Assembly: GCA_053919585.1 (NCBI GenBank)
Contig: JBSSHM010000258.1
Source: Euprymna scolopes
Taxonomy: Eukaryota
Length of the DNA stretch: 64,000 bases
Reading direction: 5' to 3' (one strand)
Part shown: positions 1-64,000 of the stretch, piece after piece
How positions within the stretch are numbered: the stretch's first letter is position 1
How the letters are laid out: the number at the start of each line of letters is the position of its first letter
Position numbers and translations under genes: made by a program
Notes under the pieces: generated by a model
What the model saw: only the letters and a program-made list of their open reading frames with translations
The model's database searches: none
Told to the model about the DNA's origin: nothing

Positions 1-964
1 TGACAATTTCCATCTAACTGCCGAACAAATCTATGATGCCTATAAAAAATCGGAAGAAAATGGAGATTGGATTGACAAGCTTAGCTCCATATGTGATACC
101 TCACACCCACAGCATGATTACTTTATGAATTATTTGGGTTATGGTAAAAAAGCTTTACTATTAATTTCAGAAAAATTAGGAATTTCGATACTTGAATTAA
201 AAGATTTGCAAAAGAATATTTTAGTGATTAAAAATGCCGTGCAAGAAACTAAAGACTTAATGATTGAGTCTAACTTGCGTTTAGTGGTTTCAATAGCTAA
301 AAAGTATAGCAATAGAGGATTGCCATTTTTAGATGTTATTCAAGAGGGCAATATTGGTTTAATGAAAGCAGTTGATAAATACGAATTTAGAAGAGGGTTT
401 AAATTCTCAACCTATGCTACTTGGTGGATTAGACAAGCCATTACTCGCTCGATTGCAGATCAAGCAAGAACGGTACGTGTACCAGTTCATATGATTGAGA
501 CAATTAATCGTCTCAAAAAAGTTCAGCGTCAACTCTTGCAAGAGAAAAAACGTACACCTGATGTACAAGAACTTGCTGAAGCCATGGACACAACAGTGGT
601 AAAAATTCAACAAATCATGAAAATTTCTTTAGAACCAAGCTCAATTGATGCTCCGGTAGGTGAGGATGATGAGTCTTCGCTGGGTGATTTCATTGCTGAT
701 GAGAATTTAGCCTCGCCCTTAGCTGAAACAGAAGAAATGAGCCTAAAAGATGCATTAAATCATTTATTAAAAGATTTAAACAAGCGTGAGCGAGATGTTT
801 TGATGGCCCGTTATGGAGTGAATACAGGAATTGAATTTACACTAGAGGAAGTAGGCAAGCGTTTTGAACTGACACGCGAACGTATTAGACAAATTGAGTC
901 TAAGGCTTTGAAAAAACTACGCAGTCCATTTCGCAATGAAAAAATAGGGAATTTTATTAACTAA
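1..964 (+). CDS. rpoD: RNA polymerase sigma-70 factor, 5'-truncated by window edge
   Basis: Frame open from base 2; region 2 (NLRLVVSIAKKY, FSTYATWWIRQAITR) and region 4 (TLEEVG..LTRERIRQIE) motifs. Confidence 0.97.
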   Translation, partial: DNFHLTAEQIYDAYKKSEENGDWIDKLSSICDTSHPQHDYFMNYLGYGKKALLLISEKLGISILELKDLQKNILVIKNAVQETKDLMIESNLRLVVSIAKKYSNRGLPFLDVIQEGNIGLMKAVDKYEFRRGFKFSTYATWWIRQAITRSIADQARTVRVPVHMIETINRLKKVQRQLLQEKKRTPDVQELAEAMDTTVVKIQQIMKISLEPSSIDAPVGEDDESSLGDFIADENLASPLAETEEMSLKDALNHLLKDLNKRERDVLMARYGVNTGIEFTLEEVGKRFELTRERIRQIESKALKKLRSPFRNEKIGNFIN

Positions 965-1054
965 TCCTAATAAAATGCAGCAAGTAGGTACGTTAGGTAT
1001 TCATTGATTTGGCTTAGTTGTGATACAATTTATAGTTGTTGGTTTTTATTTTTT

Positions 1055-1131
1055 GCGCTCGTAGTTCAACTGGATAGAATACCTGGCTACGAACCAGGCG
1101 GTTGGGGGTTCGAGTCCTCCCGAGCGCGCCA
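1055..1131 (+). tRNA. tRNA-Arg(ACG)
   Basis: Cloverleaf; anticodon arm cctgg-ctACGaa-ccagg, GTTCGAG T-loop, 3' CCA. Confidence 0.96.
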
Positions 1132-1239
1132 TTTATTTAGCCAATAATATTTCTTTTTCTGTCCTTTCAATTCTCATAGCAAAATACTTTCACTAAATTT
1201 ACAAGCATTTTAGTAGAAATTTAGTTCTTAAAGAGAGTT

Positions 1240-2247
1240 TTAAACCAAACCAATTGTATTTTGTACCGCTGATAAGGTTTTTTGTGCGACATTTTTGGCA
1301 GTTTCTGCACCTTTTTTGAGAATATTATCGATCTCTCCTCTATCACTGCTCAGTTCGTGATATCTCTCTTGTAATGGGCGTAAATGCTCAATTAAAGCTT
1401 CTGCAAGATCCACTTTTAAATGCCCATATCCTTTGCCTTGATAACTATCAACAATGGATTCAATGGTATTTCCTGATACTAATGAAAAAATGGTTAGTAA
1501 ATTGGCTAAACCGGGCTTATTTTTTTCATCATAGAGTATCTCAGAGCCACTATCGGTTACTGAACGTTTTATCTTTTTCTCAATGCTTTTTGCCTCATCT
1601 AAGAGAAACACAACATTTTGCTCATTACTATCAGATTTTGACATTTTTACACTTGGATCTTGTAAAGACATGATGCGTCCACCAGAAGATTTAGGAGGAA
1701 TATAAGGCTCAGGGATGGTGAATAAAGGGGATTTTTCCGTTGCGTATTCATGATTGAGGCGATGGGCAAGATTGCGACACAATTCAAGATGCTGTTTTTG
1801 ATCTTCACCAACCGGAATTAAATCACTCTGATACAGTAATATATCTGCACTCATGAGTACTGGATAGCCAAAGAGACCGGAATTGATGTTATTTGCGTGT
1901 CTTTGAGATTTATCCTTAAACTGAGTCATACGATTCAATTCACCCATATAGCTAAAGCAATTAAGTAACCAAGCCAGTTCGCTATGTTGAGGAACGTGGG
2001 ATTGAATGAAAATAGTGCTTTTCTGAGGATTTAGTCCGCAAGCGATATAGAGGGCAACAAACTGATAGCAACGTTCTCTAAGCAAATTTGGATCTTGTCG
2101 AACGGTGATAGCATGCAGATCAACCAAAGGAAAAAAGCAACGATAATCCTCTTGCATGGATGTCCATTGCTTGAGAACACCAAGATAGTTTCCAATCATT
2201 AGTTTACCTGATGGTTGAATGCCCGATAAGAGTGTTTTTTGAGTCAT
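1240..2247 (-). CDS. trpS: Tryptophan--tRNA ligase
   Basis: SGIQPSG..IGNY HIGH-like motif, VGEDQKQH, KMSKS. Confidence 0.97.
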   Translation of the reverse strand: MTQKTLLSGIQPSGKLMIGNYLGVLKQWTSMQEDYRCFFPLVDLHAITVRQDPNLLRERCYQFVALYIACGLNPQKSTIFIQSHVPQHSELAWLLNCFSYMGELNRMTQFKDKSQRHANNINSGLFGYPVLMSADILLYQSDLIPVGEDQKQHLELCRNLAHRLNHEYATEKSPLFTIPEPYIPPKSSGGRIMSLQDPSVKMSKSDSNEQNVVFLLDEAKSIEKKIKRSVTDSGSEILYDEKNKPGLANLLTIFSLVSGNTIESIVDSYQGKGYGHLKVDLAEALIEHLRPLQERYHELSSDRGEIDNILKKGAETAKNVAQKTLSAVQNTIGLV

Positions 2248-2284
2248 AAAATAGATAATTATAAGGGTAGGGAGTTAAGATAAA

Positions 2285-2312
2285 TGGCGCGCCCAGGAGG
2301 ATTCGAACCTCC

Positions 2313-2344
<32 letters not shown>

Positions 2345-2361
2345 AGCTGAGCTATGGGCGC
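2285..2361 (-). tRNA. tRNA-Arg(TCT)
   Basis: Reverse complement gcgcccatagctcagctggatagagcaacggc-ctTCTaa-gccgt...ggttcgaatcc...cgcca. Confidence 0.96.
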
Positions 2362-2414
2362 ATTGTTGCTATCAGGATTGTTTATATAGTTAACTTAACC
2401 CAAATTAGCTATTT

Positions 2415-3464
2415 TTAAAAATCAAACTGATATTGAAAGATAAAACTTTCTTTTTGTTCACCAAGAAATCCTATGTATTGTTTATTATTTGAACCAAGAT
2501 TGGCACTTACTAATAAACGATTATGTTTATCTGCTTGATAAACCGTACCAACATAGAGAAGTAGTTGGCTGTTAACATTTTCATCAAATGCTTCAGTTGA
2601 TCTAAAATAAATTTGCCAAAATCTATTGGGTGTCCAATCTATCTGAATGGTTGAAACATTACGTGATTTAGCTGCATCACTCCCGTAGGCGTGATCAACA
2701 TGGCTATAGTTATAAAACATTCCCCATAATGGCGAGAAATCAATATCCATACCAATATCATAATAACGGGTAGCATGAAAGGTTTGATTCCATGTGCTAC
2801 TATTGTTATATTCTTGAGCGGCAATACTTCCTTGAATCTTTAGGAGCTTGCCCATTTGATAGCCTAAACGTGTTGCTAATAGAGGAGCTTTTGAAAGATT
2901 TTCAATTGTTTTATTTTCGGTACTAATAAATTGTGCTCGATAAGCTGGGTTAAATACACCTATATCATAGACAAAGCCTTTTTTACTGTAGCGAATTTGT
3001 AGCCCTGTTGATTGTTTTGGTCCCATTAAATAATTAACTGTATGACTCCCTGTAATCGTGTCACGATCATGGTTAAGCATACCGAAAGGAATATTTTTAA
3101 ACCCTAAAATCAACTCCCAATTTTCACTCATGTTCATTCCTGTATAAGCTTCGCGAATAATTGATGGAATAGAGTTGGTGTAGCTTGAGGAATGGTTATA
3201 CTTTTCAAGTTGAAGATTGAGTTTGGCAAAACCTTTTGGAGTGTAGGTATCAAAGCCAAACCAAACTCGATCAGCGGCAAAATTTGCCTTATCATCTTTG
3301 ATTTGCAAAGATGAATGCAATTGTCCATTCATCCCAAATTGTATGACGGCAGAAGCATTCTGTATAAAAATAACTTGCCCTGCTATCAATACAGAGAGGA
3401 TGAAAATTCTATGATTAGTAATAATACTGCACAAAAGTTTAGCGAGTTGGAAATGATTATTCAA
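2415..3464 (-). CDS. Outer-membrane beta-barrel protein, porin-like
   Basis: Signal peptide, amphipathic beta-strand pattern, C-terminal FQYQFDF barrel signature; true start may be downstream. Confidence 0.65.
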   Translation of the reverse strand: MNNHFQLAKLLCSIITNHRIFILSVLIAGQVIFIQNASAVIQFGMNGQLHSSLQIKDDKANFAADRVWFGFDTYTPKGFAKLNLQLEKYNHSSSYTNSIPSIIREAYTGMNMSENWELILGFKNIPFGMLNHDRDTITGSHTVNYLMGPKQSTGLQIRYSKKGFVYDIGVFNPAYRAQFISTENKTIENLSKAPLLATRLGYQMGKLLKIQGSIAAQEYNNSSTWNQTFHATRYYDIGMDIDFSPLWGMFYNYSHVDHAYGSDAAKSRNVSTIQIDWTPNRFWQIYFRSTEAFDENVNSQLLLYVGTVYQADKHNRLLVSANLGSNNKQYIGFLGEQKESFIFQYQFDF

Positions 3465-3629
3465 AATTATAAAAAATTAGATAGGTTAGATAGGTATGTA
3501 TATTTATTTGGTGAAAAAAACAACTATCAGTTAATTTTACCAAATATAGTAGTCCTATTTGTTGAGTTGCTTTAAAATTGCACAGATTATAAACTTATTT
3601 ATATTTTTTACCACTTTTTTATTACTATA

Positions 3630-6392
3630 ATGAACGACAAACAGTTATTAAGTCCTTTTATTGAAGATTGTTTACATAAGTACTCGGATTTGGACTTAGA
3701 AGATGTGAGATTGGTTAAAGAATCTACACAATCTCAATTTCTGCACTGGTTAGAAGAGCATACAGCTGATTTAAATGAAGATGAATTCTTAACTAGCATG
3801 TGTGAACTAAGAAAAAAAACTTGGGCAAAATTAGCCTACTTAGAAGTTCATCAAAAATTATCAATTGAAGAGGGGGCAAGACAATTAAGCTATTATGCAA
3901 AAGCTTGTTTAGAGCATGTAGCAAATCATTGTTTTACTCTCTTATGTGAGCGATTTGGTATTCCGTGCAAAGAAGAGGGAAAAATAAAACCTATGCTATG
4001 GAGCATTTTATGTATGGGTAAGCTCGGAGGGAATGAACTTAACTTTTCCTCAGATATTGATATTATTTTATGTTATGACAATTATGGTGAAGAATTGCCT
4101 AATGATTACCTAAAAAATGGGGAGAGGGGTTGTCGTATTTCAGAACAAGAGTTTTATCAATATTTTGCTCGTTCACTAGCCAAGATATTTAATCAAAACT
4201 CTCAAGCTGATGTAGTATTTAGGTTAGATATGCGTTTGCGTCCGTTTGGGAGCAGTGGTGCGTTAGTTTGTAGTCATTCATTTTTGCAAAATTATCTGCA
4301 AAATCATGCCCGTGAATGGGAGAGACTGGCTTATGCTAAAGCCAGCATCATCAGTCCTCACCCGCAAATAACAGAAAAATTTTCTGCATTAATAATCCCC
4401 TTTGTTTATCGGCAATATACTGATTATGGGATTTTGAAATCCATTCGTGATATGCGAGATTTGATTGTTGATAGCTTACATCACAAACAACTTTCCAATA
4501 ACATTAAAAAAGGGTTTGGAGGCATTCGCTTACTGGAATTTAGTTTACAAAGCATTCAATTCACCTTATACACAAAATATCCTGATTTAAAAATACGAGG
4601 AGCTTTTGCATTTTTAAAGGCTTTAAAAAGCTTAGGAATTATGGATGAACAAGTGGACAAATTCTATCAATACCTTTGTTTTTTAAGGCGTTTAGAACAT
4701 CGCTTACAAATATGGCAAGACAAACAAACGCATGCCTTACCTGAAGAAGATGATTACAAACAATGGCAATGGTTAGCAGAGAGTATGCAGTACATAAATG
4801 TTGCTGATTTACAAGCAGAAATACAGCAAATAAGGACTCATGTGCATCAGATTTTTGAGAAAATCCTGCCTGATATTCCCAGTAAAGACTATGCCTTATT
4901 TCACAGCGATAAAACTTATGAAGAGTCTGATTTATGGGAGAGATTAGGGTTGGTAAAAAATGATGCAAACATCAAACTATTTAATCATTTTATTATTGGC
5001 TTATCAAATTTTTTATGCACACGAATTTGGAAGGAAGCCACGCAGCAAGCACAAGATAGATTTTCTCGATTATTACCACAGCTTATTAGCTTGATAGAAA
5101 CCTACTTAATAAACCAACAAGAAAAGCAAGAGAAATTTAATGATGAATCTAACTGGGAAAATTTATTTAGTTTGCTCACAGCCATTATCAGGCGTAGTGC
5201 CTACTTGAGTTTGCTACAGGAATATCCTCATGTATTAAACAGAGTGCTAATATGGAGCCAAGAACAACCGTGGCTTATCCAACAAGTGATTAACCATCCA
5301 ATATTGTTAGAAAGTATTATTAATAAAAAAAATTTACCTAAAGAAATCCATCGTATCGCTCTAAGAAAGCAATGTCAAGATATGATAAACAATCAACAAC
5401 TGGGTTATGAAAAAAAAATCAATCAATTGCGAGAGATTAAAATGACTGCTGTGTTTAAAACAGCTGAGTTGAATCAAAGTGAAAAAATAGGAACCTATCG
5501 ATTAAGTGATCATTTGACTAATATTGCACGTGAAATCGTCATTGCTGCCTTGCAAATTGCCATGCAAGATCTACAGCCACAATGGCAATCCAAAATAGAT
5601 ATAGATTGGGAGAATATTCCTATTTTATTTGTTGGTTATGGTAAGCTTGGAAGTTTTGAATTGGGTTATGGTTCGGATTTGGATATGGTTATTTTATATG
5701 ATGATAAATCCATTAATGCTCAATCTTACTTACCCTTTATATTAAGATTAGCTCGTAAAACGCTAGATATATTAAGCTTATATAGTTTAGCAGGAAAATG
5801 CTATGAAGTGGATTGTCGCCTTCGTCCAGATGGAGATAAAGGGCTATTAGTAACTGGAATTTCTCAATATAAAGATTATTTATTAAATAGGGCATGGACA
5901 TGGGAAAAACAAGCCTTAATTAAAGCAAGAAGTATTGCTGGCAATCGAGATTTGGCTAATCAATTTGTACATATTAGAAAAGATGTATTATCAGTAATTG
6001 AAGATAATCAAGCCCTATCAAAAGATATTATTGAAATGCGTGATAAAATGCGTCGCTCACTTGATCGATCTAACGATCAATATTTTCATATCAAACAAGG
6101 CTTGGGTGGAATGATTGATATTGAATTTCTCACTCAATATTGGGCAATCAAGCTTATTCCGATTTATCCAAATTTATTGCGTAGCCGTAGTGTCAGCACG
6201 TTATTAAGGAATCTATCTAAGCATACAGAATGTTTGCTACACACTGATAAATTAATTAAAATTTACCTAGATTACCGAGCATTCGTGCATCAATTAGCAT
6301 TAGATAATAGAAAATCAGTTGTTAGTAGTAAATTATTTGAAGAACAGCGTGAATTTGTTATCAAGCAATGGAAGTTAACTTTCAAAAATTAA
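3630..6392 (+). CDS. glnE: Bifunctional glutamine synthetase adenylyltransferase/deadenylylase
   Basis: Two nucleotidyltransferase domains (GKLGGNELNFSSDID; GKLGSFELGYGSDLD), DMRLRP/DCRLRP. Confidence 0.95.
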   Translation: MNDKQLLSPFIEDCLHKYSDLDLEDVRLVKESTQSQFLHWLEEHTADLNEDEFLTSMCELRKKTWAKLAYLEVHQKLSIEEGARQLSYYAKACLEHVANHCFTLLCERFGIPCKEEGKIKPMLWSILCMGKLGGNELNFSSDIDIILCYDNYGEELPNDYLKNGERGCRISEQEFYQYFARSLAKIFNQNSQADVVFRLDMRLRPFGSSGALVCSHSFLQNYLQNHAREWERLAYAKASIISPHPQITEKFSALIIPFVYRQYTDYGILKSIRDMRDLIVDSLHHKQLSNNIKKGFGGIRLLEFSLQSIQFTLYTKYPDLKIRGAFAFLKALKSLGIMDEQVDKFYQYLCFLRRLEHRLQIWQDKQTHALPEEDDYKQWQWLAESMQYINVADLQAEIQQIRTHVHQIFEKILPDIPSKDYALFHSDKTYEESDLWERLGLVKNDANIKLFNHFIIGLSNFLCTRIWKEATQQAQDRFSRLLPQLISLIETYLINQQEKQEKFNDESNWENLFSLLTAIIRRSAYLSLLQEYPHVLNRVLIWSQEQPWLIQQVINHPILLESIINKKNLPKEIHRIALRKQCQDMINNQQLGYEKKINQLREIKMTAVFKTAELNQSEKIGTYRLSDHLTNIAREIVIAALQIAMQDLQPQWQSKIDIDWENIPILFVGYGKLGSFELGYGSDLDMVILYDDKSINAQSYLPFILRLARKTLDILSLYSLAGKCYEVDCRLRPDGDKGLLVTGISQYKDYLLNRAWTWEKQALIKARSIAGNRDLANQFVHIRKDVLSVIEDNQALSKDIIEMRDKMRRSLDRSNDQYFHIKQGLGGMIDIEFLTQYWAIKLIPIYPNLLRSRSVSTLLRNLSKHTECLLHTDKLIKIYLDYRAFVHQLALDNRKSVVSSKLFEEQREFVIKQWKLTFKN

Positions 6393-6397
6393 AAATT

Positions 6398-6979
6398 CTA
6401 GGGCGTAAGTCCTCCAAAACCCATAAAGGATATTGCCATACATCCAGCTGTGATTAAAGCAATTGGTGCATGTTTAAATGGCATAGGGATGTCTGCACCA
6501 ACTAATCGCTCACGAATGGTTGAGAACAAAATTAATACAACCGTAAATCCCACGGCTGCACTAAAACCATACCATGCTGATTCAAATAAAGAGTTTGCAT
6601 GACGAGTATTCAAAAGTGCCACACCAAGCACCGCACAATTGCTGGTGATGAGTGGTAAATAAATACCCAGCATTTGATGAATTACAGGAACGAGCTTACG
6701 CATCATCAATTCGCAAATTCCTACAACGGAAGCAATTGTGATGATAAACACAATGGTTTGTAAATACACCACACCAAGTGGTAACAAAAGATAATGAAAT
6801 AGGGCGTAACTTAGAGTAGAAGTGGTCGTTAGCACAAAAGAGGTTGCTAACCCCATGCCTAATGCTGCTTCGGGTTTTTGTGATACCCCCATAAATGGAC
6901 ATAGTCCAAGAAACTTTACTAACACATAATTATTCACCAATACGGTGCCAATAAGAATCCAAATCCAATCCAAGTTCAA
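6398..6979 (-). CDS. rsxA: Rnf/Rsx electron transport complex subunit A
   Basis: VNNYVLVKFLGLCPFMGVS, LPLITSNCAVLG. Confidence 0.95.
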   Translation of the reverse strand: MNLDWIWILIGTVLVNNYVLVKFLGLCPFMGVSQKPEAALGMGLATSFVLTTTSTLSYALFHYLLLPLGVVYLQTIVFIITIASVVGICELMMRKLVPVIHQMLGIYLPLITSNCAVLGVALLNTRHANSLFESAWYGFSAAVGFTVVLILFSTIRERLVGADIPMPFKHAPIALITAGCMAISFMGFGGLTP

Positions 6980-7287
6980 ATCTAAAGAGTATTATTGTGT
7001 TTATTGTGATTCAAGCTATTTTATACAAAGGCAAAGATGCAAAATTTGTCTGGTAAAAGGTTGTAAAAATCGTGTACATATTCAATAAAAGCAACAAACA
7101 AAAGAGAGAACACGATTGATTAAAGCCTGAAATGATTATACCCTCAGTTTTTCAAGAATGCTACAAAATTAAAAACAGTACAAAGCAATAAGCAAAAATA
7201 GTGGCATTGCATAGCAAAATTATTCATCCCTATCACTTTACTCTTCTCCACAGGGATAAAAAATTAGGAAATAGGCTTTGGATTTGT

Positions 7288-7395
7288 TTATGGAATGGTT
7301 ACATCTAAGGTAACGGGGTCAGATTTACCCAAGTGGTTCATGGCATAAAGAGTAAATGTATATGTTCCTGCTCCTCCTAATGGGGTGGTGCACAT
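7288..7395 (-). pseudogene. Diverged fragment of the lipoprotein C-terminus (35 codons), copy 1
   Basis: Translates MCTTPLGGAGTYTFTLYAMNHLGKSDPVTLDVTIP*, homologous to ..NPLGGAGTYTFSVYAINHLGKAPKESITVVIP of the adjacent gene. Confidence 0.8.
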
Positions 7396-7483
7396 TCTCA
7401 AAGTCTCTGTAATAAATGGACAGTCCTTATGTTAGTTGATTATAGGTTAGTAAATATACTATATAAATATAAGCGATTTTCTC

Positions 7484-8656
7484 TTAAAATTTTCCTTCTG
7501 GAATCACGACAGTAATACTTTCTTTTGGTGCTTTGCCTAGATGATTGATGGCATAAACGCTGAAGGTGTATGTACCTGCTCCACCTAATGGATTGGTACG
7601 CACGTAAAGAGGAGCTTTATAAAAATCATCGCTATCTAATAAATGTAAAGTTTGTTTTCCATGTACTTTTGTTGAACTATTAAAGGTATTTTTCCTACCG
7701 ACACTATGCATTTGTGGAAATCCAGTGATGGTTTCATATTCAATGACATAGTATTGTGTATTCGGATCAATTCCTGTCCATTCTAATTCCACGGATTTGT
7801 CTGAATTGTAGCGGATAATTTTTAAACTGTTATCTGTAATACTGTCCTTCGGTGCCGTGGTAAAAGGCAAAAGGTGTGCTCGCATTATATTTCCCGTTAA
7901 TACGACTTCTATTTGTACTCTAAATGATTTTAAAGTAGAGTTGAATATAGATCCAAAATTCATGTTCCCACCAATTTCTCTTTTTGATGAAGGTCCTGGT
8001 CCATAAATATTCCACGGATCATGAATGCTATTATAAAATTGAATGTATAAGGCAGTATTATCTGAATATGCAATCTTATCCTCTTTATTAAGTATTTGGG
8101 TTCTACCAAGTGGTATCTCTTGGTTAAATACAATGTCCAAAATAGCCTCTTGCCTACCAGGAGGGTAAGTTGATTTCCCATTAATAACTGGAATGACTTC
8201 TATGGAATTCCAATCAAAGCGATCTGCTGTGCGTGTATTATCAGTTTTGACTGTGTAGGTGGCTGTATCAGATACTCCTAAGGAGTTATTATTTTTATCA
8301 AAGGCTTCTATAGTAAATTTATAGATGCCTTGTCGAACACCGATAATGTGATATCTACGACTAAAAAATCCCGTCATGGTGGGTACTTTATCTGAGTTAA
8401 TGTTGTAGTAAGAGACTTTAGCTGTTGGATTAGTCATTGTTTTTGCAGTAGTCCAGTTAGCAAATTTTTCCCATTCAATCCGCACATTGCCATGGCTAGT
8501 GGGTTCAAATATTTTCATGTATGAGGGGATGGAATTAGGATTAGGATTCTTATTTGAAACTGAATCATCAGAGGATGATGGACCACAGCCTTGAATAAAC
8601 AAAGCTAGAAATAACACTAAAGAGAATAGGGTAAAAGAGGTTATTTTTTTCATCAT
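7484..8656 (-). CDS. Surface lipoprotein with FN3/Ig-like domains, copy A (390 aa)
   Basis: Lipobox FIQG-C24, Ser/Asn/Pro linker, FN3-like patterns (VRIEW..YKFTIEAFD; VELEWT..YYVIEY..YTFSVYAIN); domain call inferred. Confidence 0.75.
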   Translation of the reverse strand: MMKKITSFTLFSLVLFLALFIQGCGPSSSDDSVSNKNPNPNSIPSYMKIFEPTSHGNVRIEWEKFANWTTAKTMTNPTAKVSYYNINSDKVPTMTGFFSRRYHIIGVRQGIYKFTIEAFDKNNNSLGVSDTATYTVKTDNTRTADRFDWNSIEVIPVINGKSTYPPGRQEAILDIVFNQEIPLGRTQILNKEDKIAYSDNTALYIQFYNSIHDPWNIYGPGPSSKREIGGNMNFGSIFNSTLKSFRVQIEVVLTGNIMRAHLLPFTTAPKDSITDNSLKIIRYNSDKSVELEWTGIDPNTQYYVIEYETITGFPQMHSVGRKNTFNSSTKVHGKQTLHLLDSDDFYKAPLYVRTNPLGGAGTYTFSVYAINHLGKAPKESITVVIPEGKF

Positions 8657-8766
8657 TTTTTGTATTTCAATCCTACATATATCTAGTTTAATACTATGTT
8701 AGTTGATTGTATCACTTTACTCTTCTCCACAGGGATAAAAAATTAGGAAATAGGCTTTGGATTTGT

Positions 8767-8874
8767 TTATGGAATGGTTACATCTAAGGTAACGGGGTCA
8801 GATTTACCCAAGTGGTTCATGGCATAAAGAGTAAATGTATATGTTCCTGCTCCTCCTAATGGGGTGGTGCACAT
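8767..8874 (-). pseudogene. Diverged fragment of the lipoprotein C-terminus, copy 2
   Basis: Identical to 7288-7395 at offset 1479. Confidence 0.8.
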
Positions 8875-8962
8875 TCTCAAAGTCTCTGTAATAAATGGAC
8901 AGTCCTTATGTTAGTTGATTATAGGTTAGTAAATATACTATATAAATATAAGCGATTTTCTC

Positions 8963-10147
8963 TTAAAATTTTCCTTCTGGAATCACGACAGTAATACTTT
9001 CTTTTGGTGCTTTGCCTAGATGATTGATGGCATAAACGCTGAAGGTGTATGTACCTGCTCCACCTAATGGATTGGTACGCACGTAAAGAGGAGCTTTATA
9101 AAAATCATCGCTATCTAATAAAAGTAAAGTTTGTTTTCCATGTACTTTTGTTGAACTATTAAAGGTATTTCTCCTACCGACACTATGCATTTGTGGAAAT
9201 CCAGTGATGGTTTCATATTCAATGACATAGTATTGTGTATTCGGATCAATTCCTGTCCATTCTAATTCCACGGATTTGTCTGAATTGTAGCGGATAATTT
9301 TTAAACTGTTATCTGTAATACTGTCCTTCGGTGCCGTGGTAAAAGGCAAAAGGTGTGCTCGCATTATATTTCCCGTTAATACGACTTCTATTTGTACTCT
9401 AAATGATTTTAAAGTAGAGTTGAATACAAATCCAAAACTTATGTCCCCACCAATTTCTCTTTTTGATGAAGGTCCTGGTCCATAAATATTCCACGGATTA
9501 TAAACGCCATTATAAAATTCAATGTATGTGCCAGTATTATTTGAATATGAAATCGTATCCTCTTTATTAGTTCTAGTAGCTTTATTAAGTATTTGGGTTC
9601 TACCAAGTGGTATCTCTTGGTTAAATACAATGTCCAAAATAGCCTCTTGCCTACCAGGAGGTCTAGTTGATTTCCCATTAATAACTGGAATGACTTCTAT
9701 GGAATTCCAATCAAAGCGATCTGCTGTGCGTGTATTATCAGTTTTGACTGTGTAGGTGGCTGTATCAGATACTCCTAAGGAGTTATTATTTTTATCAAAG
9801 GCTTCTATAGTAAATTTATAGATGCCTTGTCGAACACCGATAATGTGATATCTACGACTAAAAAATCCCGTCATGGTGGGTACTTTATCTGAGTTAATGT
9901 TGTAGTAAGAGACTTTAGCTGTTGGATTAGTCATTGTTTTTGCAGTAGTCCAGTTAGCAAATTTTTCCCATTCAATCCGCACATTGCCATGGCTAGTGGG
10001 TTCAAATATTTTCATGTATGAGGGGATGGGATTAGGATTCTTATTTGAAACTGAATCATCAGAGGATGATGGACCACAGCCTTGAATAAACAAAGCTAGA
10101 AATAACACTAAAGAGAATAGGGTAAAAGAGGTTATTTTTTTCATCAT
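8963..10147 (-). CDS. Surface lipoprotein with FN3/Ig-like domains, copy B (394 aa)
   Basis: Near-identical paralog of 7484-8656. Confidence 0.75.
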   Translation of the reverse strand: MMKKITSFTLFSLVLFLALFIQGCGPSSSDDSVSNKNPNPIPSYMKIFEPTSHGNVRIEWEKFANWTTAKTMTNPTAKVSYYNINSDKVPTMTGFFSRRYHIIGVRQGIYKFTIEAFDKNNNSLGVSDTATYTVKTDNTRTADRFDWNSIEVIPVINGKSTRPPGRQEAILDIVFNQEIPLGRTQILNKATRTNKEDTISYSNNTGTYIEFYNGVYNPWNIYGPGPSSKREIGGDISFGFVFNSTLKSFRVQIEVVLTGNIMRAHLLPFTTAPKDSITDNSLKIIRYNSDKSVELEWTGIDPNTQYYVIEYETITGFPQMHSVGRRNTFNSSTKVHGKQTLLLLDSDDFYKAPLYVRTNPLGGAGTYTFSVYAINHLGKAPKESITVVIPEGKF

Positions 10148-10302
10148 TTTTTGTATTTCAATCCTACATATATCTAGTTTAATACTATGTTAGTTAATTG
10201 TATCACTTTACTCTTCTCCACAGGGATAAAAAATTAGGGAATAGGCTTTGGATTTGTTTATGGAATTTTTACATCTAAGGTAACTTACATATGCATTAAC
10301 AT

Positions 10303-10885
10303 AGATTATCATTAATGTTAGTTTCTAAGTAAGATTATCATTAATGTTAGTTTCTAAGTAAGATTATCATTTGTTAGTTTCTAAGTAAGATTATCATTTG
10401 TTAGTTTCTAAGTAAGATTATCATTTGTTAGTTTCTAAGTAAGATTATCATTTGTTAGTTTCTAAGTAAGATTATCATTTGTTAGTTTCTAAGTAAGATT
10501 ATCATTTGTTAGTTTCTAAGTAAGATTATCATTTGTTAGTTTCTAAGTAAGATTATCATTTGTTAGTTTCTAAGTAAGATTATCATTTGTTAGTTTCTAA
10601 GTAAGATTATCATTTGTTAGTTTCTAAGTAAGATTATCATTTGTTAGTTTCTAAGTAAGATTATCATTTGTTAGTTTCTAAGTAAGATTATCATTTGTTA
10701 GTTTCTAAGTAAGATTATCATTTGTTAGTTTCTAAGTAAGATTATCATTTGTTAGTTTCTAAGTAAGATTATCATTTGTTAGTTTCTAAGTAAGATTATC
10801 ATTTGTTAGTTTCTAAGTAAGATTATCGTTTGTTAGTTTCTAAGTAAGATTATCGTTTGTTAGTTTCTAAGTAAGATTATCGTTT
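10303..10885. repeat. 27-bp tandem array (agattatcatttgttagtttctaagta), 21 full units plus a partial
   Basis: 2 x 29-bp variant, 17 x consensus, 2 x cgttt variant plus partial; stop codons in all six frames. Confidence 0.97.
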
Positions 10886-10892
10886 TTTTGTA

Positions 10893-10926
10893 TAAATTCG
10901 TGATTACCATAATAATCACGAATTTA
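10893..10926. promoter_or_regulatory. Perfect 14-6-14 inverted repeat (operator or recombination-site-like)
   Basis: taaattcgtgatta-ccataa-taatcacgaattta; palindrome seen directly, function inferred. Confidence 0.5.
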
Positions 10927-11040
10927 ACTTTTATGTAAAATTAGGAGAAATTAGAGGATTCTTCTGGTTAATTTAACGACTTTTTAAAAATTTTGTTTTG
11001 TTATGTTCTTTTTTTTAAAAATCAATTGGAGTGGTTCGTT

Positions 11041-12075
11041 ATGATACCGAGTACAGCCTTATTTGTGATTGGCATTCAAGGAACAATGATAAGTTCCGAT
11101 GAGAAATATTGGTTACAACATCCGTTGACTGCTGGAGTTATTTTATTTGCTAGAAATTATGAAAGCCCTGAACAAATTCAATTGTTGATTCAGACATTAA
11201 GGAATACGGCAAAGCATGATATTCTTATTATGGTTGATCAAGAAGGTGGGCGAGTTCAACGTTTTATTAAAGGGTTTACCAAAATCCCTCCTATGGCTGA
11301 TTTAGGGGTGATTTATGATAAAAATCCTGAAAATGGACTTCTTTTTAGCACAGCTTTGGGTTATGTGTTGGCTTATGAAATTGCACAGTGTGATGTTGAT
11401 TTTAGCATTGCTCCTATGCTGGATGTGGAAACGTCTGTATCAAATAGTAATGTGATTGGGGATAGAGCATTTAGCAAGGATATTGGCAAAATTTTCCCAT
11501 TAGCCAAAGCATTTTATCAAGGAATGCGTGAGGCTGGAATGAGTGGAGTGGGTAAACATTTTCCCGGTCATGGACATGTTTCTGCTGATTCGCATGAATC
11601 TCTGCCAATTTATGATGGGGATTTTGCTAGTTTGGAGGAAAATGACCTGCCCCCTTTTAAAGATTTAATTCATGCAGGCATCCCTGCAATAATGCCTGCT
11701 CATATACTTTATTCTCAAGTTGACCCAGATTTTCCTGCGGGTTTTTCTACTATATGGTTGAATGAAATTTTACGCAAAAAGCTTAATTTTTCTGGTTGTA
11801 TTATTAGTGATGATTTGAATATGGCTGGCGCTTCTGCTTATGGAAATATGGCTAAACGTGTTGCTTTAGCTACAAGAAATTGTGATTTGATTTTGGTGAG
11901 CCATCCTCCTGAAGATATCAAGAAGGCATTTGAGAGTCAGATTCCTTGGGAGAATCCTTTGAGACAGAAAAGAATTAATGCATTGCGAAGAAATAAAGAA
12001 GCTCTTAGTGCTCAGCTGTATAAAGACAAGTTGAATTTACTTAAAAAGCATGCGATTGTTACTTCTATTTCATAA
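11041..12075 (+). CDS. nagZ: Beta-N-acetylhexosaminidase (GH3)
   Basis: VDQEGGRVQR, KHFPGHG..DSH, SDDLNMAG; ATG 11041 preferred over TTG 10993. Confidence 0.95.
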   Translation: MIPSTALFVIGIQGTMISSDEKYWLQHPLTAGVILFARNYESPEQIQLLIQTLRNTAKHDILIMVDQEGGRVQRFIKGFTKIPPMADLGVIYDKNPENGLLFSTALGYVLAYEIAQCDVDFSIAPMLDVETSVSNSNVIGDRAFSKDIGKIFPLAKAFYQGMREAGMSGVGKHFPGHGHVSADSHESLPIYDGDFASLEENDLPPFKDLIHAGIPAIMPAHILYSQVDPDFPAGFSTIWLNEILRKKLNFSGCIISDDLNMAGASAYGNMAKRVALATRNCDLILVSHPPEDIKKAFESQIPWENPLRQKRINALRRNKEALSAQLYKDKLNLLKKHAIVTSIS

Positions 12076-12121
12076 ATTTTCTTTAAGAAGCCAAGCTAAC
12101 ATCCGTTGAAGATGAGAATTA

Positions 12122-12198
12122 TGGGGCGAATGACGGGGATCGAACCCGCGACAACAGGAGTCACAATCCTGTGCTCTACCAACTGAGCTACATCCGCC
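12122..12198 (-). tRNA. tRNA-His(GTG)
   Basis: Reverse complement has cagga-ttGTGac-tcctg anticodon arm, G-1, 3' CCA. Confidence 0.96.
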
Positions 12199-12248
12199 GT
12201 AAAATGAGAGTTACCTTGTTAATTATACTTTTAACTTTTTGCTTATCG

Positions 12249-13355
12249 TTAGATTGCAGAGTGAAAAAAGTATAATGCTTTTTGGATGATGTCTTTAATT
12301 CTATCGTATTCAGAGTAGTCTTCACGATTGTTTTTGTAGGAGTGGTAAACTTGACGCCAATTGTCTTTAAATACTATCTTTTTCTTTTTACTTGCTTCAA
12401 TATTTAGAGTATAGATTTTTTTGAGCAAATGATTGTCATCAGTGGCTAAAATGTCATGAGAATGCATGGATAATTGAACTTTTATAACATCCTTTCCACT
12501 ATTGGCAACGTTTTTAAATCCTAATTCCTCCAAAGTGCTTTCAATATAGCTTCGGTATTCACGCAAATTGTTATCAAGATTGATTTGTATTTTTTGTGTT
12601 TCTAAAGAAGGTTGCATAAATGATATGAAGTACTCCCTATGCTCTCCCGGATTTAGATAGATATTTCCTTGAATAGTTAAGAAATTCCCCGGTTTGGTGA
12701 TTTTAAATGTGTGCCAACCCGGTAGTAAGTTGTCTATTGTTTGAATATCTTTGAAATGATTGCCGTTGAATTGTATATCTATTTCTTGGATTTCTCCAGT
12801 AAAGCTGATGCTTGATCGTTGAGTGAGTTTTTTTAAGTTTTGTTTTAAATCCGTGTATTCTTGACGATGCTGTTGTTGTATTTTATTGAGTATAACGCCT
12901 AAATTTAAAGAAATAAGAAGATCGAGTCTTTGTAATTTCTTGTTGATTTCTTTTAGTTCTCCTGCCTGCCAGTTATTTGCATCGCCTATATCCTTATAGA
13001 TGTCTGTTTTTAGGTAATTAAGCATAGAAAAGTAGTCATCTGACATTAAGCGGATAACTACATTGGTTTTTTTTCCATCTCTGCTTCTTCCTAGATTTTG
13101 TATGGATAAGTGTTTGCTGTCAATATAGAGATCGTCTAGTGTAATATAACGAGAATTATTCGGCAATTGGCTATATAATCGTTTGGCAATTTTTCCTTGT
13201 GCCTTGTGAATGGCTTCTTTAATATTAGCCCCCTCACCTGTTTCTTTGAATAAAAGGTTGTTGACATAATCCTCTGCTTTTGATTGTGAAGTTAGTATGG
13301 CAAAAGCAACAAAGAATACAATGTAATAAATATTCTTATCTCTAATTTTTAACAT
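12249..13355 (-). CDS. Hypothetical exported protein, possibly with a PEGA-like domain
   Basis: Signal peptide; LLPGWHTFKITKPG resembles a PEGA-type strand. Confidence 0.5.
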   Translation of the reverse strand: MLKIRDKNIYYIVFFVAFAILTSQSKAEDYVNNLLFKETGEGANIKEAIHKAQGKIAKRLYSQLPNNSRYITLDDLYIDSKHLSIQNLGRSRDGKKTNVVIRLMSDDYFSMLNYLKTDIYKDIGDANNWQAGELKEINKKLQRLDLLISLNLGVILNKIQQQHRQEYTDLKQNLKKLTQRSSISFTGEIQEIDIQFNGNHFKDIQTIDNLLPGWHTFKITKPGNFLTIQGNIYLNPGEHREYFISFMQPSLETQKIQINLDNNLREYRSYIESTLEELGFKNVANSGKDVIKVQLSMHSHDILATDDNHLLKKIYTLNIEASKKKKIVFKDNWRQVYHSYKNNREDYSEYDRIKDIIQKALYFFHSAI

Positions 13356-13370
13356 GATTTTACTTGTTAG

Positions 13371-14387
13371 TTAAATAGTTTTGGAGTAAAAAGCCAGTGT
13401 TTGATTGATAGATGGGAGGTTTTGTATTTGAGCATAGAGGCGATCAATGCCCATTGCTACACCACTTACTGGTGCCATTTTTTCAATGGAATCAATTAGC
13501 GGTTGGTCAATTGACATGGTAGGTAATTTTCGCTGTTGTCTTTCTTTAATGTCGTGTTGCATTTTTCTATAAATATTATGTGGGCAAGTGTCTTCTTCCC
13601 AACCATTGGCAAGTTCAATGCCGTTGTAGTATAGTTCAAAACGTTTGGCAACACAAACTTTGCTAATAGATGGCGAGGGGGAAAGTTTTGCCATCATGGA
13701 AAGATCTTCTGGATAATCATAGACTACGGTGATTTGATTACTCCCTTGCTTGGTTTTGAAGTTTGTTTCTATTACTTGACTCCATAGAAGTTGTTTCCAT
13801 AATTTATCATCTTGTTCCCCTACCCCTATGACTTCAGGGGCGTTTTCTTGAAAACGGTAGTAAACTTCTTGCCATTTTATTGTATCATCGTAAATGGATT
13901 CCCCTACATAGCGTTCAAAACACTCTTGATAGCTTATTTTTGTAATATGAATCTCTTGTTTAGCAGAATTCTTTCTATTAAGTATATCAATTAATTGAAT
14001 GACTTCATCACTAAGTTGTTGCCAATCAAAGCCATGGCGGTACCATTCTAGCATAGTAAATTCAGGTTGATGTTGTGAGGCTGGGTAATCATCTCTAAAA
14101 ACTTTTGTTAGGCTGTAAATATCTAGCTTGGGATACTTTGCAATATATTGTTTGAGATAGCTCTCGGGAGAAGTTTGTAAATAGCCTGTATGATGGCTAC
14201 TAGCGGAATACGAAATTGAGTTTGTAAATGCATCGGTAGCTGTGTAGTTTCCAAGTATTGGGGTCTCAATCTCTAAAACATTTCTATCAATGAAAAATTC
14301 TCTGATAAGAGCATGGTATTGAGCACGTTTTTTTAATGTTGATGGAGATGCTCCAATGCACCATTTCAACTTGATGTCAGAATCCAT
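13371..14387 (-). CDS. epmA: EF-P lysine aminoacylase (class II LysRS-like)
   Basis: YLQTSPE, HQPEFTMLEWYR, GIELANG, GVAMGIDRL; adjacent to efp. Confidence 0.93.
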   Translation of the reverse strand: MDSDIKLKWCIGASPSTLKKRAQYHALIREFFIDRNVLEIETPILGNYTATDAFTNSISYSASSHHTGYLQTSPESYLKQYIAKYPKLDIYSLTKVFRDDYPASQHQPEFTMLEWYRHGFDWQQLSDEVIQLIDILNRKNSAKQEIHITKISYQECFERYVGESIYDDTIKWQEVYYRFQENAPEVIGVGEQDDKLWKQLLWSQVIETNFKTKQGSNQITVVYDYPEDLSMMAKLSPSPSISKVCVAKRFELYYNGIELANGWEEDTCPHNIYRKMQHDIKERQQRKLPTMSIDQPLIDSIEKMAPVSGVAMGIDRLYAQIQNLPSINQTLAFYSKTI

Positions 14388-14417
14388 TTTTTTTTGACAA
14401 TATGATGAGTGGTGATG

Positions 14418-14990
14418 CTATTTGTTTTTCACACGAGAGACATAACTTCCATCACGAGTATCAATTTTGATGACTTCTTCTTGATCAATAAATAAAGGAA
14501 CTTGAATGGTTACGCCATTGCTTAGTGTTGCCGGTTTTGTAGCTCCACCAGTTGTATCACCTTTTAATCCAGGTTCAGTTGAAGTAACTTGAAGTTGAGC
14601 AAAAGTGGGTGGAGTGATACTTATTGCTTGTTCATTCCAAAATATAACTGTACATTCGTCTTGTTCAACTAGCCAAACCCCCGTTTCACCTACGGATTTA
14701 GCATCTGCTTGATATTGTTCGTAACTGGAAGAATCCATGAAGTGCCAAAATTCACCGTCATTATACAAAAATTGTAATTCTAGTTCCATTACATCAGCTG
14801 TTTCAACAGATTCGCCTGATTTAAATGTTTTTTCAAGCACTCTGTTTGTGAGTAAATTTCTATAATTTACACGTATAAACGCTTGTCCTTTACCGGGTTG
14901 AACATGATCATAAGAAATAATGTTGCATGGTGCACCATCTTGAATGATTTTTAGACCATTCTTAAATTCATTTGTTTTTATTGTTCTCAT
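14418..14990 (-). CDS. efp: Elongation factor P
   Basis: PGKGQAF motif, PGLKGDT, IDTR..YVSR. Confidence 0.97.
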   Translation of the reverse strand: MRTIKTNEFKNGLKIIQDGAPCNIISYDHVQPGKGQAFIRVNYRNLLTNRVLEKTFKSGESVETADVMELELQFLYNDGEFWHFMDSSSYEQYQADAKSVGETGVWLVEQDECTVIFWNEQAISITPPTFAQLQVTSTEPGLKGDTTGGATKPATLSNGVTIQVPLFIDQEEVIKIDTRDGSYVSRVKNK

Positions 14991-15115
14991 GTTTTGTCTA
15001 TAAGTTTTTGATTTTAAACGATATTCAAATATTCTTAAAGTTTTTTACTTTTAAAGTTGTATTGATGGGCTTTTTTGTTGAATCCTTATTTTTTATTATT
15101 AGAGGAGATAGCATG

Positions 15116-16210
15116 TTATTTATTGTAACGGAGCAGTTGAGGATGTATCCATACTCCATTTTCTTGTATGAGTTCACCATCAAGGTAGACTTTTCCATTA
15201 GCTTCTTGATGACGAATAATCAAATCCCAATGTATACTGGAATCATTACCATTAGGTGCTTCATCATAACATTTGCCTAAAGCCATATGATTACTGCCCC
15301 CTATTTTTTCATCGAAAAGAATTGAATTTACTGGGGTTTGTATCATCTTATTGGTACCAAAAGCGAATTCTCCAAGATAGCATGCTCCTTCATCTGTATC
15401 AAGTATTTGTTGTAAATCATTTCTGTTATCACTATCAAAATCTATGACTTTACCTTCTTTAAATACCAAGCTTATCCATTGAAAGTCTTTTCCCATGTAT
15501 TGAGTGGGGGTATTGAAGTGTATATGTCCATTAACTTTGTTTCGATGAGGGGAAGTGAAAATTTCACCATCAGGCATATTGTGAATACCGTGGCATTTTA
15601 TCCAGTTTTGTCCACGAATATCAAGTTTGAGATCCGTGTTGTCTGCCACAATATGAACTTCTTTAGCTTGCTTAAGTAATTCTTTTAAGGCTTGTTGCTC
15701 ATCGCTAATTTTCTGCCAATCAATTAAGCATGCTTTAAATACAAAATCTTCCCATTTTTCAACACTTTGTTTGGCATTATTGGCTGATACTGTTGTCGGA
15801 TATTCAAATAAAACCCAACGTTTTTTGTGCAAAATATCAGAAATGGTTTTATTAACTTTTCTATGCCGTATGATTTTTGCTGATCGATTTGTGCCAATTC
15901 GGCACTGTTTCTATCAGCTAGAATCTGAATCATTGCATCGGTATTTTTTGCTTCAAGAATCTTGTGTTCTTGAGGAGGAAAGTCCAATTGCTTAGTATCT
16001 GCATTTTCATAGAATATTCGTGTTAGTTCAGCATCCACGTAATTTGTATGAGCAATGCCCCCCTACTTTGATACATTCACGATAAATTTCTTTCAATAAT
16101 GGGTAACCTTCCATACCGTAAAGAATAATCAGCACATTTTCACCTGCTTGTAATTTAATTGAGTAGTTGACTAATAATTTTGCTAATTCAGAGAGTCTTT
16201 TATCTTGCAT
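15116..16210 (-). CDS. M29 (AmpS/AmpT-type) aminopeptidase, split by two frameshifts
   Basis: Consecutive ORFs 16028-16210, 15724-16038, 15116-15832; NMPDGEIFT, GEFAFG, LFDEKIGG..HMALG, SIHWD. Confidence 0.88.
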
Positions 16211-16221
16211 AGTATGGATAG

Positions 16222-16732
16222 TTAGTTTGTTTTAATAATAATGGGAATAATATTGAATGTTTTTTCAATGTTTTGAGCGATTTTTCTTGCTGCTTTTTTA
16301 TCGCTAATTTCTTGCTCTAGTCGAACTGCATAGATGTTTGATGTGGTTTTTCTTTGTTTATATAGTTTGGTATTGTAGTTATTTTTTTTCAACATTTTTA
16401 TCAATTCTTGAGCATAGTTTTTTTCACTATAAGAAGCTATTTGGACAATCCATACAGGGTTTTCTTGCTTGGGGTCAATTTTTGTTATAGTCGATTCACT
16501 TTGTTTAATCTCTTTAGCATTATTAGGCAAAGTGATTTTACGAACAATAACTTTATTCGTCAATTCGTTTTTTGTTGATTAGTTATTTCTTTGTGTTGCT
16601 TTCAGAAGATTGTTTGTTTGTTTGATTAGAATCTATATTTGAAGAAATAAACACAATTAAGCTAATCAATACAATAATGGAACCAATCCATATTGTTGCA
16701 CCAATTAATAGTGCTTTAAATTCTAGATTCAT
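16222..16732 (-). CDS. dedD: SPOR-domain cell division protein, frameshifted
   Basis: N-terminal TM helix from ATG 16732 ([15 protein letters not shown]..), SPOR-like WIVQIASYS; downstream of folC. Confidence 0.65.
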
Positions 16733-18090
16733 CGGCAAGATACTCACGTTTCAATCTTTGTGTTTTTAATGGCATTTTAACTAACCCTATTAATAGGAAT
16801 GATCCGAAAACCACGTACCTACTATCAGAATTATCTTTGTTTTGATTGATTTTGTGTATAAAATCATTTTCTTGGTAAAATTCGATAGCATTAAGCTTGA
16901 CTCCATTTTTTATTAAAGCTTGTAGGATTTGATCTTTTTTCATTGCTCGAATAGTGTCTGTAAGCTCAACGATGTGCCATGTATGAATAATGGGTTGGGC
17001 AAGTTTTATAATCGTTTCAACCTCTTTATCATCCAAACATGTAAAAATCGCATCAATTTTTTTTTCATTAGATAGGTGAGATAAAACAGAGACCAAATTA
17101 TTCACAGACTCTGGATTATGTGCAACATCTAACCAACCTTGTATACTGTCATAATGAAAAGGCTCTAAACGACCAAATCGTTGCATAGTTTTCAATGCTA
17201 AATTTGTCGCATCAGAATTTAATTCAATGGCAATGCTCATCAAACTAGTTATGGACAAGGCTAAATTATTTAATCTAACGATTTGAGATTGATAGGGTTT
17301 TTCTAAAAAGTTCATAAAATTAATGCTAAGACTCTTTTTTTTTGCTTTATCTTTATCTTCATAGGTATAAATCTCTCTCTCTATATCTATGCAAAAATCT
17401 TGTTTATTAAGCAATATATTGGCATTTTTTTGCTTGGCGATCTGCAAACATTCATGAGGTAATTCAGATGCTAAAATCACGGTTTTATTTATTCTTAATA
17501 ATTCCTGCCTTTTCCTGAGCAATTTTTTCTAAAGATCTCCTAACCATGTTTATGCTCGAGGCTAATTGAGGTGATAATTGCACAATCATTTTCAATGATA
17601 TTGGTTGCATCTAAACGACCACCTAGCCCAACTTCAAGAATAATCAGTGTACACTGAAGTTGTTTAAGCACCATAGTGCACATAAGGTTGTGAACTCAAA
17701 GTAGCTTAGAGTAATATTGTGTTTTTTTGCAACAATGAAAAACAGTATTGAACGCTTCTAACAAGTATTCATCACTTATATTACCACCATTGATACGAAT
17801 TCTCTCATTAAAAGAAACTAAATGTGGAGAAGTATAAAGCCCTACTTCTCTTGATGTGCAAGAGCAATGCTCTCCGTAAAATAACAAGTTGTTCCTTTGC
17901 CATTACTACCTGCCACAGTAATAATCTTAGTTGATTCTGAGAATTTAGTGACTTGTAGGAGTTTAGCAGCCTGATTGACTGCCTCTAATCCGGGGTTAAT
18001 TAGATGAGAAGGTGCATTTTCCTCTAACCCAAGCAAAAGCTTCTTTTATAGATTGAAAAGTAAGCAAGAAAGTTAAGTGTTAAAATGACA
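16716..18090 (-). CDS. folC: Dihydrofolate/folylpolyglutamate synthase, multiple frameshifts; start approximate
   Basis: Fragments [40 protein letters not shown]. Confidence 0.9.
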
Positions 18091-18098
18091 AATATAGC

Positions 18099-18981
18099 TT
18101 AGATGCTTGCCATGGATGGCTGGTCTTTCAATATGCACAGTATTTCGTATATTTTTATTGGCAGACGACTACGTTTGACCACCATATCAATCGCACCATG
18201 TTCGAGCAAAAATTCACTGGTTTGAAAGCCTTCTGGAAGATTTTCTCGTACAGTTTGTTCAATTACTCGGCGACCTGCAAAACCAATGGTTGCTTTAGGT
18301 TCTGCAATGATAATATCACCTAGCATGGCAAAACTAGCAGAGACCCCTCCCATCGTTGGATCGGTGAGTACAGAGATAAAAGGAACTCGTTGTTTATTCA
18401 TTTGCTTAATTATTGCACTGGTTTTAGCCATTTGTGTCAGTGAAAACATGGACTCTTGATTCTTGCTCCACCACTTGATGAAAAGCAGATAAAAGGATTA
18501 TTCTATCTAAAGCATATTGTGCCGCTCGAACAAATTTTTCACCAACCACTGCCCCCATAGAGCCACCCATGTAGGTAAATTCAAACGCTGCAGTAACCAC
18601 GGATAATCCTTTTAGTGTGCCAGCAATACAAATAAGTGCTTCTTTTTCTTGGGTGTTTTTTGTAGCTTTGCTAATTCTATCGGTATACTTGACGCTGTCT
18701 TTAAATTTGAGTACATCAACTGGCGTAAGATAGGGGGATAGTTCAAGTTGATTCTCTTCATCTAAGAAGGATTCTAAGCGTTTGCGAGCAGTAATACGCA
18801 TGTGGTGTCCACATTCGGGCAAACATAGGCTTGTTTTTCCACTTCATTGTGATAGAGCGTGGCATCACAAGCATTACATTTTAACCACAGCCCTTCGGGA
18901 ACATTCAGTTTTTGCTCCATTTTCTTCTTCATCATGTTCCCATAAAATCTTTTTAGGGTTTAATTTGTCTAACCAATTCAT
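18099..18981 (-). CDS. accD: Acetyl-CoA carboxylase carboxyltransferase beta subunit, frameshifted
   Basis: MNWLDK start, zinc finger, [34 protein letters not shown]. Confidence 0.95.
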
Positions 18982-19009
18982 AATTGTTTTTATTCACTTA
19001 TAGCATTTT

Positions 19010-19795
19010 TTAATTTTGCAGTAAACTGCCCGACTTTTTTATCCCACTACTCACATCACTATTATAATCTGCCAGTAAGCTGATTATTTGGGAACCAACG
19101 ACTATTCCATCAGCATGTTTAGAAAGTTGCTTAGCACTCTCTACATCTTTTACTCCAAAACCAACTATGACTGGGATATCAGTATGATTTTTTATTTGAC
19201 TAATTGATTCGCCAATTGCTTTTTGTTGAGATTGTAAAGAATCACTACCTGTTACTCCTTTAAGGGCGACGTAGTATATAATCCAGAGGCATATTTTATA
19301 AATATTTCTGTCTTTCTTTAGAAGTGGTTGGAGCAACCAAAATAATGCGAGCAATTGCATTATTCTCACATATTCTACCCCAAGTATCTTTAGGTTCCGG
19401 CTGTAAGTCAACCGTTAGTAAACCATCAACACCATTCTCTTTAGCTTGCTTAGCATAGTTTTCCCAACCAAAAGCTTCAATTGGATTGGCATAACCCATT
19501 AATACTAATGTGTATGTTGATTATTTTTTCTAAATTCAGCAACTAAAGAAAGTACTTTTTCTAAATTCATGCCATTCTTAATGGCAGTAAAACTGGATTG
19601 TTGAATAATTGGTCCATCAGCGACAGGATCAGAAAATGGTACACCTATTTCTATAATATCAGCACCATTTTCAACCAATGCATGTAGTAGTGGTAATGTA
19701 CTTTCTTCGGTAGGATATCCCGCTGTAATAAAGGGGATTAGAGCCACTTTTTCTTTTGACTTCAGTTCGTTAAATAGATGATTGATTCGGGACAT
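19010..19795 (-). CDS. trpA: Tryptophan synthase alpha chain, frameshifted
   Basis: EIGVPFSDPVADGP, MGYANP, GVTG, VGFGV across three ORF fragments. Confidence 0.95.
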
Positions 19796-19825
19796 AAGTG
19801 AATAGATAAAAATAATCTGTTTTTT

Positions 19826-21033
19826 TAGTTTACATTTGTCTTTTTTTTCAATAGTACGTACAGAGTCTATATCTTTATCACCTCTTCCTGATAAAACAGA
19901 CAATGATGTGTTTATCTTTAGATAAATTTTGTGCTATTTTTTTTGCATAAGCCAAAGCGTGACTGGTTCAAGTGCAGGGATAATGCCTTCTGTACGAGTC
20001 ACCTCATAAAAAGCCTCTATTTTTCATGATCATCAGCATAGGAGTATTTTACACGTTTCATATCTTTAAGATAGGAATGTTCAGGCCCTACTCCGGGATA
20101 GTCTAAACCTGCTGAGATTGATTGGGTATCCATTATTTGCCCATTATCATCCATCATCAAGTAAGTGCGATTACCATGCAAAATCCCAGGTTTTCCAGCA
20201 CATAAAGGAGCAGCATGTTGATTGTTAGAAAGCCCTAGTCCGCCTGCCTCAACACCATGAATTTCTACCTCTTGATCGTTTAGAAAGGGGTAAAATAATC
20301 CCATTGCATTTGAACCCCCGCCAACGCAAGCAACCAGAATATCAGGTAATTTACCAATTTGGGCAACACTTTGTTCACGAGTTTCTTCACCTATAATTTT
20401 TTGAAAATCTCTTACCATCTCTGGATAAGGATGTGGACCAGCAACTGTACCAATAGCATAAAAAGTGTTATCAACATTTGTTACCCAGTCTCTCAATGCT
20501 TCGTTTAGAGCATCTTTTAAGGTGCGTGTTCCAGACTTTACTGGTACTACTTCTGCTCCTAGAAGTTGCATACGATAGACGTTAATGGCTTGACGGGAAA
20601 CATCTTTTTCACCCATGTACACCACACAGGGGATATCTAACAAGGCTGAGACGGTAGCACTTGCAACACCATGTTGTCCTGCTCCTGTTTCTGCAATAAT
20701 GCGTGTTTTACCCATTTTTTTAGCCAGTAAAATTTGACCAATGGTATTATTAATCTTGTGTGCACCAGTGTGGTTAAGATCTTCTCGTTTAAAATAAATT
20801 TGTGCCCCACCAACTTGATTGGACCATTTTTTTGCATGGTATAGAGGGGTTGGACGCCCAACATAAGAAGTTAAAAGATTTTTTATTTCGGCAAGAAATT
20901 GAGGGTCGTTTTTATATTTCTCATAAGCTTTGGTGAGTTCATCAAGTGGGTAGATTAGATTTTCAGCAACAAAACGTCCGCCAAATTCCCCAAAATATCC
21001 TTGTGAGTCTGGATTTTGAAAAAAGTCTTTCAT
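19826..21033 (-). CDS. trpB: Tryptophan synthase beta chain, C-terminal frameshifts; end approximate
   Basis: [45 protein letters not shown] in shifted frame. Confidence 0.96.
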
Positions 21034-21055
21034 AGTATGTTTTTGATCATGCATA

Positions 21056-21451
21056 TTAATGGGATAGGATTTCAATTTCATAGCCGTCAGGGTCTCTAAT
21101 AAATGCCATGAGTGTATTACTGTCTTTTAGTACATAGGGTTCTAGCATGATTTCACCCTCAAGCTCATTAATTTTTTCACGGAAATTTTCAATAAACTCT
21201 TTGACATTTGGTACAGAAATAGCAATATGCCCATAAGCATTTCCCCTCTGGTATTCTGTTTTCCCCCAGTTGTAAGTAAGCTCTAAAACCGTTGTGTCAT
21301 TTTCCTCTCCATAACCCAAAAATGCCAAAGTAAACTCACCACTAGGATAGTCTTTTTGTCTTAATAGTTGCATACCCATTACTTGGCTATAAAAATCAAT
21401 GGATTGTTGCAAATTCTTTACCCTTAACATGGTGTGTAAAATACGCATCAT
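21056..21451 (-). CDS. gloA: Lactoylglutathione lyase (glyoxalase I)
   Basis: [32 protein letters not shown]. Confidence 0.95.
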
Positions 21452-21521
21452 TACATTCTTTATAAGTTACTAAATTAATAGAGCTTTGCAAACAGCTTTA
21501 TAATTTTCACAAAGTATGTGG

Positions 21522-21569
21522 GTAAATGAGAATAGTTTTATAACACATCATCTCATGAGAATCATTCGC
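21522..21569. promoter_or_regulatory. Two Fur-box-like sites
   Basis: gtaaatgagaatagtttta (12/19) and tctcatgagaatcattcgc (13/19) versus GATAATGATAATCATTATC. Confidence 0.4.
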
Positions 21570-21729
21570 AATACTCTTGCTGTAATAATTTTAGCATAGA
21601 AGCATAAATTGAGAAACACACTCATGTCTCTCTACTAATGTCCTACATGCGTTCAATACATATTGTGTTTCTTTCTTTTATACTATAAAACTCACTATGA
21701 AACTCAAGGCTTTTTAATACAGTAAAATT

Positions 21730-22794
21730 TTATGTTTTACTATGGTATTTAGAGTTTGTAAAATGCTTATAACCTATTTCATCATCCAAACAGATAGTTT
21801 TACCATTAACCACCCACTTATTCGTGTTAGTAACTTCCCCTATAGTGTACAGCTTAATACCTAAAGTGGCTAAATATTCTTGATGTTGTTTTTGTAACGC
21901 TTTAAGTTTATGTGGCGACATAATGGAACATAAAGTATATTCTTCTCCTGACGTTAAAGCGACTTTGTCGTTGTCTGTCAATAATTCTTTATAACAAGAT
22001 AACTTATTGTTTTTTCTTAAAATTTCAACCTTTTTTTTAAGGTTTTTGAAGTTAAAGCAAAGTTCAACACCCAATGGATTTTTAGCTTTTTTAGAGTTTT
22101 TAATTACATGCCCTAAATCTTGAAGTAATCCATCTGAAATATCAATGGTTGCATTGGCATAATCCTTTAATATATGACTTGTTGCTAGTTGTATCTCAGG
22201 ATAATAAAAACGATTAAGTAGAGAGGTTAATAAAGTAAAGTTAGATGAATTTTTGATAAAATTGGGATCGTTTAGTAAATTTTTCTCAACGATTAGACCT
22301 AAAGTTGCCTCACCAATATGATCGCATAAGCAAATCATGTCTCCTACCTCGGCACCTCCTCTACCCATAAAATCTGAATTTGAGCATTCTCCCATTAGGG
22401 TCATGGATAAATGGATTTGCTCGCCACTAGTGGTATCACCGCCAATCAAACTTACACCGTATTTGTTTAATTGTGAATGTAAGGTTTGGGAAAATTGTGT
22501 TAACCATGCTTCATTAATACAAGGTAAGGTAAGTGAAAGGGTTGCCCATTTAGGAATTCCACCACTGGCGGATATATCACTGATATTTGAAGCAACAAGC
22601 TTATGAGCAATGGCATCGGTGGGAGTGATGGATGAAAAATGTACATTTTCCACCATACTATCAGTTGAGACAACAATGGATTTGTTTGGTTGTGCTTGTA
22701 ATAAGGCACAATCATCTCCTATGCCTACCATAACAGAGGAATCAGAATAATTACTAACGTTAAAAAACCGTTGAATTAAATCAAATTCATGCAT
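21730..22794 (-). CDS. thiL: Thiamine-monophosphate kinase
   Basis: MHEFDLI, GIGDDCA, NISDISASG, LIGGDTT, DISDGL. Confidence 0.94.
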   Translation of the reverse strand: MHEFDLIQRFFNVSNYSDSSVMVGIGDDCALLQAQPNKSIVVSTDSMVENVHFSSITPTDAIAHKLVASNISDISASGGIPKWATLSLTLPCINEAWLTQFSQTLHSQLNKYGVSLIGGDTTSGEQIHLSMTLMGECSNSDFMGRGGAEVGDMICLCDHIGEATLGLIVEKNLLNDPNFIKNSSNFTLLTSLLNRFYYPEIQLATSHILKDYANATIDISDGLLQDLGHVIKNSKKAKNPLGVELCFNFKNLKKKVEILRKNNKLSCYKELLTDNDKVALTSGEEYTLCSIMSPHKLKALQKQHQEYLATLGIKLYTIGEVTNTNKWVVNGKTICLDDEIGYKHFTNSKYHSKT

Positions 22795-22976
22795 GAGTAT
22801 TTGCTTTTATTAATGCTTCTATTTAAGCTAAATAAAAATGAATTAATGCTTTTATAGGTAAAGTAAGTAAAGGAATCAATTGTTTATCATTTCATGTATT
22901 TATACTCTTTTGCTTAGGATGTGAAATCAGATGAAAAGGTACACGGGACACGGGCTCTCAATCGCCAATCGCCTCT

Positions 22977-24263
22977 CTATAGATATTTTTTCACCCGAAT
23001 ATCTGCAGTACGGGCATGTGCTTCCATCCCTTCTAAACGTGATAAACGTGCAGTCGCTTTACCCACATATTCAGTGGCATGCTTATCTAAACGTTGATAA
23101 GATAAGACTTTAATGAATTTTTGTACAGACAAACCACCTGTGTATTTTGCTACGCCTCTTGTTGGTAACACATGATTTGTGCCTGAGCATTTGTCACCGT
23201 ATGCAACGGTAGTTTCTTCACCCAAAAATAGTGAGCCGTAATTATTAAGATTTTCTAACCACCAGTTTAATTCTTGTGCTTGTATTTCTAAGTGTTCAGC
23301 AGCGTATTCATCACTAACTTGCACCATTTCCTCTCGTGTATCACATAGGACAACTTCTCCATATTCTGCCCATGAAGTCTCAGCAGCATTTCTGGCATCT
23401 TGAGGTAATTCTTCAATTAATTGGGGAACACGTTGGATAACTTTTTCTGCCAATTTTCTGTCATCAGTAATCAGCCAAGCGGGTGAATCTAAGCCATGTT
23501 CTGCTTGTCCAACAAGATCAACTGCCACAATCTCTGCATCAGCAGTTTTATCGGCAATAATTGCAATTTCTGTTGGTCCTGCAATTTGATCAATACCAAC
23601 GCCACCAAATAATTGACGTTTAGCTTCAGCAACGAAACGATTACCTGGTCCAACTAACATATTAACAGGTGTGATGCCAAAAAAACCATTGGTCATGGCA
23701 GCAACGCCCTGCACTCCTCCCATAGAGAGAATCTTATCTGCACCACAATAGTTCATAGTATAGAGAATATGTGGATCAATGCCCTCTTCTCCTCTCGGCG
23801 GAGAACAGGCAACAATTTTTTTAACGCCAGCAATTTTTGCTGTAGTAATGGTCATAATTGCACTACAAATATGAGCATAGCGCCCACCGGGTACATAGCA
23901 ACCTACACTATGAATGGGACGCAGAACATGACCGGCAAAAACACCTGGAGTGAGTTCCACCTCACACTCTCCAAGAGCATTTTTTTGTGCTTCAGCAAAA
24001 CGACTAACGTTAACATGAGCATAATGAATATCTTCTTTTGCTTGATCGCTTATTTTTGCACTAGCCTCTTCTATTTGCTTAGTAGTAACTAAAGGATTGC
24101 CTTTGTAATTATCTAATTTCTCAGCATATTCTAGTGCTTTTTTCTCACCATCAGCAGCGGACATTTCTTGTAACATTGTTGTGACAACGGCTTCTGTATC
24201 AGCATTGGCAGTGGCAAATTGTGAAAAATCTGCCTGAGATTTTTTAAGATAGGTAATTGACAT
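22977..24263 (-). CDS. hpsN: Sulfopropanediol (DHPS) 3-dehydrogenase, HisD-like family
   Basis: HpsN-clade features from memory: MSITYLKK start, CYVPGGRYAHI, QAEHG, EETTVAYGDKCSGTNHVLPT, LEGMEAHAR; cotranscribed with suyAB. Confidence 0.85.
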   Translation of the reverse strand: MSITYLKKSQADFSQFATANADTEAVVTTMLQEMSAADGEKKALEYAEKLDNYKGNPLVTTKQIEEASAKISDQAKEDIHYAHVNVSRFAEAQKNALGECEVELTPGVFAGHVLRPIHSVGCYVPGGRYAHICSAIMTITTAKIAGVKKIVACSPPRGEEGIDPHILYTMNYCGADKILSMGGVQGVAAMTNGFFGITPVNMLVGPGNRFVAEAKRQLFGGVGIDQIAGPTEIAIIADKTADAEIVAVDLVGQAEHGLDSPAWLITDDRKLAEKVIQRVPQLIEELPQDARNAAETSWAEYGEVVLCDTREEMVQVSDEYAAEHLEIQAQELNWWLENLNNYGSLFLGEETTVAYGDKCSGTNHVLPTRGVAKYTGGLSVQKFIKVLSYQRLDKHATEYVGKATARLSRLEGMEAHARTADIRVKKYL

Positions 24264-24290
24264 AATAAATTCTCACATAAATTTGATGAC

Positions 24291-25463
24291 TTAAGCACTA
24301 CGATACAATTTAGTCATCACAAACTCTTTATGTTTGAGAATTTCAGCCATTGTATAACGCCCACTTGCCGTTTCTAAAATATTTTCCTTTAGCAAATCAC
24401 CTGCTTGATCAATAGTGATTTCACGAGTTAATACTCCAGAAACATCAACATCTACATGTTCACCCATTGTTCGAACAGTTCTTGGATTTCCCGTGATTTT
24501 CACTACGGGTACAACAGGATTGCCAACAACATTACCTTGACCAGTAGGAAAAGTGTGTACAACATAACCTGCAGCTGCCATTAATGTTACGCATTCAGCA
24601 GCAGCAGAAGAAGTGTCCATAAAATAAAGTCCATTTCCTTTGGAGGGTGCTTCTGCCGGTTTAAGTACATCAATGTACTTCACTTTACGTCCAATTTTTT
24701 CTAAGTTTCCTAGGGCTTTTTCTTCTATTGTAGTTAATCCTCCAAGAATGTTGCCTTTTGTTGGTTGGGAATCGGATAAATCAGAAGTTTTATGAGGTTC
24801 AATAACTTCATCTTGGTAGGCTTGCCATGTTGCCATGAATTTCTCTGCTGCTTCAGGCGTGGCTGCACGTTCTTTACAAAGATGCTCTGCACCGGTAATC
24901 TCAGAGGTTTCACCAAAAACACCATAAAGACCTTTGGGAATCCATTTGTCATACATATTCCCCACTGCTGGACATGATGAGAGTCCTGTTGTTGTATCAG
25001 ATTCTCCACATTTTGTGGATACCCATAAATCACTAATAGCACATTCTTCACGTCGCCATCCACTTGTTTGGTGTACCAATTCATGCGCCATACGAGAAGC
25101 CTCAGCAATGGTATTTATATCACCTTTTTGCTCAATAGAGAAAGCTTCAACTCGTTTGCCTGTTTTACGAATACCATCAGCTATAATATTCGTCCAACCT
25201 GGTTCAATACCAATCACGACAACAGTGGCAATGTTTGGATTGCTGCCAATACCAATCATCGTCCGAAAATGTAACTCAAGGTCCTCACCAAATTGCAAAC
25301 GACCATAGGAATGAGGCAAAGCTAATGTACCATGAATATTTGCTGCAACGGCTTCACAAGCTGCGTTTGAAATATCATCAACTGGTAAAATGGCGACATA
25401 ATTTCTTACTCCTACTCGTCCATTTTCACGACGATAACCTAAAAATAATTCATTATTACTCAT
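24291..25463 (-). CDS. suyB: (2R)-sulfolactate sulfo-lyase beta subunit (UxaA family)
   Basis: [44 protein letters not shown]; split alpha/beta architecture next to hpsN. Confidence 0.87.
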
Positions 25464-25524
25464 AATTTTAATCTCAATATCTATTTTATTATCTTAATAA
25501 TTTGTACTTGTCTTTATTGCTTTT

Positions 25525-25812
25525 TTACCATCTTTTGGTTTTTAAATTATGTGTATGCACATGCTCACCTTTGCCCACAGCTTGAATGATTTTACCGATA
25601 TCTTGTCCATATTTTATAACGGTATCTCCTTTAGCAAAGTCTTGTAGAGCAATTTTATGACCAATAGGCACATCATCTTTAGAAACTAATTCAAATTGTG
25701 AATTGTCCTCTGTAGTAACACAGAGCATAGAAGTAGATTGACTAAGCCCTTCAACAACGACAACACCAACATTGTCTTTTTTGTGATGAACTAGTAATTG
25801 TGGTTTTGACAT
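25525..25812 (-). CDS. suyA: (2R)-sulfolactate sulfo-lyase alpha subunit (SAF domain)
   Basis: DNVGVVVVE, VPIGHKIAL..VIKYG..GEHVHTHNLKTKRW. Confidence 0.87.
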   Translation of the reverse strand: MSKPQLLVHHKKDNVGVVVVEGLSQSTSMLCVTTEDNSQFELVSKDDVPIGHKIALQDFAKGDTVIKYGQDIGKIIQAVGKGEHVHTHNLKTKRW

Positions 25813-25862
25813 AAATTTCTCCTTAATCTTTTATATTTTTTTACAAATTCATATTATTTGAT

Positions 25863-27476
25863 TTATTTGTTATCCGATAGAATCATATCCGAGGCTTTTT
25901 CGGCAATCATAATTGCTGGTGCATTGGTATTGCCTGATACAATGGTTGGCATAATTGAACAGTCAACCACCCGCAATCCTTCTACTCCATGTACCTTTAG
26001 CTTGTGATCAACAACCGCAGTTTTATCATCCTTATTTCCCATTTTACATGTACTTGTTGGGTGATAAATGGTTTGACTATATTGCCTAGCAACATGCAAT
26101 AATTCATCATCACTCTGATAGCGATTACCCGGGACAAATTCATCAATGATATGTTTTTTCAATGAAGGTGCTTGAGCAATTTTACGTGCAACTTTTATGG
26201 AATCAATAGCAACTTTTTGATCCCTTTCATCACTGAGATAATTTGGATAAATCTTTGGATAATCCAAAGGATTGCTTGATTGGATTTCTATTTTTCCTCT
26301 ACTATAAGGTCTTAATTGACATACAGAGGCGGTGAATGCAGAGAAAGGATGAACGCCATCTCCTGGCTTATCAGCACTAAGTGGCTGCATATGAAACTGA
26401 ATATCTGGACGTGTAAGTTGTGGATTTGACATGGTAAAAACAGCTACTTGGCTTGCCGCAAGAGTTAATGGTCCAGTTCGGAATAATCCATATTGAATAC
26501 CCACTTTCATTTGCTTAATGTAACTATTTAGTTCGTCATTCAATGTAGCAAGACTTGTTTTGTAAACCAATCGAATTTGCAAGTGATCTTGTAAATTTTG
26601 ACCAACACCGGGCAATTCTTTAACCACATCAATATTAAATTTTTTCAATAATTCTTTATCACCAATTCCTGAAAGTTGTAGTAATTGAGGAGAGTTAATT
26701 GCTCCGCCACTTAATATCACTTCTTTGTGGCATTTAATCACGTGGGTTTTGTTTTTATGAATGCATTCAACTCCTACAGCTCTTCCTTCTTCAAAAATAA
26801 CCTTTGTCACTTGAACACATGTTTTGATAGCAAGATTTTTTCTTCTGCGAATAGGATGGATGTAGGCTCTTGCTGAGCTATGACGAAAACCTTTGTGTGC
26901 TGTTTGTTCAAAATATGACACACCCTCTTGAACTTCTTCATTATATTTTTCGTTATATGGAATACCAATTTCTTGTGCTGCTTGTACAAAATGTTCTGCA
27001 ATTTCTCTGCGTAAACGAAGATTGGATACAACCAATGGTCCTTTGTCTGAGCGATAAGAAGAGAGCTTTCCTTTTCTGTTCTCAGATTTTTTAAAATATG
27101 GCAAGACATCTTTGAATGACCATCCTGTATTACCCTCTCTTTCCCAGTCATCATAATCTTCACGTTGACCCCGTACATACAATAAACCATTTAATGAACT
27201 TGAGCCACCCATTACTTTTCCACGAGGCCATTGTAAAGAGCGATTGTTGATTCCTTCGTCAGGCTCAGTTTTGTAACACCAATCCCATTTTTTACTATGC
27301 ATAGTTTTAAAATAACCCACAGGAATGTGAATCCAAGGAGAATAATCCCAGCTTCCTGCTTCCAATAGAACTACTTTATTTTTAGGGTCTTCCGACAAAC
27401 GATTTGCAACGACACAACCTGAAGAACCAGCACCAACAACAATGTAATCACACTCACTAAAAGAATACGTACTCAT
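25863..27476 (-). CDS. GMC-family FAD oxidoreductase, substrate unknown
   Basis: GAGSSG, PRGKVMGGSSSLNG, VGQNLQDH, YHPTSTCKMG, GNTNAP. Confidence 0.92.
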   Translation of the reverse strand: MSTYSFSECDYIVVGAGSSGCVVANRLSEDPKNKVVLLEAGSWDYSPWIHIPVGYFKTMHSKKWDWCYKTEPDEGINNRSLQWPRGKVMGGSSSLNGLLYVRGQREDYDDWEREGNTGWSFKDVLPYFKKSENRKGKLSSYRSDKGPLVVSNLRLRREIAEHFVQAAQEIGIPYNEKYNEEVQEGVSYFEQTAHKGFRHSSARAYIHPIRRRKNLAIKTCVQVTKVIFEEGRAVGVECIHKNKTHVIKCHKEVILSGGAINSPQLLQLSGIGDKELLKKFNIDVVKELPGVGQNLQDHLQIRLVYKTSLATLNDELNSYIKQMKVGIQYGLFRTGPLTLAASQVAVFTMSNPQLTRPDIQFHMQPLSADKPGDGVHPFSAFTASVCQLRPYSRGKIEIQSSNPLDYPKIYPNYLSDERDQKVAIDSIKVARKIAQAPSLKKHIIDEFVPGNRYQSDDELLHVARQYSQTIYHPTSTCKMGNKDDKTAVVDHKLKVHGVEGLRVVDCSIMPTIVSGNTNAPAIMIAEKASDMILSDNK

Positions 27477-27600
27477 ATAATAAAAACAATAAAAAATTTA
27501 ATAGCGACAATAAAGATTGCTAATCAAGAAAATTTTAGCAAAAAAATCCTTGGTGAACAAATTAAATAAAAATTAAATTCGTAATTTTTATAAAAATCCA

Positions 27601-27630
27601 TTGACAATCTTACAATAGTTTGGTTAAATT
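27601..27630 (+). promoter_or_regulatory. Sigma-70 promoter for the TRAP operon
   Basis: Perfect TTGACA at 27601, 17-18 bp spacer, ttaaat/taaatt -10. Confidence 0.6.
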
Positions 27631-27638
27631 TTGCAAAT

Positions 27639-27846
27639 GCTATTCTAATATATCAAGCATCATCTAGGCAGGATATGTGCTTGTGCTAATTATAAATCTA
27701 ACAGATACATATCTTGCGTAGTCTAAGTAGTTAAACACTTTCTACAATTCAGTGGTAGTACTTTAAACTCAAGCATGACGGGTTGGAATAGCTAAAAAGG
27801 CTTTTGCATGTATTCTTTTTTTAGATAACTAACTGAGAATAAATGC
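27639..27846 (+). ncRNA. Candidate structured 5' leader RNA
   Basis: 11-bp closing stem 27639-49/27782-92, 12-bp inner stem 27668-79/27706-17, third hairpin 27806-16/27836-46. Confidence 0.4.
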
Positions 27847-27895
27847 TAGAGATTAATAACTTATAAAAATTTTATTTTAATGGAGTAGTTGTATT

Positions 27896-29002
27896 ATGCA
27901 TAACTTTAAAAAAATTATTGGACTTGCTTTAGTAGGTCTATTTGCGTTAGGTTCTGTAGCACACGCAAAAACCACGAAAATTCGTGTTCAATCTGTTTTA
28001 CCAACTAAGGCAGACGAAGTTGTCATGTTGAAAGATTTTGCCGATAACGTCAAACAATTGACTAACGGTTCTGTTCAATTAGAAATTCTTCCTGCTGGAG
28101 CAGTTGTTGGTGTTAAAGAAACATTGGAAGCTGTTGACAAAGGACTTATTGAGGGTGGATTTGCTTGGACTCACTATTGGTCTGGTTATCATCCTGCAGC
28201 CATGTTATTTGGTTCACCTGTTGCGGGTGCTGGCGTAGGTATTGATAATATTGCTTTTATTTCTTGGTTTATGTATGGAGGCGGTAAAGAACTCTATGAT
28301 CAACTGTGGAAAGAAATGAAGATGAACATTAAAGGAATCATGCTTCAGCCGGTTGGACCTGAGGCTCTAGGTTGGTTTAAAAAGCCAATTAAAAGCATGG
28401 CTGATTTCCGTAAATATCGTTTCCGTACACCTCCTGGACTCCCTGGGCAAACTTATAAAGATATTGGTATTGCTGCTGTTGCTATGGGCGGTGGTGATAT
28501 TCTCCCTGCACTGGAAAAAGGCGTTATTGATGCTGCTGAATGGTGCTGTCCTAAACCAGATAGCGTGTTTGGTTTCCAAAAAGTACTTAAGCACTATTAC
28601 CTACAAGGGCTTCATCAGGTGGTTGTGAATGCAGATTTATACATCAATGGTAATGTATGGAAAAAGCTTACTGCTGATGAGAAAAATGCAATCAAAGTCG
28701 CTGCCGATGCTTCACTAATCCGTTCACTGTCTTACAGAATTTATGAAAATGGTAAAGCATTGAAAGATTTGACAGAAAATTGGGATGTACAACTTCATGA
28801 TACACCTGAAGATTATTTTGTTGAGTATATGGATGCAGCTAAGAAATTGTTAAACAAAAATGCTAAGAAAAATAAATTCTTTGCAAAAGTTTGGCAATCA
28901 CAAAAAGACTTTGCACGCATTGCCGTACCTTATTGGGCTGGAGCTCAAACTGCTAATGCAAACTTGGGACAAGCTTATGCTCAAAGTATTATGAAGAAGT
29001 AA
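27896..29002 (+). CDS. dctP: TRAP transporter substrate-binding protein
   Basis: Signal peptide, EILPAGAVV, FRTPPG, ALEKGVIDAAEW. Confidence 0.93.
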   Translation: MHNFKKIIGLALVGLFALGSVAHAKTTKIRVQSVLPTKADEVVMLKDFADNVKQLTNGSVQLEILPAGAVVGVKETLEAVDKGLIEGGFAWTHYWSGYHPAAMLFGSPVAGAGVGIDNIAFISWFMYGGGKELYDQLWKEMKMNIKGIMLQPVGPEALGWFKKPIKSMADFRKYRFRTPPGLPGQTYKDIGIAAVAMGGGDILPALEKGVIDAAEWCCPKPDSVFGFQKVLKHYYLQGLHQVVVNADLYINGNVWKKLTADEKNAIKVAADASLIRSLSYRIYENGKALKDLTENWDVQLHDTPEDYFVEYMDAAKKLLNKNAKKNKFFAKVWQSQKDFARIAVPYWAGAQTANANLGQAYAQSIMKK

Positions 29003-29029
29003 ATATCCCTACAATAAAATGTTTCTTTA

Positions 29030-29067
29030 AAGGGGGATGGTTTTTTTAACAACTGTCCCCCTTATTT
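29030..29067 (+). terminator. Stem-loop after dctP (terminator or mRNA stabiliser)
   Basis: aagggggatggtt / aactgtccccctt stem. Confidence 0.65.
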
Positions 29068-29099
29068 GTATTTAATCTAAAAAAAACTTACATAATCTT

Positions 29100-29702
29100 A
29101 TGTCTACCACGAATGAACCTCAATTTGAAGTTGCTGATGAGTTGATCGCAGAGGGTCATCAGTATCAACCTCCTCCAGAGGACATGGCTTCTTGGATGAG
29201 AAAAATAATTATTTTTATTGATGCATTTAGCTACTATACAGGAAAAATTGTTAGCTGGCTGACTGTACCAATTATCGCAGCTATGTTTTATGAAGTTGTC
29301 GCCAGACACTTTTTTCTTGCTCCTACTGTTTGGGCATATGATATTAGTAGAATGCTTTATGGAGCCTTGTTTATGCTGGGTGCTGGTTATGCCCTTATGC
29401 GTGGAGTCCATATTCGAGCAGATTTTATTTATAGAAACTGGCAACCAAAAAATCAAGCTAAAATCGATTTACTCTTATACCTAACCCTTTATTTTCCAAC
29501 GATGATTGTTTTTTTCTTCGTAACTTTTGACTATGCTTCAGAAGCATGGATGCGAGGTGAGAGAGGCATGGATACGGCATGGATGCCTCCAATGGCTCCA
29601 ATCAAATCAACTATTCCTATTGGAGTAAGCTTTTTAATTATCCAAGGTGTTTCTGAAACATTGAAATGCTATTATGCTATTAAAAAGAATGTTTGGCCAT
29701 AA
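29100..29702 (+). CDS. dctQ: TRAP transporter small permease
   Basis: Four TM helices, YEVVARH, HIRAD. Confidence 0.92.
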   Translation: MSTTNEPQFEVADELIAEGHQYQPPPEDMASWMRKIIIFIDAFSYYTGKIVSWLTVPIIAAMFYEVVARHFFLAPTVWAYDISRMLYGALFMLGAGYALMRGVHIRADFIYRNWQPKNQAKIDLLLYLTLYFPTMIVFFFVTFDYASEAWMRGERGMDTAWMPPMAPIKSTIPIGVSFLIIQGVSETLKCYYAIKKNVWP

Positions 29703-29811
29703 AAAGTCAGATAAATAAGTTCCATTCTTTTTACACATTAAGATTAGTTCTATGTTAGTCTACGTGTAATCAGTTTATAAAAATTAATTACAAAAAAATA
29801 CTACAACAATC

Positions 29812-31137
29812 ATGTCTCCCGAAATTCTTGGTCTCGTGCTGATAGGATCTATGCTCTTTGCTATCTTTATCGGCTTTCCTATTTCTTTTACCCTAATTTT
29901 TCTTGGCTTAGTTTTTGGTTATGCTGGCTTTGGAGATTTAGTTTTTTATCTCATGACTTTTCAATTTAATAATGTCATGTTAGAGCAAACGCTTGCAGCC
30001 GTCCCTCTATTTATCTTTATGGGAATATTGATGGAAAAGGCAAATCTCATGGAGCGTTTATTTACAGCTGTACAACAAATGCTTTCTCGTGTTAACGGTT
30101 CATTGTTTATTGCTGTGTTATTTGTTTCAACTATTTTTGCCGCTGCAACAGGCATTGTTGGTGCTTCTGTCACTATCTTAGGGATTATGGCTGCAAAAAC
30201 CATGAATCGCTCTAATTATGATGTTAAACTGGCTGCTGGAACCATCACTGCCGGAGGCACATTAGGTATTCTTATTCCACCAAGTATCATGTTGGTTGTG
30301 ATGGGACCTATTCTCGAAGTTCCTGTTACCGATCTTTTTGCTGCGGCCATCATTCCTGGAATAATGCTGGCTTTTTTATATTCTGCATATGCTATTATTC
30401 GTTGCTATTTAAACCCTTCATTAGGTCCAGCACTGTCAGAAGAAGAAAGACCAAAATCCATGGCGCATGTATGGAGAGAATTTTTCCTCGGACTTGTCCC
30501 ACCAGCTGCACTTGTTGGTTGTGCTTTAGGTAGTATCGTGTTTGGTCTGGCAACTCCTACTGAAGGTGCTGGTATTGGTGCAGTAGGTGCTCTTGCTCTT
30601 TCTGCATCTTATGGAAAACTTAACATGTCTAACTTAAAAGATGCATTGATTAAAACATTAGAGATTTCTACATTGATTTTAGTCTTAGTTGCTGCATCTA
30701 ACTTCTTTGGTGCTGTTTTCTCTAGACTAGGCACACCTACAATGGTTACCGAATTATTGCTTGGGTTAGATATGCACCCAATGATTATCCTGCTTCTTAT
30801 TATGGCAGTTATCTTCTTACTTGGCTGGCCTTTAGAATGGGTTCCTATTGTATTGATTGTTATCCCTATTTTGTTGCCTTTAATCAATGAATTGGGAATT
30901 AATCTTCTTTGGTTTGGTATATTGGTGGCTGTGAATTTACAGACTGCTTGGCTCTCCCCACCCGTAGCACTCTCCGCATACTTTCTTAAAGGAGTTGTAC
31001 CGGAGTGGGATCTCAAGGATATTTATTATGGAATGATGCAATTTATGGTTATTCAGGGTATTGGTTTAACATTGATTATACTGTTCCCAGAAATTGCGAC
31101 ATGGTTACCAGAATATCTAACAAATAAGCCTGGTTAA
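29812..31137 (+). CDS. dctM: TRAP transporter large permease
   Basis: AVPLFIFMG, GGTLGILIPPSI, TPTE, LSPP. Confidence 0.95.
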   Translation: MSPEILGLVLIGSMLFAIFIGFPISFTLIFLGLVFGYAGFGDLVFYLMTFQFNNVMLEQTLAAVPLFIFMGILMEKANLMERLFTAVQQMLSRVNGSLFIAVLFVSTIFAAATGIVGASVTILGIMAAKTMNRSNYDVKLAAGTITAGGTLGILIPPSIMLVVMGPILEVPVTDLFAAAIIPGIMLAFLYSAYAIIRCYLNPSLGPALSEEERPKSMAHVWREFFLGLVPPAALVGCALGSIVFGLATPTEGAGIGAVGALALSASYGKLNMSNLKDALIKTLEISTLILVLVAASNFFGAVFSRLGTPTMVTELLLGLDMHPMIILLLIMAVIFLLGWPLEWVPIVLIVIPILLPLINELGINLLWFGILVAVNLQTAWLSPPVALSAYFLKGVVPEWDLKDIYYGMMQFMVIQGIGLTLIILFPEIATWLPEYLTNKPG

Positions 31138-31160
31138 GTCATTATATTAGTGAATAATTA

Positions 31161-32135
31161 ATGACGGTACTTATTTTTCCTATAATAGCCCTTATTGGAG
31201 GGTTGGTTGTGCTGACGTATAGTGCAGATTATTTCACAGATGGAGCTATTTCTCTTGCGAAAAATCTCAACATATCAACCCTCACTATTGGACTATTTGT
31301 ACTAGGTTTTGGTACATCTGCACCTGAAATGGTTATCTCTGCTCTTTCAAGCTTTGAGGGGTTAAGTGGGTTAGCAGTTGGTAATGTTATTGGATCAAAT
31401 ATTGCCAATGTCGGCTTAGTATTAGGTATTTCTGCTTTAATTTTCCCAATACCCATTAAAAAAAGAACGCTTAAGTTTGAAACTACATTGATGATAATTA
31501 TTTCTATAATTGTTGTCATAGCAATGTTATGGGATAAAAAACTAGATGTAAGCGATGGTTGGTTGTTAGTTTTCTTATTTTTATCAGTTATTGCATTATT
31601 CTATTATCAGTCTATTCGTCGAAAATCAAAAAAATGTGATAATGACAGCTTAATGTTAGATGATGAAATTGATATGTCTTTGCAGAAATCAGTTTTTATT
31701 ACAATTACTTCCTTAGTTTTCCTAGTGCTAAGTGCTCGTATAACGGTATGGGGAGCATCAGGGATAGCTTCATATTTCTCCATTAGTGATACATTTATTG
31801 GTTTAACGATTATTGCTATTGGTACCAGTCTGCCGGAGCTTGCGGCGGCAGTGAGTGCCAGTTTAAAAAAACATTCTGATTTAACCATTGGCAATATTCT
31901 AGGTTCAAATCTTTTCAATCTTCTAGTTGTTTTGCCCTTCCCTGCTTTTGTAAGCGGTTTTCAAATCTCTGAACGTTTTGTCTACTTAGATATACCGGTT
32001 ATGTTAGGATTGTCGTTACTGATTCCAGTTGTGGCATTATTGAATAAGCATATGCAAATTAATCGTATTAGTGGCATGATAATGTTATCTATATATATTG
32101 GTTATATAGGAACACTACTTGCACTAACTTATTAA
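31161..32135 (+). CDS. Ca2+/Na+ antiporter (YrbG/CaCA family)
   Basis: Alpha repeats GTSAPE..GNVIGSN and GTSLPE..GNILGSN. Confidence 0.92.
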   Translation: MTVLIFPIIALIGGLVVLTYSADYFTDGAISLAKNLNISTLTIGLFVLGFGTSAPEMVISALSSFEGLSGLAVGNVIGSNIANVGLVLGISALIFPIPIKKRTLKFETTLMIIISIIVVIAMLWDKKLDVSDGWLLVFLFLSVIALFYYQSIRRKSKKCDNDSLMLDDEIDMSLQKSVFITITSLVFLVLSARITVWGASGIASYFSISDTFIGLTIIAIGTSLPELAAAVSASLKKHSDLTIGNILGSNLFNLLVVLPFPAFVSGFQISERFVYLDIPVMLGLSLLIPVVALLNKHMQINRISGMIMLSIYIGYIGTLLALTY

Positions 32136-32212
32136 CCAAAATCCTTATAATAGAAGTTGTTTATTATGGGTTATCTATATGATCTTTTTCATACTCAATA
32201 ATTAAATGCATA

Positions 32213-32274
32213 AAAACAATATCTTTTTTTTAGATATTGTTTTGAAAATATATCAAATAAATTAGATATTGTTT
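32213..32274. promoter_or_regulatory. 12-bp inverted repeat plus third half-site upstream of prx-cysJIG
   Basis: aaaacaatatct-T7-agatattgtttt, then agatattgttt again at ~32264. Confidence 0.35.
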
Positions 32275-32361
32275 GCTTTATAATTTATTTATAAGTTTGA
32301 TTTCATTGCATTATTGCAAAAATATCAATTTTTATTAACAAACAAAAACAAAAACAAAGAC

Positions 32362-32994
32362 ATGGCAATTCAACTCGGAGACATTGTTCCTGATTTTCAA
32401 CAGGACTCAACACAAGGAACTATTTCATTTCATGAATGGTTAGGCGATAGCTGGGGAGTTTTATTCTCTCATCCAAAAGACTTTACACCAGTTTGCACCA
32501 CGGAATTAGGACGAGCAGCTGCATTAAAAGATGGCTTTGCCAAACGCAATGTAAAAATTATTGGTTTATCTGTTGACGGTTTAGAGAATCATGAAAAGTG
32601 GTTTGAAGATATTAAAGAAACTCAAGGGCAAGAAGTTAATTTTCCTGTGATTGCTGATCATGATAGGAAAGTTTCTGGTCTATACGGCATGATTCACCCT
32701 AATGCCAGTGATACACTCACCGTGCGTTCTGTTTATGTGATTGATCATAATAAAAAGCTTCGATTAACCATTACGTATCCAGCTAGTACCGGACGTAATT
32801 TTGATGAGCTATTACGTGCTATTGATAGCTTACAGCTTACTGATAATTACAAAGTTGCTACCCCTGTTGATTGGAAATCTGGTGATGATGTTATTATCGT
32901 ACCTGCTATTAGCAATGAACAAGCAAAAGAACTTTTTCCTCAAGGATGGGACGAACAAAAACCTTATTTGCGAGTCGTTAAACAACCGGGTTAA
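32362..32994 (+). CDS. 1-Cys peroxiredoxin (Prx6/LsfA-like)
   Basis: FSHPKDFTPVCTTE, YPASTGRNFDE; ATG 32362. Confidence 0.93.
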   Translation: MAIQLGDIVPDFQQDSTQGTISFHEWLGDSWGVLFSHPKDFTPVCTTELGRAAALKDGFAKRNVKIIGLSVDGLENHEKWFEDIKETQGQEVNFPVIADHDRKVSGLYGMIHPNASDTLTVRSVYVIDHNKKLRLTITYPASTGRNFDELLRAIDSLQLTDNYKVATPVDWKSGDDVIIVPAISNEQAKELFPQGWDEQKPYLRVVKQPG

Positions 32995-33017
32995 TATTTT
33001 ATTCATCCCTACATATT

Positions 33018-33051
33018 ATAAAAAGGTCTCTTAATTGGGACCTTTTTATTT
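33018..33051 (+). terminator. Intrinsic terminator after peroxiredoxin
   Basis: ataaaaaggtctc-ttaatt-gggacctttttat. Confidence 0.7.
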
Positions 33052-33080
33052 AGTCATTTGGACTTCCAAAATCTAAAACT

Positions 33081-34844
33081 ATGCGAGATTATACTCAACT
33101 TATACAAGAGATTAAACAATTAGATAGAGATTCACTTCTCCGTCTCAGTGGATTTTTGGATGCATTGCTTGTTGATTCAACCCTAGCATCGATAACTACC
33201 ATACCCGATAGCGCCAACCCAAATGTTAATGAATCAAGCAAGGTTCTTGTTGCCTTTGCTTCACAAAGTGGTAATGCTGAAAATATTGCTTTACAGTTAA
33301 CTGAAAAGCTACAAGCTGCTCCTAACTATGACATTACGTTAACTGATGTTTCCGAGCTAAATATTAAAAAGCTTAACCACTATCATTATATTTTTATTAT
33401 TGCCAGTACACATGGAGAAGGTGAACCACCAGATACCGCTATACAATTTCATGAACAACTTAAATCCAATCGTGCCCCTAAATTAGAAGGAGTTGAATAT
33501 GGAGTTATTGCACTGGGAGATAGTAGCTATGAGCAGTTTTGTTCATTTGGAATATGGATTGATCAGCGTTTATCTGAATTAGGTGCAAAGTCTTTGATTG
33601 AACGACTTGATTGTGATGTAGATTATGATGATACAGTTGAAAAATGGCAGGATAAACTCACAGATGCGTTGTCTACAAGCAACCATATACAATCCCCTAC
33701 TCAAGCGAATAATCAAGTTGCTAAACATACTGGCAACTATACAATTAAAAACCCGTTAGAAGTTGAGGTTATCTCTAACATTGATTTATGTACGGATAAA
33801 GCGAATAAACATGTCCACCATCTAGAATTAGAGCTTCTAAGTGAGGAAATAAGTTATTTACCCGGTGATAGTTTAGGAATTTCAATCAGCAATCCTGAAA
33901 AAATGGTTGATGAATTGATTGCTTTATTAGGTTTGGCTGAAGATGAAGAAGTTGAATTCAATCATAAGAATTATACTCTTAAAGAATGTTTGAATCACGA
34001 TGCTGAATTGTTCAGAATCACACAAAAACAATTAGATTCTTTAGTGAAAAAACATCCAAATAAAGAGCTAAAAAGAGCCATGGATAGCTCTCAAGATATT
34101 TCAGAGTTTATTTTTAGCCAAGATTGGTTAAGCTTACTTAGGCATTATACTAAAAGCCCATTTACACAAGCTCAAGAATTTATTGATTATCTTAATCCTC
34201 AGGGACAAAGATTGTATTCTATTGCTTCAAGCCCTCTTGCTCATGAAGATGAAGTACATCTGTCTATTCGTCTTCGTGAATTTGGTGATGAAAAAAGGTT
34301 GGGGTTGATTTCTGACAAAATAAGCCAAGTTAATGATGGCGATAAAGTAAACGTTTATCTCAAGCCTAATAAAAATTTTCGTTTGCCAAATGATGATTCT
34401 ACACCAATTATTATGATTGGCTCAGGAACTGGCATTGCCCCATTTAGAGCTTTTTTATTTCATCGCTTAGAACTTGGTATCACTTCACCTGCTTGGCTAT
34501 TTTTTGGTGAGCAATCTTTCAGGAATAGCTTCCTCTATCAAACTGACTGGTTAAAGTTAATTGAAAAAAAATCACTTACTGAATTTACTGTTGCCTTTTC
34601 TCGAGAAGAAAAAGAAAAATACTACGTACAAGATAGATTGCGAGAAAATTCTAAAGAAGTCTATCAATGGATCGAACAAGGAGCAATTATCTATGTATGT
34701 GGAAGTGCTGAAGGGATGGCAGCCTCTGTACATAACGCCTTGATTGATATTATCAGTGAACAGTCTGGAGTAAATAATGAAGCAGCAACTCAAAAACTTC
34801 AACAACTCATGATAGAAGGAATGTATAAACGAGATGTTTACTAA
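33081..34844 (+). CDS. cysJ: Sulfite reductase (NADPH) flavoprotein
   Basis: Flavodoxin SQSGNA/STHGEGEPPD, RLYSIASS, GTGIAPFR, YVCG, YKRDVY. Confidence 0.94.
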   Translation: MRDYTQLIQEIKQLDRDSLLRLSGFLDALLVDSTLASITTIPDSANPNVNESSKVLVAFASQSGNAENIALQLTEKLQAAPNYDITLTDVSELNIKKLNHYHYIFIIASTHGEGEPPDTAIQFHEQLKSNRAPKLEGVEYGVIALGDSSYEQFCSFGIWIDQRLSELGAKSLIERLDCDVDYDDTVEKWQDKLTDALSTSNHIQSPTQANNQVAKHTGNYTIKNPLEVEVISNIDLCTDKANKHVHHLELELLSEEISYLPGDSLGISISNPEKMVDELIALLGLAEDEEVEFNHKNYTLKECLNHDAELFRITQKQLDSLVKKHPNKELKRAMDSSQDISEFIFSQDWLSLLRHYTKSPFTQAQEFIDYLNPQGQRLYSIASSPLAHEDEVHLSIRLREFGDEKRLGLISDKISQVNDGDKVNVYLKPNKNFRLPNDDSTPIIMIGSGTGIAPFRAFLFHRLELGITSPAWLFFGEQSFRNSFLYQTDWLKLIEKKSLTEFTVAFSREEKEKYYVQDRLRENSKEVYQWIEQGAIIYVCGSAEGMAASVHNALIDIISEQSGVNNEAATQKLQQLMIEGMYKRDVY

Positions 34845-34855
34845 GAAATAAAAGA

Positions 34856-36601
34856 ATGACTATGACAAACACAAAAAAATCTCCACCAGAGAAAATTCTG
34901 ACATTAAATGAATTAGTAAATAATCCAAGTGCTAATGAGACAATTAAAGATAATAGCAATTATCTTAGAGGAACGATTGCCGAGGATTTAGAAACTAATA
35001 TAACTGCTAATATCAGTGATGATAATTCTCAGCTTACAAAGTTTCATGGCACCTATATACAAGATGATCGTGATGAGAGATTAATACGTCAGAAAAAAAA
35101 GTTAGAGCCTTCATGGTCGTTCATGACTCGAGTTCGTATACCAGGTGGCGTATTAAATGCTGAGCAATGGCAAGCAATGGATGATATTGCTGATATATTT
35201 GCTGGCAGCAAACTTAAGCTAACCACTCGGCAAGCTATTCAATTCCATGGAATTATCAAATTTGAACTAGCTGATTCAATGAAAGCCATTCATCAAGCAA
35301 GTATGGATTCTATTGCTGCTTGCGGTGATGTAAATAGAAATGTCATGTGTTCCCCTATTCCTGTTGGTAACTCCATTCATAATGAAACATTAGAATGGGC
35401 TACTCGTATTAGTGAACATCTTCTTCCCAGTACTAATGCTTGGTTTGATATTTGGATTGATGGTAAAAAAACTCCCACAGAGGGAAATATTGAAAAAGAA
35501 CCCATTTATGGTAAACACTATTTGCCTCGTAAATTCAAAATTGCCATTGCCATTCCGCCACTTAATGATACCGATATATTTTCAAATGATATTGCATTAA
35601 TTGCCATTGAAAAAGATGGAAAATTACTTGGCTTTAATGTTTGTGCTGGAGGTGGTTTGGGGACCACTCATTCTGATGATAGCACCTATCCTCGCTTGGC
35701 TACACCTTTGGGATTTTGCAAAGCAAATGATATTTTAACAGTGTGTGAGCATATTATGACCATTCAGCGTGATTATGGCAATCGCAGTGAAAGAAAAAAT
35801 GCACGTTTAAAATATACTATGGATAGGGTTGGAGTCCAATGGTTTAAAGAAGAGTTAGAAAATCGTTCAAAAATCAAGCTTAGCAGCATCAAACCTTATC
35901 AGTTCACTCACAACGGTGATCCCTATGGTTGGAGTGAAGATGCTAATAAAAAGTCCTATATTGTCCTTTTTATTGAACATGGGCGTGTTTTTGATACGGA
36001 TAAACATAAGCTTAAAACAGCATTGCGTAAAATTGCCAATGAAAAAATTTGTGATTTTCGTTTAACAGGAAATCAAAATCTAGCCCTAGGAAATATAGAA
36101 TCTGCTGATAAAAAGAAAATTGAAAGCATTTTTAAAGAGGCTGGTTATCCTATAGATTGTTCTGATTTTAGTGGAATGCGTAAACATGCAATAGCTTGTG
36201 TTGCTCTACCCACTTGTGCACTTGCCATGGCAGAGGCACAACGCTATTTACCAGACTTAGTTGGAAAAATCGAACCTATTTTACAACGCAATAATTTATT
36301 TAATGACGACATCAATATTCGTATGACAGGATGCCCAAATGGGTGTGGTCGTCCATGGTTAGGAGAAATCGGTTTTATTGGCAAATCACCCGGGCGATAT
36401 AATATGTATCTTGGTGCAGCTTTTGATGGTACTCGTTTAAATGCTTTATATAAAGAGAATTTAAATGAAGCAAGCATCTTAGAAGAATTAGAAACAATGA
36501 TTTGTGACTATGCAAAGAAACGTAAAAAAAATGAGAAATTTGGTGATTTTGTTATTCGTTCGGGAATAATAAAGGAATTTAAAGCCCCCGTCTCCCTTTA
36601 A
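34856..36601 (+). CDS. cysI: Sulfite reductase hemoprotein
   Basis: KFHGTYIQDDRD, ACGDVNRN, YLPRKFK, ACVALPTC, TGCPNGC. Confidence 0.96.
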   Translation: MTMTNTKKSPPEKILTLNELVNNPSANETIKDNSNYLRGTIAEDLETNITANISDDNSQLTKFHGTYIQDDRDERLIRQKKKLEPSWSFMTRVRIPGGVLNAEQWQAMDDIADIFAGSKLKLTTRQAIQFHGIIKFELADSMKAIHQASMDSIAACGDVNRNVMCSPIPVGNSIHNETLEWATRISEHLLPSTNAWFDIWIDGKKTPTEGNIEKEPIYGKHYLPRKFKIAIAIPPLNDTDIFSNDIALIAIEKDGKLLGFNVCAGGGLGTTHSDDSTYPRLATPLGFCKANDILTVCEHIMTIQRDYGNRSERKNARLKYTMDRVGVQWFKEELENRSKIKLSSIKPYQFTHNGDPYGWSEDANKKSYIVLFIEHGRVFDTDKHKLKTALRKIANEKICDFRLTGNQNLALGNIESADKKKIESIFKEAGYPIDCSDFSGMRKHAIACVALPTCALAMAEAQRYLPDLVGKIEPILQRNNLFNDDINIRMTGCPNGCGRPWLGEIGFIGKSPGRYNMYLGAAFDGTRLNALYKENLNEASILEELETMICDYAKKRKKNEKFGDFVIRSGIIKEFKAPVSL

Positions 36602-36630
36602 TGCTAAATTCAAAGAAAGCTTAAATTCGT

Positions 36631-38088
36631 GTGTCTTATTTTCCTTTCTTTTTTGATCTCAAAAAGTTTCGCATTCTCGTTATTGGTGGTGGAGATATTG
36701 CATTAAATAAAATTCGACTACTTTCATCTTACCAAGCTAATATCACGGTTATTGGCTTAGAAATTAAAGAAGAGATTCGGCAAAGATTACAAGCAAATCA
36801 GTATTCACAAATCCACCAGCGAGCATTTGATACTACTGATTTAGATGATGCTGATGTTGTTATAGTTGCCACTAATAACCAAGAGTTAAATACACAAGTT
36901 TGGAAGCTTGCTAAAGAAAAAAATAAAATCGTTAATGTGGTTGATGATAAAGATAAATGCGATTTTATCTTCCCTGGAATTGTCAACAGAGGAGAATTGA
37001 CTATTGCTATCAGCACCTCTGGTGTGGCTCCTACTATTGCTAGTTGGTTTCGTGGAAAATTAGAAAGTGAAATACCGCAATCTTGGTCTGCTATTCTGCA
37101 ATCACTTAAAAAACAGCAAAAAAATATCCGCAAAAACCTTCCTGATATTCGTCATAGAAGGCGATTTTACAGAAGTTTACTTGAAAATATTCTTCCACGC
37201 TTTCTAAAACAGCAACGCCCATCTCATGAAAATATAACTGAAAAAATAAGCAAACCGAGTTCATTTAATATTGAAGAAATTGAACACCATATCCTGCAAC
37301 ATCTCTCCTCCCATAATAATACGAGTAATTCTGAAAATTATTCATCGATTAAACAAGCTAAAGTTTATCTAGTTGGTGCAGGTCCAGGAGATCCTGAGTT
37401 GCTGACATTACGTGCCTTACAAACCATTCAACAAGCAGATGTCATACTCTATGATCGACTAATTAGCAATGAGTTATTAGACTATAGTCGCCGTGATGCA
37501 GAAAAAATATTTGTTGGTAAACAAGCAAAAAATCACAGCAAAACTCAACAAGAAATTAATCAATTACTTATCAATTTAGCGAAAAAAGGTAATGTCATTG
37601 TTCGACTTAAAGGTGGCGATCCCTTTATTTTTGGTCGTGGTGGTGAAGAAATGGATATACTGCAAAAAAATAATATTGATGTGGAGATTGTCCCTGGAAT
37701 TAGTGCTGTAAACGGTATTGCTGCTGATCTTGGCATTCCACTAACTCTTAGAGGAATCTCTGATAAACTACTACTAACCAGCATTTATGCTACACAACCT
37801 CATCCAGTAAATTGGCAACAACTCACTCTACCACGCCAAACCCTAGCTCTGTACATGGGTTTGCAAAACCTCTCTGAAATCAGCACGCAACTTATTGCTC
37901 ATGGTCTACAGGCAAACACTCCCATTGCTCTAATAGAAAAAGGAACCTTTCTTAATCAAAAAGCACACTACAGCACTTTACAATACACTCGGTCAGAAAC
38001 CTATGTGCAACAAACTGGATTCCAATCTCCTGTGCTAAGTATTATTGGTGAAGTGGTTAATCATCGTAAAAAAATTTACAAAGATTAA
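36631..38088 (+). CDS. cysG: Siroheme synthase
   Basis: VIGGGDIA N-domain; LVGAGPGDPELLT, RLKGGDPFIFGRGGEE. Confidence 0.95.
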   Translation: MSYFPFFFDLKKFRILVIGGGDIALNKIRLLSSYQANITVIGLEIKEEIRQRLQANQYSQIHQRAFDTTDLDDADVVIVATNNQELNTQVWKLAKEKNKIVNVVDDKDKCDFIFPGIVNRGELTIAISTSGVAPTIASWFRGKLESEIPQSWSAILQSLKKQQKNIRKNLPDIRHRRRFYRSLLENILPRFLKQQRPSHENITEKISKPSSFNIEEIEHHILQHLSSHNNTSNSENYSSIKQAKVYLVGAGPGDPELLTLRALQTIQQADVILYDRLISNELLDYSRRDAEKIFVGKQAKNHSKTQQEINQLLINLAKKGNVIVRLKGGDPFIFGRGGEEMDILQKNNIDVEIVPGISAVNGIAADLGIPLTLRGISDKLLLTSIYATQPHPVNWQQLTLPRQTLALYMGLQNLSEISTQLIAHGLQANTPIALIEKGTFLNQKAHYSTLQYTRSETYVQQTGFQSPVLSIIGEVVNHRKKIYKD

Positions 38089-38870
38089 TAATTGGATAAC
38101 TTTTGATTAAGTTCTACCAATTTAGCTGCTAAACTACTGTGAGTAGCTTTCGATATAATATGCAGATTGTTAAACTCATGCTGATGGGCATAATGAGCAA
38201 TTCGCTCACTAAAACATACGATGTAATCATTTTTCTCGGCTAGTTTAGTCTGTACAAGTTGCTGGACAATTGACTGACTGGTTGCCGTAATAATAATGGG
38301 TTCTTTCTTTTTTCGATAACACTCAATAAGTTGTTTATCTGAATTAGCAAGTGTAATATTTTTTTGTTGGTAAATCGGCAACTTTATTACTTTAAATCCT
38401 CTATCAGTCAATGTTTTTGCCAGCAGTTCCCTCCCATCTAAAACAGACCATAACAAACAATGGCTAGCTTTATGATTGTTTTTTTCCTGTAAGGAGTCCA
38501 GCAATAGCAGTGATTCACTATTATGAGGGGGAGGTGCAGTTTGTATAGAAGAAAAAGCATGCTTTTTTAATATTTTCTCTGTTTTTGGACCGACAGCATA
38601 TACCATACTTTCACCTTGAGGACAATGAATGCTAGGGAAGTATTGATACAAGTATGACAGTGAAAATTCCACTGCATTAGCACTTAAAAAAATATGACTA
38701 AAAGAATTTTCAACAGATAGCGAGAGCTCTGCTAACTTTTGTTTAACCTGTCTAGATAAATCTAATGAGGTCAATTCAATTAATGGTAAAGTCAGATAAG
38801 CTATACCCTGTTCTTCAAGTGCAGAAATCAGAGGTTTTGCAGAAAGTATAGGACGTGTAATAATGATCAA
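38085..38870 (-). CDS. hemD: Uroporphyrinogen-III synthase
   Basis: IITRP, FLSANAV, AVGPKT, GRELL; downstream of hemC. Confidence 0.88.
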   Translation of the reverse strand: MIIITRPILSAKPLISALEEQGIAYLTLPLIELTSLDLSRQVKQKLAELSLSVENSFSHIFLSANAVEFSLSYLYQYFPSIHCPQGESMVYAVGPKTEKILKKHAFSSIQTAPPPHNSESLLLLDSLQEKNNHKASHCLLWSVLDGRELLAKTLTDRGFKVIKLPIYQQKNITLANSDKQLIECYRKKKEPIIITATSQSIVQQLVQTKLAEKNDYIVCFSERIAHYAHQHEFNNLHIISKATHSSLAAKLVELNQKLSNY

Positions 38871-38942
38871 TATAAAAGCAAATTTTGTGCAATACTTTAA
38901 AAAAATTATTACTTTGAATGGTTTATATTATCAGTATGCTAA

Positions 38943-39869
38943 TTATTGCTTAACATTACTCTCCATATTTATCAGAGATAATGCCCCCTCATCAATCATT
39001 TTTTTAGACAATTCCTCTGCAAGAGCAAGATGATGTGAAACATCCCCCCTTATATTATGTGCTATTTTTTGCCTACCTTGTGGATCGGTTACCACAGCAC
39101 GCATCATTATCTGATTATCATTTTCCTCTAATGTGGCAAAGCATGCTACGGGAGAATGACAGTTTCCACCAAGGTAACCATTAAATGTCCTTTCTGCTTC
39201 AACACAAATGCGGGTTGGTTGGTGATTCAACTGTTGTAGAATTTCAACAATCCTATCATTTTTTTGTAAACATTCAATTCCAATGGCACCTTGTCCAATA
39301 GCTGGTAGGCAAATTTTTTCCGATAAAACTTGTTTTACATAATTGCCCATTTGCATGCGATCAATACCAGCCTTAGCAAGAATAATGGCATCATATTCTC
39401 CCTGCATGCACTTATTAATTCTTGTATTAATATTACCACGTAACAGCTTAATAGTAAAATTTGGATAGCGATATAACAATTGTCCACTTCTTCTAAAGCT
39501 TGATGTACCAATTACTCCTCTTTCAGGCAAATCATCTAAAGAGTTATATTTTTTAGATATTAACACATCATAAGGAGAATCTCTTTCTAATATAGCCGGA
39601 AGAAGAAAATCAGTATTTTGTTCAACTGGAACATCTTTCATTGAATGCACAGCAATATCTGCCTCATTGTTCTTTAAGGCTTTTTGAATATCTTTAATAA
39701 AAAGCCCCTTTCCTCCTTTCCAAGCTAAACTTGTTTCTAATTTTTTATCTCCCTCAGTAATATATGGAACAATTGTAGTATCTTGGTTGCAATATTCTTG
39801 CAATTGTTTGGCAACAAATTCTGCTTGCCATATCGCTAATGGACTGTTACGTGTTCCAATTCTAATCAT
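38943..39869 (-). CDS. hemC: Hydroxymethylbilane synthase
   Basis: RIGTRNSPLAIWQ, AVHSMKDVP, GTSSFRR, RGNINTR. Confidence 0.96.
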   Translation of the reverse strand: MIRIGTRNSPLAIWQAEFVAKQLQEYCNQDTTIVPYITEGDKKLETSLAWKGGKGLFIKDIQKALKNNEADIAVHSMKDVPVEQNTDFLLPAILERDSPYDVLISKKYNSLDDLPERGVIGTSSFRRSGQLLYRYPNFTIKLLRGNINTRINKCMQGEYDAIILAKAGIDRMQMGNYVKQVLSEKICLPAIGQGAIGIECLQKNDRIVEILQQLNHQPTRICVEAERTFNGYLGGNCHSPVACFATLEENDNQIMMRAVVTDPQGRQKIAHNIRGDVSHHLALAEELSKKMIDEGALSLINMESNVKQ

Positions 39870-39886
39870 ATTATTTACAAGTATAT

Positions 39887-39923
39887 AAAAAAACTCCCCT
39901 TAACTTATGATTAAGAGGAGTTT
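39887..39923 (-). terminator. Intrinsic terminator between OMP gene and hemC
   Basis: Minus strand aaactcctcttaa-tcataag-ttaaggggagttt followed by T run. Confidence 0.65.
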
Positions 39924-39958
39924 CAAGGAGGATAGACGAATGAATTTATTTACTCTTC

Positions 39959-40633
39959 TTAAAAACCAAGTCGAATGCCAATGCTAAATGTATCAAAAAC
40001 ATTAACTTCTTTATTAACGTCACCTAATTTGCCAGAAAGTTGATCATATGAGATATAAATCTCACTTGTTGCAACAATTGGAAATGCTACTTTTATTCCT
40101 TTCATAACCATTCCTTTGAAATCGCCAAAACTCATCACTTCTGGTGATTGATAATAGTAAAGATTACTATCTAGCCTAATTCCCTCTGCCACTCGTACAA
40201 TAAAACTAAGATCAGCACCTATTGAAACATCAAGTAGCGAAGAGGTCTTATTGTATTTTTGAGAACCAGATTGACTATACGTATATTCTGCTTGTCCTAT
40301 AGTGGGTCGAATTCCTATCGCAACAGCCATAAGCTTGTTTTCTAAAACAAATCTCCCTACTGAACCCAGAACATCTAAAATCACTGCTTCATTTTTTGAT
40401 TCATAATGTAGTGCAATGCGAGAACTTACAAACCCTTCTTCAGGATTTTCTCTAATATCTTCTCCATCAAAACCAGAAAGGCTGTATATTGCACCTAAGA
40501 TATAAGTATTTGAAAGCCCTAATTGGACTCCTCCACCAGCATAAACAGAACCTCCATAAATCATTAATACGGAGAATAGAAAACCTAGAAATCTTGATAA
40601 AATGATGTTCTTGCTTGATTGTTTATATTTCAT
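39959..40633 (-). CDS. YfaZ-like outer membrane beta-barrel protein
   Basis: Signal peptide, YYQSPEVMSFGD, C-terminal IGIRLGF. Confidence 0.6.
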   Translation of the reverse strand: MKYKQSSKNIILSRFLGFLFSVLMIYGGSVYAGGGVQLGLSNTYILGAIYSLSGFDGEDIRENPEEGFVSSRIALHYESKNEAVILDVLGSVGRFVLENKLMAVAIGIRPTIGQAEYTYSQSGSQKYNKTSSLLDVSIGADLSFIVRVAEGIRLDSNLYYYQSPEVMSFGDFKGMVMKGIKVAFPIVATSEIYISYDQLSGKLGDVNKEVNVFDTFSIGIRLGF

Positions 40634-40997
40634 TGTGAGTTTATGGGTTTTATAAATATAAATTTGCTCGTTGGAACAAGCATATTAAATATAATTATGC
40701 TTAATTAACAACACCTTGTATAATTATTATACCGTTTATAAGCATTTGTTAACAAAAAACTTTAATTTTTTATTAACAATCATTTTTCAATGTTATTAAA
40801 TAACTATAAAAACACAAACAAATTATATTAATCAAATATAGATATAGAGAAAAAATTATTGATCTGGTAACTTAATGGAAAAGATAAAGAGAGTGGCATG
40901 GATGATTTAGGGCATATCGGACAACAACATGCTTTAAAATATATAAGAGTTGAATGACTTTACCTAGTAATACTATCCGATTATTCATAAATAACAG

Positions 40998-41573
40998 ATG
41001 AGCTTAACAAACAATAAAACCTCGCAAGAAGAATCCCCTATCAACACAAATATAGAGCAAGAAAATCTTGAAGATTTGCAAGAAATTTGTGAACCAGAAA
41101 CAAATGAAACAGGTACAGCAAAAGAGCAAGTTCAAATCATAAAGTTGGAAAAAGAACTAGCAGAAGAAAAAGATAAAACTATTCGGGCTTTGGCTGAAAT
41201 TGAAAACACTAAAAGACGATTGCAAAAAGATTTAGAAAATGCTCATAAATTTGCCGTTGAAAATTTAGTAAAGGATTTGGTTTCTGTGCTAGATAGTTTT
41301 GATGGTGCTAAACAATCTATCCCAGAAGAAAACAAAGCATATTTACAAGGAATTTTGATGATTGAGGATAGTTTTATACAAGTATTAAGCAAACATGGAG
41401 TGGAAGTTATTCATCCTAATAAAGGTGAAGAATTTGAACCTGAGAAGCATCAAGCTATGACTATGCAAGAAAATGTTGAGCTTTCTCCTAATCAAATTAT
41501 TGAAGTATTTCAACGTGGCTTTTCCATTAAAAGGCGTTTGATTCGTCCAGCAATGGTAATTGTCTCATCATAA
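40998..41573 (+). CDS. grpE: Nucleotide exchange factor GrpE
   Basis: RALAEIENTKRR, FEPEKHQAM, QRGF..RLIRPAMV. Confidence 0.95.
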   Translation: MSLTNNKTSQEESPINTNIEQENLEDLQEICEPETNETGTAKEQVQIIKLEKELAEEKDKTIRALAEIENTKRRLQKDLENAHKFAVENLVKDLVSVLDSFDGAKQSIPEENKAYLQGILMIEDSFIQVLSKHGVEVIHPNKGEEFEPEKHQAMTMQENVELSPNQIIEVFQRGFSIKRRLIRPAMVIVSS

Positions 41574-41581
41574 ATTTCCTT

Positions 41582-42478
41582 GTGGTGTTCTCAATAACTG
41601 CAAATAGTACAATTAGAGAAATCAAAAATCAACTTGTTCAAATTTTTAGAGAAATAGATCCTCTATCAACTACTCAACATATACGATGGGTGTTTGAGGA
41701 ATTATTTAATCGCCCATACACACAAACCATCAATTGTTTAGATGAAAAACTTAGCCCTGCACAACAACAATCTCTTCAAAAATGGATAAATGACTACCAA
41801 CAACATAAACCTCTCTCCTATATCTTAGGAAAAACTGATTTTATGGGAATGGAGTTTATGGTTAATAAAGATGTTTTAATACCTCGTAATGACACAGAAA
41901 CAATGGTGGAATACAGCATTGAAATGATTAAAGAAAAACGCAAGCATCATCAGTATAACAAACGTCCGTTTAAAATTTTAGAATTAGGGGTTGGTAGTGG
42001 TGCTATTTCTATCTCACTTTATAAGTTATTACCTGCTCTAAAGAATACAGCAGGCATAACAATCACTGCCACAGATAACAGCCCTCAAGCACTTAATGTT
42101 GCCAAAAAAAATGCTCAAAATCATCATGCAACTATTCAATTTGAATTAGGTGATTGGTTTGCAACAATAGATCCTAAACAACACTTTGATCTGATTATTA
42201 GCAATCCACCATATGTAGATAGAAGTGAAGCAACAGAATTATCCCTTTTTTATGAGCCAGATTCCGCCCTCTATGCTGATGAAGGGGGAATGTGTGAAAT
42301 AAAAAAAATTTGTCAAAATTGTTCGAATCATCTATATGATGATGGAATATTTATTCTTGAACATGGGTATAATCAAGGCAAAAAAGTTCGCAATATATTA
42401 AAAAAATTTTATAACAAACTATCTACTACTCATCAAGACATGGCAGGAAGAGAGCGTTTCACTGTAATGAGTATGTAA
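41582..42478 (+). CDS. prmC: Release factor glutamine methyltransferase
   Basis: VLIPRNDTE, ELGVGSGAI, SNPPY, LEHGYNQG. Confidence 0.94.
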   Translation: MVFSITANSTIREIKNQLVQIFREIDPLSTTQHIRWVFEELFNRPYTQTINCLDEKLSPAQQQSLQKWINDYQQHKPLSYILGKTDFMGMEFMVNKDVLIPRNDTETMVEYSIEMIKEKRKHHQYNKRPFKILELGVGSGAISISLYKLLPALKNTAGITITATDNSPQALNVAKKNAQNHHATIQFELGDWFATIDPKQHFDLIISNPPYVDRSEATELSLFYEPDSALYADEGGMCEIKKICQNCSNHLYDDGIFILEHGYNQGKKVRNILKKFYNKLSTTHQDMAGRERFTVMSM

Positions 42479-42488
42479 AACCATAACT

Positions 42489-44072
42489 ATGTCAAATTAC
42501 TCGCCAGTTATCTTATTAAGTATTTTCTGTATAGGTTTGCTTAATGCATGTGGCCTCAACAATGCACCACAAATTGATTTTCCCGATTCAAATGACATTG
42601 ACTATAGTAGCAACCGGAGAGCTAGCTATAATTTTGACTGCAAAACTCCCTCTTCTATCAATCTAGGTATTATCAGTGATGAATATTATCCAAATCAGTA
42701 TTTTCTTAATCAAATGAAAGTGAAAGAAGCTTGGAAAATCCTTTTAAATGAAAACAAATGTTTTGGTAATAACGTCAAAGTAACAGTGGTTGATTCTAGT
42801 ATTGACGCAAAACATGAAGATCTTGATAAAAATATGGATATTAGCGGTTCTTATAATTTTATAACGGGAGTATCAGGAAGTATTGCAGAACCTCAAAAAA
42901 ACCATGGCACAAGCGTTGCTGGAATTATCGCATCTGGTGCTAATGGTTTTGGTGTGGTAGGTATTGCCAATAAAAGTCGAATTCAATCGTATAATCTCCT
43001 GAACAACAATACCGATGCCAATAAACTAATCGCTATGAATACCAGTGGAGATGTCTCTAATAATAGCTGGGGACCTAGTGATAGATATCCAATCTTAGAA
43101 ACAATAAACTCTAACCTAAAAATTGGCATTGATGAAGGAATAAAAAATGGCAGAGACGGAAAAGGAACAATTTATGTATGGGCAGCAGGAAATGGTGGAA
43201 AAAATTACAACAATAGCAACTATGATGGCTATGCTAACTATCGAAAAGTTATTGCTGTTGGGGCATTAACAACTCAAGGAACACAAGCTGACTTTTCGGA
43301 AAAAGGAGCAAATTTATTAGTTTCTGCCCCAGGTGATGCCATTTATACGACTAAAATCACCCCTCAAACATTTATCAACAATGACTGCAACGGTATCAAT
43401 TGTCGATACACCAAAACATTTAATGGCACTAGTGCTGCTGCACCCATGGTGTCTGGTGTAGTAGCTCTATTACTGGAAGCCAAACCTTCTCTAGGTTGGC
43501 GTGATGTACGCCTTATCCTTGCACGTAGTGCTTCAAAAATAGATAGTAGTAATAGTGATTGGAAACAAAATGGAGATGGTTTGTGGGTAAATCATCAATA
43601 TGGCTATGGGCTAGTTGATGCAGAAGCTGCAATAAAATTAGCTAAAAATTGGGCTAATGTAGCTACAGAAGTTAGCTACACAACTTCTCAACACTACACC
43701 ATAAATAATAAAATAGAGTACACAACTCCTGCAAATTCTGTTGATTTCACACTTTCCATAGCCAATGGTCAGACCAACCTATCTTCTTTAGAATCTGTTG
43801 AATTAATAATTGATTCTGATCATAGCTACTGGGCAGATCTAACGATTGTATTAATTAGCCCTCAAGGAACAAAAAGTGTTATCACAGAAACTCATCTTTG
43901 CAATCAACAATGTAGCTCACAAAATGGACAAAGCCTATCTGGCTTTGTCTTTAGCAGTGCTCGATTAATAGGAGAAAATCCTATAGGAAATTGGACAATA
44001 CGCATTGAAGATGGATTCAAAAAAGATTCAGGTACAGTCAATAAAATCACTCTAAATCTACACGGCACATAA
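42489..44072 (+). CDS. S8 kexin/furin-like serine protease lipoprotein with P-domain
   Basis: Lipobox LNAC; VVDSSID, HGTSVAG, AAGNGG, NGTSAAAP; P-domain (DLTIVLISPQGT, GENPIGNWTIRIED). Confidence 0.9.
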   Translation: MSNYSPVILLSIFCIGLLNACGLNNAPQIDFPDSNDIDYSSNRRASYNFDCKTPSSINLGIISDEYYPNQYFLNQMKVKEAWKILLNENKCFGNNVKVTVVDSSIDAKHEDLDKNMDISGSYNFITGVSGSIAEPQKNHGTSVAGIIASGANGFGVVGIANKSRIQSYNLLNNNTDANKLIAMNTSGDVSNNSWGPSDRYPILETINSNLKIGIDEGIKNGRDGKGTIYVWAAGNGGKNYNNSNYDGYANYRKVIAVGALTTQGTQADFSEKGANLLVSAPGDAIYTTKITPQTFINNDCNGINCRYTKTFNGTSAAAPMVSGVVALLLEAKPSLGWRDVRLILARSASKIDSSNSDWKQNGDGLWVNHQYGYGLVDAEAAIKLAKNWANVATEVSYTTSQHYTINNKIEYTTPANSVDFTLSIANGQTNLSSLESVELIIDSDHSYWADLTIVLISPQGTKSVITETHLCNQQCSSQNGQSLSGFVFSSARLIGENPIGNWTIRIEDGFKKDSGTVNKITLNLHGT

Positions 44073-44116
44073 TCTGATAGCTCCTCCAAAGGTATAGATA
44101 AACCCTTACCCTCTCC

Positions 44117-45238
44117 TTATTCGCTTTGACTGATTATTTTTCTGCGTTGACGTACAGCCGGTGCTAATATATCTCTCAAAACTATCTCTGTATCCTGCCA
44201 GCTGATGCAAGCATCAGTAATACTTTTACCATACACTAAATCTGACTGATTAGCACTAATTGATTGATTACCTTCTTGTAAAAAACTTTCAATCATTACA
44301 CCTGTAATACGTTGTTCTCCACTACTGAGTTGTTGTGCCACATCTTCAGCAACAATCATCTGACGTTTGTGTTGTTTCAAGCTATTACCATGACTAAAAT
44401 CTATCATGATTGTTGCTGGTAAACTTTTATCTTCTAAACATTCACTCGCTTTATCAATATGCACAGCTTCATAATTTGGCTTTTTACCACCACGCAAAAT
44501 AATATGACCATGTGAATTTCCATGAGTTTTCACAACAGAGCATTTTCCGGATTTGCTAATTGACATAAAAATATGTGGTCGTTGACTAGATAAAATGGCA
44601 TCTCGTGCAATGCCATAATCACCAGAGGTGCCATTTTTAAAACCAATGGGACATGAAGAGCCAGAAGCTAATTCACGATGTCCTTGACTTTCAGTTGTTC
44701 TTGCACCAATGGCCCCCCATGCGATCAAATCAGCAATGTATTGAGGAGAAATCAAATCCAAAAACTCCGTTGCAGCAGGCAAACCGATATCTGTAATATC
44801 AAGCAATAACTTACGTGCTATTTTCAATCCTTTGTTAATATCAAAACTTTCATCTAAACCTGGGTCATTAATTAACCCTTTCCAACCCACTGTGGTGCGT
44901 GGTTTTTCAAAATACACACGCATAACAATAAGCAAGTCATTCTTCAACTCATCTGCGATTTTCTTAAGACCCTTTGCATACTCAATTGCTGCCTTGTTAT
45001 CATGAATTGAGCAAGGACCGACTACCACTAACAATCTATCGTCTTTCTTATCTAATACATCTTTAACCTCTTGACGAGATTGAATAATAAGGTTTGTTTT
45101 TGTTTTATCTAAAGGAAATTCCTCAATTAGTTTTTCTGGTGCTATCATATCAGTATACGATTCAATAAATACATCATCAGTAGTAGAAGTTTGTTTACAA
45201 CAATCATCAGAATAACTTTGTTTGGTGTTTTTTGACAT
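44117..45238 (-). CDS. aroG: DAHP synthase (class I-alpha, AroF/G/H type)
   Basis: GPCSIHD, RVYFEKPRTTVGWKG, IGARTTESQ, DFSHGNS; isozyme uncertain. Confidence 0.92.
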   Translation of the reverse strand: MSKNTKQSYSDDCCKQTSTTDDVFIESYTDMIAPEKLIEEFPLDKTKTNLIIQSRQEVKDVLDKKDDRLLVVVGPCSIHDNKAAIEYAKGLKKIADELKNDLLIVMRVYFEKPRTTVGWKGLINDPGLDESFDINKGLKIARKLLLDITDIGLPAATEFLDLISPQYIADLIAWGAIGARTTESQGHRELASGSSCPIGFKNGTSGDYGIARDAILSSQRPHIFMSISKSGKCSVVKTHGNSHGHIILRGGKKPNYEAVHIDKASECLEDKSLPATIMIDFSHGNSLKQHKRQMIVAEDVAQQLSSGEQRITGVMIESFLQEGNQSISANQSDLVYGKSITDACISWQDTEIVLRDILAPAVRQRRKIISQSE

Positions 45239-45339
45239 TCTTGAGAATATAATTTAAGGATAAAACAAAAAAATGCTTTAAAAATATAAAGCCCAACCCT
45301 TCATTATAACACCATTTTAAACATTAACAAATAATGTAA

Positions 45340-46738
45340 ATGTCAAAAGAGAAGACTGTCTATTTTTGCAAATCTTGTGGCAATGAATTTTCTCGTTGGG
45401 TTGGGCAATGTCCAGCATGCAAAGAATGGAATAGTATTGCGGAGCAACCTAAAATCAGCCGTTCATCTAAGAAAACATCAAAACAAAAGCAATTACTAGC
45501 ATTAGGGGATAATGAGGATGCTCTAAAACCTATTGTTGCTGAGCAAGTCCCCACTTGATGAGCAGAATCGTTGTCTTACTAGCATGTCCGAGCTAGATAG
45601 AGTATTGGGTGGAGGCATTGTTGAAGGCTCTGTTATCCTTATTGGTGGCGATCCGGGAGTGGGGAAATCCACACTGCTTACCCAAATTGTTACCCACTTA
45701 TCACAACAACAAAACGTCTTATATATCAGTGGTGAAGAATCATCAGCACAAATTAGTCAACGTTGTCATCGCCTTGAACTGCCACAAAATAAATTATGGC
45801 TACTTACTTCTACTGATATCGACGATATCCTACACTATGCACATGAACATACGCCCACTATCATGGTCATTGATTCCATACAAACCATGTATAACGATAA
45901 GGTTAATTCAGCCGCTGGTAGTGTGACACAAGTAAGAGAATGTTGTGCCCAACTTGTTCGTTATGCCAAACTTAATCGATGTGCGGTATTCGTGATTGGA
46001 CACGTTACCAAGGATGGGCATATTGCCGGACCAAGAATTTTGGAGCATATGGTTGATACTGTTCTTTATCTTGAAGGAGAAAGTGACCCACGCTATCGTA
46101 TTTTACGTGCAATCAAAAATCGCTTTGGAGCAATTAATGAAATTGCCGTCTTTGCTATGACAGAGAAGGGAATAAAACAAATAGCCAACCCTTCTGCTAT
46201 TTTCTTAACCAACCGCAACCAACAAGCCTCAGGAAGCGTTGTTGTGGCGATAAAAGAAGGCTCTAGACCACTACTTATTGAAATTCAAGCTCTTTTTGAT
46301 ACAGCATCTTCCTCACATAGCAAACGTCTTGCTATCGGCATTGATTATAATAGATTGTCTATGCTTTTAGCTATTATGCATCGCCACATAGGTATCAGCA
46401 CCTATGAACAAGATTGCTATATTAACATTGTCGGTGGCTTAAAAATACAAGAAACCGCAACAGATTTGGCAATCATGATTGCTCTGTACTCCTCTTATAA
46501 AAATTCACCATTGCCCATTGATTTATTGGTATTTGGTGAAGTTGGGCTAACTGGAGAGGTGAGACCTGTGGCAGATGGTGAAGCAAGAATTATTGAAGCA
46601 GAAAAACAAGGATTTAAAACAGCTTTTATTCCCTTTGGAAATCTTTCTAAAAATTTAAAATCAAAAAGAAATATTAAAATAATCGGGCTTAGAACACTTA
46701 CAGAAGCTGTTGAGAAATGTAATGAAATTTTTAACTAA
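45340..46738 (+). CDS. radA: DNA repair protein RadA/Sms, one frameshift near 45550
   Basis: C4 zinc finger, GDPGVGKST, KNRFG. Confidence 0.95.
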
Positions 46739-46749
46739 GATTAAATAAA

Positions 46750-47179
46750 ATGTCCATAGAAAAAATCCAAAAACAAATCATCAGTGACTTCTCCATCTTA
46801 GAAGGATGGGAATATAAATATCAATATTTAATTGAAAAAGGTTCAAAAATCAACAAACCCGACGGTGATTTATTGATTGAAAAAAACCGAGTAAAAGGCT
46901 GTCCAATCGCAAGTATGGATGAAAGCAGAAACAATGATAAAAGATAAGCAACCAGTAGTTGTCATTCAAGCCTATAGTGATGCAGCAATTGTGCGTGGCT
47001 TAATCGCCCTACTTCTAGAGGTTTATAATGAACAAAAAGCACAAGGTATCATAGATGCTAAGTTGGACTTTCTTGCTGAAATTGGGTTAATCCAACACCT
47101 TACTCCTAACCGAAAAAATGGTCTCTCTGCCATGCTCAAACAGATTCATAGCTTTGCTCATGAAACGCTAAAAACATAA
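46750..47179 (+). CDS. sufE: SufE-family sulfur acceptor, frameshifted
   Basis: WEYKYQYLIE, RVKGC / SDAAIVRGL, LTPNRKNGL. Confidence 0.9.
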
Positions 47180-47340
47180 TACGGTCGGGTATAATTTTAT
47201 TTTATATCGTATGACATTAAGATTAAGGATTACACGGATATTGACCTGTACTACATCTTATACGTCTTAAATAGAAAATCACTATTTTTTTCATTTTAAC
47301 TTTCTAATCTCTTTGGTTACTGCTGTATTACCTTATCCCT

Positions 47341-48253
47341 ATGTATAAAAAAAATCTTCCAGATGTTGCTCTGCAAAAAACAGAAATCAATAGTCAATCA
47401 TTAAATTTTGTAGGGATGTCAGGCATCAGTATCCCCATGAAATTACTAATTGGAGAACAAACTACGGAAATAAACTGTCGCATACAAGCTGGTGTAAATT
47501 TACACACCGATGATCGTGGCATTCATATGTCCCGTATTTATAATCTGATCAACGCACATCTCAACAACCAAGTACTCAGTGTAAATTTAATACAGGATGT
47601 GCTACAACGTATTTTGCAAACACATGAAAAATTAAGTAATTATGCCCAAATGCATTTTTATTTTGAATACAGAAAATGGCAAAAGGCATTACTCTCAGAT
47701 AACTATGGCTGGCGTACTTACCCCATTGAATTTACCGTACACATGAATAAGAATCTCATCACTTTGCAACTGGGGTTAGAAGTTATGTACTCATCTACCT
47801 GCCCATGTTCTGCTGCATTATCGAGACAACTTATTCAAGAGAAATTTCTAAAAGACTTCACAAACAAAGAGTCCATAGACAGTCAAACTATTGCTGATTG
47901 GTTAGGAAAGAAGAAAATATCTGTGCCACACCGCCATAGTCAACGAAGCATTGCCATTGTTAATTTAGATATTAAGGATTCAATGAATTTTTCATTAGAA
48001 TGTATTCAGACCATCATTGAGGATATTGAACAAACATTAGGAACAGCCGTACAAGCCGCTGTTTAAACGAGAAGATGAACAAAAATTTGCACATCTTAAT
48101 GCAACAAATCTCATGTTTTGTGAAGACAGTGCAAGAAAACTTAAACATTTATTTGTACACTACAAAAAAACAAATATTGCAAATTATCACGTTCGAGTTG
48201 AACATCATGAAAGCTTACACGAACACGATGCCGTTGCTGAATTCTATGGCTAA
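47341..48253 (+). CDS. folE2: GTP cyclohydrolase IB, frameshifted near C-terminus
   Basis: GIHMSR, YSSTCPCSAALSRQL, HSQRS; shifted frame gives KREDEQ..MFCED and HESLH. Confidence 0.92.
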
Positions 48254-48274
48254 ATAAAAACCATTAGGCACAAT

Positions 48275-50329
48275 ATGCTAACAAAACTATTGAAAAATGC
48301 TTTCATTTTTGTCGTTTTAAGTTCTTTTATTGCAAGTGCCTATAGTGTCGTATGGAACTCGCCCTATAAATCTGAAGATAGTGATAAAAAAATTCTCTAC
48401 AGTTCATTCTCTTCCCCACCTAAGCATCTAGATCCAGCTAGGTCTTATTCATCTGATGAGGCTGTATTTATTGACAATATTTATGAACCCCCTCTGCAAT
48501 ACCATTATTTAAAACGCCCCTATCAACTTACTCCACTTACCGCAAAAGCCATTCCACAAGAAAAAAAGCAAATACATAATGGGCAAACATTCTATGTCTA
48601 TGATGTTTTTCTCAAAGAAAATATCTTCTACGCCCCCCATCCTGCCTTTACTGGAAAAAAAAGAGAACTGCACGCTAAAGACTATGTATTTCAAATAAAA
48701 CGCCTTGCAGACAGCAAAAATCACTCGCCAATTGCCTCAATTATGGCAAAATATATTGATGGCTTTGATCAATATCGTACACTTTTAAAAAAACAATCAC
48801 TTGATTTAAAAGAAAGTGCTAACTTAAAAATGTCTGGAGTAAGTGTCCATTTCTCCTTACCATTATCAAATTCGCCTTAAAAGACCCTATCCACAATTTA
48901 AGTATTGGTTAGCTATGACTTTCTTTGCTCCAATGCCTTATGAAGTGATTGAATGGTATACACAAGAAAAATCAAAAGATCCAAGCCATCTTGGGATTGA
49001 TTGGAATCCTGTCGGAACCGGACCATTTATGATTACAGAAAATAATCCAAATTATCGAATAGTTTTGCAGAAAAACCCTAATTTTCATGAAGAGTTTTTT
49101 CCTGATTTTTTACCTGAATATCAACAGCTTCCTGAAGATACCAGTCACTATTCAGGAGAAAAATTGCCCTTGGTTAATACAGTCATTTACACATTAGAAA
49201 AAGAAAGCATACCTTACTGGCAAAAATTCTTACAAGGTTATTATGATGCCTCTGGTATCACATCTGATAATTTTGATCAAGCTATCTCTCTTGATCAACA
49301 GGGTGATTTTTCTCTCAGTGAAAAATTTAAAGAAAAACAAATTAAGATGCGAAATCTTGTTGCTACATCAGTATACTACATGAGTTTTAATATGCTAAGT
49401 GAAAAGATTGGGGGATACAGTGAAGCAAAGAAAAATTGAGACAAGCCATTTCCATTGCCTTAAATTACGAGGAATATATTTCAATTTTTGCTAATAACCG
49501 AGGCATTGCAGCTCAAGGTCCAATTGCTCCTGGTATTTTCGGTTATCTATCAGGAAAAGAAGGAATCAATCCTTGGGTATATGATTGGAAAGAAGGTAAG
49601 GCACAAAGAAAATCTATAGAATATGCCAAAGAACTTCTCTCTCAAGCAGGTTATAGCGATGGTATCGATGCCCAAACTGGCAACAACTGAGTATTAACTA
49701 CGAAGCTGTCGGTAGTGCCGGCAATCCTAGAGAAAGCCTACAATGGATTCAAAGACAGCTAAAAAAAATCAACATTGACCTTAATATTCGCCTGACAGAC
49801 TATAACCGTTTTCGTGAAAAAATCATCTCTGGCAATGCTGAATTATTTGGCTGGGGATGGGGGCAGACTATCCAGATCCAGAAAATTTTTTATTCTTACT
49901 CTATGGACCAAATGGAAAAGTTAAATACAAAGGTGAAAATGCTGCTAACTATTCTAATCCTGAATACGATAAACTATATGAAAAGATGGTTCTACTTCCC
50001 AATACAGAAGAACGTCTAATTGTCATTCAAAAAATGATGAATATCATTAGAGAAGATAGTCCATGGATATGGGGATGGCATCCCATGATGCTGGGGCTTT
50101 ATCATCAATGGGTGGACAATGCTATACCAAATTCTGTCTCAAAAAATACCCTAAAGTATCGCTCTATTAACCCTGAACTAAGAAAAGAAAAAATCCAACA
50201 ATGGAATCAAGCTGTTTTGAGTCCACTAATTATTTTATTCTCTATACTCCTTTTGCATTTATCAGTGCCACCATTGTGATAATGAGGCGTCAAAAAAGAA
50301 CCATTCAATCTATACAAGCATCCAATTAA
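48275..50329 (+). CDS. ABC transporter substrate-binding protein family 5 with C-terminal TM helix, several frameshifts
   Basis: [40 protein letters not shown] across four ORF fragments. Confidence 0.85.
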
Positions 50330-50330
50330 T

Positions 50331-51001
50331 ATGCTTAAAAAAATAATTCTTGATGGAATTTGGGCAAAAAATCAAGCAACTTATGCCCTACTTGGATTAT
50401 GTCCACTATTAGCTGTTTCTAATTCAGTTATTAGTGCATTGGGACTTGGATTGGCGACTTTATTTGTACTTATTTGCTCAAATACCATCATTTCACTGTG
50501 CAAAGATTATATCCCTCATGAAACACGAATTCCAATATTTGTTGGTATCATTGCTTCAACAGTAACCATTGTTGAACTTATTCTTAATGCTTGGTGGCAT
50601 AATCTCTATCTAAAATTAGGAATTTTTATCCCACTTATTGTAACAAACTGTATTATTCTCGCTCGAGCAGAAAGCTATGCCAGTAAAAATACCCCTCTCC
50701 ACTCTGCATTTGATGGGCTTGCTATGGGCTTAGGATTTTTATTTGTCTTGGTTATTCTTGGTGCAATAAGAGAAATTCTAGGGCAAGGAACACTTATGCA
50801 AGATGCCCATCTCCTTTTTGGTGAGGTTGCTAGAAATTGGAGCATAAAACTTGCTGACTTTCGATTGATTGTTTCATTGCTCCTGCTGGAGCATTTATTA
50901 GCCTAGGTTTTATCGTGGCTTTGAAACAATATATAAGCTATCGAACGGAACAGAGCAAGAACAATCATCCACGAGAAATCAATGATAATATTACCGCATG
51001 A
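50331..51001 (+). CDS. rsxE: Rnf/Rsx electron transport complex subunit E, frameshift near C-terminus
   Basis: [28 protein letters not shown]; precedes nth. Confidence 0.93.
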
Positions 51002-51638
51002 ATAAGCAACACAGAGCGGCATTTTATCAAAATTAGCAGAAAATACTCCCAATCCCACCACAGAGCTAAAATATAGCTCTACCTTTGAATTGCTTATTGC
51101 CGTTATACTCTCTGCTCAAGCTACAGATATCAGCGTCAATAAAGCCACGGCAAAACTCTATCCACTTGCTAACACACCTGAGCAAATACTTGCACTCGGT
51201 GAAAATGGCTTAAAACTTTACATCAAAACAATTGGCTTGTACCACAGCAAAGCTGAAAATGTCATTGCCACTTGTCAACAATTAATCGAAAAACACAACA
51301 GTCAAGTTCCTGATAATCGTAAAGATTTAGAAGCTCTTCCCGGTGTTGGACGCAAAACGGCTAATGTCGTCCTCAATACCGCTTATGGACAATTAACCAT
51401 GGCAGTTGACACACATATTTATCGGGTATCCAATCGCACTGGTTTAGCCAAAGGAAAAACACCCTTATTAGTTGAAAAGAAATTACTTAAAGTTACACCA
51501 AAGGCATACTTGAAAGATGCACACCACCTTCTTATCCTGCATGGACGTTATATATGTAAAGCACGAAAACCACTGTGTGAAAGCTGTGTTGTTTATAATG
51601 AATGTGATTATCCAAGGCAACAAAAATCCAAGCTTTAA
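50998..51638 (+). CDS. nth: Endonuclease III, N-terminal frameshift
   Basis: LSAQATD, LPGVGRKTANV, VDTH, CKARKPLCESC. Confidence 0.95.
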
Positions 51639-51720
51639 CTAACTATTTTAGTCACCTATCTCCTAATTGTTTTTGGGGAATTTTAAGCATTTTTTATGTT
51701 TTTTGCACAAGATTATTATC

Positions 51721-52791
51721 TTATTTACCTACCTTTCCTTCCACTCCTTTCACAAAATAATCCATTGTCGCCAACTGTTTATTGCTCAAGTGTTTACCTT
51801 TACTAATTACTTGAGTTCCATCTTGCTTATAAATTGGTCCGCTAAAAGGATGCACAGTTCCATTAACTATACCTTTTTTGAAGTTTTTTATTTTTTTTAC
51901 AATAGATTTATCCAAATCTGAAGTAATAACAAAATCAACCATCTCATCTTTAATGCCACCTAAAAAAGATTCACTTTTCCATGTACCATCCAATACTTTT
52001 TTAACCACTCCTGTATAAAATTTACCCCACTTATGTATCACTGCACCAATTTGAGCTTTCTTGCCATATTTTGACATATCAGAATTATAGGCAATAGCAT
52101 AAATACCTTTATCATTAGCTGTTTTTACTACCGCAACAGAATTAGTATGATGAGTAAGCACATCAGCTCCTTGAGCAATTAAACTATTAGCAGCTTCTGC
52201 TTCTTTCCCCGGATTAAACCATGAACTTGTCCAAATTACTTTAACTTTAACATCAGGATTGATGCTCTGAGCACCAAGGATAAAAGCATTAATTCCTTTC
52301 ACCACTTCAGGAATGGGGAACGCTGCAACATAACCAAGAATATTACTTTTTGTTTTTGCCGCTGCTGCCACACCAGCCAAATAACGTCCTTCATAAAACC
52401 TTGCCGTATAGTTTCCCATATTCTTGGCTTGTTTATAACCGGTAGCATGTTCAAAAACAACATCTGGATACAATTTTGCTACTTTAAGCATAGAATTCAT
52501 ATAGCCAAAAGAAGCTGCAAAAATCAGATCATTCCCACTGCTGGCATATTTTCTAATGACACGCTCTGCATCTGGACCTTCAGGAATATTATCCACAAAA
52601 ACCACTTCAACCTTATCACCAAATTGCTTTTCTACTGCTTTACGCCCAAGATCATGCTGATAAGTCCATCCAGCTTCACCAATGGGAGAAACATAAACAA
52701 ATCCTACTTTAAGTTTATTTGCTGCAAATGAGGAATTGACTCCCATGAAACTTATAAACAAAACTGCAATAACTACACTGATTTTTCTCAT
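51721..52791 (-). CDS. BMP-family ABC substrate-binding protein (purine/nucleoside)
   Basis: GFVYVSPIGEAGWTYQHDLGR, SFGYM, YEGRYLAG, FPIPEV. Confidence 0.9.
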   Translation of the reverse strand: MRKISVVIAVLFISFMGVNSSFAANKLKVGFVYVSPIGEAGWTYQHDLGRKAVEKQFGDKVEVVFVDNIPEGPDAERVIRKYASSGNDLIFAASFGYMNSMLKVAKLYPDVVFEHATGYKQAKNMGNYTARFYEGRYLAGVAAAAKTKSNILGYVAAFPIPEVVKGINAFILGAQSINPDVKVKVIWTSSWFNPGKEAEAANSLIAQGADVLTHHTNSVAVVKTANDKGIYAIAYNSDMSKYGKKAQIGAVIHKWGKFYTGVVKKVLDGTWKSESFLGGIKDEMVDFVITSDLDKSIVKKIKNFKKGIVNGTVHPFSGPIYKQDGTQVISKGKHLSNKQLATMDYFVKGVEGKVGK

Positions 52792-52831
52792 AAAATTTTC
52801 CTAAAAATTAAAAAGAATAAGGCACAAACAA

Positions 52832-53761
52832 TCATTTAGGATCAAAAACCTTACCTAAATCGGCAGGAACACCTAATGATTTGTTATATTGTGTGGATGA
52901 TAAAAGTACTAATACAATTATAGTGGTAAGATATGGTAAGGTAGCAAGTAACTCAGTAGGAAATACACTGAAAAGTCCCGTATCTCCCTGAAGAAATAAT
53001 TGGGTAATGCTCACAAACCCAAATAATAATGCACCAGCGAGCAATCGCAATGGACGCCACATGGCAAACACAACAAGAACCAAAGCAATCCATCCTCTCC
53101 CAGCAACCATATTCTCACCCCAAAGAGGTGTATACACCAGACTCAAATATGCTCCAGCCAAACCAGCCATTGCACCACCAAAAAGCACTGCATACATACG
53201 TATTTTCAACACTGAATAACCCATCATATGAGCCGAGTGATGATTTTCACCAACAGCTCTAAGCAACAAACCTAAGCGACTATGATATAAAAAACGATGT
53301 ATCAAAAACAATAATAAAAATGTTAGATATACAATCCAATCATACTGAAAAAACAATTTACCAATAATTGGAATATCTGAAAGGTAAGTGATAAAAATAT
53401 TTTCTAACCCTTGCAATGGTTTGCCAACATAATCCAAACCTATAAAAGCACTGAATCCCACTCCAAAAATAGATAATGCTAGTCCTGAAGCAACCTGATT
53501 TGCACGTAACAATAAAGTTAATAAGGAAAAAGAGAGGGACATTAACATACCACTTAGCATTGCCATGATAAAGCCAACAAACAAACTTCCACTTTCCACT
53601 GTTCCTACAAACGCCGTCACCGCTCCAACTAACATCATTCCTTCAATCCCTAAATTAATTACTCCTGATTTTTCACATACTAGCTCACCAATACCTGCAA
53701 GCATAAGTGGAATACATGCTTGCACTGCAGCATAAATAATCACCACCAATAAATCAATCAT
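52832..53761 (-). CDS. Nucleoside-type ABC permease
   Basis: EKSGVINLGIEGMM, AGRGWIAL, LPYLTTI. Confidence 0.9.
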   Translation of the reverse strand: MIDLLVVIIYAAVQACIPLMLAGIGELVCEKSGVINLGIEGMMLVGAVTAFVGTVESGSLFVGFIMAMLSGMLMSLSFSLLTLLLRANQVASGLALSIFGVGFSAFIGLDYVGKPLQGLENIFITYLSDIPIIGKLFFQYDWIVYLTFLLLFLIHRFLYHSRLGLLLRAVGENHHSAHMMGYSVLKIRMYAVLFGGAMAGLAGAYLSLVYTPLWGENMVAGRGWIALVLVVFAMWRPLRLLAGALLFGFVSITQLFLQGDTGLFSVFPTELLATLPYLTTIIVLVLLSSTQYNKSLGVPADLGKVFDPK

Positions 53762-54819
53762 TTCCGCTTAATACGATAATAAAGAATAAAATCAGAAGCC
53801 AACAAGCAAAATAATACCAATCCTTGAAAAACACTCCCTATAGATACCGGCAAGCCCAAGCTAATTTGTGCAGATTCTGCCCCAATATATATCAATGCCA
53901 TAAATAGTGATGCAAAAATAATTCCAATAGGATGCAATCGCCCTAAAAAAGCCACAATAATAGCCGTAAAGCCATACCCTGGAGAAATCTTAGGAACAAG
54001 CTGTGAAATATTAGCAGATACCTCACTGATTCCAGCAAACCCTGCTAAAGCACCACCAATCAAGAAACTTAGCCAAACAATTTTTTTACTGCTATATCCA
54101 GCATACTTTGCTGCCATCGATGAATAGCCAGATACACGCAATTGAAAACCTAGTTGAGACTTCATAATTAATAAATAAACAAGAGGAACCATTGCTAAGG
54201 TGATCAAAGGTGTCATACTTAAACGAGTACCTTCTATCAAATAAGGATAAATCGCAGACTCGCTAAAATATACTGTTTGTGGAAAATTCATACCTGTAGG
54301 ATCCTTTAATGGTCCATAAGTCAAATAATTAAGAATATGTTCTGCCACATAAACTAACATTAAAGAGGTAAGAATTTCATTAGTATGAAAATGATTTTTC
54401 AACCAAGCAGGAATGGATGCCCATATCATACCTCCAATACTCCCTGCAATAATCATAGCAGGAATAATGTACCACCCATTTTTTTTATAAAAATATAAAG
54501 CAATTAATGTGCCAAAAATTGCCCCCATAATCAGTTGCCCCTCTGCACCAATATTCCAAACATTGGCACGAAAGCCAATGGACAACCCTAAGGCAATGAG
54601 TGCTAAAATGCTTGCTTTACCAATTACTTCTGTGAAATCATATAAATTAGTAAGTGGGGAAATAAAAAAAATATAAAAGGTTTTTATCACATCATAGTCT
54701 AACAAGGACAACAATACCCCACTAATAACCATCATAGCAAGAAGTGATAGGAATGGCGGAATTAAGTTACTAAGAAGAGTTGGTTTAAAATCTCTTTTCT
54801 CGACACGATAATGCATCAT
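53758..54819 (-). CDS. Nucleoside-type ABC permease
   Basis: WNIGAEGQ, NEILTSLML, GYGFTAIIVAFLGRLHP. Confidence 0.9.
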   Translation of the reverse strand: MMHYRVEKRDFKPTLLSNLIPPFLSLLAMMVISGVLLSLLDYDVIKTFYIFFISPLTNLYDFTEVIGKASILALIALGLSIGFRANVWNIGAEGQLIMGAIFGTLIALYFYKKNGWYIIPAMIIAGSIGGMIWASIPAWLKNHFHTNEILTSLMLVYVAEHILNYLTYGPLKDPTGMNFPQTVYFSESAIYPYLIEGTRLSMTPLITLAMVPLVYLLIMKSQLGFQLRVSGYSSMAAKYAGYSSKKIVWLSFLIGGALAGFAGISEVSANISQLVPKISPGYGFTAIIVAFLGRLHPIGIIFASLFMALIYIGAESAQISLGLPVSIGSVFQGLVLFCLLASDFILYYRIKRK

Positions 54820-55018
54820 ATCAATAACTAGGGTTTTTTGTGGTATAAAAAAGATGGAGAAAAACAGTATAATCTAAACACTGTCACTATATGAGTGTAA
54901 CAAGGAAATTGTTCCCCAATAAAGCTTCTACATCCAAACACTTCATTAGTAATAAAAAATTAGATTTACTGTACTAATTATACTTACACTTTCTGTACAA
55001 AATGGCTACGTAAACACC

Positions 55019-55783
55019 ATGCACGTTGCACTTTTCATATCCTGTCTCATTAACTCAGTTCGCCCCTCTATTGGTATTGCCGCATTACGACTATTACAAT
55101 CTACAGGAATTAATATTTGCATACCTAAAGAACAATCTTGCTGTGGACAACCTTCTTACAACAGCGGATACTACATGCAAGCACAAGAATTTGCTGAACG
55201 CACAATCAAACAATTTGAGAGATATGATTATATTATTGTTCCTAGTGGATCTTGTGCCAGTATGCTTAACAAACATTATCCCACACTTTTCTCCTCCACT
55301 AATTTCAGTAATACATACAAACATCAAGTAAACCATTTCTCATCAAAAGTTATTGAACTTTCTACATTTCTTCACAACATAATTAACTGGCAACCCAAAC
55401 AACCATTTTCTATAAAAGAAACGATTACCTATCATGATAGTTGTGCAGGATTGCGTGAGCTGGGGATAAAATCAGCACCACGTCAATTGCTTAAAGCCTG
55501 TGGCATCACTGTGAAAGAAATGAAATACAGTGAAGAGTGTTGTGGTTTTGGTGGCACTTTTTCCATTAAATATCCAGATATTTCCATTCGTATGGCAGAG
55601 AATAAAATACATCATGCTAACAATAAAGGTGTAGATATATTGGCAATGGGTGATTTAGGATGCATGCTGAATATTGAAGGAAGATTAACCCGTCTACAGC
55701 ATACAAACAAGCACCATACTCCTACTATAAAAGTTATGCATATTGCTGAAGTTTTAGCAAAATCTGAAGGATTAATTGAGTGA
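55019..55783 (+). CDS. lutA: Lactate utilization protein A (CCG domains)
   Basis: CCGQP, SGSC, YHDSC, CCGFGGTF. Confidence 0.9.
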   Translation: MHVALFISCLINSVRPSIGIAALRLLQSTGINICIPKEQSCCGQPSYNSGYYMQAQEFAERTIKQFERYDYIIVPSGSCASMLNKHYPTLFSSTNFSNTYKHQVNHFSSKVIELSTFLHNIINWQPKQPFSIKETITYHDSCAGLRELGIKSAPRQLLKACGITVKEMKYSEECCGFGGTFSIKYPDISIRMAENKIHHANNKGVDILAMGDLGCMLNIEGRLTRLQHTNKHHTPTIKVMHIAEVLAKSEGLIE

Positions 55784-55789
55784 TAAATT

Positions 55790-57195
55790 ATGCAACACAC
55801 CATTCATTTTAAAATATCCTCAACGCAAGCACTCAACAACAGCACCTTGCAAAAAAATTTGCAACACACAAAAGGACTTTTTGTCGATAAACGCAAGAAA
55901 GCTCTTGAAGAATTCCCACCCTTTGAAGATTTACGAACTCAAGCAGCACAGATTAAAGAATCTGTATTAAATAACCTTGATGAATGGCTCATTAAATTTG
56001 AACAACAAGCTCTTGAAAATGGCTGTGAAGTATTATGGGCCTCTGATGCCAATGAAGCCTGTAAGCTAGTTGCTGATATTTGTCAGCAAAACAACGCTAA
56101 AAAAGTCATTAAATCAAAATCCATGTTAAGTGAAGAAATTCGCCTAAATAACCACTTAATTAAGAATAATATTGAAGTAATTGAGACAGACCTTGGTGAA
56201 TATGTTCTACAACTTGCTAATGAACCCCCTTCACATATCGTTGCTCCCATGGTACACATGAGCCGAAAACAGGTTGCAAATTTATTTAGCAAACACCACC
56301 AAACCCCTTATACAACTAACATTCAAAAACTTACTCTTGAGGCACGAAAACAACTACGCAAACACTTTCTTAGTGCAGATATAGGTATTACCGGTGCCAA
56401 CTTTCTTATTGCTGAGACAGGATCAGCATTAGTGGTTGAAAATGAAGGAAATGCTCGCCTATGCATGAGTTTACCTAAAACACGCATTATTCTTTCTGGA
56501 ATTGAAAAAGTTATTCCTAATGCACAAGCGGCAACATTAATGACTGCACTTTTACCACGCTCAGCCACTGGGCAAAAAATTTCAAACTACGTTAGCATAA
56601 GCACTAGAGTGCATCAAAAAACTGAAAAAGGAGAAGACGGACCTACCCGAGTGATATATATTTTGATTGATGCAGGACGTAGCCAACTCTTAAAAAAAGA
56701 CACCAGAGATATGTTACGATGTATTCGTTGTGGAGCTTGTATGAATCATTGCCCCGTATATCAAAATATTGGTGGACACTCTTATGGCTGGGTATATCCA
56801 GGACCAATGGGTTCAGTATTAACCCCATACTACCTTGGTCTCAAGCAAGCAAAAGAACTCCCTTTTTCTGCCACCATGTGTGGAGCTTGTGATGAAGTAT
56901 GTCCAGTGAAAATCCCACTCACTCGATTATTGCGAGATTTGCGCCATAAAATAACCCATAAAGAAGGCGGAAAAACTATCGAAAACTATCACTTTCTGCA
57001 TGGAATTGGTTATGCAAAAAAAGATGGCGTTACCAACTTATTACCCGTTTCAGTCGTCTAATTCTACGAATTTTAGCTAATTCCTCCGGTGAGATTCATA
57101 CAATCCCCGGACTTGTGTGGACAAAAACTCGCGACATATCAATTGATTCACCCTCACAAACCTTTATGCAGTGGTATGAAAAAAAGTACAAGTAA
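55790..57195 (+). CDS. lutB: Lactate utilization protein B (Fe-S), C-terminal frameshift; end approximate
   Basis: KSKSM, ETDLGE, NEGNA, CIRCGACMNHCP, CGACDEVCP. Confidence 0.92.
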
Positions 57196-57850
57196 AGAAA
57201 GAATCTTACAGTCAATTAAAATTAGTCTTGGCAAATCTAAGCATATTTCTGCAACACAGAATCCCACTGCCCCAATAGTTGATTTTTCAATGCTACCCTC
57301 TCCTTCAAATGGTCCCTCTCTCCTTGAACGCTTTACTCATACTTCCTTAACTAATCAATGCAGCGTTGCTTATATTAATTCTAAAGAAGAATTACCTAAT
57401 GCCGTGTACCAATACTTACATAAAAAGCAGCTTCCTTTCATCATATGGGGATGGCAAGAATTTAAAGAGCTAAACTGGAAGCAGCATGCTATAACCTTTC
57501 ATGCAGAAAATATTGATAAATACACAGCAATAGAAAATACGGTTAGTCTCACAGGAGTTTCATATGCTATTTGCGATACTGGAACAATCCTTATCCAAAG
57601 CCACCCTAACAGACCACTTAGCAATAGCTTATTGCTGGAAACCCATATTGCCGTGGTAGAAGAGAATCAAATTCATTTCCACCTATCTGATATTCTAAAC
57701 AACGAACTTATCAGCAATGAAAAACATGCACAAACCGTACTGATTTCCGGACCATCTAGAACCGCAGATATTGAGCAAACATTAGTATTAGGAGCTCATG
57801 GTCCTAAATATGTACACCTAATTATTATAAAAAACAACATTCAAATTTAA
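57176..57850 (+). CDS. lutC: Lactate utilization protein C
   Basis: ISGPSRTADIEQTLVLGAHGP; ATG 57176. Confidence 0.9.
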   Translation: MKKSTSKERILQSIKISLGKSKHISATQNPTAPIVDFSMLPSPSNGPSLLERFTHTSLTNQCSVAYINSKEELPNAVYQYLHKKQLPFIIWGWQEFKELNWKQHAITFHAENIDKYTAIENTVSLTGVSYAICDTGTILIQSHPNRPLSNSLLLETHIAVVEENQIHFHLSDILNNELISNEKHAQTVLISGPSRTADIEQTLVLGAHGPKYVHLIIIKNNIQI

Positions 57851-57994
57851 AACTCACCTATTCAAGCAATACTTTCTGTACAATTCATGAAAAAAACGTC
57901 TTATAATGGTAAGCAATGACAATTTTTGTAAATAATGTTTTACAAAAATAAAAAATGTCAATAACAATTCATCACTTTACATAAAATATAAAAC

Positions 57995-58654
57995 ATGGAC
58001 AAACAAACGATACTGGAAGCTTTTAATTTTCGTCATGCATGCAAAAAATTTGATTCAAAAAAGAAAATACCAGAAGGTGATTTTAATTTTATTTTAGAAA
58101 CTGCTAGACTGTCTCCAAGTTCATTTGGTTTTGAACCATGGCATTTTTTAATCGTACAAGATGCCGATAAGAGAGAAGAACTTAAAGAAATTTTTTGGGG
58201 TGGGCAAGGACAATTTCCAACAGCTAGTCACCTCATTCTTATCTTGGCTAAAAAAAGCCACTTTATGCGCTATGATAGTGATTACATTCACCACATAATG
58301 AAAGATGTACAAAAACTTCCAGAAGAAGTAATTGAAATAAAATCTGGTTTCTATAAAAAATTCCAAGAAGAAGATTTTAAAATCATTCAATCAGAACAGC
58401 TAATGGAAGATTGGGCAATTAGACAAACCTATATAGCATTAGGAAATATGATGACAGCAGCTGCTATGATTGGTGTTGATAGCTGTCCTATGGAAGGATA
58501 TGATAAAGATAAGGTTGAGGATTTGCTTGATAAAAAGTTTGGGTTTGCTAGCAACGAATATGCCATCAGTTGTGCCGTTGCATTTGGTTACAGAGAGTCT
58601 GATCCGAAGCCAAAAACACGTCAAGAATTGTCAAAAATTGTAACCACCATATAA
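57995..58654 (+). CDS. NAD(P)H nitroreductase family protein
   Basis: RHACKKFD, LSPSSFGFEPW, DSCPMEG. Confidence 0.92.
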   Translation: MDKQTILEAFNFRHACKKFDSKKKIPEGDFNFILETARLSPSSFGFEPWHFLIVQDADKREELKEIFWGGQGQFPTASHLILILAKKSHFMRYDSDYIHHIMKDVQKLPEEVIEIKSGFYKKFQEEDFKIIQSEQLMEDWAIRQTYIALGNMMTAAAMIGVDSCPMEGYDKDKVEDLLDKKFGFASNEYAISCAVAFGYRESDPKPKTRQELSKIVTTI

Positions 58655-58728
58655 AACAGAACCACATAAAATAGAGAAATTGCCTGATTGTTGTTTTTTA
58701 AGAAAAGTATTCTTTGCTTGGTAGTTCA

Positions 58729-59637
58729 TTATCTTCGCAAACCATTTAAAAAATCAACAATCAGCATTTTCTTTTTGCCACTAGGTTGAACTATTAAAGG
58801 GGTTATCCATGCATCTGCACAACGTATATGGAGCTTCTTTCTGTCTATCAATACCGTACCAATAGTTGATTGGGTAGCTAGTGCCTCATCATTAGTTAAC
58901 ATTGCCTCATAAATTCGAACATTTTGATCAAATATGGTTGTATAAGCTACAGGAACTGGATTAAAAGCACGAATTTTTTGCAAAATAATCTTTGCCGAAT
59001 GATGCCAATTAATTTCAGCCTGCTCTTTATTTAGTTTGTGTGCATAACAAACTAAACTACCATCCTGTTTCTTAGCATTTTTTTGAAATAATTGAACATT
59101 CTCTAATGACTCTTTAAGCAATTTCTCTCCAAGAGAGGCGAGTTCTTGAGTAATTTCACCAGCATTTTTTTCTTTAATCTCAATCTCTTTTTGTAGCAAT
59201 ATCTCCCCATCATCTAGTCCCTCTCTCATTTGCATAATACTAATTCCTGTATATTTATCGCCAGCCTCAATTGCCCGTGTAATCGGTGCAGCACCACGCC
59301 AGCGTGGCAGTAAAGAAGCATGTACATTTATACATCCATATATAGGACTCATTAAAATAGATGAGCTTAAGAGTTGACCATAAGCCACCACCACCATTAT
59401 ATCCAGCGATAATGCTTGTAAAGTAGGCAATAATTCTTCAATTGAAGAAGGCTGATAAATGGGTATGCCATCAAATTGAGAGGCGGCTTCTTTTATAGCG
59501 CACGCTGTTAACTTTCTCCCCCTACCTGCTGCTCTATCTGGTTGACAAATCACAGCCACTAACTCATGCTCCTTTTCTAGCATTTGTAAACTTGGCACAG
59601 CAAAATCAGGTGTTCCAGCAAACGCAATTCTCATCAA
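58729..59637 (-). CDS. fmt: Methionyl-tRNA formyltransferase
   Basis: FAGTPDFA, QPDR, NVHASLLPRWRGAAPI. Confidence 0.96.
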   Translation of the reverse strand: MMRIAFAGTPDFAVPSLQMLEKEHELVAVICQPDRAAGRGRKLTACAIKEAASQFDGIPIYQPSSIEELLPTLQALSLDIMVVVAYGQLLSSSILMSPIYGCINVHASLLPRWRGAAPITRAIEAGDKYTGISIMQMREGLDDGEILLQKEIEIKEKNAGEITQELASLGEKLLKESLENVQLFQKNAKKQDGSLVCYAHKLNKEQAEINWHHSAKIILQKIRAFNPVPVAYTTIFDQNVRIYEAMLTNDEALATQSTIGTVLIDRKKLHIRCADAWITPLIVQPSGKKKMLIVDFLNGLRR

Positions 59638-59644
59638 CTACCTC

Positions 59645-60155
59645 TTATTGATTTTTTAACATTTTTTTGCGCAAGCGACTACGTTTAAGCAAGGACAAAT
59701 AGTCAATAAACAACTTTCCATTCAAATGATCTATCTCATGTTGTACACAAATGGCAGGTAAATCTTCTAATTCCACTTCAAAAGGATTACCGTTTTCATC
59801 TAAAGCTGAAACTTTTAACATTTTAGAACGCGTGATTTTTGCACGATATTCGGGAATAGACAAACATCCTTCCTCATATTCAATTGTCTCATCAGATTTT
59901 TCAATAATTTCAGGATTAATAAATACTTTTGGCAGATGCACTATTTCTGGAAATTCCATGACAAAAATACGCTCTAACTTTCCTACCTGAACACCCGCTA
60001 TACCAATCCCTTGATGATGCCTCATGGTATTTAACATAAGCTTTGCCAAATCTCGTGTCTGATCACAAAAGGTAACAATTTCCTGACTGCGTTGGCGAAG
60101 TAAAACTTCTTCACCAGGGGTAATAAACAATATCTAAAATTTTATCTTTACTCAT
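59645..60155 (-). CDS. def: Peptide deformylase, N-terminal frameshift
   Basis: GIGIAGVQ, EGCLS, QHEIDH; ATG 60155 in another frame. Confidence 0.94.
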
Positions 60156-60184
60156 TGTTTTTTATAAAATTCTATAAAAGTACT

Positions 60185-60721
60185 CTATTTATCATTAGGA
60201 TAAATAACTAATGTAGCTGGACGCCCTTTATGACCTTCTGCTTCAAAATCTTCAGTCATGATGTTGTAACGAATAAAACGTCCATTAATACGATTTTTCT
60301 TGTGTATCACTTCAGGTTCACCCCCAGATAAATCAAGCCAACCATTCTTTACATCATAAATAATCTTATTCGCACGAGCCTCTAAAAATTGCTTTTTATC
60401 ACGATTATGAAGATATACAGGATTTCCCTCTGCATGCAAAGATTGTATCTGTGAATCCAATGAGGTTATTTTTAATTTTTCGGCATTAATGCTCAGTGTT
60501 GCTTGTTTAACAATTACCTTGCCAGAATATATTGCTATATGATTACCACTGCTATTTTTTTTCAACTGAACCTTATCCGCTTGAATGGTAATAGGTGCTG
60601 TTGATGAAAAACTCATTGCCGAAGAAACTTTTTTCTCCGTTGCTTGAGTTTGTGCAAATAACAGATTACAAACCAACCAAAAGACACATAAAATTAGGTT
60701 AATTTGTGTATTTTTTTCCAT
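60185..60721 (-). CDS. lptA: LPS transport periplasmic protein (OstA domain)
   Basis: Signal peptide, PITIQAD, YSGKVIVKQ, AEGNPV. Confidence 0.85.
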   Translation of the reverse strand: MEKNTQINLILCVFWLVCNLLFAQTQATEKKVSSAMSFSSTAPITIQADKVQLKKNSSGNHIAIYSGKVIVKQATLSINAEKLKITSLDSQIQSLHAEGNPVYLHNRDKKQFLEARANKIIYDVKNGWLDLSGGEPEVIHKKNRINGRFIRYNIMTEDFEAEGHKGRPATLVIYPNDK

Positions 60722-61242
60722 ACTTAAAATGACGTATAATTTCATCCCACTTACCTTGTGAGCATAATATTTTTTCACAAATCTCACGCACCGCTCCCTG
60801 ACCTCCTACACGTTCAAGCACAATGTGTGCAATCGCTTCCACTTCTTTTTGAGCATCAGCAACGGCAACTGCTACACCTACCTCACTCATTACACCTAAA
60901 TCAATCAAATCATCACCAACATACAAAATATGCTGCATTGACAAGCCCAACTCATCTGCTAATTTCTGCATGGTATTTTTCTTATCTGTAATACCTTGAT
61001 AATAGTATTTAATACCTAGATTTTCATGCAATCTCGCTTCTGCAGAAACGGATTTACGACCGGTAATCACTGCCACCTCAACCACCATACTCCATTAACA
61101 ATTTGATACCTAATCCATCACGTGCATCAAATGCTTTATGCTCAATCCCCTCATCATTAAAATATAATTTTGCATCGGTAAGTACACCATCTACATCAAA
61201 GATAGCCAATTTAATTTGTGATAATTTTTTATCAATGTCCAT
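60699..61242 (-). CDS. kdsC: KDO 8-phosphate phosphatase (HAD), frameshifted
   Basis: IFDVDGVLTD from ATG 61242, ITGR, YVGDDLID, GGQGAVRE. Confidence 0.92.
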
Positions 61243-61249
61243 TAAAACA

Positions 61250-61636
61250 TTACTCATTTTCTCTAATCAATAACAAACAGGCTTTGCGTGACTCATCTTG
61301 CACAATATTCCACACATTACATGCAGCTGATAAAGACATAGTTTCACAAGCAATACCGTATTGAGATAGTTGAAAAAACATAGATTGCTTGGTCAAAAAT
61401 AAATATTTTTCCACGCTAAAAGGCTCAATTCCTATCAAGATAAGTTGTGGTTGCATAAGAATAATCGGTTGCAAACTCTCTTCTGTGATTTCTGCATGAT
61501 TCTTTATATGCCATAAAGATATTTTGTCCTCACAAATATATAAACTATTTTTATAACGTTTACCATCAATAATGACAACGTCGGATAACACTTCATCAAC
61601 AACTATTCCTTGATTCTCTATCTTGTTTAGCTCCAT
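61250..61636 (-). CDS. Mth938-like (DUF498) protein
   Basis: PQLILIG..GIACETM...AACNVWN...ESR. Confidence 0.75.
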   Translation of the reverse strand: MELNKIENQGIVVDEVLSDVVIIDGKRYKNSLYICEDKISLWHIKNHAEITEESLQPIILMQPQLILIGIEPFSVEKYLFLTKQSMFFQLSQYGIACETMSLSAACNVWNIVQDESRKACLLLIRENE

Positions 61637-61675
61637 AATTCATCCGATAAACTTATCTACTCACCATCTAATTGT

Positions 61676-62985
61676 ATGAGAAAAACAAGTAAAATATATA
61701 ACATGACTGCATCAAATAACACTAGCACACCTGATCATAAAAGTTTTGTACAAAGCTTAAGAGTTGCCTCATCTTATATTGTTGACTATCAAAATAAAGC
61801 ATTTATTATTGTTCTTAATGAGCGTGTTTTAACAGATAATAATGCCCTACAATTTATTGAGGATTTATTATTATTACATCGCATTGGCAACTCCCTTATT
61901 TTCATTCCTGATCTAATCAAGATTTTAATCAACCTATTGATGAAAATTTGCGGGATGACTTTATTGCCTTAGAACAGAAATTATGGAATCAATTTCAAGC
62001 TGCATGGTTTAAGTATAATCAAAAGGCTGATGTGATTAAAAGCAATCTCTTACAAGTACGTCCCAAAGGCGTTAAAAATGGAAGAGATTATCTCTATGCT
62101 GCCAACGTTCAGGGTATTTCCACCCATCAACTTCAACAACTTTTAGAGCAAAGATGGGCAGTTTGGCTATCTTCTTGGGGACATTCTTTTTCTGGTATTC
62201 CCTACATTTTAAATGCTACAGATATTGCTATTATTACAGCAAAAAACCTATCCTGTGATAAACTTATTTATCTTGATGATAATAACGCTTGGCTTGATGT
62301 TGAAAGTGACCTAAAAAACCCCAACAATCTTTCTCTTTCTCAAGCAAAAAAAATACAAACAAACAATACAGAAGCTGATAAAATTCTCAAAATTGGTATT
62401 AGTGCATGCCAAAATGCTATTCAGCGCTTTCACTTTCTCAACATCAAACAAGATGGTGCATTAATTTGTGAGCTATTTACCCGTGATGGCTTTGGCTTAT
62501 TGATTTACAATGATGTTTATGATGAATTAATCAATGCTGATGAGACCTGTACCAACGACATTATAGAACTAGTAAATATGTTGAGCGAGAATGGTAGCAT
62601 CCTTTATCGAGATAAATTGTTTTTAGAAAAGCATTTATCTGATTTCTATGTCATGCGTCGTGAAAAAAAAGTCATTGCTTGCGTGGCACTGCATTCAATA
62701 AATAATGAACACAGTCTATCTTCACAAACTGAAATTGCTGAGATTGCTTGCTTAATGGTACATCCAGAATATCAATCAATGGGAATTGCTAGCCAACTTA
62801 TTCAGCATGTTATTCGACAAGCAAAAAAACGAAAAATAAAACGTCTTATAGCCCTTACTGTTGAAGCACAAGGATGGTTTCAACGTCATGAGTTTAAAAA
62901 AATCAGTCCAGAAAAACTTCCAAAAATTAGTAATAAAATCTACGATAGACAAAGAAATTCTACTATTTACTATCGTGAAATATAA
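61676..62985 (+). CDS. argA: N-acetylglutamate synthase (AAK + GNAT), frameshifted and divergent
   Basis: DGALICELFTRDG.G linker, EIACLMVHPEYQ, WFQRHEF, RNS. Confidence 0.85.
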
Positions 62986-62987
62986 TC

Positions 62988-63627
62988 ATGTCTAATGAGC
63001 AAAATGAGATTAAAAAACGCTTTCGTCGTTTTTTACCTGTGGTTGTTGATATAGAAACTGGAGGCTTAGACCATCATCAAGCACCTATTTTAGAAATTGC
63101 TATACAATTTCCTTGAAATGGATGAAGGAATCTTACATCTTAATGATTACATGCATTATCACATCAAACCCTTTGAAGGGGCAGTTATCGATCCTGATTC
63201 ACTTGAATTTATTGGTTATGAAGCCAAGCATGTCGCCAACGAACAAAAACACGAGCTTGAAGCATTTAGTATTATCTGCGAAACAATAAAAAAACGAGTC
63301 ATAAAAGAAAGTTGTACACGAGCCATCTTAGTTGGACACAATGCTCATTTTGATTTAACTTTTTTTAATGCAGCTATTGATCGATGTCAACTTAGCTCAC
63401 CTTTTCATCGATTCAGCACCCTCGATACCGTAAGTTTATCGGCATTACTCTATGGTCATACAGTTTTATGTCAATCCTGTCAATTAGCAGATATTGAATG
63501 GGATAATAAACAAGCACACAATGCTTTATATGACTGTCAACAAACTGCACATCTATTCTGCAAAATAGTCAACCAAGCAAAGGAACTCTACAGTATAAAC
63601 AGCAATTATTCCACACATGAAGCTTAA
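62988..63627 (+). CDS. rnt: Ribonuclease T, frameshifted
   Basis: RFRRFLPVVVDIETGG, VGHNAHFD, SPFHRFSTLDT, AHNALYD. Confidence 0.93.
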
Positions 63628-64000
63628 GCTTTTAAAAATTATTCGACAAACTCATTGGAAGCTACTTAAACCTCACCCTTTCCACCCCTGCTCCTATCCT
63701 CTCCACAGCACCATTAAACCCGCAGAAAATTGCAGTAATCAAACTCTCTGCAATGGGTGATGTCTTGTGTTTGATGCCTGCCATAAAAATGCTAAAAACA
63801 TGGCTTCCTGATGCAGAAATCACTCTCATTACCACTCAACGTTCCAATCCAAAACTTTTTCAAAATTTACAATTTTTAAAAAAAATTGACCTACTGCCGA
63901 TTTCACCTTTTTTGTTAGTTAAATTTATCTGGAAATTTAGAAAAAAAATTATGATCTATGCATTGATGCTGATCAATACTACAATCTCTCTACATGGCTA
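63617..64000 (+). CDS. Glycosyltransferase family 9 (heptosyltransferase-like), 3'-truncated
   Basis: Frame from ATG 63617 gives KIAVIKLSAMGDVLCLMPAI..LPDAEIT. Confidence 0.8.

What the first reader, a model, noticed from the sequence alone, without database searches (positions are those of the whole stretch)
7288..8874. Hidden alternative C-terminus cassette downstream of each lipoprotein gene
Seen: about 90 bp after each stop lies a 35-codon frame absent from the ORF track (7288-7395 and 8767-8874), PLGGAGTYTFTLYAMNHLGKSDPVTLDVTIP*. It is homologous to the gene's own end PLGGAGTYTFSVYAINHLGKAPKESITVVIPEGKF. Its core differences from the gene are largely synonymous, so it derives from a much older paralog than the A/B duplication. 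A third shorter variant (VTLDVKIP*) sits at 10258-10284. Inference: either a relic of a longer birth-and-death array or a silent donor that swaps C-termini by recombination at the PLGGAG homology.
Basis: partly seen in the sequence, partly recalled or inferred. Interest (0 to 1): 0.7.

Follow-up and report, generated by a model that had tools for sequence, protein, structure and literature searches.

The report
Leftover gene tail behind duplicated lipoprotein genes
The short "hidden" reading frame after each of two twin lipoprotein genes is real. It is most likely the broken-off tail of an older sister gene, copied along when the gene was duplicated, and not a working spare part for swapping protein ends.

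Summary
On the minus strand, two tandem lipoprotein genes (8656-7484 and 10147-8963) are each followed, 82-88 nt after the stop, by an identical 37-codon frame (7401-7288 and 8880-8767). This frame is homologous to the gene's own last ~35 codons. A 27-nt third remnant lies at 10284-10258.

In the 20-codon core, 9 of 12 differing codons are synonymous (pS 0.75, pN 0.07). The parent was therefore an old paralog that stayed functional for a long time.

The relic reading is supported:
- The fragment lacks about 340 codons, a ribosome-binding site and a signal peptide.
- It carries a 19-nt net deletion that shifts the frame just upstream of the core.
- It abuts a 17-nt promoter-like motif that also precedes each full gene.
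- It has no full-length counterpart anywhere in the assembly.

The silent-donor reading is not supported:
- The longest exact match to the gene is 10 nt.
- There is no homology on the 3' side.
- There is only one cassette type.
- The cassette covers the conserved last two strands of an Fn3-like domain. The region where the twins actually differ is residues 164-237.
- Both genes keep the same end.

The 84-nt relic tails flank the gene as direct repeats and probably mediated the 1.48-kb duplication. No sequencing runs were listed, so population data could not be tested. Ordinary; low interest.

The parts
7484..8656 (-). Lipoprotein gene A (390 aa). It has a signal peptide with a Cys lipobox, an all-beta body and a C-terminal Fn3-like domain.
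   Evidence: ORF. The C-terminal 129 aa match Pfam fn3 at E 0.0023, below the curated cut-off. The only outside homolog is P0001, collinear over the full length.
8963..10147 (-). Lipoprotein gene B (394 aa), the tandem twin of A.
   Evidence: 95% identity to A. 18 non-synonymous codon differences against 1 synonymous, clustered at residues 164-237.
7288..7401 (-). Cassette A: the intact-frame part of the relic (37 codons plus stop). It corresponds to gene residues ~352-386, the last two beta strands of the Fn3-like domain.
   Evidence: Its Pfam sub-threshold hits all fall at the C-terminal end of beta-sandwich profiles. AF2 strands 361-371 and 379-385 (low confidence).
7402..7427 (-). Out-of-frame 5' part of relic A. 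It is homologous to gene codons ~341-346 but displaced by a 19-nt net deletion, with a TGA stop in that frame.
   Evidence: (family D7: offset 227 against 208 for the core). In one search, 16 of 2000 shuffles reached the observed collinear match.
7428..7444 (-). 17-nt motif TATAATCAACTAACATA at the 5' junction of relic A. Its first six bases are a -10-like hexamer, with TTTATA 17 nt upstream.
   Evidence: 4 sites in the window against 0.07 expected; 10-of-12 promoter-like match; 0 of 500 shuffles.
7231..7287 (-). Tail shared by all three relic copies (the 3' flank of the old paralog). The tandem repeat ends at 7231/7230.
8767..8880 (-). Cassette B, identical to cassette A.
8907..8923 (-). 17-nt motif at the 5' junction of relic B.
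8695..8711 (-). 17-nt motif (TACAAT variant, preceded by TGA as in an extended -10 promoter) upstream of gene A.
   Evidence: sequence.
10186..10202 (-). 17-nt motif (one mismatch) upstream of gene B.
10201..10284 (-). Remnant 3: the last 9 codons (VTLDVKIP*) plus the tail of a third relic copy, 96% identical to the A/B tails. There is a sharp breakpoint at 10284/10285 next to the 27-bp satellite.

Best explanation
The cassette is a dead 3' end of an older, diverged paralog of the lipoprotein gene that once lay just downstream of it.

Proposed history (the steps are inferred):
1. One deletion removed everything from just after that paralog's promoter motif to about codon 341. This left the promoter-like motif, about 50 codons' worth of 3' coding sequence (now also frameshifted by a 19-nt net deletion) and the paralog's 3' flank.
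2. A second, more severely truncated copy of the same 3' end lay upstream of the gene (remnant 3).
3. The gene was therefore flanked by 84-nt direct repeats. An unequal crossover in the last identical part of those repeats duplicated the 1.48-kb unit of gene plus relic. This gave today's order on the minus strand: remnant 3, gene B, cassette B, gene A, cassette A.

Shown directly: the homology, the truncation, the frameshift, the identity of the two copies, the repeat boundaries, and the absence of a full-length counterpart.

The relic has no coding function. Its only likely effect is passive, as repeated DNA that lets the gene's copy number expand and contract.
For: Repeat structure:
- Unit boundaries are at 10284/10285 and 7231/7230, and the A and B relics are 100% identical over 413 nt.
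- Remnant 3 differs from them at 3 of 84 nt, whereas genes A and B differ by only about 5 isolated events per 1.4 kb outside the variable patch. The flanking repeat therefore predates the A/B duplication.

Age and past function of the parent gene:
- Core divergence is pS 0.75 and pN 0.07.
- The cassette stops exactly where the only outside homolog, P0001, stops (...TVP against ...TIP), while genes A and B carry four extra residues.

Decay:
- The fragment has no start, ribosome-binding site or signal peptide of the family, and the in-frame reading is blocked upstream.
- A 19-nt net deletion puts the collinear upstream homology in another frame (16 of 2000 shuffles).

Junction:
- The homology begins right after a 17-nt motif that otherwise occurs only upstream of each full gene (4 sites against 0.07 expected).

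No living counterpart:
- Protein, DNA and profile searches of the whole 5.9-Gb assembly find only A, B and the relics.
Against: - The 31 codons that align with the gene end are still open and keep the family's conserved positions. Either the truncation is recent or something preserves them.
- The best promoter-like match of the region (10 of 12) sits right upstream of each cassette, so it may be transcribed.
- The locus is clearly under diversifying pressure (18 non-synonymous against 1 synonymous difference between A and B). This raises the prior for some variation mechanism.
- No relatives or reads were available to show decay or polymorphism directly.
Confidence: 0.8

Rival explanations
1. 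Silent donor or switch. Recombination between the gene's PLGGAG...GK stretch and the downstream cassette replaces the gene's C-terminus. In practice this would be a 208-bp deletion that fuses the gene to the cassette, with the second gene copy keeping the original end. It would work like the rhs-main/rhs-orphan rearrangement in Salmonella.
For: - The cassette lies in the same orientation, directly downstream, with an open frame in register with the gene's end.
- The locus is duplicated, which in the Rhs case is the step that allows a deletion-type switch without losing the original (PMC3967940).
- The A/B genes are under diversifying selection.
Against: - The homology is 71 nt at 75% with a longest exact run of 10 nt. 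The Rhs pair shares 522 bp at 95%, and bacterial RecA-dependent exchange needs a block of strict identity of up to about 30 bp (Shen and Huang 1986, as cited in PMC8918686).
- There is no homology 3' of the stops, so non-destructive gene conversion is not possible.
- There is only one cassette sequence.
- It covers structural strands that are identical in A and B, not the variable patch.
- Neither gene shows a mosaic or conversion tract.
Confidence: 0.06
2. Displaced original end. The cassette is the resident gene's own former 3' end. It was pushed downstream when a foreign or paralogous 3' segment (the present gene end, its 38-nt spacer and the motif) recombined in. This is a different history for the same dead relic.
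For: - The cassette ends like the distant homolog P0001, while the present gene end has a derived four-residue extension.
- Its position is immediately downstream and in the same orientation.
Against: - The junction carries the 17-nt motif found upstream of every full gene. This is what a deletion within a tandem gene pair would leave, whereas a replacement would need that motif to arrive by coincidence.
- Remnant 3 upstream of gene B shows that cassette-type ends also preceded the gene.
Confidence: 0.08
3. Independent small gene or RNA. The relic promoter still drives a short transcript, and the 35-37-aa frame, or the RNA itself, has a function of its own.
For: A promoter-like site (TTTATA, 17 nt, TATAAT) lies 30-60 nt upstream, and the frame is intact in both copies.
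Against: - Promoter-like sites are no more frequent here than in shuffles (20 against 20.9).
- There is no Shine-Dalgarno sequence at a usable distance from either start (sequence).
- The peptide amounts to two strands of a seven-strand sandwich and has no signal peptide.
- The region folds no better than shuffles (z 0.32).
- The two copies are identical only because the duplication is recent, so this says nothing about constraint.
Confidence: 0.04

Closest known systems
Truncated pseudogene relics in tandem paralog arrays (birth-and-death evolution of surface-protein families)
   Same: A 5'-truncated, frameshifted fragment homologous to its functional neighbour. It is carried inside a recent tandem duplication, and an even shorter stump sits at the array edge.
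   Different: Only the last ~50 codons survive. The surviving core is still open and shows no sign of neutral decay at non-synonymous sites.
Orphan or displaced C-terminal modules of Rhs and CdiA toxins (PMC3150448, PMC3967940)
   Same: A promoterless or 5'-less 3' fragment directly downstream of the full gene, in the same orientation, beginning with a stretch homologous to the main gene. Fusion by deletion is geometrically possible.
   Different: Rhs orphans share hundreds of bp at ~95% with the main gene and encode a whole alternative toxin domain plus an immunity gene. Here the homology is 71 nt at 75% and the 'alternative' part is about 11 residues of a beta strand, with no partner gene.
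Silent-cassette gene conversion systems (Neisseria pilE/pilS, Borrelia vlsE/vls, Anaplasma msp2 pseudogenes); comparison from general knowledge
   Same: Truncated, non-expressed copies of part of a surface-protein gene near an expressed copy.
   Different: Those systems have many mutually different cassettes that cover the variable region and are framed by conserved sequence on both sides. Here there is one cassette type, it covers a conserved region, and it has homology on one side only.

Membership tests
Silent-cassette gene-conversion variation system | Several mutually divergent silent cassettes | tested here: not met
   Two identical copies plus a 27-nt stump. Nothing else was found in the assembly.
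Silent-cassette gene-conversion variation system | Cassettes cover the variable part of the expressed gene | tested here: not met
   The A/B differences lie at residues 164-237, with two isolated differences at 322 and 338. The cassette's in-frame part covers ~352-386 and the whole relic ~341-386, a stretch that is identical in A and B.
Silent-cassette gene-conversion variation system | Conserved homology on both sides of the exchanged segment | tested here: not met
   Homology on the 5' side only: 71 nt, 75%, longest exact run 10 nt. The sequences 3' of the two stops are unrelated (150 of 500 shuffles do as well).
Silent-cassette gene-conversion variation system | Chimeric expressed alleles in populations | not testable with these tools
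   No sequencing runs were listed, there were no metagenome matches and there are no close relatives. Within the window, neither gene is chimeric.
Rhs/CdiA-type orphan C-terminal module | 5'-truncated fragment directly downstream of the main gene, in the same orientation | tested here: met
Rhs/CdiA-type orphan C-terminal module | Long, near-identical homology block shared with the main gene, upstream of the variable part | tested here: not met
   71 nt at 75%, against 522 bp at 95% in Salmonella LT2.
Rhs/CdiA-type orphan C-terminal module | The variable part is a self-contained domain with a cognate partner gene | tested here: not met
   The fragment equals the last two strands of an Fn3-like domain. 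No ORF follows it before the next gene.
Pseudogene relic of a paralog | Significant homology to a functional gene, but lacking its start and most of its length | tested here: met
   (E 8.5e-10).
Pseudogene relic of a paralog | Frame-disrupting lesion | tested here: met
   A 19-nt net deletion lies between the collinear upstream homology and the core, with a TGA in the upstream frame. The upstream homology rests on a 15-nt match with p about 0.008.
Pseudogene relic of a paralog | Decay (stops, raised dN/dS) in relatives | not testable with these tools
   No relatives carry the locus.
Fn3-like bacterial lipoprotein (host gene family) | Signal peptide with a lipobox Cys, and an Fn3 domain above the Pfam threshold | tested here: inconclusive
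   A hydrophobic leader followed by Gly-Cys is present in A, B and P0001. Pfam fn3 scores 18.6 bits against a cut-off of 25. The ESM atlas neighbours are Fn3 proteins at 0.89, a lead only. The AF2 models are poor.

The most novel reading that the evidence does not exclude
The relic 3' ends are kept because they work as portable direct repeats. They would drive expansion and contraction of a surface lipoprotein gene that is under strong diversifying selection. A rare microhomology-mediated 208-bp deletion could then fuse one gene copy to the ancestral-type C-terminus, giving a one-way C-terminal switch buffered by the duplicate copy.
Probability: 0.07. Interest if true: 0.45.

Novelty: new member of a known kind. 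Interest (0 to 1): 0.2.

Why it matters
The main value is bookkeeping. The frame should be annotated as a pseudogene fragment, not as a gene or a variation cassette.

It also records the history of an almost orphan lipoprotein family in an uncultured bacterium found in a squid assembly (the host is taken from earlier notes and was not tested here). The locus once held at least two deeply diverged paralogs, lost one, and then re-duplicated the survivor. The two copies of the survivor are now diverging only by amino-acid changes.

If the switch reading were true, it would extend Rhs-style orphan-module logic to a non-toxin surface protein. The sequence requirements for that are not met.

Tried and rejected
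Searches that found nothing or could not run:
- Word-index protein search with gene A and with P0001: no relatives.
- Exhaustive HMMER search with gene A: one true full-length relative, P0001, a Logan singleton. The other two hits match repeats or single domains of long proteins.
Its cluster has no name or accession.
- Metagenome scans by protein and by a degenerate PLGGAGTYTF pattern: nothing.
- Synteny through NagZ: the best relative has 48% identity, so no close genome is available for comparison.
- Sequencing runs: none was listed.

Structure:
- AF2 alone and with the 4-row alignment gave mean pLDDT 34 and 42. This is too poor for a fold search, which I therefore skipped.

Ideas tested and rejected:
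- The 38-55 nt spacer after the gene stop is degraded coding sequence: no better than shuffles.
- The stretch between the motif and the core derives from the gene's 5'UTR, which would make a 'mini-gene' with its own start: rejected, since 1900 of 2000 shuffles did as well.
- The 17-nt motif marks other loci of this bacterium: the extra hits lie on other contigs of the assembly (nearly all low-numbered ones with coordinates in the tens of megabases, plus one on C288). They number 33 in all, about twice the 17 hits of the reversed-pattern control, and were not examined further.
- A terminator between gene and cassette: no minus-strand candidate was found, and the fold is unremarkable.

Full report
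**What is there**

The window is a 35% G+C bacterial contig. It is contig C173 of a 5.9-Gb, 925-contig assembly. Earlier notes of this scan call the host a squid; I did not test that.

Between rnfA (6979-6398, minus) and nagZ (10993-12075, plus) lie two tandem genes on the minus strand. Gene B is 10147-8963 (394 aa) and gene A is 8656-7484 (390 aa). Both begin with a hydrophobic leader ending in Gly-Cys, as lipoproteins do.

After each stop comes the following, reading along the minus strand:
- a 38-nt spacer;
- a 17-nt motif (7444-7428 and 8923-8907);
- a 37-codon open frame (7401-7288 and 8880-8767) ending ...DVTIP;
- a 57-nt tail.

A third piece at 10284-10201 holds only the last nine codons (VTLDVKIP, stop) and the same tail.

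**Is the likeness real**

Yes.
- The cassette matches the gene's 3' end at 75% over 71 nt.
- The six-frame search of the whole assembly gives E 5.6e-5 with the protein and 8.5e-10 with a family profile.
- In the 20 ungapped codons from PLGGAG to GK, twelve codons differ, nine of them synonymously. This gives pS 0.75 and pN 0.07.

Synonymous sites are saturated while the protein core is kept. The parent of the cassette therefore diverged long ago and spent nearly all that time as a working gene.

The two cassettes and their flanks, by contrast, are identical over 413 nt (7231-7643 vs 8710-9122).

**What the fragment corresponds to**

- The C-terminal 129 residues of gene A match Pfam fn3 below threshold (E 0.0023, 18.6 bits against a cut-off of 25).
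- The cassette alone gives four weak hits, and all fall at the C-terminal end of beta-sandwich profiles (InlK_D3, Y_Y_Y, fn3_3, PKD).
- ESM-atlas neighbours are Fn3 proteins at 0.89, which is only a lead.
- AF2 models were poor (pLDDT 34 and 42). The better one places seven strands in residues 277-385, and the cassette covers the last two (361-371 and 379-385).

A peptide of two strands, with no signal sequence, is not expected to fold or be exported on its own. That last point is inference.

**The family**

The word-index search found nothing. The exhaustive search of 1.84 billion representatives found one true relative, P0001. It is 331 aa, has a lipoprotein-type leader, and is collinear over its full length (24% identity, E 1.1e-15 library-wide). 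P0001 is a singleton from a Logan assembly.

P0001 ends ...LTLTVP, exactly where the cassette ends ...LDVTIP. Genes A and B run four residues further. The cassette therefore carries the family's ordinary C-terminus, and the living genes carry a derived one.

**Signs of death**

- In the cassette's frame a stop lies 47 codons above its end.
- The gene's preceding codons (about 341-346) have a collinear match just upstream of the cassette. That match is at an offset of 227 nt rather than 208 nt, a 19-nt net deletion that changes the frame, and a TGA follows in that frame. Against the 88 nt of gene that precede the core, only 16 of 2000 shuffles reach this match.
- Immediately upstream of it the homology to the gene stops and the 17-nt motif begins.

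**The junction motif**

The motif TAYAATCAACTAACATA occurs four times in the window against 0.07 expected. It occurs once upstream of each full gene (8711-8695 and 10202-10186) and once at the 5' edge of each relic.

Its first six bases are -10-like. At the relics a TTTATA lies 17 nt upstream, which is the best promoter-like match of the region at 10 of 12. At the genes it is preceded by TGA, as in an extended -10 promoter (read from the sequence). The number of promoter-like sites in the region is not above chance, so this part stays inference.

The simplest reading is that each family member had this motif in its promoter. A single deletion then removed the old paralog from just after the motif to about codon 341.

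I tested the alternative that the stretch after the motif is the gene's 5'UTR, which would make a mini-gene with its own start. It failed: 1900 of 2000 shuffles did as well. The spacer after the gene's stop is not degraded coding sequence either.

**How the array arose**

- The repeat runs from 10284 to 7231, about 2.05 units of 1479-1497 bp.
- Remnant 3 differs from the A/B tails at 3 of 84 nt. Genes A and B differ by about five isolated events in 1.4 kb outside their variable patch, and the two relics not at all.
- The gene was therefore already flanked by two copies of the old paralog's 3' end before it was duplicated.
- An unequal crossover in the last ~38 identical bases of those 84-nt repeats yields exactly the present order. 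This step is inferred.
- The upstream breakpoint, 10284/10285, abuts the degenerate first units of a 21-copy 27-bp satellite.

**Why not a donor cassette**

1. The longest exact match between cassette and gene is 10 nt. RecA-dependent exchange in bacteria needs a block of strict identity of up to about 30 bp (Shen and Huang 1986, as cited in PMC8918686). In the best-studied case of a gene fusing to a downstream orphan end, Salmonella rhs, the partners share 522 bp at 95% (PMC3967940).
2. The sequences after the two stops are unrelated. Only a deletion-type fusion is possible, not a reversible conversion.
3. There is one cassette sequence, and no other family member anywhere in the assembly.
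4. The twins differ by 18 non-synonymous codon changes against one synonymous, plus two indels, almost all in residues 164-237. The cassette covers a stretch in which they are identical.
5. Neither gene shows a cassette-type base in its last 160 nt.

**What could not be tested**

- No sequencing runs were listed for this stretch, so chimeric junctions and copy-number variants remain unexamined.
- Two metagenome scans found nothing.
- The nearest NagZ in the species-level genome set is 48% identical, so no relative can show whether the cassette decays.

The open state of the 31 aligned codons and the promoter-like site upstream keep a small probability for a switch or a small expressed product.

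**Verdict**

The feature is real and correctly described. It is an ordinary pseudogene fragment, mildly informative about the history of a fast-evolving orphan lipoprotein locus.

Noticed in passing
window 7484-10147 (residues 164-237 of the two proteins): Genes A and B differ at 19 aligned codons. Eighteen differences are non-synonymous, and the single synonymous one sits beside a 6-nt indel. Sixteen of the changes, plus an 18-nt indel, fall in residues 164-237. This pattern points to diversifying selection or to conversion from an unseen source. It is the subject of another finding of this scan.
   Followed up: partly
window 7428-7444, 8695-8711, 8907-8923, 10186-10202 (minus strand): A 17-nt motif with a -10-like first hexamer precedes each gene and each relic (4 sites against 0.07 expected). 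The 27-bp satellite unit contains a similar AACTAACA core.
   Followed up: partly
window 10303-10885: A 21.4-copy, 99% perfect 27-bp tandem repeat lies between gene B and nagZ. Its degenerate first units abut the breakpoint of remnant 3.
   Followed up: no
window 10893-10926 (plus strand): A 14-pair inverted repeat followed by a T-rich run lies right after the satellite and before nagZ. It is terminator-like.
   Followed up: no
window 7215-7262 (minus strand): A hairpin forms between the relic tail and the first unique bases after the array, followed by TAATTTT. It exists only after cassette A and could be the terminator for the whole array.
   Followed up: no
P0001 (Logan singleton, 331 aa): P0001 is the only full-length relative of the lipoprotein among 1.84 billion representatives. 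It is shorter in the middle region where A and B vary.
   Followed up: partly
window 11041-12072 (nagZ): The best match among 185,579 species genomes is 48% identical (betaproteobacterial and Burkholderiales MAGs). The bacterium has no close sequenced relative in that set.
   Followed up: no

What the first reader, a model, noticed from the sequence alone, without database searches (positions are those of the whole stretch)
7484..10147. Twin surface lipoproteins that differ only by amino-acid-changing mutations, concentrated in one domain
Seen: in a manual codon alignment about 19 codons differ and I found no synonymous difference; the ~300-bp intergenic parts are identical apart from one base. 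Fifteen changed codons plus an 18-bp in-frame indel (NK-ATRT-NK) lie in a ~55-aa patch of the central domain (A: KIAYSDNTALYIQFYNSIHD..NMNFGSI; B: TISYSNNTGTYIEFYNGVYN..DISFGFV). The FN3-like ends are nearly invariant. Inference: strong diversifying selection on a ligand-, host- or phage-facing surface of an uncharacterised constant-scaffold/variable-domain lipoprotein family.
Basis: partly seen in the sequence, partly recalled or inferred. Interest (0 to 1): 0.85.

Follow-up and report, generated by a model that had tools for sequence, protein, structure and literature searches.

The report
Twin lipoprotein genes diverging by selection
Two tandem copies of an almost orphan bacterial lipoprotein gene differ only by amino-acid-changing mutations packed into one 44-codon patch, a statistically solid sign of adaptive divergence in a protein whose target, fold and surface exposure are still unknown.

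Summary
Gene A (7484-8656, minus strand, 390 aa) and gene B (8963-10147, minus strand, 394 aa) are tandem copies of a 1.48-kb unit. They differ by 21 substitutions in 18 codons, all nonsynonymous. They also differ by a 6-bp and an 18-bp in-frame indel, and by one base in 306 nt of non-coding sequence.

Sixteen substitutions (15 codons) and the 18-bp indel lie in 44 codons of the central domain.

- **Selection:** neutrality is rejected. Random placement gives P(no synonymous change) = 0.001. A codon-model test against omega = 1 gives p = 0.001 for the gene and 0.004 for the patch, with omega at least about 3.
- **Clustering:** p is about 1e-11.
- **Protein:** a lipobox signal peptide, a tether, an FN3-like domain, an unknown central domain of about 135 aa, and a second FN3-like domain. 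Only one distant homologue turned up among 1.84 billion representative proteins, and it too is least conserved in the centre.
- **Diversity-generating retroelement (DGR):** disfavoured.

Three points stay untested. No reads were available to confirm the tandem assembly. Both structure predictions failed (pLDDT 34). Surface exposure is assumed, not shown. The window is a 66.7-kb bacterial contig inside a 5.9-Gb eukaryote assembly.

This is a real, tidy example of a known kind of evolution in a new family.

The parts
8963..10147 (-). Gene B: 394-aa lipoprotein paralogue (promoter-distal side of the satellite; the first copy as read on the minus strand)
   Evidence: ORF; 95% identical to A
7484..8656 (-). 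Gene A: 390-aa lipoprotein paralogue
   Evidence: ORF; distant full-length homologue P0001
7946..8077 (-). Variable patch of gene A (codons 194-237): 16 substitutions in 15 codons, none synonymous. It has two sub-patches (codons 194-213 and 231-237) separated by an invariant 17-aa spacer.
9425..9587 (-). Variable patch of gene B (codons 198-241) plus the 18-bp insertion at 9570-9587 (NKATRT). The insertion is flanked by the direct repeat ACT(T)AATAAAG.
8533..8538 (-). 6-bp indel (present in A only) in the imperfect AATCCT repeat that encodes the Asn-Pro tether
8165..8167 (-). Codon 164 of A: TAC (Tyr), against AGA (Arg) in B at 9662-9664. All three bases differ.
8585..8656 (-). Signal peptide with lipobox FIQGC (Cys24, Gly at +2). 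The identical sequence lies at 10076-10147 in B.
   Evidence: PROSITE-type lipobox regex matches; sequence
7231..7318 (-). 88-nt direct repeat R1, bounding the duplicated unit
8710..8797 (-). 88-nt direct repeat R2, identical to R1. Its end forms the unit junction GTGATA|CAAT.
10201..10288 (-). 88-nt direct repeat R3, with 3 mismatches to R1 and R2. It lies upstream of gene B and abuts the satellite.
7288..7416 (-). Relic of the C-terminal FN3 end of an older paralogue (53% aa identity to residues 345-387, one in-frame TAA)
8767..8895 (-). Second, identical copy of the relic, lying between genes B and A
10303..10885 (-). 27-bp satellite, 21.4 copies, 99% identical. Every unit carries AACTAACA, the motif also found about 40 nt upstream of each gene's ATG.

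Best explanation
This is a recent, genuine tandem duplication of a lipoprotein gene in an AT-rich gammaproteobacterium-like cobiont of a large-genome eukaryote. The duplication probably arose by unequal crossover between 88-nt direct repeats that already flanked the gene.

The protein has five parts: a lipid-anchoring signal peptide and Cys; a Ser/Asn/Pro tether; an FN3-like domain; a central beta-rich domain of about 135 aa and unknown fold; and a second FN3-like domain. After duplication, or while gene conversion kept the rest of the units identical, positive selection fixed amino-acid changes almost only in a 44-codon segment of the central domain. The cell now carries two isoforms with the same scaffold and the same upstream 137 nt, but a different recognition or antigenic patch.

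Shown: the duplication anatomy, the nonsynonymous-only and clustered divergence, the lipobox, and the FN3-like ends.

Inferred: outer-membrane or surface location, the patch being a binding or epitope surface, and the selective agent. That agent could be host immunity or receptor, a phage, or a competitor's effector.
For: - Unit structure and junctions.
- 21 nonsynonymous against 0 synonymous substitutions, and 1 difference in 306 non-coding nt.
- Neutrality rejected: P(0 synonymous) = 0.0011; likelihood-ratio test p = 0.001 for the gene and 0.004 for the patch, with omega >= ~3 at the 95% level.
- Clustering p = 8e-12.
- Of the 15 changed patch residues, 10 are polar or small in both copies and 3 are conservative I/V or M/I swaps. 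This is what a surface with minor packing adjustments would look like.
- Lipobox in A, B and P0001.
- FN3 signal.
- The centre is the least conserved part against P0001: 19% identity, against 37-38% for the ends.
- G+C content equals that of the contig, and the neighbours are housekeeping genes. The gene is therefore resident, not a recent import.
- An assembly of 925 contigs for 5.9 Gb implies long reads, which would span the 3-kb locus. This last point is inference.
Against: - There are only two sequences. No polarity, outgroup or population sample is available.
- The patch-only Fisher test is modest (p = 0.02).
- No reads were available to confirm the tandem arrangement.
- No usable structure (pLDDT 34), so exposure of the variable residues is untested.
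- A Gly at +2 lipoprotein in a proteobacterium may face the periplasm rather than the outside.
- The rest of the bacterial genome is missing from the assembly. Remote donors or mutator elements therefore cannot be excluded.
Confidence: 0.66

Rival explanations
1. Imported mosaic. The patch of one copy was replaced by recombination or gene conversion with a diverged allele from another strain or a lost paralogue. The differences would then have arisen elsewhere over a longer time, not after this duplication.
For: - The differences form one sharply bounded block with identical flanks, the usual footprint of a conversion tract.
- The locus carries relics of older paralogues.
- Most of the genome is not in the assembly.
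Against: - A diverged donor should bring synonymous differences. None occurs at about 27 synonymous sites of the patch, against 16 changes at 105 nonsynonymous sites.
- No third copy of the patch exists in the whole assembly.
- The five substitutions outside the block, in codons 164, 322 and 338, do not fit a single tract.
- Even if this reading is true, the donor lineage must have been under omega > 1.
Confidence: 0.15
2. Assembly artefact. The locus is single-copy, and two strain alleles were chained in tandem through the 88-nt repeat.
For: - The unit is bounded by direct repeats that create a cycle in an assembly graph.
- The contig is a small, probably low-coverage cobiont fragment.
- No reads could be examined.
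Against: - R3 differs from R1 and R2 at 3 positions, so the exact shared stretch is only about 37 nt.
- Gene A is preceded by an R1-type repeat, not the R3-type repeat that a single-copy locus would place upstream.
- An assembly of 5.9 Gb in 925 contigs is almost certainly long-read, and reads of more than 10 kb would span the locus. This is inference.
- The nonsynonymous-only pattern would remain true for alleles.
Confidence: 0.07
3. Targeted hypermutation. Both patches are variable repeats of a diversity-generating retroelement (or another programmed mutator) whose reverse transcriptase and template repeat lie in the unassembled part of the genome.
For: - The changes are restricted to a stretch of about 130 nt and sit almost only at codon positions 1 and 2.
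- DGRs diversify lipoproteins such as Legionella LdtA, can act on remote targets more than 100 kb away, and can give 3n indels (PMC5758913).
- Most of this genome is missing.
Against: - 6 of 16 patch differences involve no adenine in either copy.
- 41 adenines are intact in both copies, including 14 at third codon positions and 17 in the invariant spacer. There is no AAY-codon design.
- The patch is central, about 460 nt from the stop codon, not C-terminal.
- No third copy of the patch in the assembly.
- No Avd family.
- No reverse transcriptase among the ORFs from 0 to 51 kb.
- Substitutions also occur 90 nt upstream and 250-300 nt downstream of the patch.
Confidence: 0.04
4. Chance. The divergence is neutral or relaxed, and it happens to lack synonymous changes.
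For: Only 21 substitutions; host-associated bacteria with decaying genes have raised dN/dS.
Against: P(0 synonymous) = 0.001 and likelihood-ratio test p = 0.001. Clustering p = 8e-12. Relaxation cannot push omega above 1.
Confidence: 0.01

Closest known systems
Neisseria Opa-type multigene surface proteins (several complete gene copies with hypervariable regions)
   Same: Complete, separately expressible copies share conserved framework sequence and differ in short hypervariable regions. Diversity comes from duplication and recombination (review PMC4534519).
   Different: Opa proteins are beta-barrel proteins, not lipoproteins. They phase-vary through pentamer repeats in the signal-peptide coding region, and no such coding repeat occurs here. 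Here there are only two copies, adjacent to each other, with no sequence relationship to Opa.
Cassette-driven variable lipoproteins and antigens (Borrelia VlsE, Anaplasma Msp2)
   Same: A constant scaffold with a central variable region. VlsE is a lipoprotein. Truncated relics of paralogues lie next to the expressed gene (PMC4534519).
   Different: Those systems need silent cassettes homologous to the variable region. Here the only relics cover the C-terminal FN3 end, not the variable patch, and no third copy of the patch exists in the available sequence.
DGR-diversified lipoproteins (Legionella LdtA)
   Same: A lipoprotein of a Gram-negative bacterium with a short stretch that changes only at the amino-acid level (PMC5758913).
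   Different: No template repeat, reverse transcriptase or Avd was found. The changes are not adenine-specific. The patch is central, not C-terminal. No CLec or DUF1566-type fold signal.
Surface lipoproteins built from tandem beta-sandwich domains (Bacteroidota SusE/F-like proteins; FN3 or Big_5 domain proteins)
   Same: A lipid anchor, a flexible tether and Ig/FN3-type domains. Language-model look-alikes are FN3 and Big_5 proteins.
   Different: No Pfam model reaches its threshold. The bacterium is of gammaproteobacterial type, and no glycan-utilisation genes lie nearby.

Membership tests
Bacterial lipoprotein (signal peptidase II substrate) | N-terminal basic region, hydrophobic core and a lipobox ending in Cys within the first ~35 residues | tested here: met
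   KK at residues 3-4, a hydrophobic core, and FIQGC with Cys24. The PROSITE-type pattern matches A, B and P0001. Lipidation itself is not testable here.
Fibronectin type III domain (Pfam PF00041) | Score above the Pfam gathering threshold | tested here: not met
   No fn3 hit. Only sub-threshold Ig_J, He_PIG and Y_Y_Y hits.
Fibronectin type III domain (Pfam PF00041) | Alignable to bona fide FN3 repeats, with the B-strand Trp and the F-strand Tyr-x-[FV]-x-[VI]-x-A motif | tested here: met
   Residues 74-143 hit the repeats of P0003 (library-wide E = 1.9e-8). Those repeats are Pfam fn3 (5.8e-32), and the identity is 39-40%. The C domain shares the F-strand motif with the N domain, and its match to tenascin FN3 has E = 0.16.
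Diversity-generating retroelement target | A template repeat nearly identical to the variable region | tested here: not met
   Only the two gene copies match 7900-8150 in the whole assembly. Caveat: most of the bacterial genome is absent.
Diversity-generating retroelement target | Differences confined to template adenines (A-to-N), with codons designed as AAY | tested here: not met
   6 of 16 differences involve no A. 41 shared adenines are intact, 14 of them at third codon positions.
Diversity-generating retroelement target | A reverse transcriptase (and usually Avd) nearby | tested here: not met
   No PF05635 (Avd) hit in the assembly. No RT among the ORFs >= 150 aa from 0 to 51 kb. The ORFs from 51 to 66.7 kb were not scanned.
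Cassette-based antigenic variation (VlsE/Msp2 type) | Silent partial copies covering the variable region | tested here: not met
   The relics cover only residues 345-387. There is no extra copy of the patch.
Young tandem paralogues under positive selection | omega significantly above 1 between the copies | tested here: met
   Likelihood-ratio test p = 0.001 (gene) and 0.004 (patch); 95% lower bound of omega about 3; simulation P = 0.0011.
Young tandem paralogues under positive selection | Both copies physically present on one molecule | not testable with these tools
   No sequencing run was listed. Only the assembly itself supports this.

The most novel reading that the evidence does not exclude
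The locus may be a self-contained variation module rather than a one-off duplication. In this reading, 88-nt direct repeats that carry half of an extended -10-like promoter (TGATACAAT at the junction) let the gene amplify and contract. Each new copy would then be driven apart in one 44-codon patch. The adjacent 21-copy satellite shares the AACTAACA motif found upstream of every gene and relic, and it would act as a recombination or regulatory element. Alternatively, an unknown, non-DGR targeted mutator could act on the patch.
Probability: 0.1. Interest if true: 0.7.

Novelty: new member of a known kind. Interest (0 to 1): 0.42.

Why it matters
If the pair is real, it gives a very clean natural experiment. 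The two isoforms of one scaffold differ at 15 clustered positions and almost nowhere else, so the functional patch of an otherwise uncharacterised FN3-flanked lipoprotein family is already marked. Swapping the patch between the copies would test directly what the protein recognises or evades in a host-associated bacterium. The finding also flags a protein family that is essentially absent from current databases. The evolutionary phenomenon itself, diversifying selection on duplicated envelope proteins, is well known.

Tried and rejected
Homologue searches:
- A word-based search of 5.8 billion proteins found nothing with the single protein, and only P0001 with the profile.
- Exhaustive HMMER over 1.84 billion representatives gave P0001, one generic FN3 hit (P0003) and one spurious repeat protein (P0002).
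- Scans of genome contigs (lipoprotein and GlnE), metagenome contigs and viral contigs found nothing. The bacterium's relatives and synteny could therefore not be examined.
- Pfam, NCBIfam, PHROGs, PADLOC and PDB sequence searches gave no hit above threshold.
- Rfam found nothing in 6000-12000.

Structure: AlphaFold2 gave pLDDT 34.0 with the single sequence and 33.9 with the 3-sequence alignment. No fold search or surface mapping was attempted on those models.

Reads: two look-ups listed no run, so read laying could not be used.

The DNA of P0001's contig was not retrievable.

Readings rejected:
- DGR.
- An overlapping alternative-frame ORF as the real gene. The ORFs at 7960-8181 and 9439-9678 also change amino acids, and the long frame has a homologue.
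- Neutral drift.

The taxon of the bacterium was not determined.
Full report
**Context.** The window is contig C173 (66,660 bp) of a 5.9-Gb, 925-contig assembly. It has 35% G+C and is densely packed with bacterial housekeeping genes: trpS, glnE, rsxA, nagZ, epmA, efp, an rpoH-like sigma factor, cysIJ, hemCD and a TRAP transporter. It is therefore a bacterial cobiont or contaminant contig inside a eukaryote assembly. The assembly holds a single nagZ and no bacterial rpoB, so nearly all of this bacterium's genome is missing. Any statement that something is absent from the genome covers only these 66.7 kb. Several genes look truncated or split (Peptidase_M29, Mur_ligase_C, SBP_bac_5), which hints at a host-restricted lifestyle.

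**Anatomy of the locus.** All features below are read on the minus strand.
- A 27-bp satellite of 21.4 copies lies at 10303-10885.
- It is followed by an 88-nt element, R3 (10201-10288).
- Unit B (8710-10200) contains gene B (8963-10147) and ends with a relic and R2 (8710-8797).
- Unit A (7231-8709) contains gene A (7484-8656) and ends with the same relic and R1 (7231-7318).
- Unique sequence and rsxA follow.

The relic (7288-7416 and 8767-8895) is the decayed C-terminal end of an older paralogue. It shares 53% amino-acid identity with residues 345-387 and has one in-frame stop. R1 and R2 are identical, and R3 differs from them at 3 of 88 positions. This layout is what unequal crossover between an upstream and a downstream copy of R would produce, with the exchange in the last ~37 nt of R. 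The locus has therefore gone through more than one round of duplication and decay.

**The observation.** The unit-to-unit nucleotide alignment gives 21 substitutions inside the coding sequence, in 18 codons, and every one changes the amino acid. There are two in-frame indels. One is 6 bp in the imperfect AATCCT repeat of the tether. The other is 18 bp, flanked by an ACT(T)AATAAAG direct repeat, and looks like replication slippage. The 306 nt of non-coding unit sequence differ at one base (8705/10196). Sixteen substitutions in 15 codons lie in A codons 194-237. They form two sub-patches (194-213 and 231-237) around an invariant 17-residue spacer. Codon 164 differs at all three bases. K322R and H338L are the only changes in the C-terminal domain.

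**Statistics.** Gene A has 253 synonymous and 917 nonsynonymous sites, and the patch has 27 and 105.

| Test | Result |
|---|---|
| Random placement of 13 transitions + 8 transversions, stops disallowed (whole gene) | 5.7 synonymous changes expected; P(0) = 0.0011 |
| Same test, patch only | 4.4 expected; P(0) = 0.005-0.006 |
| Fisher exact test | p = 0.006 (gene), 0.02 (patch) |
| GY94 (F3x4) pairwise likelihood-ratio test, omega = 1 rejected, whole gene | 2dlnL = 10.86, p = 0.001 |
| Same test, patch | 2dlnL = 8.26, p = 0.004 |
| Profile likelihood, 95% lower bound of omega | about 3 (gene), about 2.4 (patch) |
| Binomial test for 16 of 21 changes in 44 of 389 codons | p = 8e-12 |

The pattern is not chance and it is not relaxed constraint.

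**What the protein is.** Both copies start with a signal peptide that ends in a lipobox (FIQGC, Cys24, Gly at +2). A Ser/Asn/Pro-rich tether follows. No Pfam, NCBIfam, PHROG or PADLOC model reaches threshold. Residues 74-143 match the repeats of P0003 (library-wide E = 1.9e-8). Those repeats are canonical Pfam fn3, and the identity is 39-40%. The C-terminal domain shares the FN3 F-strand motif with the N-terminal domain and weakly matches tenascin FN3. Language-model look-alikes are FN3 proteins for the whole chain and Big_5 Ig-like proteins for the centre; these are leads only.

Exhaustive HMMER over 1.84 billion representatives found one true relative, P0001. It is 331 aa long, has a lipobox, aligns over its full length at 24-29% identity, and comes from a 9-kb metagenomic contig. 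Identity to P0001 is 38% in the N domain, 19% in the centre and 37% in the C domain. The centre is therefore the fast-evolving part over deep time as well.

**Mechanism.** The best reading is a young tandem pair whose central patch was driven apart by positive selection. Gene conversion may be keeping everything else identical. Ten of the 15 changed patch residues are polar or small in both copies. Three are conservative I/V or M/I swaps, and two switch polarity. This fits a mainly exposed beta-hairpin-like surface, but it is inference, because both AlphaFold runs failed. Outer-membrane or surface location is inferred from the lipobox alone. A periplasm-facing protein that counters an incoming effector or host enzyme is not excluded.

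**Rivals.**
- *DGR.* This rival deserves attention because DGRs diversify lipoproteins, can act on remote targets and can create 3n indels (PMC5758913). Several results argue against it here. Six of 16 differences involve no adenine. Forty-one adenines are untouched in both copies, 14 of them at third codon positions. The patch is central. No template repeat, Avd or reverse transcriptase was found on the contig.
- *Imported conversion tract.* A tract from a diverged allele would explain the sharp block. It should carry synonymous differences, and it does not.
- *Tandem mis-assembly of two alleles.* This cannot be tested, because no run was listed. It is unlikely for a long-read-scale assembly. 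It also conflicts with the R-repeat variants, since gene A is preceded by an R1-type repeat and not an R3-type repeat. It would not remove the selection signal in any case.

**Comparison with known systems and verdict.** In kind, this is the familiar picture of duplicated envelope proteins with hypervariable regions (Opa, Wsp, VlsE/Msp2; PMC4534519). It has no silent cassettes for the variable part and no phase-variable coding repeats. The family itself is essentially new to the databases. I rate it a real and clean, but not categorically new, finding. Its weak points are the two-sequence sample, the missing read support and the missing structure.

Noticed in passing
window 10303-10885: A 27-bp satellite of 21.4 copies, 99% identical, lies directly upstream of the locus. 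It is followed at 10893-10926 by a 14-bp-stem inverted repeat. No Rfam match.
   Followed up: partly
window 7430-7437, 8697-8704, 8909-8916, 10188-10195 and every satellite unit: The motif AACTAACA occurs 33 times in the window, against 4.2 expected, and 25 of those lie in this locus. Upstream of both genes and both relics it is preceded by a -10-like TAYAAT. At the genes this reads TGATACAAT and straddles the R/unit junction, so it may mark the promoter and transcript start.
   Followed up: partly
window 7288-7416 and 8767-8895: Relic of an older paralogue's C-terminal FN3 end. It now sits in a 35-codon mini-ORF that begins with ATG, just downstream of a near-consensus TTTATA-17-TATAAT promoter-like site.
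   Followed up: partly
whole contig G000:C173 (66,660 bp): A bacterial contig inside a 5.9-Gb eukaryote assembly. The assembly holds no bacterial rpoB and only one nagZ, so the rest of this bacterium is missing. GlnE has no close relative among the GTDB species representatives by pattern scan.
   Followed up: partly
window 15116-15832, 16716-17522, 17523-20016, 48275-49439: Probable gene decay. The Peptidase_M29 gene lacks its N-terminal third, one ORF carries only Mur_ligase_C, a 2.5-kb stretch has no ORF >= 150 aa, and an SBP_bac_5 gene is split into two ORFs.
   Followed up: no
window 12249-13355 (-): A 368-aa ORF with a signal-peptide-like N-terminus and no hit in Pfam, NCBIfam, PHROGs or PADLOC. 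It lies just beyond nagZ and tRNA-His.
   Followed up: no
window 7960-8181 (-), 9439-9678 (-), 9522-9755 (+): Short alternative-frame and antisense ORFs overlap the variable patch in both copies. Their products also differ between the copies. They are probably chance ORFs.
   Followed up: partly
window 42489-44072 (+): A subtilase with a proprotein-convertase P-domain (kexin-like architecture) in a bacterial contig.
   Followed up: no

What the first reader, a model, noticed from the sequence alone, without database searches (positions are those of the whole stretch)
10303..10885. 21-copy non-coding 27-bp satellite upstream of the variable lipoprotein locus
Seen: near-perfect head-to-tail array with no spacers and stops in all six frames. 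Variants are polarised (29-bp at left, consensus in the middle, cgttt at right), typical of slippage or unequal exchange. It lies between divergent genes (lipoprotein B and nagZ) and abuts the truncated third repeat unit. Each consensus unit carries AATGATAATC on the minus strand, 10 contiguous bases of the Fur consensus (12-13/19 overall). Inference: a protein-binding array (Fur polymerisation, decoy, iteron- or centromere-like) or a length-variable expression tuner.
Basis: partly seen in the sequence, partly recalled or inferred. Interest (0 to 1): 0.75.

Follow-up and report, generated by a model that had tools for sequence, protein, structure and literature searches.

The report
Unique 27-bp intergenic repeat array
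A real, near-perfect 21-copy 27-bp DNA repeat lies between a duplicated orphan lipoprotein gene and nagZ in a bacterial contig from a squid assembly; it looks like a young, unstable minisatellite that might tune its neighbours, and its likeness to an iron-regulator (Fur) site is no better than chance.

Summary
At 10303-10885 there are 21.4 head-to-tail copies: two 29-bp units, 17 identical 27-bp units, two A-to-G units and a 12-bp stub. The array has stops in all six frames and is 22% G+C against 35% for the window. It lies between divergent lipoprotein gene B and nagZ, 18 bp from the truncated third copy of a 1.49-kb lipoprotein duplication.

The unit occurs nowhere else in the 5.9-Gb assembly. 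It gave no hit in the metagenome, plasmid or phage collections, or in Rfam. The nearest NagZ relatives (61% identity or less) have short upstream regions with no array and no such lipoprotein.

The Fur reading fails its own test. The unit matches 12/19 of the consensus (13/19 for the 29-bp variant). Shuffled units reach that in 5-15% of trials, and 301 other 19-mers in the window score at least 12. Nine other binding-site consensuses, promoter hexamers and RNA folding are also at background.

Best reading: a lineage-specific, recently homogenised minisatellite made by slippage or unequal exchange. Any effect would come from its length and AT-richness upstream of lipoprotein B and nagZ. This is a new member of a known kind, of modest interest. 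Earlier notes of this scan describe the same locus, not this array elsewhere.

The parts
10303..10360 (.). Two 29-bp edge units (ATTAATGTT variant), probably the older form of the repeat
10361..10819 (.). Seventeen identical 27-bp units (459 bp of perfect repeat), the homogenised core
10820..10885 (.). Two 27-bp units with one A->G change, plus a 12-bp partial unit carrying the same change
10285..10302 (.). Unique 18-bp junction between the duplicated lipoprotein module and the array
10201..10284 (-). 84-bp start of a third copy of the 1.49-kb duplication. It carries the last codons and stop of a relic lipoprotein C-terminus. The same element flanks both full copies, which fits duplication by unequal exchange between flanking repeats.
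8963..10147 (-). Lipoprotein gene B (394 aa, signal peptide with a lipobox-like GC). It has no Pfam or NCBIfam family and no homologue by word search. Its start codon is 156 bp from the array.
7484..8656 (-). Lipoprotein gene A, the near-identical twin. It shares about 137 bp of proximal upstream DNA with gene B (98% identity over the 256-nt repeat pair 8538-8793 / 10029-10284), but a relic cassette, not the array, lies beyond that.
10893..10926 (+). Perfect 14-bp-stem hairpin 7 bp after the array (-15 kcal/mol, z = -6). It is terminator-like on the plus strand (tail ACTTTTATGT) and could instead be a palindromic operator. It occurs only once in the window.
11041..12075 (+). nagZ (beta-N-acetylhexosaminidase). 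Its ATG is 156 bp from the array end.

Best explanation
The array is a genuine, lineage-specific bacterial minisatellite (VNTR). A 27-29-bp sequence in the divergent lipoprotein B / nagZ intergenic region was amplified by slipped-strand mispairing or unequal exchange and recently homogenised: 17 identical core units, with older variants kept at both edges. It sits at the edge of a locus that has already undergone unequal exchange, the 1.49-kb lipoprotein duplication. It does not code, does not fold as RNA, and shows no better-than-chance site for Fur or for any other regulator tested. Any function is therefore most likely not sequence-specific. It is the most AT-rich 583 bp of the window and stretches the divergent intergenic gap from about 310 to 893 bp. 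That makes it a length-variable upstream spacer, and it is the only cis difference beyond the shared proximal promoter region of the twin lipoprotein genes. Gain or loss of 27-bp units (about 206 degrees of helical rotation each) could shift lipoprotein B expression, and perhaps nagZ expression, in subpopulations. Shown here: anatomy, uniqueness, absence from relatives, Fur at background. Inferred: instability, mode of origin, and any effect on expression.
For: Anatomy and polarity of variants. No coding potential. Unit unique in the 5.9-Gb assembly apart from one 3-mismatch chance hit on a host contig. No hit in metagenome contigs, plasmids, phages or Rfam. NagZ relatives at 59-61% identity have 20-183-bp upstream regions without an array or the lipoprotein. 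No comparable non-coding array in 0.97 Mb of other nagZ neighbourhoods. Lowest G+C of any 583-bp stretch in the window. The adjacent 1.49-kb duplication has an 84-bp flanking repeat, which shows unequal exchange at this locus. Published precedents exist for intergenic or promoter tandem repeats whose copy number changes transcription: Mannheimia lkt promoter (PMC2697988), M. tuberculosis 54-58-bp promoter repeats varying at 10^-2 to 10^-3 per chromosome (PMC12817950), and group A Streptococcus intergenic VNTRs (PMC6193603).
Against: There is no expression data. The array lies at least 156 bp from both start codons and outside the about 137 bp of proximal upstream DNA that gene A also has, so it may have no effect at all. 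Known tuners usually have 1-10-bp units inside or next to the core promoter, or units that each carry a promoter. Here the promoter-like score per unit is at background. A 21-copy perfect array may be hard to keep without selection, which leaves room for a specific function that these tests cannot see.
Confidence: 0.55

Rival explanations
1. Array of sites for an unknown sequence-specific DNA-binding protein (a regulator platform, decoy, or iteron- or centromere-like element), possibly the same factor that would bind a related motif near the lipoprotein promoters.
For: There are 21 identical sites. The 29-bp units share the 9-mer ATGTTAGTT with a 14-bp motif that lies upstream of each lipoprotein gene and each relic cassette. 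Each unit holds two small palindromes, GATTATC and TTAG-N3-CTAA (reading of the sequence). Precedent, from my own knowledge: F-plasmid sopC has 12 x 43-bp repeats.
Against: A shared 9-mer with the locus's intergenic DNA arises in 36% of shuffled units, and the majority 27-bp unit lacks it. No local alignment of the unit to the rest of the window exceeds the shuffled range. None of ten consensus motifs is significant. No rep, par or regulator gene lies next to the array. The 27-bp spacing puts successive sites on nearly opposite faces of the helix.
Confidence: 0.12
2. Promoter tandem repeat or transcribed repeat: units act as weak promoters or UP-like elements, or the array is transcribed on the plus strand and stopped by the hairpin at 10893-10926, giving a repeat RNA or an attenuated nagZ leader.
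For: Each unit has TTGTTA-15 nt-TATCAT on the plus strand (9/12). A promoter-like site (9/12) spans the junction at 10284-10312. A strong hairpin with a short T-tail follows the array on the plus strand. M. tuberculosis promoter tandem repeats are a precedent (PMC12817950).
Against: 40% of shuffled units reach 9/12, and the spacer is only 15 nt. The regional promoter-like count equals the shuffled expectation, 24 against 23.7. Array RNA is unstructured on both strands, z = -0.3 and -1.2. There is no Rfam match even at E of 1 or below. There is no RNA data.
Confidence: 0.1
3. Fur-binding array (Fur polymerisation or iron-responsive decoy).
For: AATGATAATC, 10 contiguous consensus bases, is in every unit. 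The match is 12/19, or 13/19 in the 29-bp units. Fur was the best of the ten consensuses tried.
Against: The probability under unit shuffling is 0.15 (27-bp) or 0.05 (29-bp), before correcting for ten motifs. In the rest of the window 301 19-mers score at least 12 and 56 score at least 13, and the best (15/19) lies inside the nth coding region. Only one 7-1-7 half-site is present (10/14). The hexamer model scores 11/15, below the shuffled mean. The neighbours are a lipoprotein of unknown function and nagZ, not iron genes. No fur gene was found, but the assembly may hold little of this bacterium beyond the 66.7-kb contig, so that is uninformative.
Confidence: 0.03
4. Assembly artefact: the array or its length was created by the assembler.
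For: Raw reads could not be examined. The contig is a short (66,660 bp) cobiont contig in a eukaryote assembly.
Against: The ordered edge variants (two 29-bp units on the left, two A->G units plus a stub on the right) and clean unique junctions on both sides are what a real minisatellite looks like. At 583 bp, the array is well inside long-read lengths. That argument rests on inference, because the sequencing technology is not known to me.
Confidence: 0.03

Closest known systems
Bacterial intergenic VNTRs / minisatellites (MLVA-type loci; intergenic VNTRs that control transcription in group A Streptococcus, cited in PMC6193603)
   Same: A head-to-tail, near-identical, non-coding array in an intergenic region. 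Edge units have diverged and core units are homogenised. The presumed origin is slipped-strand mispairing.
   Different: Copy-number polymorphism, the defining property, could not be tested here. Twenty-one copies of a 27-bp unit is large: none was comparable in 0.97 Mb of control loci.
Mycobacterium tuberculosis promoter tandem repeats (dop, lpdA, cysG; 54-58-bp units; PMC12817950)
   Same: Long-unit repeats upstream of genes, hypervariable in copy number, proposed to give phase-variable expression.
   Different: There each unit carries a promoter and lies 12-29 bp from the gene. Here the array is 156 bp from either start codon and its promoter-likeness is at background.
Mannheimia haemolytica leukotoxin promoter repeats (10-bp A-tract units, 2-5 copies; PMC2697988)
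   Same: Lineage-specific tandem repeats upstream of a conserved core promoter in a gammaproteobacterial intergenic region. Perfect repeats are seen as slippage hotspots.
   Different: Those units are in phase with the helix and act through curvature. Here 27 bp is 2.57 turns, so bends cannot add up in phase. The copy number here is also about 5 times higher.
Contingency loci upstream of variable surface proteins (from my own knowledge: M. gallisepticum vlhA GAA repeats, H. influenzae hmw 7-bp repeats, N. meningitidis nadA TAAA)
   Same: A hypermutable repeat upstream of a duplicated, diversifying lipoprotein or surface-protein gene.
   Different: Those units are 3-7 bp and sit at defined distances from the promoter. 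No switching has been shown here.
Fur box arrays; plasmid iterons and sopC-type centromeres
   Same: Tandem direct repeats that could carry one protein-binding site each. Each unit has a Fur half-site-like 10-mer.
   Different: The Fur score is at background. There are no rep or par genes, no strong dyad, and the spacing is out of phase.

Membership tests
Bacterial VNTR / minisatellite | Head-to-tail repeats of a unit of 10 bp or more with high identity, non-coding | tested here: met
   21.4 copies, 99% matches, stops in all six frames
Bacterial VNTR / minisatellite | Copy number differs among cells, strains or reads | not testable with these tools
No second copy of the locus in the assembly, in metagenomes or on record.
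Fur-regulated operator / Fur array | A site clearly above background against the 19-bp consensus, the 7-1-7 dyad or three NATWAT hexamers | tested here: not met
   12-13/19 (p 0.15 / 0.05 by unit shuffling), 10/14 (p about 0.1), hexamers 11/15 (p 0.78). 301 other 19-mers in the window score at least 12. The consensus was typed from my own knowledge.
Fur-regulated operator / Fur array | fur gene present, and iron-related genes under the site | tested here: inconclusive
   No PF01475 match in the assembly, but no bacterial 16S gene or other sign of the rest of this bacterium's genome turned up beyond the 66.7-kb contig. The neighbours are an orphan lipoprotein and nagZ.
Promoter tandem repeat / contingency promoter repeat | The repeat carries or interrupts a core promoter (-35/-10), or lies within the promoter spacer | tested here: not met
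   Best per-unit match is 9/12 with a 15-nt spacer, reached by 40% of shuffles. The array lies outside the about 137 bp of proximal upstream DNA shared with gene A.
Promoter tandem repeat / contingency promoter repeat | Copy number changes expression of the adjacent gene | not testable with these tools
   No RNA data or reporter assay available
Iterons / sopC- or parC-type centromere | Adjacent rep or par genes, and repeats phased with the helix or carrying a dyad bound by the partner protein | tested here: not met
   The neighbours are a lipoprotein, nagZ, tRNA-His and a secreted protein of unknown function. One unit is 2.57 turns. The dyad arms are only 4 bp.
Structured non-coding RNA / CRISPR | A conserved fold or Rfam match; for CRISPR, unique spacers between repeats | tested here: not met
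   No Rfam hit at E of 1 or below. Fold z = -0.3 and -1.2. The units abut with no spacers.

The most novel reading that the evidence does not exclude
The array is a working switch for the diversifying twin-lipoprotein locus. In this reading it is either a platform of 21 sites for an unknown regulator, or a repeat transcript stopped by the adjacent hairpin. Gain and loss of 27-bp units would then turn lipoprotein B on or off independently of its twin. That would be a contingency locus with an unusually long unit and copy number in an uncultured marine, animal-associated gammaproteobacterium.
Probability: 0.12. Interest if true: 0.6.

Novelty: new member of a known kind. Interest (0 to 1): 0.3.

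Why it matters
If the array is length-polymorphic and affects lipoprotein B, it would add a long-unit minisatellite to the known ways bacteria vary surface proteins. It would also give a handle on an orphan, apparently diversifying lipoprotein in an uncultured bacterium found with a squid. It would be a ready strain-typing marker as well. As it stands, the main value of this follow-up is negative: the Fur reading should be dropped, and the motif link to the lipoprotein promoters is at chance level.

Tried and rejected
1. Fur. The consensus, 7-1-7 and hexamer models are all at background. The best Fur-like site in the window lies inside the nth coding region.

2. Other consensuses: IHF, DnaA, Fis, CRP, LexA, H-NS, Lrp and ArgR, all typed from my own knowledge. 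None is significant.

3. Promoter in each unit. At background.

4. Structured RNA. No Rfam hit and no fold signal.

5. Coding repeat. Stops in all six frames.

6. Origin from local sequence, or a shared operator with the lipoprotein promoters. Only a 9-mer is shared, which 36% of shuffles also achieve. No significant local alignment anywhere in the window.

7. dif/Xer-like site, prompted by the 28-bp length and the ATGTTA core. By eye, 8/11 in the XerD arm but 2/11 in the XerC arm. Rejected, with no tool test.

8. Other copies or relatives.
- The 27-mer is absent from the rest of the assembly, metagenome contigs, plasmids and phages.
- Lipoprotein B has no homologues by word search or metagenome scan.
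- The exact-protein look-ups were empty.
- The loci of the NagZ relatives are not in the species-genome collection, so no family-wide pattern scan was possible.

10. Wedge-model curvature was not computed, because the parameters would have come from memory. Only helical-phase arithmetic was done.

Full report
**What is there.** The sequence at 10303-10885 is a head-to-tail array. Tandem Repeats Finder gives period 27, 21.4 copies, 99% matches and score 1109, far above the other three trivial rows in the window.
- Parsed on its AGATTATC anchor, it consists of two 29-bp units (10303-10360), 17 identical 27-bp units (10361-10819), two units with a single A-to-G change (10820-10873) and a 12-bp stub with the same change (10874-10885).
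- The 27-mer gives 19 matches at 3 or fewer mismatches, against none in 100 dinucleotide-preserving shuffles.
- All six frames are closed: 21-38 stops each, with the longest open stretch 12 codons.
- The array is 22% G+C against 35% for the window. It is the most AT-rich 583-bp stretch of the 64 kb.

**Setting.** The window is the first 64 kb of a 66,660-bp contig (C173) in a 5.9-Gb, 925-contig assembly.
- The contig is bacterial throughout. It carries glnE, rnfA, nagZ, epmA and tRNA genes.
- The rest of the assembly is an animal genome. The only small-subunit rRNA hits are tandem host rDNA copies. Earlier notes of this scan call the host a squid.
- No bacterial 16S gene and no Fur-family gene were found anywhere in the assembly. 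The assembly may therefore hold little of this bacterium beyond this contig.
- Its NagZ is at most 61% identical to anything in the large protein collection. The nearest hits are metagenome-assembled Gammaproteobacteria, one labelled Ostreibacterium.

**Local anatomy.**
- On the minus strand lie two near-identical lipoprotein genes, A (7484-8656) and B (8963-10147). They are parts of a 1.49-kb tandem duplication.
- Each copy is followed by a relic of an alternative lipoprotein C-terminus.
- The periodic region runs from 7231 to about 10284, which is two copies plus 84 bp. That is the pattern expected when a gene flanked by an 84-bp direct repeat is duplicated by unequal exchange.
- After an 18-bp unique junction (10285-10302) the array begins.
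- Its other end is followed, 7 bp on, by a perfect 14-bp-stem hairpin (10893-10926; -15 kcal/mol, z = -6). The hairpin is terminator-like on the plus strand and unique in the window.
- nagZ starts at 11041. Both start codons are therefore 156 bp from the array, and the array stretches the divergent intergenic gap from about 310 to 893 bp.
- Genes A and B share about 137 bp of proximal upstream DNA (98% identity over the 256-nt repeat pair that contains it). The array is the only upstream feature that gene B has and gene A lacks.

**Is it found elsewhere?** No.
- The unit occurs only in C173 within the whole assembly, apart from one 3-mismatch hit on a host chromosome that I take for chance.
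- It is absent from the metagenome contigs as an exact 27-mer. The whole intergenic region has no blastn match in the plasmid or phage collections. There is no Rfam family, even at E of 1 or below.
- Lipoprotein B has no homologue by word search or in the metagenome scan. Exact-sequence look-ups for NagZ and lipoprotein B were empty.
- In the three closest NagZ contexts I could fetch, the DNA upstream of nagZ is 20-183 bp, with no repeat and no such lipoprotein. In one lineage glnE is the divergent neighbour.
- A TRF scan of 0.97 Mb of other nagZ neighbourhoods found no comparable non-coding array. The best was 8 copies of a 12-mer at a contig end.

The array is therefore lineage-specific and rare. 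Judged by its 17 identical core units, it was recently expanded or homogenised.

**The Fur hypothesis.** Consensus sequences here are from my own knowledge.
- Against the 19-bp consensus, the 27-bp unit scores 12/19 and the 29-bp unit 13/19.
- Composition-matched shuffled units, read as tandem arrays, reach these values in 15% and 5% of trials.
- Outside the array the window has 301 19-mers scoring at least 12 and 56 scoring at least 13. The best, at 15/19, lies inside the endonuclease III (nth) coding region.
- The 7-1-7 dyad model finds one half-site only (10/14, p about 0.1). The three-hexamer model scores 11/15, below the shuffled mean.
- Neither neighbour gene has a known link to iron.

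**Other specific readings.**
- Eight further binding-site consensuses are all at background: IHF, DnaA, Fis, CRP, LexA, H-NS, Lrp and ArgR.
- The best promoter-like match within a unit is TTGTTA, 15 nt, TATCAT (9/12). It is reached by 40% of shuffled units. The regional count of promoter-like sites equals the shuffled expectation.
- Three-unit RNA folds are unremarkable on both strands.
- A separate note of this scan says that the satellite core matches a motif upstream of every gene and cassette. A 14-mer, TATGTTAGTTGATT, does lie upstream of each lipoprotein gene and each relic cassette, and nowhere else in the window at 1 or fewer mismatches. The array shares only the 9-mer ATGTTAGTT with it, and only in the two 29-bp units.
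- 36% of shuffled units share some 9-mer with the locus's intergenic DNA. No local alignment of the unit to the window exceeds the shuffled range. The link is at chance level.
- Geometry also argues against cooperative one-face binding. One 27-bp unit is 2.57 helical turns, so neighbouring units are rotated by about 206 degrees.

**Most likely explanation.** This is a bacterial minisatellite. It was born by slippage or unequal exchange in an intergenic region beside a locus that demonstrably undergoes unequal exchange.
- Perfect arrays of this kind are known slippage hotspots (PMC2697988).
- In M. tuberculosis, 54-58-bp promoter repeats vary at 10^-2 to 10^-3 per chromosome within isogenic cultures (PMC12817950).

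By analogy, the most plausible effect here is a non-specific one: a very AT-rich, length-variable upstream spacer that separates the two divergent promoter regions and distinguishes gene B from gene A. Only the anatomy, the uniqueness and the negative motif tests are shown. Instability and any effect on expression are inferred. I put about 0.55 on this reading, which includes the possibility that the effect is nil. I put about 0.12 on an unknown sequence-specific binding protein, about 0.10 on a promoter or transcribed-repeat role linked to the hairpin, and about 0.03 each on Fur and on an assembly artefact.

**Limits.** I did not try again. No close relative of the bacterium is available, and the loci of the nearest NagZ relatives are not in the species-genome collection.

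**Verdict.** A real and locally striking repeat, a new member of the known class of bacterial intergenic VNTRs. The Fur, iteron and centromere interpretations are unsupported. Modest interest (0.3), mainly because it sits upstream of a duplicated, apparently diversifying orphan lipoprotein.

Noticed in passing
window 10893-10926: Perfect 14-bp-stem, 6-nt-loop hairpin 7 bp after the array and 115 bp before the nagZ ATG (z about -6 on both strands). It is terminator-like on the plus strand, although no plus-strand gene lies upstream. It could be an operator palindrome, an insulating terminator, or the end of an unannotated transcript.
   Followed up: partly
window 7428-7441, 8695-8708, 8907-8920, 10186-10199: The 14-mer TATGTTAGTTGATT (one mismatch in the last copy) lies about 40 bp upstream of each lipoprotein start codon and just upstream of each relic C-terminal cassette. 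It occurs nowhere else in the window at 1 or fewer mismatches. Two of the four copies come from the duplication, so there are only two independent occurrences. It is a candidate operator or recombination site for the lipoprotein locus, separate from the array.
   Followed up: partly
window 7231-7314, 8710-8793, 10201-10284: An 84-bp element (the tail of a relic lipoprotein C-terminus plus downstream DNA) flanks both copies of the 1.49-kb lipoprotein module. The twin genes therefore probably arose by unequal exchange between pre-existing direct repeats. The copy next to the array has lost the rest of its cassette.
   Followed up: partly
window 6398-6979 and 50331-51638: rnfA stands alone on the minus strand next to the lipoprotein locus. 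rnfE-nth lies 43 kb away on the plus strand, and no rnfB, C, D or G lies directly upstream of rnfE, where radA, folE2 and small unknown ORFs sit instead (the rest of the window was not scanned for them). glnE, the divergent neighbour of nagZ in one related lineage, is here inverted and separated from nagZ by rnfA, the lipoproteins and the array. The region looks rearranged.
   Followed up: partly
G000 assembly as a whole: No bacterial 16S gene and no Fur-family gene were found in the 5.9-Gb assembly. The 66.7-kb contig C173 may be the only piece, or one of very few pieces, of this bacterium that was kept.
   Followed up: partly
window 12249-13355 and 2415-3464 (minus strand): Two further genes have no Pfam or NCBIfam family. 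One is a 368-aa protein with a signal peptide, next to tRNA-His. The other is a 349-aa protein with a C-terminal aromatic residue, which looks like an outer-membrane beta-barrel.
   Followed up: no

Follow-up and report, generated by a model that had tools for sequence, protein, structure and literature searches.

The 64-kb stretch of DNA analysed here (the window, taken at its full length) carries four genes on the minus strand, all reading in the same direction in the order GMC-suyA-suyB-hpsN, and ORF calling places them 50, 61 and 27 bp apart, which confirms the co-directional arrangement with gaps of 27–61 bp given in a preliminary description of the locus. Divergent from the GMC gene and 419 bp upstream of it lie the genes of a TRAP transporter (27896–31137, plus strand), which that description did not mention. 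Domains of the window proteins were assigned with Pfam and NCBIfam, and the features are as follows.

22977–24263, minus strand: HpsN, (R)-DHPS 3-dehydrogenase by sequence; 428 aa, Pfam Histidinol_dh
24291–25463, minus strand: SuyB, predicted large subunit of sulfolactate sulfo-lyase; 390 aa, Pfam GD_AH_second and GD_AH_C
25525–25812, minus strand: SuyA, predicted small subunit of (2R)-sulfolactate sulfo-lyase; 95 aa, weak match to the SAF domain and a match to the galactarate dehydratase N-terminus
25863–27476, minus strand: GMC-family FAD oxidoreductase, most likely orthologous to members of the IseJ (isethionate dehydrogenase) clade; 537 aa, Pfam GMC_oxred_N and GMC_oxred_C
27477–27895, no strand: divergent control region between the GMC and TRAP operons, with back-to-back promoter-like hexamers
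27896–29002, plus strand: TRAP substrate-binding protein of the TakP/lactate-binding type ('DctPw'); Pfam DctP
29100–29702, plus strand: TRAP small membrane subunit DctQ; Pfam DctQ, 78% identity to the orthologue in the related locus L001
29812–31137, plus strand: TRAP large membrane subunit DctM; Pfam DctM, TIGR00786, 92% identity to the L001 orthologue
31161–32135, plus strand: Na+/Ca2+ exchanger-family membrane protein; TIGR00367
33081–38088, plus strand: cysJ, cysI and cysG, for assimilatory sulfite reductase and sirohaem synthase; TIGR01931, NF010029/TIGR02041 and NF007922

The window HpsN scores 509.7 bits against the crystallised enzyme of Cupriavidus pinatubonensis (CpHpsN, PDB 8v35; 55% identity) and at most 240 bits against HisD structures. 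In the alignment to PDB 8v35 it keeps every signature residue, H131, E323, H324, D357, K358 and H364, whose counterparts in CpHpsN are His126, Glu318, His319, Asp352, Lys353 and His359. The list of these residues, including the His126 motif by which HpsN is told apart from HisD, is that of PMC11382572, and judged by it the window protein is a true HpsN and not a HisD. SuyA and SuyB, the split small and large subunits of a UxaA/GarD fold, have their orthologues in the suyAB genes of a demonstrated DHPS cluster, hpsR-hpsN-hpsO-hpsU-hpsP-suyAB of C. pinatubonensis, with 42% identity for SuyA and 63% for SuyB, the latter reaching 75% to its Paracoccus versutus homologue. The pair is assigned from these relationships as sulfolactate sulfo-lyase, with a predicted Fe2+-dependent activity. 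In C. pinatubonensis (R)-DHPS is converted to (R)-sulfolactate and then to pyruvate and sulfite (Mayer et al. 2010; Burchill et al. 2024), and the gene identities support the earlier view of hpsN and suyAB as a DHPS/sulfolactate desulfonation unit with the same chemistry. The two clusters differ in that the window lacks HpsO, HpsP and a LacI regulator, relies on a TRAP transporter where C. pinatubonensis has the MFS protein HpsU, and has an operon led by the GMC gene. A tblastn search of the 64-kb window found no homologue of HpsO, HpsP or IclR proteins, and none of the UTRA-type GntR regulator that Thioglobus loci carry, in agreement with the absences already described; with HpsO and HpsP missing, the window offers no (S)-DHPS route.

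The hpsKLM-hpsNOP-slcD cluster of Ruegeria pomeroyi likewise couples TRAP-mediated uptake to HpsN, and relatives of the window in Cocleimonas, Leucothrix and Arenicellales resemble it further in having HpsO, HpsP and an SlcD-like FMN dehydrogenase. It has no counterpart of the GMC gene, and the window binding protein belongs to another TRAP subfamily. An HpsK-type identity for that protein was considered and rejected, as it matches R. pomeroyi HpsK (PDB 24gc) with only 29.8 bits (E 3e-6) and is closer to TakP and the lactate-binding proteins, its best PDB relatives being 4yzz, 4yic, 2hzk and 2zzv; this subfamily is cation-dependent. Its orthologues (77–86% identity) come from both Alpha- and Gammaproteobacteria and in every case adjoin GMC and IclR genes, and a binding protein of this type is the constant partner of the GMC enzyme. 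SAR11_0864, a TRAP binding protein from an HpsNOP-associated cluster, is reported to bind isethionate and both enantiomers of DHPS, with Ca2+ added for binding (Clifton et al. 2024; PMC13335735). The window protein, with its cation-dependent subfamily, is likewise HpsNOP-associated, and it is a putative binder of DHPS and possibly of isethionate too.

Between the two operons, promoter-like hexamers lie at 27601–27630 on the plus strand and at 27656–27628 on the minus strand, and a block of about 40 bp (~27600–27639) is the sole part of the control region that is conserved in L001, a relative with 81% identity; no Rfam family matches anywhere in 27477–27895. The cysJ-cysI-cysG genes lie downstream of the TRAP operon in the same direction. 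The exchanger-family gene recurs in clusters of the same type, at L001-3, L030, L033, L104, L126 and L131.

The flavoenzyme that leads the operon was left unassigned in the preliminary description, and here a more definite placing is possible. It belongs to a tight clade (56–81% identity), for which 154 distinct loci were examined, and is nested within it on the tree, with 56–64% identity to the GMC proteins of Ruegeria, Paracoccus, Caballeronia and Pandoraea clusters. In Paracoccus, Caballeronia, Pandoraea and Halomonas the gene lies in IclR-GMC-transporter clusters, the transporter being of MFS or TRAP type, that adjoin xsc, pta, sauS or tauE, the identities of xsc, sauS and pta having been confirmed by NCBIfam or Pfam. 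The gene order is IclR-MFS-GMC-xsc...pta in P. denitrificans, IclR-MFS-GMC-xsc-sulfite oxidase in Paracoccus sp. TOH, and xsc-pta-IclR-GMC-MFS in Caballeronia NK8. The order IclR-DctM-DctQ-DctP-GMC in Ruegeria sp. AD91A matches iseR-iseM-iseL-iseK-iseJ of R. pomeroyi (PMC4334477). An isethionate cluster iseR-iseJ-iseU/iseKLM is described for Cupriavidus necator H16 and R. pomeroyi SPO2355-2359 (Weinitschke et al. 2010, as relayed in PMC4334477). Synteny with the published R. pomeroyi order, together with the phylogeny, makes the window enzyme most likely an orthologue of IseJ. Common to the isethionate clusters and the window is a GMC-type dehydrogenase gene adjoining transporter genes, and the IclR-type regulator of the former is found in the window's relatives (97 of the 154 loci, including the closest, L001-3). 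The window differs in having neither an IclR gene nor, anywhere within its 64 kb, xsc; in the fusion of suyAB-hpsN downstream of the GMC gene; and in a TRAP binding protein whose sequence is not related to that of the IseK type (identity to an IseK-type protein of Ruegeria is 22%). Since xsc and pta of R. pomeroyi (SPO3560/3561) are themselves far from iseJ (SPO2359), the absence of an adjacent xsc is not unusual.

We propose, with a probability of roughly 0.6, that the locus is a combined island for uptake and desulfonation of isethionate and DHPS, in which two branches serve small hydroxy-alkanesulfonates. The TRAP transporter would import the substrates, its TakP-like binding protein taking DHPS and probably isethionate. 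In the C3 branch HpsN would oxidise (R)-DHPS to (R)-sulfolactate at the expense of NAD+, and SuyAB would cleave the product to pyruvate and sulfite, which the neighbouring CysJI and CysG could reduce for assimilation, acting as a sulfite sink. In the other branch the FAD-dependent IseJ orthologue would most likely oxidise isethionate to sulfoacetaldehyde and pass the electrons to the respiratory chain; the sulfoacetaldehyde would then require an Xsc, which the window does not encode. Historically, the operon is a shortened and reordered form of a module that is widespread in marine Gammaproteobacteria: the HpsO/HpsP epimerisation pair has been lost, as have the IclR regulators that its relatives keep, suyAB-hpsN are fused behind the GMC gene, and the reduced copy is joined to cysJIG. 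The whole would amount to a compact gene set by which a marine bacterium imports small algal hydroxy-sulfonates and strips off the sulfur.

The evidence that weighs against a role in isethionate oxidation comes, apart from the missing xsc, from the company that the GMC gene keeps. DHPS genes accompany it in 26 of the 43 loci with the window type of binding protein, compared with 1 of 60 loci with an IseK-type TRAP transporter or an MFS protein, and xsc, pta, sauS or tauE are nearby in 1/43 and 32/60 respectively, splits that were compared by Fisher tests treating related loci as independent, with many of the contigs short. In several independent lineages the gene is also co-directional with hpsN, hpsP or suyA: it lies directly upstream of hpsN in L019, L119, L120, L139 and L140, after hpsP in L122 and L124, and before suyA in the window and L001-3. 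These arrangements could mean that in clusters with this type of TRAP transporter the enzyme is a DHPS dehydrogenase that feeds or replaces the HpsO/HpsP epimerisation step, an explanation that is unlikely overall. Such an enzyme might oxidise (S)-DHPS at C2, where the hydroxyl has the same beta position relative to the sulfonate as that of isethionate, or might act on DHPS at C3, and it would use FAD and the respiratory chain in place of NAD(P)+. The same explanation would suit L001-3, which keep an HpsO-like SDR and have no HpsP-like gene, and L088, where GMC-TRAP-IclR occur together with an HpsO-like SDR. Our literature search turned up no publication that connects DHPS with a GMC enzyme, so such a role would be undescribed.

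Against it, loci of the Thioglobus, Cocleimonas and Leucothrix type have the full set of HpsN, HpsO and HpsP together with SuyAB or an SlcD-like enzyme, so that no DHPS step is missing there. More broadly, where relatives share the GMC-TRAP pair, they retain HpsO-like and HpsP-like genes next to it; the enzyme is thus not needed for DHPS in them and does not generally replace HpsO/HpsP. The linkage to hpsN/suyAB itself is conserved in the subset of loci with the window's binding-protein type and not in the others, and the description of the operon as minimal is correct for the window, as to HpsO, HpsP and the regulator, but the state is a lineage-specific reduction. The phylogeny points the same way, as DHPS-linked and xsc-linked contexts interleave on the tree, and in one clade (SH-aLRT support 98%) an enzyme linked to xsc/tauE (L010) groups with hpsNOP-linked ones. 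Comparison of DHPS-linked with xsc-linked copies revealed no specificity-type substitutions; the best discriminating columns (L/V316, D/E373 and V/A375) show conservative exchanges, with, if anything, the larger side chains on the DHPS-linked side. A reductase for epimerisation by oxidation and re-reduction is also absent from the window. In support of a combined island, L030 has a genuine xsc, scoring 922 bits, together with IclR, GMC, the window type of TRAP transporter, hpsN and the gene for the Na/Ca exchanger, all within about 10 kb of a single 13.9-kb contig. The preliminary description is confirmed in its observations and partly supported in its interpretation, an entry step in which the GMC enzyme acts on (S)-DHPS being possible.

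It is improbable that the enzyme acts instead on some other hydroxy-sulfonate imported by this transporter, for instance 3-hydroxypropanesulfonate, cysteinolate or sulfolactaldehyde hydrate. GMC enzymes often take several small alcohols, which would allow for such a substrate. Breadth is also seen in R. pomeroyi HpsK, which binds 3-hydroxypropanesulfonate, isethionate and DHPS (PMC13335735), and in HpsN homologues, which oxidise L-cysteinolate too (PMC12814064). The gene context, however, holds nothing specific to these compounds, neither cuyA, cuyB, cuyC nor genes for 3-sulfopropionate having been seen in the loci, and the conserved partners of the clade elsewhere point to sulfoacetaldehyde.

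Still less probable is that the GMC gene survives as a remnant of the ancestral module, unproductive here if Xsc is absent and its product a dead end, and that it would be kept only for its promoter-proximal position in the operon. The loss of the neighbouring module genes HpsO and IclR and the absence of xsc from the window would fit this, as would the fact that several genes near the operon, trpA and accD, are split; the splitting of essential genes such as accD nevertheless suggests assembly indels and not decay. The GMC reading frame, moreover, is intact. Across 92 members of the clade 116 of the 537 positions are invariant, and the window protein keeps all 116. It also has the glycines of the N-terminal FAD-binding GxGxxG motif (G15, G17 and G20) and the catalytic pair H472/N516, all invariant in the clade; the pair aligns with its His/Asn counterpart in BetA from E. 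coli.

With BetA and choline oxidase the enzyme (PF00732, 6.8e-53; PF05199, 2.8e-39) shares its fold, the FAD motif, the catalytic His/Asn pair and, as predicted, a 2-substituted ethanol as substrate. It just passes the NCBIfam subfamily model PRK02106 'choline dehydrogenase' (615 bits, cut-off 605) but fails the BetA equivalog TIGR01810 (526.4 bits, cut-off 732.1); identity to E. coli BetA is only 39%, and BetA forms a very long outgroup branch on the tree. Glu312 of choline oxidase (PDB 2jbv), which reportedly binds the cationic head group of choline and is Glu in both BetA sequences, is replaced by Gln300, and Arg302 is additional with respect to the choline enzymes, Q300 and R302 both being invariant in the clade. 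The bet context of E. coli, betA-betB-betI-betT, is lacking: in the window the gene is flanked by suyA and by the divergent TRAP operon and adjoins no bet gene, and no betB, betI or betT was noted when the first 83 loci were surveyed by gene order and Pfam domains. That an ordinary choline dehydrogenase should stand by chance beside sulfonate genes is extremely improbable, given in addition that the sulfonate context is repeated across more than 100 loci. Public records label the relatives 'choline dehydrogenase', and the window flavoenzyme, by synteny and its place in the tree, is a mislabelled relative of the known isethionate dehydrogenase.

The array that the preliminary description read as four co-directional genes with gaps of 27–61 bp was confirmed as four minus-strand open reading frames, assigned with Pfam and NCBIfam models, in the order GMC-suyA-suyB-hpsN with spacings of 50, 61 and 27 bp:

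25863-27476, minus strand: GMC oxidoreductase, 537 aa
25525-25812, minus strand: SuyA, small SAF-like subunit, 95 aa
24291-25463, minus strand: SuyB, GD_AH (UxaA/GarD-type) large subunit, 390 aa
22977-24263, minus strand: HpsN, histidinol-dehydrogenase family, 428 aa

A simple scan found no terminator within or directly past the array, and the next gene beyond hpsN, thiL, lies 182 bp away. The allocation of hpsN and suyAB to DHPS catabolism also stands. The window HpsN scores 509.7 bits against the crystallised Cupriavidus pinatubonensis HpsN (PDB 8v35), as against at most 240 bits for true histidinol dehydrogenases, and alignment to that structure shows that the residues defining HpsN (the His126 motif, Glu318, His319, Asp352, Lys353 and His359; Burchill et al., PMC11382572) are all kept, as H131, E323, H324, D357, K358 and H364. 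The products of the canonical hpsR-hpsN-hpsO-hpsU-hpsP-suyA-suyB array, which sits on a C. pinatubonensis plasmid, are 55%, 63% and 42% identical to the window HpsN, SuyB and SuyA, respectively, and a SuyB homologue from Paracoccus versutus is 75% identical. HpsO, HpsP and a regulator are indeed lacking: searches of the 64-kb window for hpsO, hpsP, IclR and GntR genes, and for xsc, pta, sauS, tauE and an slcD-like gene, gave no match.

The leading GMC enzyme is not the choline dehydrogenase BetA. It is 39% identical to E. coli BetA, and it fails the NCBIfam BetA equivalog model (526 bits against a cut-off of 732). Residue 300, the counterpart of residue 312 in choline oxidase, is Glu in both BetA sequences and Gln in the window enzyme and all 92 members of its clade; two residues further on, the Tyr of BetA is replaced by an Arg that is invariant in the clade. 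Glu312 of choline oxidase is said, in the 2008 work of Quaye and colleagues, to bind and position choline, and the loss of this acidic residue together with the gain of an arginine would fit an anionic substrate. A maximum-likelihood phylogeny of 93 sequences, with E. coli BetA as the root, puts a very long branch between BetA and the clade; the window GMC and its 81%-identical relative group with 100% support, and the deep backbone is not resolved. Of the 537 positions, 116 are invariant in the clade, and the window enzyme keeps them all. NCBI and JGI records label clade members 'choline dehydrogenase', a name that is probably wrong for the whole clade. The broad NCBIfam subfamily model of that name (PRK02106) is passed by a margin of only 10 bits, and the misnaming is therefore probably systematic.

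Although previously described as unassigned, the GMC enzyme falls in a tight clade that holds the iseJ position of isethionate clusters. Its homologues are 60–81% identical, with a mean column identity of 80% over 24 members, and species-representative genomes yielded more than 556 loci. The best match in a metagenome scan was only 71% identical, so the 81%-identical protein (P0001) remains the nearest relative. When the neighbours of 83 loci were clustered and the recurrent ones annotated, these proved to be an IclR regulator, an MFS or TRAP transporter, Xsc (sulfoacetaldehyde acetyltransferase by TIGR03457, 1069 bits), Pta, the acylating sulfoacetaldehyde dehydrogenase SauS and the sulfite exporter TauE. 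Annotated records give the order xsc-pta-IclR-GMC-MFS in Caballeronia NK8, IclR-MFS-GMC-xsc-sulfite oxidase-cytochrome c in Paracoccus sp. TOH, IclR-MFS-GMC-xsc...pta in P. denitrificans and IclR-DctM-DctQ-DctP-GMC in Ruegeria sp. AD91A. The last matches the published order iseR-iseM-iseL-iseK-iseJ of R. pomeroyi (SPO2355-2359; PMC4334477), with GMC in the place of iseJ, whose product furnishes sulfoacetaldehyde to Xsc. These clusters of Caballeronia, Paracoccus and Ruegeria are isethionate clusters. Synteny and phylogeny thus link the window GMC to a predicted IseJ function. We take IseJ to be a GMC-type flavoprotein; a literature search found no paper joining 'isethionate dehydrogenase' with 'glucose-methanol-choline'. 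The whole clade of 'choline dehydrogenases' is probably one of sulfonate dehydrogenases, marked by the Glu-to-Gln exchange and the added Arg in the substrate site.

Two further features of the GMC loci were observed. The MFS proteins of Paracoccus loci (L090 7596-8903, L174 6620-7912 and L093 6096-7448) are 58–59% identical to the DHPS transporter HpsU of C. pinatubonensis, and hence carriers for isethionate and DHPS are closely related in the MFS too. In 18 Burkholderiaceae loci (including L021, L023, L029, L034, L037, L058 and L092) a pair of CobS-like (AAA) and CobT-like (VWA) genes lies beside xsc/pta and GMC, with no obvious link to cobalamin genes there.

On the opposite strand, 419 bp upstream of GMC, begins a TRAP transporter that was passed over in the preliminary description:

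27896-29002, plus strand: DctP (Pfam DctP)
29100-29702, plus strand: DctQ (Pfam DctQ)
29812-31137, plus strand: DctM (Pfam DctM)

These genes are followed by a Na+/Ca2+-exchanger-family gene, a peroxiredoxin gene, cysJ, cysI and cysG, all of 27896-38088 running in one direction with gaps of 11–178 bp. Promoter-like sites stand back to back in the GMC-TRAP intergenic region. Its sole part conserved in the corresponding region of the nearest relative's locus (L001 8031-8367) is a block of about 40 bp (27600-27639) overlapping these sites, a candidate operator that would have persisted in a window without an IclR gene. Rfam gave no match in the roughly 265-nt leader of dctP, and over the whole window only three tRNAs.

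The window binding protein belongs to the TakP/lactate-binding subfamily; it is far in sequence from R. pomeroyi HpsK and unrelated to the Ruegeria IseK type (22% identity). It is unusually conserved, at 77–86% identity in both Alpha- and Gammaproteobacteria, and adjoins GMC and an IclR gene in three loci sampled from its side. Atlas and cluster look-ups with it returned Rhodospirillales, Arenicellales and sponge-associated Gammaproteobacteria, and no SAR11; no orthologue was found on plasmids. Since this is the only type of transporter seen beside hpsN in these clusters, we infer that it imports DHPS. It may be of the kind of SAR11_0864, which is reported to bind isethionate and both DHPS enantiomers, in assays with added Ca2+, and whose HpsNOP-associated sequence cluster is the most distant from that of HpsK (PMC13335735). 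The Na+/Ca2+-exchanger-family (YrbG-like) gene (31161-32135 in the window) recurs in clusters with this TRAP type (L001-3, L030, L033, L104, L126 and L131), which lack TauE and the other usual sulfite exporters; the gene product could serve ion balance for a Na+-coupled, possibly Ca2+-dependent uptake, or sulfite export.

In a set of 154 distinct GMC loci, drawn from genomes and metagenomes, the type of transporter next to GMC predicts the neighbouring genes.

Neighbours of GMC by transporter type (DHPS genes: hpsN, suyB, hpsO-like, hpsP-like)
Window binding-protein type: DHPS genes 26/43; xsc/pta/sauS/tauE 1/43
Ruegeria IseK-type TRAP or MFS: DHPS genes 1/60; xsc/pta/sauS/tauE 32/60

Fisher tests gave p = 5e-12 for DHPS genes and 6e-9 for the xsc-type genes, values that ignore relatedness and include many short contigs. 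Linkage of GMC to DHPS genes is conserved only in the subset with the window type of TRAP. Directly behind GMC, suyAB occurs in only two lineages, the window and the locus of its nearest relative (L001-3); in others it is hpsN or hpsP that lies beside GMC.

The simplest account of these results, to which we give a probability of about 0.6, is that one broad transporter would be shared by two catabolic branches: an IseJ-type oxidation of isethionate to sulfoacetaldehyde, and a DHPS branch served by HpsN (with HpsO and HpsP in relatives) and SuyAB. Xsc-type and hpsN-type contexts interleave across the GMC tree, and one clade with 98% support unites a Sedimenticolaceae GMC beside xsc and tauE with those of Leucothrix and Cocleimonas beside hpsN-hpsO-hpsP. 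Conservative exchanges (L/V316, D/E373, V/A375) make up the columns that tell the two context groups apart best, with no sign in them of a change of specificity. On contig L030, about 10 kb hold IclR, GMC, the window type of TRAP, hpsN and the Na/Ca-exchanger gene together with a bona fide xsc (922 bits). The absence of an adjacent xsc is not unusual, since R. pomeroyi has its xsc and pta a long way from iseJ. In Thioglobus/SUP05-type loci, SuyAB, HpsN, an HpsO-like SDR, an HpsP-like MDR (46%) and a GntR regulator stand beside the TRAP-GMC pair, and no DHPS step is left for GMC to fill; comparison of three of the HpsO-like SDRs (L001, L007, L088) with CpHpsO gave 49–54% identity.

It is conceivable, though we consider it unlikely, that the IseJ-like GMC paired with TakP-like TRAP is instead a hitherto undescribed FAD-dependent, respiratory-chain-linked DHPS dehydrogenase, perhaps S- or C2-specific. 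The isethionate hydroxyl is beta to the sulfonate and matches the chiral C2 of DHPS, so an IseJ-like site could oxidise one of the enantiomers and thereby give the ketone on which HpsO acts as reductase; the clean split of contexts, and the repeated operon-level fusion of GMC with DHPS genes in different arrangements, would be expected here too. Such an enzyme would be spread, with the same low probability, over marine Gammaproteobacteria including the SUP05/Thioglobus group, Thiotrichales and sponge-associated lineages, and in lineages without HpsP and HpsO, such as that of the window, it would improbably act as an entry or epimerisation step. The nearest relative's locus, which keeps HpsO and not HpsP, fits; against this reading, the window is without any HpsO, substitutions of a specificity-changing type are absent, and most relatives have complete HpsNOP sets. 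A literature search found no paper in which DHPS is connected with a GMC enzyme. An 'alternative stereochemical interconversion pathway', cited in PMC13335735, concerns an enzyme of sulfate reducers and not GMC. Should GMC prove to oxidise DHPS, it would be a new entry step in a globally important pathway.

The earlier observation is confirmed and its interpretation partly supported. The locus combines known parts in a new way, with an IseJ-type dehydrogenase and a TakP-like TRAP joined to hpsN-suyAB. The nearest relative's locus has two IclR genes, the Na/Ca-exchanger gene and DctMQP divergent from GMC-suyA-suyB-hpsN-SDR. The window shares this core, without the HpsO-like SDR and without either IclR gene, and has prx-cysJIG downstream of the transporter where the relative has the IclR pair. 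The window's version is thus a reduced one, minimal and coupled to sulfite assimilation. Judged by the genes in the window, (R)-DHPS alone would be able to reach SuyAB, and the sulfite freed could pass straight to CysJI. The gene arrangement physically couples sulfonate uptake to sulfite reduction, and this wiring of a stripped-down version to assimilatory sulfite reductase suggests that sulfonates serve as a source of sulfur.

Among the compounds that bacteria receive from phytoplankton, DHPS and isethionate are major currencies. The genes counted in surveys are hpsN, hpsO, hpsP, suyAB and xsc, and not the GMC gene, which is publicly named 'choline dehydrogenase'; its fixed partner, the TakP-like TRAP, is a marker of DHPS clusters other than those of the Roseobacter HpsK type.

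Elsewhere in the window, trpA is split (19505-19903, model positions 1-86; 19010-19411, positions 157-238), as is accD (18424-18822 and 18099-18449), and only the C-terminal part of folC is present (16716-17522). Since accD is an essential gene, the split or truncated genes of 16716-19903 are as likely to stem from indel errors in the assembly as to be real pseudogenes. Downstream of haem genes and unrelated to the sulfonate locus, 42489-44072 encodes a 527-aa subtilisin-like serine protease with mycosin and PrtP-type matches.

What the first reader, a model, noticed from the sequence alone, without database searches (positions are those of the whole stretch)
22977..38088. Sulfonate catabolism physically linked to assimilatory sulfite reduction, without sulfate activation genes
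Seen: prx-cysJ-cysI-cysG lie just downstream of the TRAP genes. cysH, usually attached to cysJI, and cysDNC are absent here, as are a sulfite exporter or sulfite dehydrogenase. Established: SuyAB releases sulfite, CysJI reduces it to sulfide, and LsfA-type 1-Cys peroxiredoxin is sulfate-starvation-induced in Pseudomonas. Inference: this organism may use algal DHPS as its sulfur source as well as a pyruvate source, possibly being unable to use sulfate.
Basis: partly seen in the sequence, partly recalled or inferred. Interest (0 to 1): 0.7.

Follow-up and report, generated by a model that had tools for sequence, protein, structure and literature searches.

The report
Sulfonate genes beside sulfite reductase operon
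A bacterium whose DNA sits in a squid genome assembly carries genes that split sulfite off a sulfonate right next to genes that reduce sulfite for cysteine synthesis, with no sulfate-activating genes nearby; its relatives suggest sulfite rather than sulfate is its way into sulfur metabolism, but the side-by-side position is peculiar to this genome and has not been shown to matter.

Summary
No cysH, cysD, cysN, cysC, TauE-type exporter or sulfite dehydrogenase was found in the 64 kb.

For it:
- prx-cysJ-cysI-cysG is the standard operon of a small gammaproteobacterial clade.
- Two clade members carry cysH-cysD-cysN(-cysC) between cysI and cysG, so that is where sulfate activation sits when present.
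- The closest named relatives are four octocoral-symbiont genomes (CysI 81% identical). A published gene table gives them sulfite reductase, cysE, SuyAB-type and taurine-dioxygenase genes, but no sat, cysN or cysD/cysH.

Against it:
- The adjacency is not conserved. It was absent from 88 other suyB loci and 7 other prx-cysJI loci, and the two blocks lie 560 kb apart in one 1.92 Mb relative.
- The relatives have TauE-family genes.
- Co-transcription is untested.
- The transporter's binding protein is unlike the known DHPS binder.
- The rest of this genome could not be searched.

Feeding sulfonate-derived sulfite to CysJI is textbook, so this is of moderate interest.

The parts
22977..24263 (-). 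hpsN: sulfopropanediol (DHPS) 3-dehydrogenase, 428 aa
   Evidence: It matches solved Sulfopropanediol 3-dehydrogenase 8v35 at E 6e-152 (510 bits), against 240 bits for the best histidinol dehydrogenase. Pfam assigns Histidinol_dh. It is 85% identical to the HpsN of L002.
24291..25463 (-). suyB: sulfolactate sulfo-lyase large subunit, 390 aa
   Evidence: Pfam assigns GD_AH_second plus GD_AH_C. It is 91% identical to P0001, which JGI names (2R)-sulfolactate sulfo-lyase subunit beta.
25525..25812 (-). suyA: sulfolactate sulfo-lyase small subunit, 95 aa
   Evidence: The ORF was found. It matches the N-terminal part of the galactarate dehydratase model. It is 89% identical to the small ORF upstream of suyB in L002-L005.
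25863..27476 (-). GMC-family FAD oxidoreductase, 537 aa; first gene of the minus-strand unit; substrate unknown
   Evidence: Pfam assigns GMC_oxred_N and GMC_oxred_C, and it passes the NCBIfam choline dehydrogenase subfamily cutoff. It is kept in the same module in L002-L005 (81% identical) and in L008 (65% identical).
27896..29002 (+). TRAP transporter solute-binding protein (DctP family)
   Evidence: Pfam assigns DctP. It is 86% identical to the L002 copy. It scores only 29.8 bits to the solved DHPS binding protein 24gc, against 118 bits to 4yzz.
29100..29702 (+). TRAP small permease (DctQ)
   Evidence: Pfam assigns DctQ. It is 78% identical to the L002 copy.
29812..31137 (+). TRAP large permease (DctM)
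   Evidence: Pfam assigns DctM and it passes the TIGR00786 cutoff. It is 92% identical to the L002 copy.
31161..32135 (+). Ca2+/Na+ antiporter family (YrbG-like) membrane protein; last gene of the TRAP operon
   Evidence: It has two Na_Ca_ex domains and passes TIGR00367. The same gene follows dctM in L002-L005, at 65% identity.
32136..32361 (+). AT-rich spacer between the antiporter gene and prx, holding three exact copies of an 11-mer, two of which form a 12-bp A/U hairpin
   Evidence: The sequence was read. The 11-mer copies lie at 32214(-), 32232(+) and 32264(+). The fold has z -2.5. The scan called no G+C-rich terminator here, and promoter-like sites occur at chance frequency.
32362..32994 (+). 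1-Cys peroxiredoxin (Prx6/LsfA type), 210 aa
   Evidence: Pfam assigns AhpC-TSA plus 1-cysPrx_C. The translation shows the PVCTTE motif. It scores 323 bits to the bacterial Prx6-type structure 6p0w. It is the first gene of the operon in all 7 relatives examined.
33081..34844 (+). cysJ: sulfite reductase flavoprotein, 587 aa
   Evidence: It has flavodoxin, FAD_binding_1 and NAD_binding_1 domains. It scores 584.8 bits to TIGR01931, below the equivalog cutoff of 668. It is 69% identical to the L001 copy.
34856..36601 (+). cysI: sulfite reductase hemoprotein, 581 aa
   Evidence: It passes NF010029 (769 bits, cutoff 457) and TIGR02041 (759.8 bits, cutoff 756.55). It aligns with E. coli CysI over 549 residues, and the two cysteine pairs of the cluster/siroheme site are kept.
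36631..38088 (+). cysG: siroheme synthase, 485 aa; starts 29 bp after cysI
   Evidence: It passes NF007922 with 500 bits against a cutoff of 400. The junction sequence was read.
38085..39869 (-). hemD and hemC (uroporphyrinogen-III synthase, hydroxymethylbilane synthase), convergent on cysG; context only
   Evidence: Both were assigned by NCBIfam. They supply the precursor of siroheme. This neighbourhood is not kept in relatives.

Best explanation
The window comes from a low-GC (35%) gammaproteobacterium. Its nearest named relatives are 'Ca. Thioglobaceae' symbionts of octocorals. Here it is present as a bacterial contig in a squid genome assembly. Two independent units lie head to tail.

Unit 1 is a C3-sulfonate module that recurs in relatives. 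A TRAP transporter plus a Ca/Na-antiporter-family protein is transcribed divergently from GMC oxidoreductase-suyA-suyB-hpsN. HpsN oxidises (R)-DHPS to (R)-sulfolactate. SuyAB then cleaves sulfolactate to pyruvate and sulfite.

Unit 2 is the clade's standard prx-cysJ-cysI-cysG operon. CysG makes siroheme, and CysJI reduces sulfite to sulfide with NADPH for cysteine synthesis.

This operon form has no cysH, cysD or cysN, and the closest described genomes lack sulfate activation altogether. So sulfite released from organosulfonates is probably the organism's inorganic entry to sulfur assimilation, instead of sulfate. Here that means DHPS or sulfolactate; relatives also have the genes to use taurine.

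Shown: gene identities, intactness, order, and the comparative pattern. Inferred: the sulfite flux from SuyAB to CysJI, the inability to use sulfate in this particular genome, and the transported substrate.

The adjacency itself is best read as a lineage-specific rearrangement. It coincides with the absence of the two IclR regulator genes and the SDR gene that flank the module in the nearest relatives. It is not an evolved, conserved super-operon.
For: -
- The sulfonate module is conserved at 65-92% identity in L002-L005, with the same gene order including the antiporter.
- The prx-cysJ-cysI-cysG block is found in L001 (81%), L013 (82%), L007 (68%) and L014 (69%), with only 0-29 bp between cysI and cysG in these loci and the window.
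- L010 (78%) and L011 (76%) carry cysH-cysD-cysN(-cysC) between cysI and cysG.
- L001 is MAG LS06H_Bin4: 1.97 Mb, 96.5% complete, 'Ca. Thioglobaceae'.
- In Table S3 of PMC9502895, LS06H_Bin4 and its three sister MAGs score 0 for COG2046 (sat), 0 for COG2895 (cysN) and 0 for COG0175 (cysD/cysH).
- The same four MAGs score 1 for COG0155 (cysI), 1 for COG0007 (cysG), 1 for COG1045 (cysE), 2 for COG2721 (SuyA/B type), 3 for COG0141 and 1 for COG2175 (tauD).
- One 1.92 Mb contig holds both units.
- No remnant of cysH, cysD, cysN or cysC is present in the window.
Against: - The rest of this bacterium's genome was not available, so cysDN, sat or cysH could lie elsewhere.
- The COG evidence comes from relatives at only 81% CysI identity, and from draft genomes assembled from metagenomes.
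- The adjacency is absent from all 88 other suyB loci and all 7 other prx-cysJI loci.
- Relatives have TauE/SafE-family genes (COG0730, 1-2 copies) and a COG2041 gene, so most sulfite may be exported or oxidised.
- If the sulfonate is also a carbon source, sulfite production far exceeds the sulfur demand of biomass.
- No expression data exist; no sequencing run was listed.
- The binding protein is not of the known DHPS type.
Confidence: 0.55

Rival explanations
1. The adjacency is coincidental. Two unrelated units ended up side by side through rearrangement. Sulfate activation genes lie elsewhere in this genome, CysJI serves ordinary sulfate assimilation, and SuyAB sulfite is exported or oxidised.
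For: - The linkage is not conserved in any relative.
- Each unit stands alone elsewhere with different neighbours.
- The spacer before prx is 226 bp with a hairpin.
- Some clade members (L010, L011) do have cysH, cysD and cysN.
- On the CysI tree the window groups with L010 and L011 at moderate support, 90/96.
Against: - In L010 and L011 the activation genes sit inside this operon, where the window has only 29 bp.
- No remnants are present in the 64 kb.
- The four nearest described genomes lack them genome-wide.
Confidence: 0.2
2. CysJI acts as a detoxifier. The sulfonate is used mainly for carbon and energy (pyruvate). Prx-CysJI-CysG mainly removes toxic sulfite and associated oxidative damage inside the cell, and sulfur assimilation is a by-product.
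For: - One sulfite is released per three carbons, far more than biomass needs.
- A peroxiredoxin leads the operon in every relative.
- No exporter is present in the window.
Against: - Reducing surplus sulfite costs 3 NADPH each and yields toxic sulfide.
- Relatives have TauE-family exporters.
- CysE and CysK are kept in relatives, which fits assimilation.
Confidence: 0.15
3. The genes form an evolved super-operon. The TRAP operon reads through into prx-cysJIG, so that uptake, desulfonation and sulfite reduction are co-regulated.
For: - The units have the same orientation.
- No G+C-rich terminator was called between the antiporter gene and prx.
- The IclR regulator genes that follow the antiporter in relatives are absent here.
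Against: - The arrangement is unique to this genome.
- The A/U hairpin at 32212-32243 could act as a terminator.
- The prx operon is self-standing in 7 relatives, so it has its own promoter there.
- No RNA data exist.
Confidence: 0.1

Closest known systems
DHPS degradation pathway HpsN-SuyAB with HpsO/P and a TRAP or MFS importer (Cupriavidus pinatubonensis, roseobacters)
   Same: HpsN is a clear orthologue of the solved enzyme. SuyA and SuyB are both present. A TRAP importer lies alongside.
   Different: - There are no hpsO/hpsP-type genes; relatives have an SDR gene, with or without a Zn-ADH gene.
- A GMC oxidoreductase leads the operon.
- The binding protein is unlike the solved DHPS binder.
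- A Ca/Na-antiporter-family gene ends the transporter operon.
- No exporter or regulator gene is present.
Sulfonate-sulfur assimilation of E. coli and Pseudomonas (ssu/tau systems feeding sulfite to CysJI; LsfA peroxiredoxin in the sulfur-starvation response)
   Same: Sulfite is released from a sulfonate and reduced by CysJI, bypassing sulfate activation. A Prx6-type peroxiredoxin is tied to sulfur genes (PMC12581299, PMC4199769).
   Different: - Those bacteria use oxygenases (SsuD, TauD) rather than a lyase.
- They keep the full cysDNC/cysH pathway.
- They regulate through CysB/Cbl.
- Here the desulfonating enzyme is of the carbon-catabolic type, and no regulator gene is present.
prx-cysJ-cysI-cysG operon of 'Ca. 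Thioglobaceae'-related genomes, e.g. octocoral symbiont MAG LS06H_Bin4 (PMC9502895)
   Same: The four genes are in the same order, with CysI 81%, CysJ 69% and CysG 66% identical. These genomes also hold SuyAB-type genes and lack sulfate activation.
   Different: In the relative the operon follows MOSC, Ldh_2 and GNAT genes rather than the sulfonate module. The closest copy of the module (L002-L005, 91% SuyB) is flanked by priA, gatCAB and two IclR genes.
Bacteria with sulfite reductase as the only assimilatory sulfate-reduction gene (e.g. Stenotrophomonas goyi, PMC10682605); sulfate-non-assimilating marine clades SAR11 and SAR86
   Same: Sulfate activation is missing in a bacterium that lives with other organisms. 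S. goyi keeps only sulfite reductase and cannot grow on sulfate.
   Different: SAR11 and SAR86 lack sulfite reductase as well. S. goyi is not linked to a sulfonate lyase. Here a sulfite source is encoded next door.

Membership tests
DHPS/sulfolactate desulfonation pathway (HpsN + SuyAB) | HpsN orthologue distinct from histidinol dehydrogenase | tested here: met
   It scores 510 bits to solved sulfopropanediol 3-dehydrogenase, against 240 bits to the best HisD.
DHPS/sulfolactate desulfonation pathway (HpsN + SuyAB) | Both lyase subunits, SuyA (small) and SuyB (large), encoded together | tested here: met
   A 95-aa ORF lies upstream of the 390-aa GD_AH protein. They are 89% and 91% identical to a pair named sulfolactate sulfo-lyase.
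DHPS/sulfolactate desulfonation pathway (HpsN + SuyAB) | HpsO/HpsP-type dehydrogenase pair for converting (S)- to (R)-DHPS | tested here: not met
   There is no SDR or Zn-ADH gene in the cluster. A tblastn search with the L002 SDR found nothing in the window. Relatives have them.
DHPS/sulfolactate desulfonation pathway (HpsN + SuyAB) | Importer specific for DHPS (HpsKLM-type TRAP or HpsU) | tested here: inconclusive
   A TRAP system is present and co-conserved with suyAB-hpsN. However, its binding protein scores only 29.8 bits to the solved DHPS binder 24gc. The ligand is unknown.
DHPS/sulfolactate desulfonation pathway (HpsN + SuyAB) | Sulfite outlet (TauE/SuyZ exporter or sulfite dehydrogenase) encoded with the pathway | tested here: not met
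   None is present among the ORFs of the 64-kb window. Relatives have COG0730 and COG2041 genes elsewhere in their genomes.
Assimilatory NADPH-sulfite reductase CysJI with siroheme synthase | CysI hemoprotein above the curated family cutoff, with cluster/siroheme cysteines | tested here: met
   It scores 769 bits to NF010029 (cutoff 457) and 759.8 bits to TIGR02041 (cutoff 756.55). The cysteine pairs align with E. coli CysI.
Assimilatory NADPH-sulfite reductase CysJI with siroheme synthase | CysJ with flavodoxin, FAD and NAD(P) domains | tested here: met
   All three domains are present. The TIGR01931 score of 584.8 bits is below the equivalog cutoff of 668, so this is a divergent member.
Assimilatory NADPH-sulfite reductase CysJI with siroheme synthase | Siroheme synthase available | tested here: met
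   CysG scores 500 bits to NF007922 (cutoff 400) and starts 29 bp after cysI.
Complete assimilatory sulfate reduction (cysDN or sat, cysC, cysH plus cysJI) | Sulfate activation and (P)APS reduction genes present | tested here: not met
   They are absent from the window. They are absent from the four nearest described genomes according to a published COG table. The rest of this genome cannot be tested with these tools.
Prx6/LsfA-type 1-Cys peroxiredoxin | PVCTTE peroxidatic motif and the 1-Cys Prx C-terminal domain | tested here: met
   The motif is in the translation. Pfam assigns 1-cysPrx_C. It scores 323 bits to a bacterial Prx6-type structure.

The most novel reading that the evidence does not exclude
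A clade of small-genome marine and animal-associated Gammaproteobacteria has given up, or never had, sulfate activation in sulfate-rich seawater, yet keeps sulfite reductase. It meets its sulfur needs from sulfite cut out of organosulfonates such as DHPS, sulfolactate and taurine. This would be a third strategy beside full sulfate assimilation and the reduced-sulfur dependence of SAR11 and SAR86. In the squid-associated member, the lyase module and the reductase operon have come together and lost their regulators, giving a constitutive sulfonate-to-sulfide line.
Probability: 0.35. Interest if true: 0.6.

Novelty: new member of a known kind. Interest (0 to 1): 0.4.

Why it matters
If the lineage really depends on sulfonate-derived sulfite, it would add a distinct sulfur-acquisition strategy to those known for streamlined marine bacteria. 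It would also tie host- or diet-derived sulfonates directly to symbiont cysteine synthesis in animals such as squid and octocorals.

The comparison gives a simple marker: prx-cysJ-cysI-cysG with or without cysH-cysD-cysN between cysI and cysG. That marker could be surveyed in metagenomes.

As it stands, each part is a known enzyme system, and the route sulfonate to sulfite to CysJI is established biochemistry.

Tried and rejected
- **SAR86 origin.** I considered it because of the low GC and small genome, and rejected it because published SAR86 genomes lack any sulfite reductase.
- **Exact-protein look-up of SuyB.** Not on record.
- **Sequencing-run search for DNA or RNA holders of 27500-37499.** None was listed, so no read-level or expression test was possible and read laying was not used.
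- **CysI scan of JGI metagenomes.** No relatives were found.
- **Contig-length trick for the two complete relatives.** I looked for the 1.92 and 2.06 Mb contig lengths among the top 120 CysD homologues. None appeared. But all 120 hits are at least 79% identical, and L011's own CysD did not show up either, so the test is inconclusive.
- **Direction of change (loss or gain of cysHDN).** On the CysI tree the window groups with the two cysHDN-bearing loci at moderate support. A clade of the four inner-clade rows that lack cysHDN is not rejected (p-AU 0.085). The direction stays open.
- **Promoter and terminator scan.** Counts equal the shuffled expectation, so it is not informative.
- **The 11-mer upstream of prx.** It occurs 8 times in the window against 4.6 expected, which is not significant window-wide; only the local cluster of three is notable. 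No obvious counterpart lies upstream of prx in L001 or L007.
- **Rfam.** Only three tRNAs in the window, and no riboswitch near either unit.
- **Earlier notes of this scan.** They hold nothing on cysH, cysD or sat for this genome.


Full report
**What is there**

The window has 35% G+C and is bacterial throughout. Earlier notes of this scan place it in a squid/mollusc genome assembly, so it is a symbiont, associate or contaminant contig. Between thiL (21730-22794) and hemD/hemC (38085-39869) lie twelve intact genes.

On the minus strand are a GMC oxidoreductase, suyA, suyB and hpsN. On the plus strand are dctP, dctQ, dctM, a Ca/Na-antiporter-family gene, a 1-Cys peroxiredoxin, cysJ, cysI and cysG.

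- HpsN is securely assigned. It scores 510 bits to the solved sulfopropanediol 3-dehydrogenase, against 240 bits to histidinol dehydrogenase.
- SuyB is 91% identical to a protein that JGI names sulfolactate sulfo-lyase beta.
- CysI passes both curated cutoffs and keeps the cysteine pairs of E. coli CysI.
- CysG passes its cutoff.
- CysJ has all three domains but scores below the equivalog cutoff.
- The peroxiredoxin has the PVCTTE motif and most likely starts at 32362, giving 210 aa as in relatives.

**Absences**

Every ORF of at least 150 aa in the window was scanned with Pfam or NCBIfam. None belongs to sulfate activation, (P)APS reduction, TauE/SafE or sulfite dehydrogenase families. A tblastn search with CysH, CysD, CysN and CysC from a clade relative found no remnant. 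This holds for 64 kb only.

**The two units are separate, recurrent modules**

The closest SuyB (91%) lies on marine or invertebrate metagenome contigs L002-L005. The sample names suggest the octocoral metagenomes of the study cited below, but this is my inference. There the gene order is IclR, IclR, antiporter, dctM, dctQ, dctP on one strand, divergent from GMC, suyA, suyB, hpsN and an SDR gene on the other. The flanking genes are priA, gatCAB and mreB. Protein identities to the window are 65-92%.

So the antiporter belongs to the transporter operon, and the window lacks the SDR gene and both IclR genes. No remnants of them were found. More distant copies (L006, L008) add an SDR gene, a Zn-ADH gene and a GMC gene, or xsc-pta.

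The CysI lineage is small: eight relatives at 67-82% identity, then a drop to 60% or less. In L001 (81%), L013 (82%), L007 (68%) and L014 (69%) the block prx-cysJ-cysI-cysG recurs. The upstream neighbours differ each time, and only 0-17 bp separate cysI from cysG. The window has 29 bp there.

**The adjacency is not conserved**

- None of the seven other prx-cysJI loci has a sulfonate module within 10 kb.
- None of 8 close and 80 further suyB loci (33 of them at least 15 kb long) has prx, cysJ, cysI or cysG within the fetched flanks.
- On one 1.92 Mb contig both units exist about 560 kb apart.

The 226-bp spacer before prx contains a 12-bp A/U hairpin, formed by two of three exact 11-mer copies, and has weak promoter-like hexamers. 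The consensus scans are at chance level. Co-transcription is neither shown nor excluded, and no sequencing run was listed.

**Sulfate activation**

Two clade members, L010 (78%) and L011 (76%), have prx-cysJ-cysI-cysH-cysD-cysN(-cysC)-cysG. When this clade has the activation genes, they sit exactly where the window has 29 bp.

Whether the four-gene form is ancestral or the result of losses is unresolved. The tree places the window nearest L010 and L011 at moderate support. A clade of the inner-clade rows that lack cysHDN is not rejected (p-AU 0.085).

L001 is MAG LS06H_Bin4, an octocoral symbiont classed as 'Ca. Thioglobaceae' (1.97 Mb, 37.5% GC, 96.5% complete). In the paper's COG table, this MAG and its three sister MAGs have:

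- no COG2046 (sat), no COG2895 (cysN) and no COG0175 (cysD/cysH);
- one COG0155 (cysI), one COG0007 (cysG) and one COG1045 (cysE);
- COG0031 (cysK) in three of the four MAGs;
- two COG2721 (the SuyA/B type), three COG0141 and one COG2175 (tauD);
- also one or two COG0730 (TauE/SafE family) and one COG2041 (YedY/SorA-like).

The paper notes the sulfite reductase and the taurine pathways but does not draw the conclusion. It concerns relatives, not this genome.

**Reading**

The most likely picture is a sulfonate-to-sulfite-to-sulfide route for sulfur assimilation in a lineage without sulfate activation. Surplus sulfite probably leaves through TauE-type exporters encoded elsewhere.

The side-by-side position looks like a by-product of rearrangement and gene loss in this genome. 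Several genes in the window are split:

- trpA, 19010-19903;
- an accD-like gene, 18099-18822;
- a family-5 solute-binding protein, 48275-49439.

folC (16716-17522) is truncated rather than split. The trpA break is a one-base frameshift near an A-run, so assembly error cannot be excluded. All twelve sulfur genes are intact.

'Algal DHPS' is not established, for three reasons. The binding protein is far from the solved DHPS binder. The genes for converting (S)-DHPS are missing. The nearest relatives live in animals.

**Novelty**

Sulfonate sulfur entering assimilation as sulfite through CysJI is established from E. coli and Pseudomonas work (my own knowledge). LsfA-type peroxiredoxins belong to the sulfur-starvation response. 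A bacterium with sulfite reductase as its only sulfate-pathway gene has been described. SAR11 and SAR86 differ in lacking sulfite reductase too.

What is new here is a further member with an unusual, unconserved gene neighbourhood, together with the operon-level contrast within the clade.

Noticed in passing
window 31161-32135; L002 3437-4417: A Ca2+/Na+-antiporter-family gene is the conserved last gene of this TRAP operon in the window and in L002-L005 (65% identity). It is missing from the L006 and L008 versions. It might recycle Na+ for the TRAP system or export an anion; its role is unknown.
   Followed up: partly
L010 7444-17856; L011 7472-16989: Two clade relatives carry the whole sulfate assimilation pathway in one operon: prx-cysJ-cysI-cysH-cysD-cysN(-two APS-kinase genes)-cysG. 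The activation genes sit exactly between cysI and cysG.
   Followed up: yes
window 16716-21081 and 48275-49439: Several housekeeping genes are split or truncated:
- trpA is in two ORFs;
- an accD-like carboxyltransferase is in two ORFs;
- folC has its C-terminal part only;
- trpB lacks its C-terminal end;
- a family-5 binding protein is in pieces.

The trpA break is a one-base frameshift close to an A-run. These could be real gene decay or long-read assembly error.
   Followed up: partly
window 32214-32274: Three exact copies of an 11-mer (AGATATTGTTT) lie within 60 bp upstream of prx. Two of them form a 12-bp A/U hairpin with a U7 loop. This could be a weak terminator or an operator. No obvious counterpart exists in L001 or L007.
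   Followed up: partly
L001 5795-6895: In the octocoral symbiont, an Ldh_2-family gene two genes upstream of prx has L-sulfolactate dehydrogenase as its best NCBIfam match. The score is 214 bits, far below the cutoff of 500, with ureidoglycolate dehydrogenase close behind. This is a weak hint of another sulfonate gene beside the cys operon.
   Followed up: partly
window 27896-29002: The TRAP binding protein belongs to the mannitol/chloroaromatic-type branch (best solved matches 4yzz, 4yic and SmoM). It is only remotely like the solved DHPS binder 24gc, yet it is co-conserved with suyAB-hpsN in several lineages. It may be a second, uncharacterised type of sulfonate binder.
   Followed up: partly
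window 6398-6979 and 50331-50906: Two Rnf/Nqr-family membrane subunit genes lie 43 kb apart rather than in one operon. The octocoral 'Ca. Thioglobaceae' genomes are reported to be enriched in Rnf genes.
   Followed up: no
L013 6485-8949: In the closest CysI relative (82%, a long-read contig of 1.94x coverage), prx and cysJ are called in fragments. This is probably sequencing error at low coverage rather than decay.
   Followed up: no
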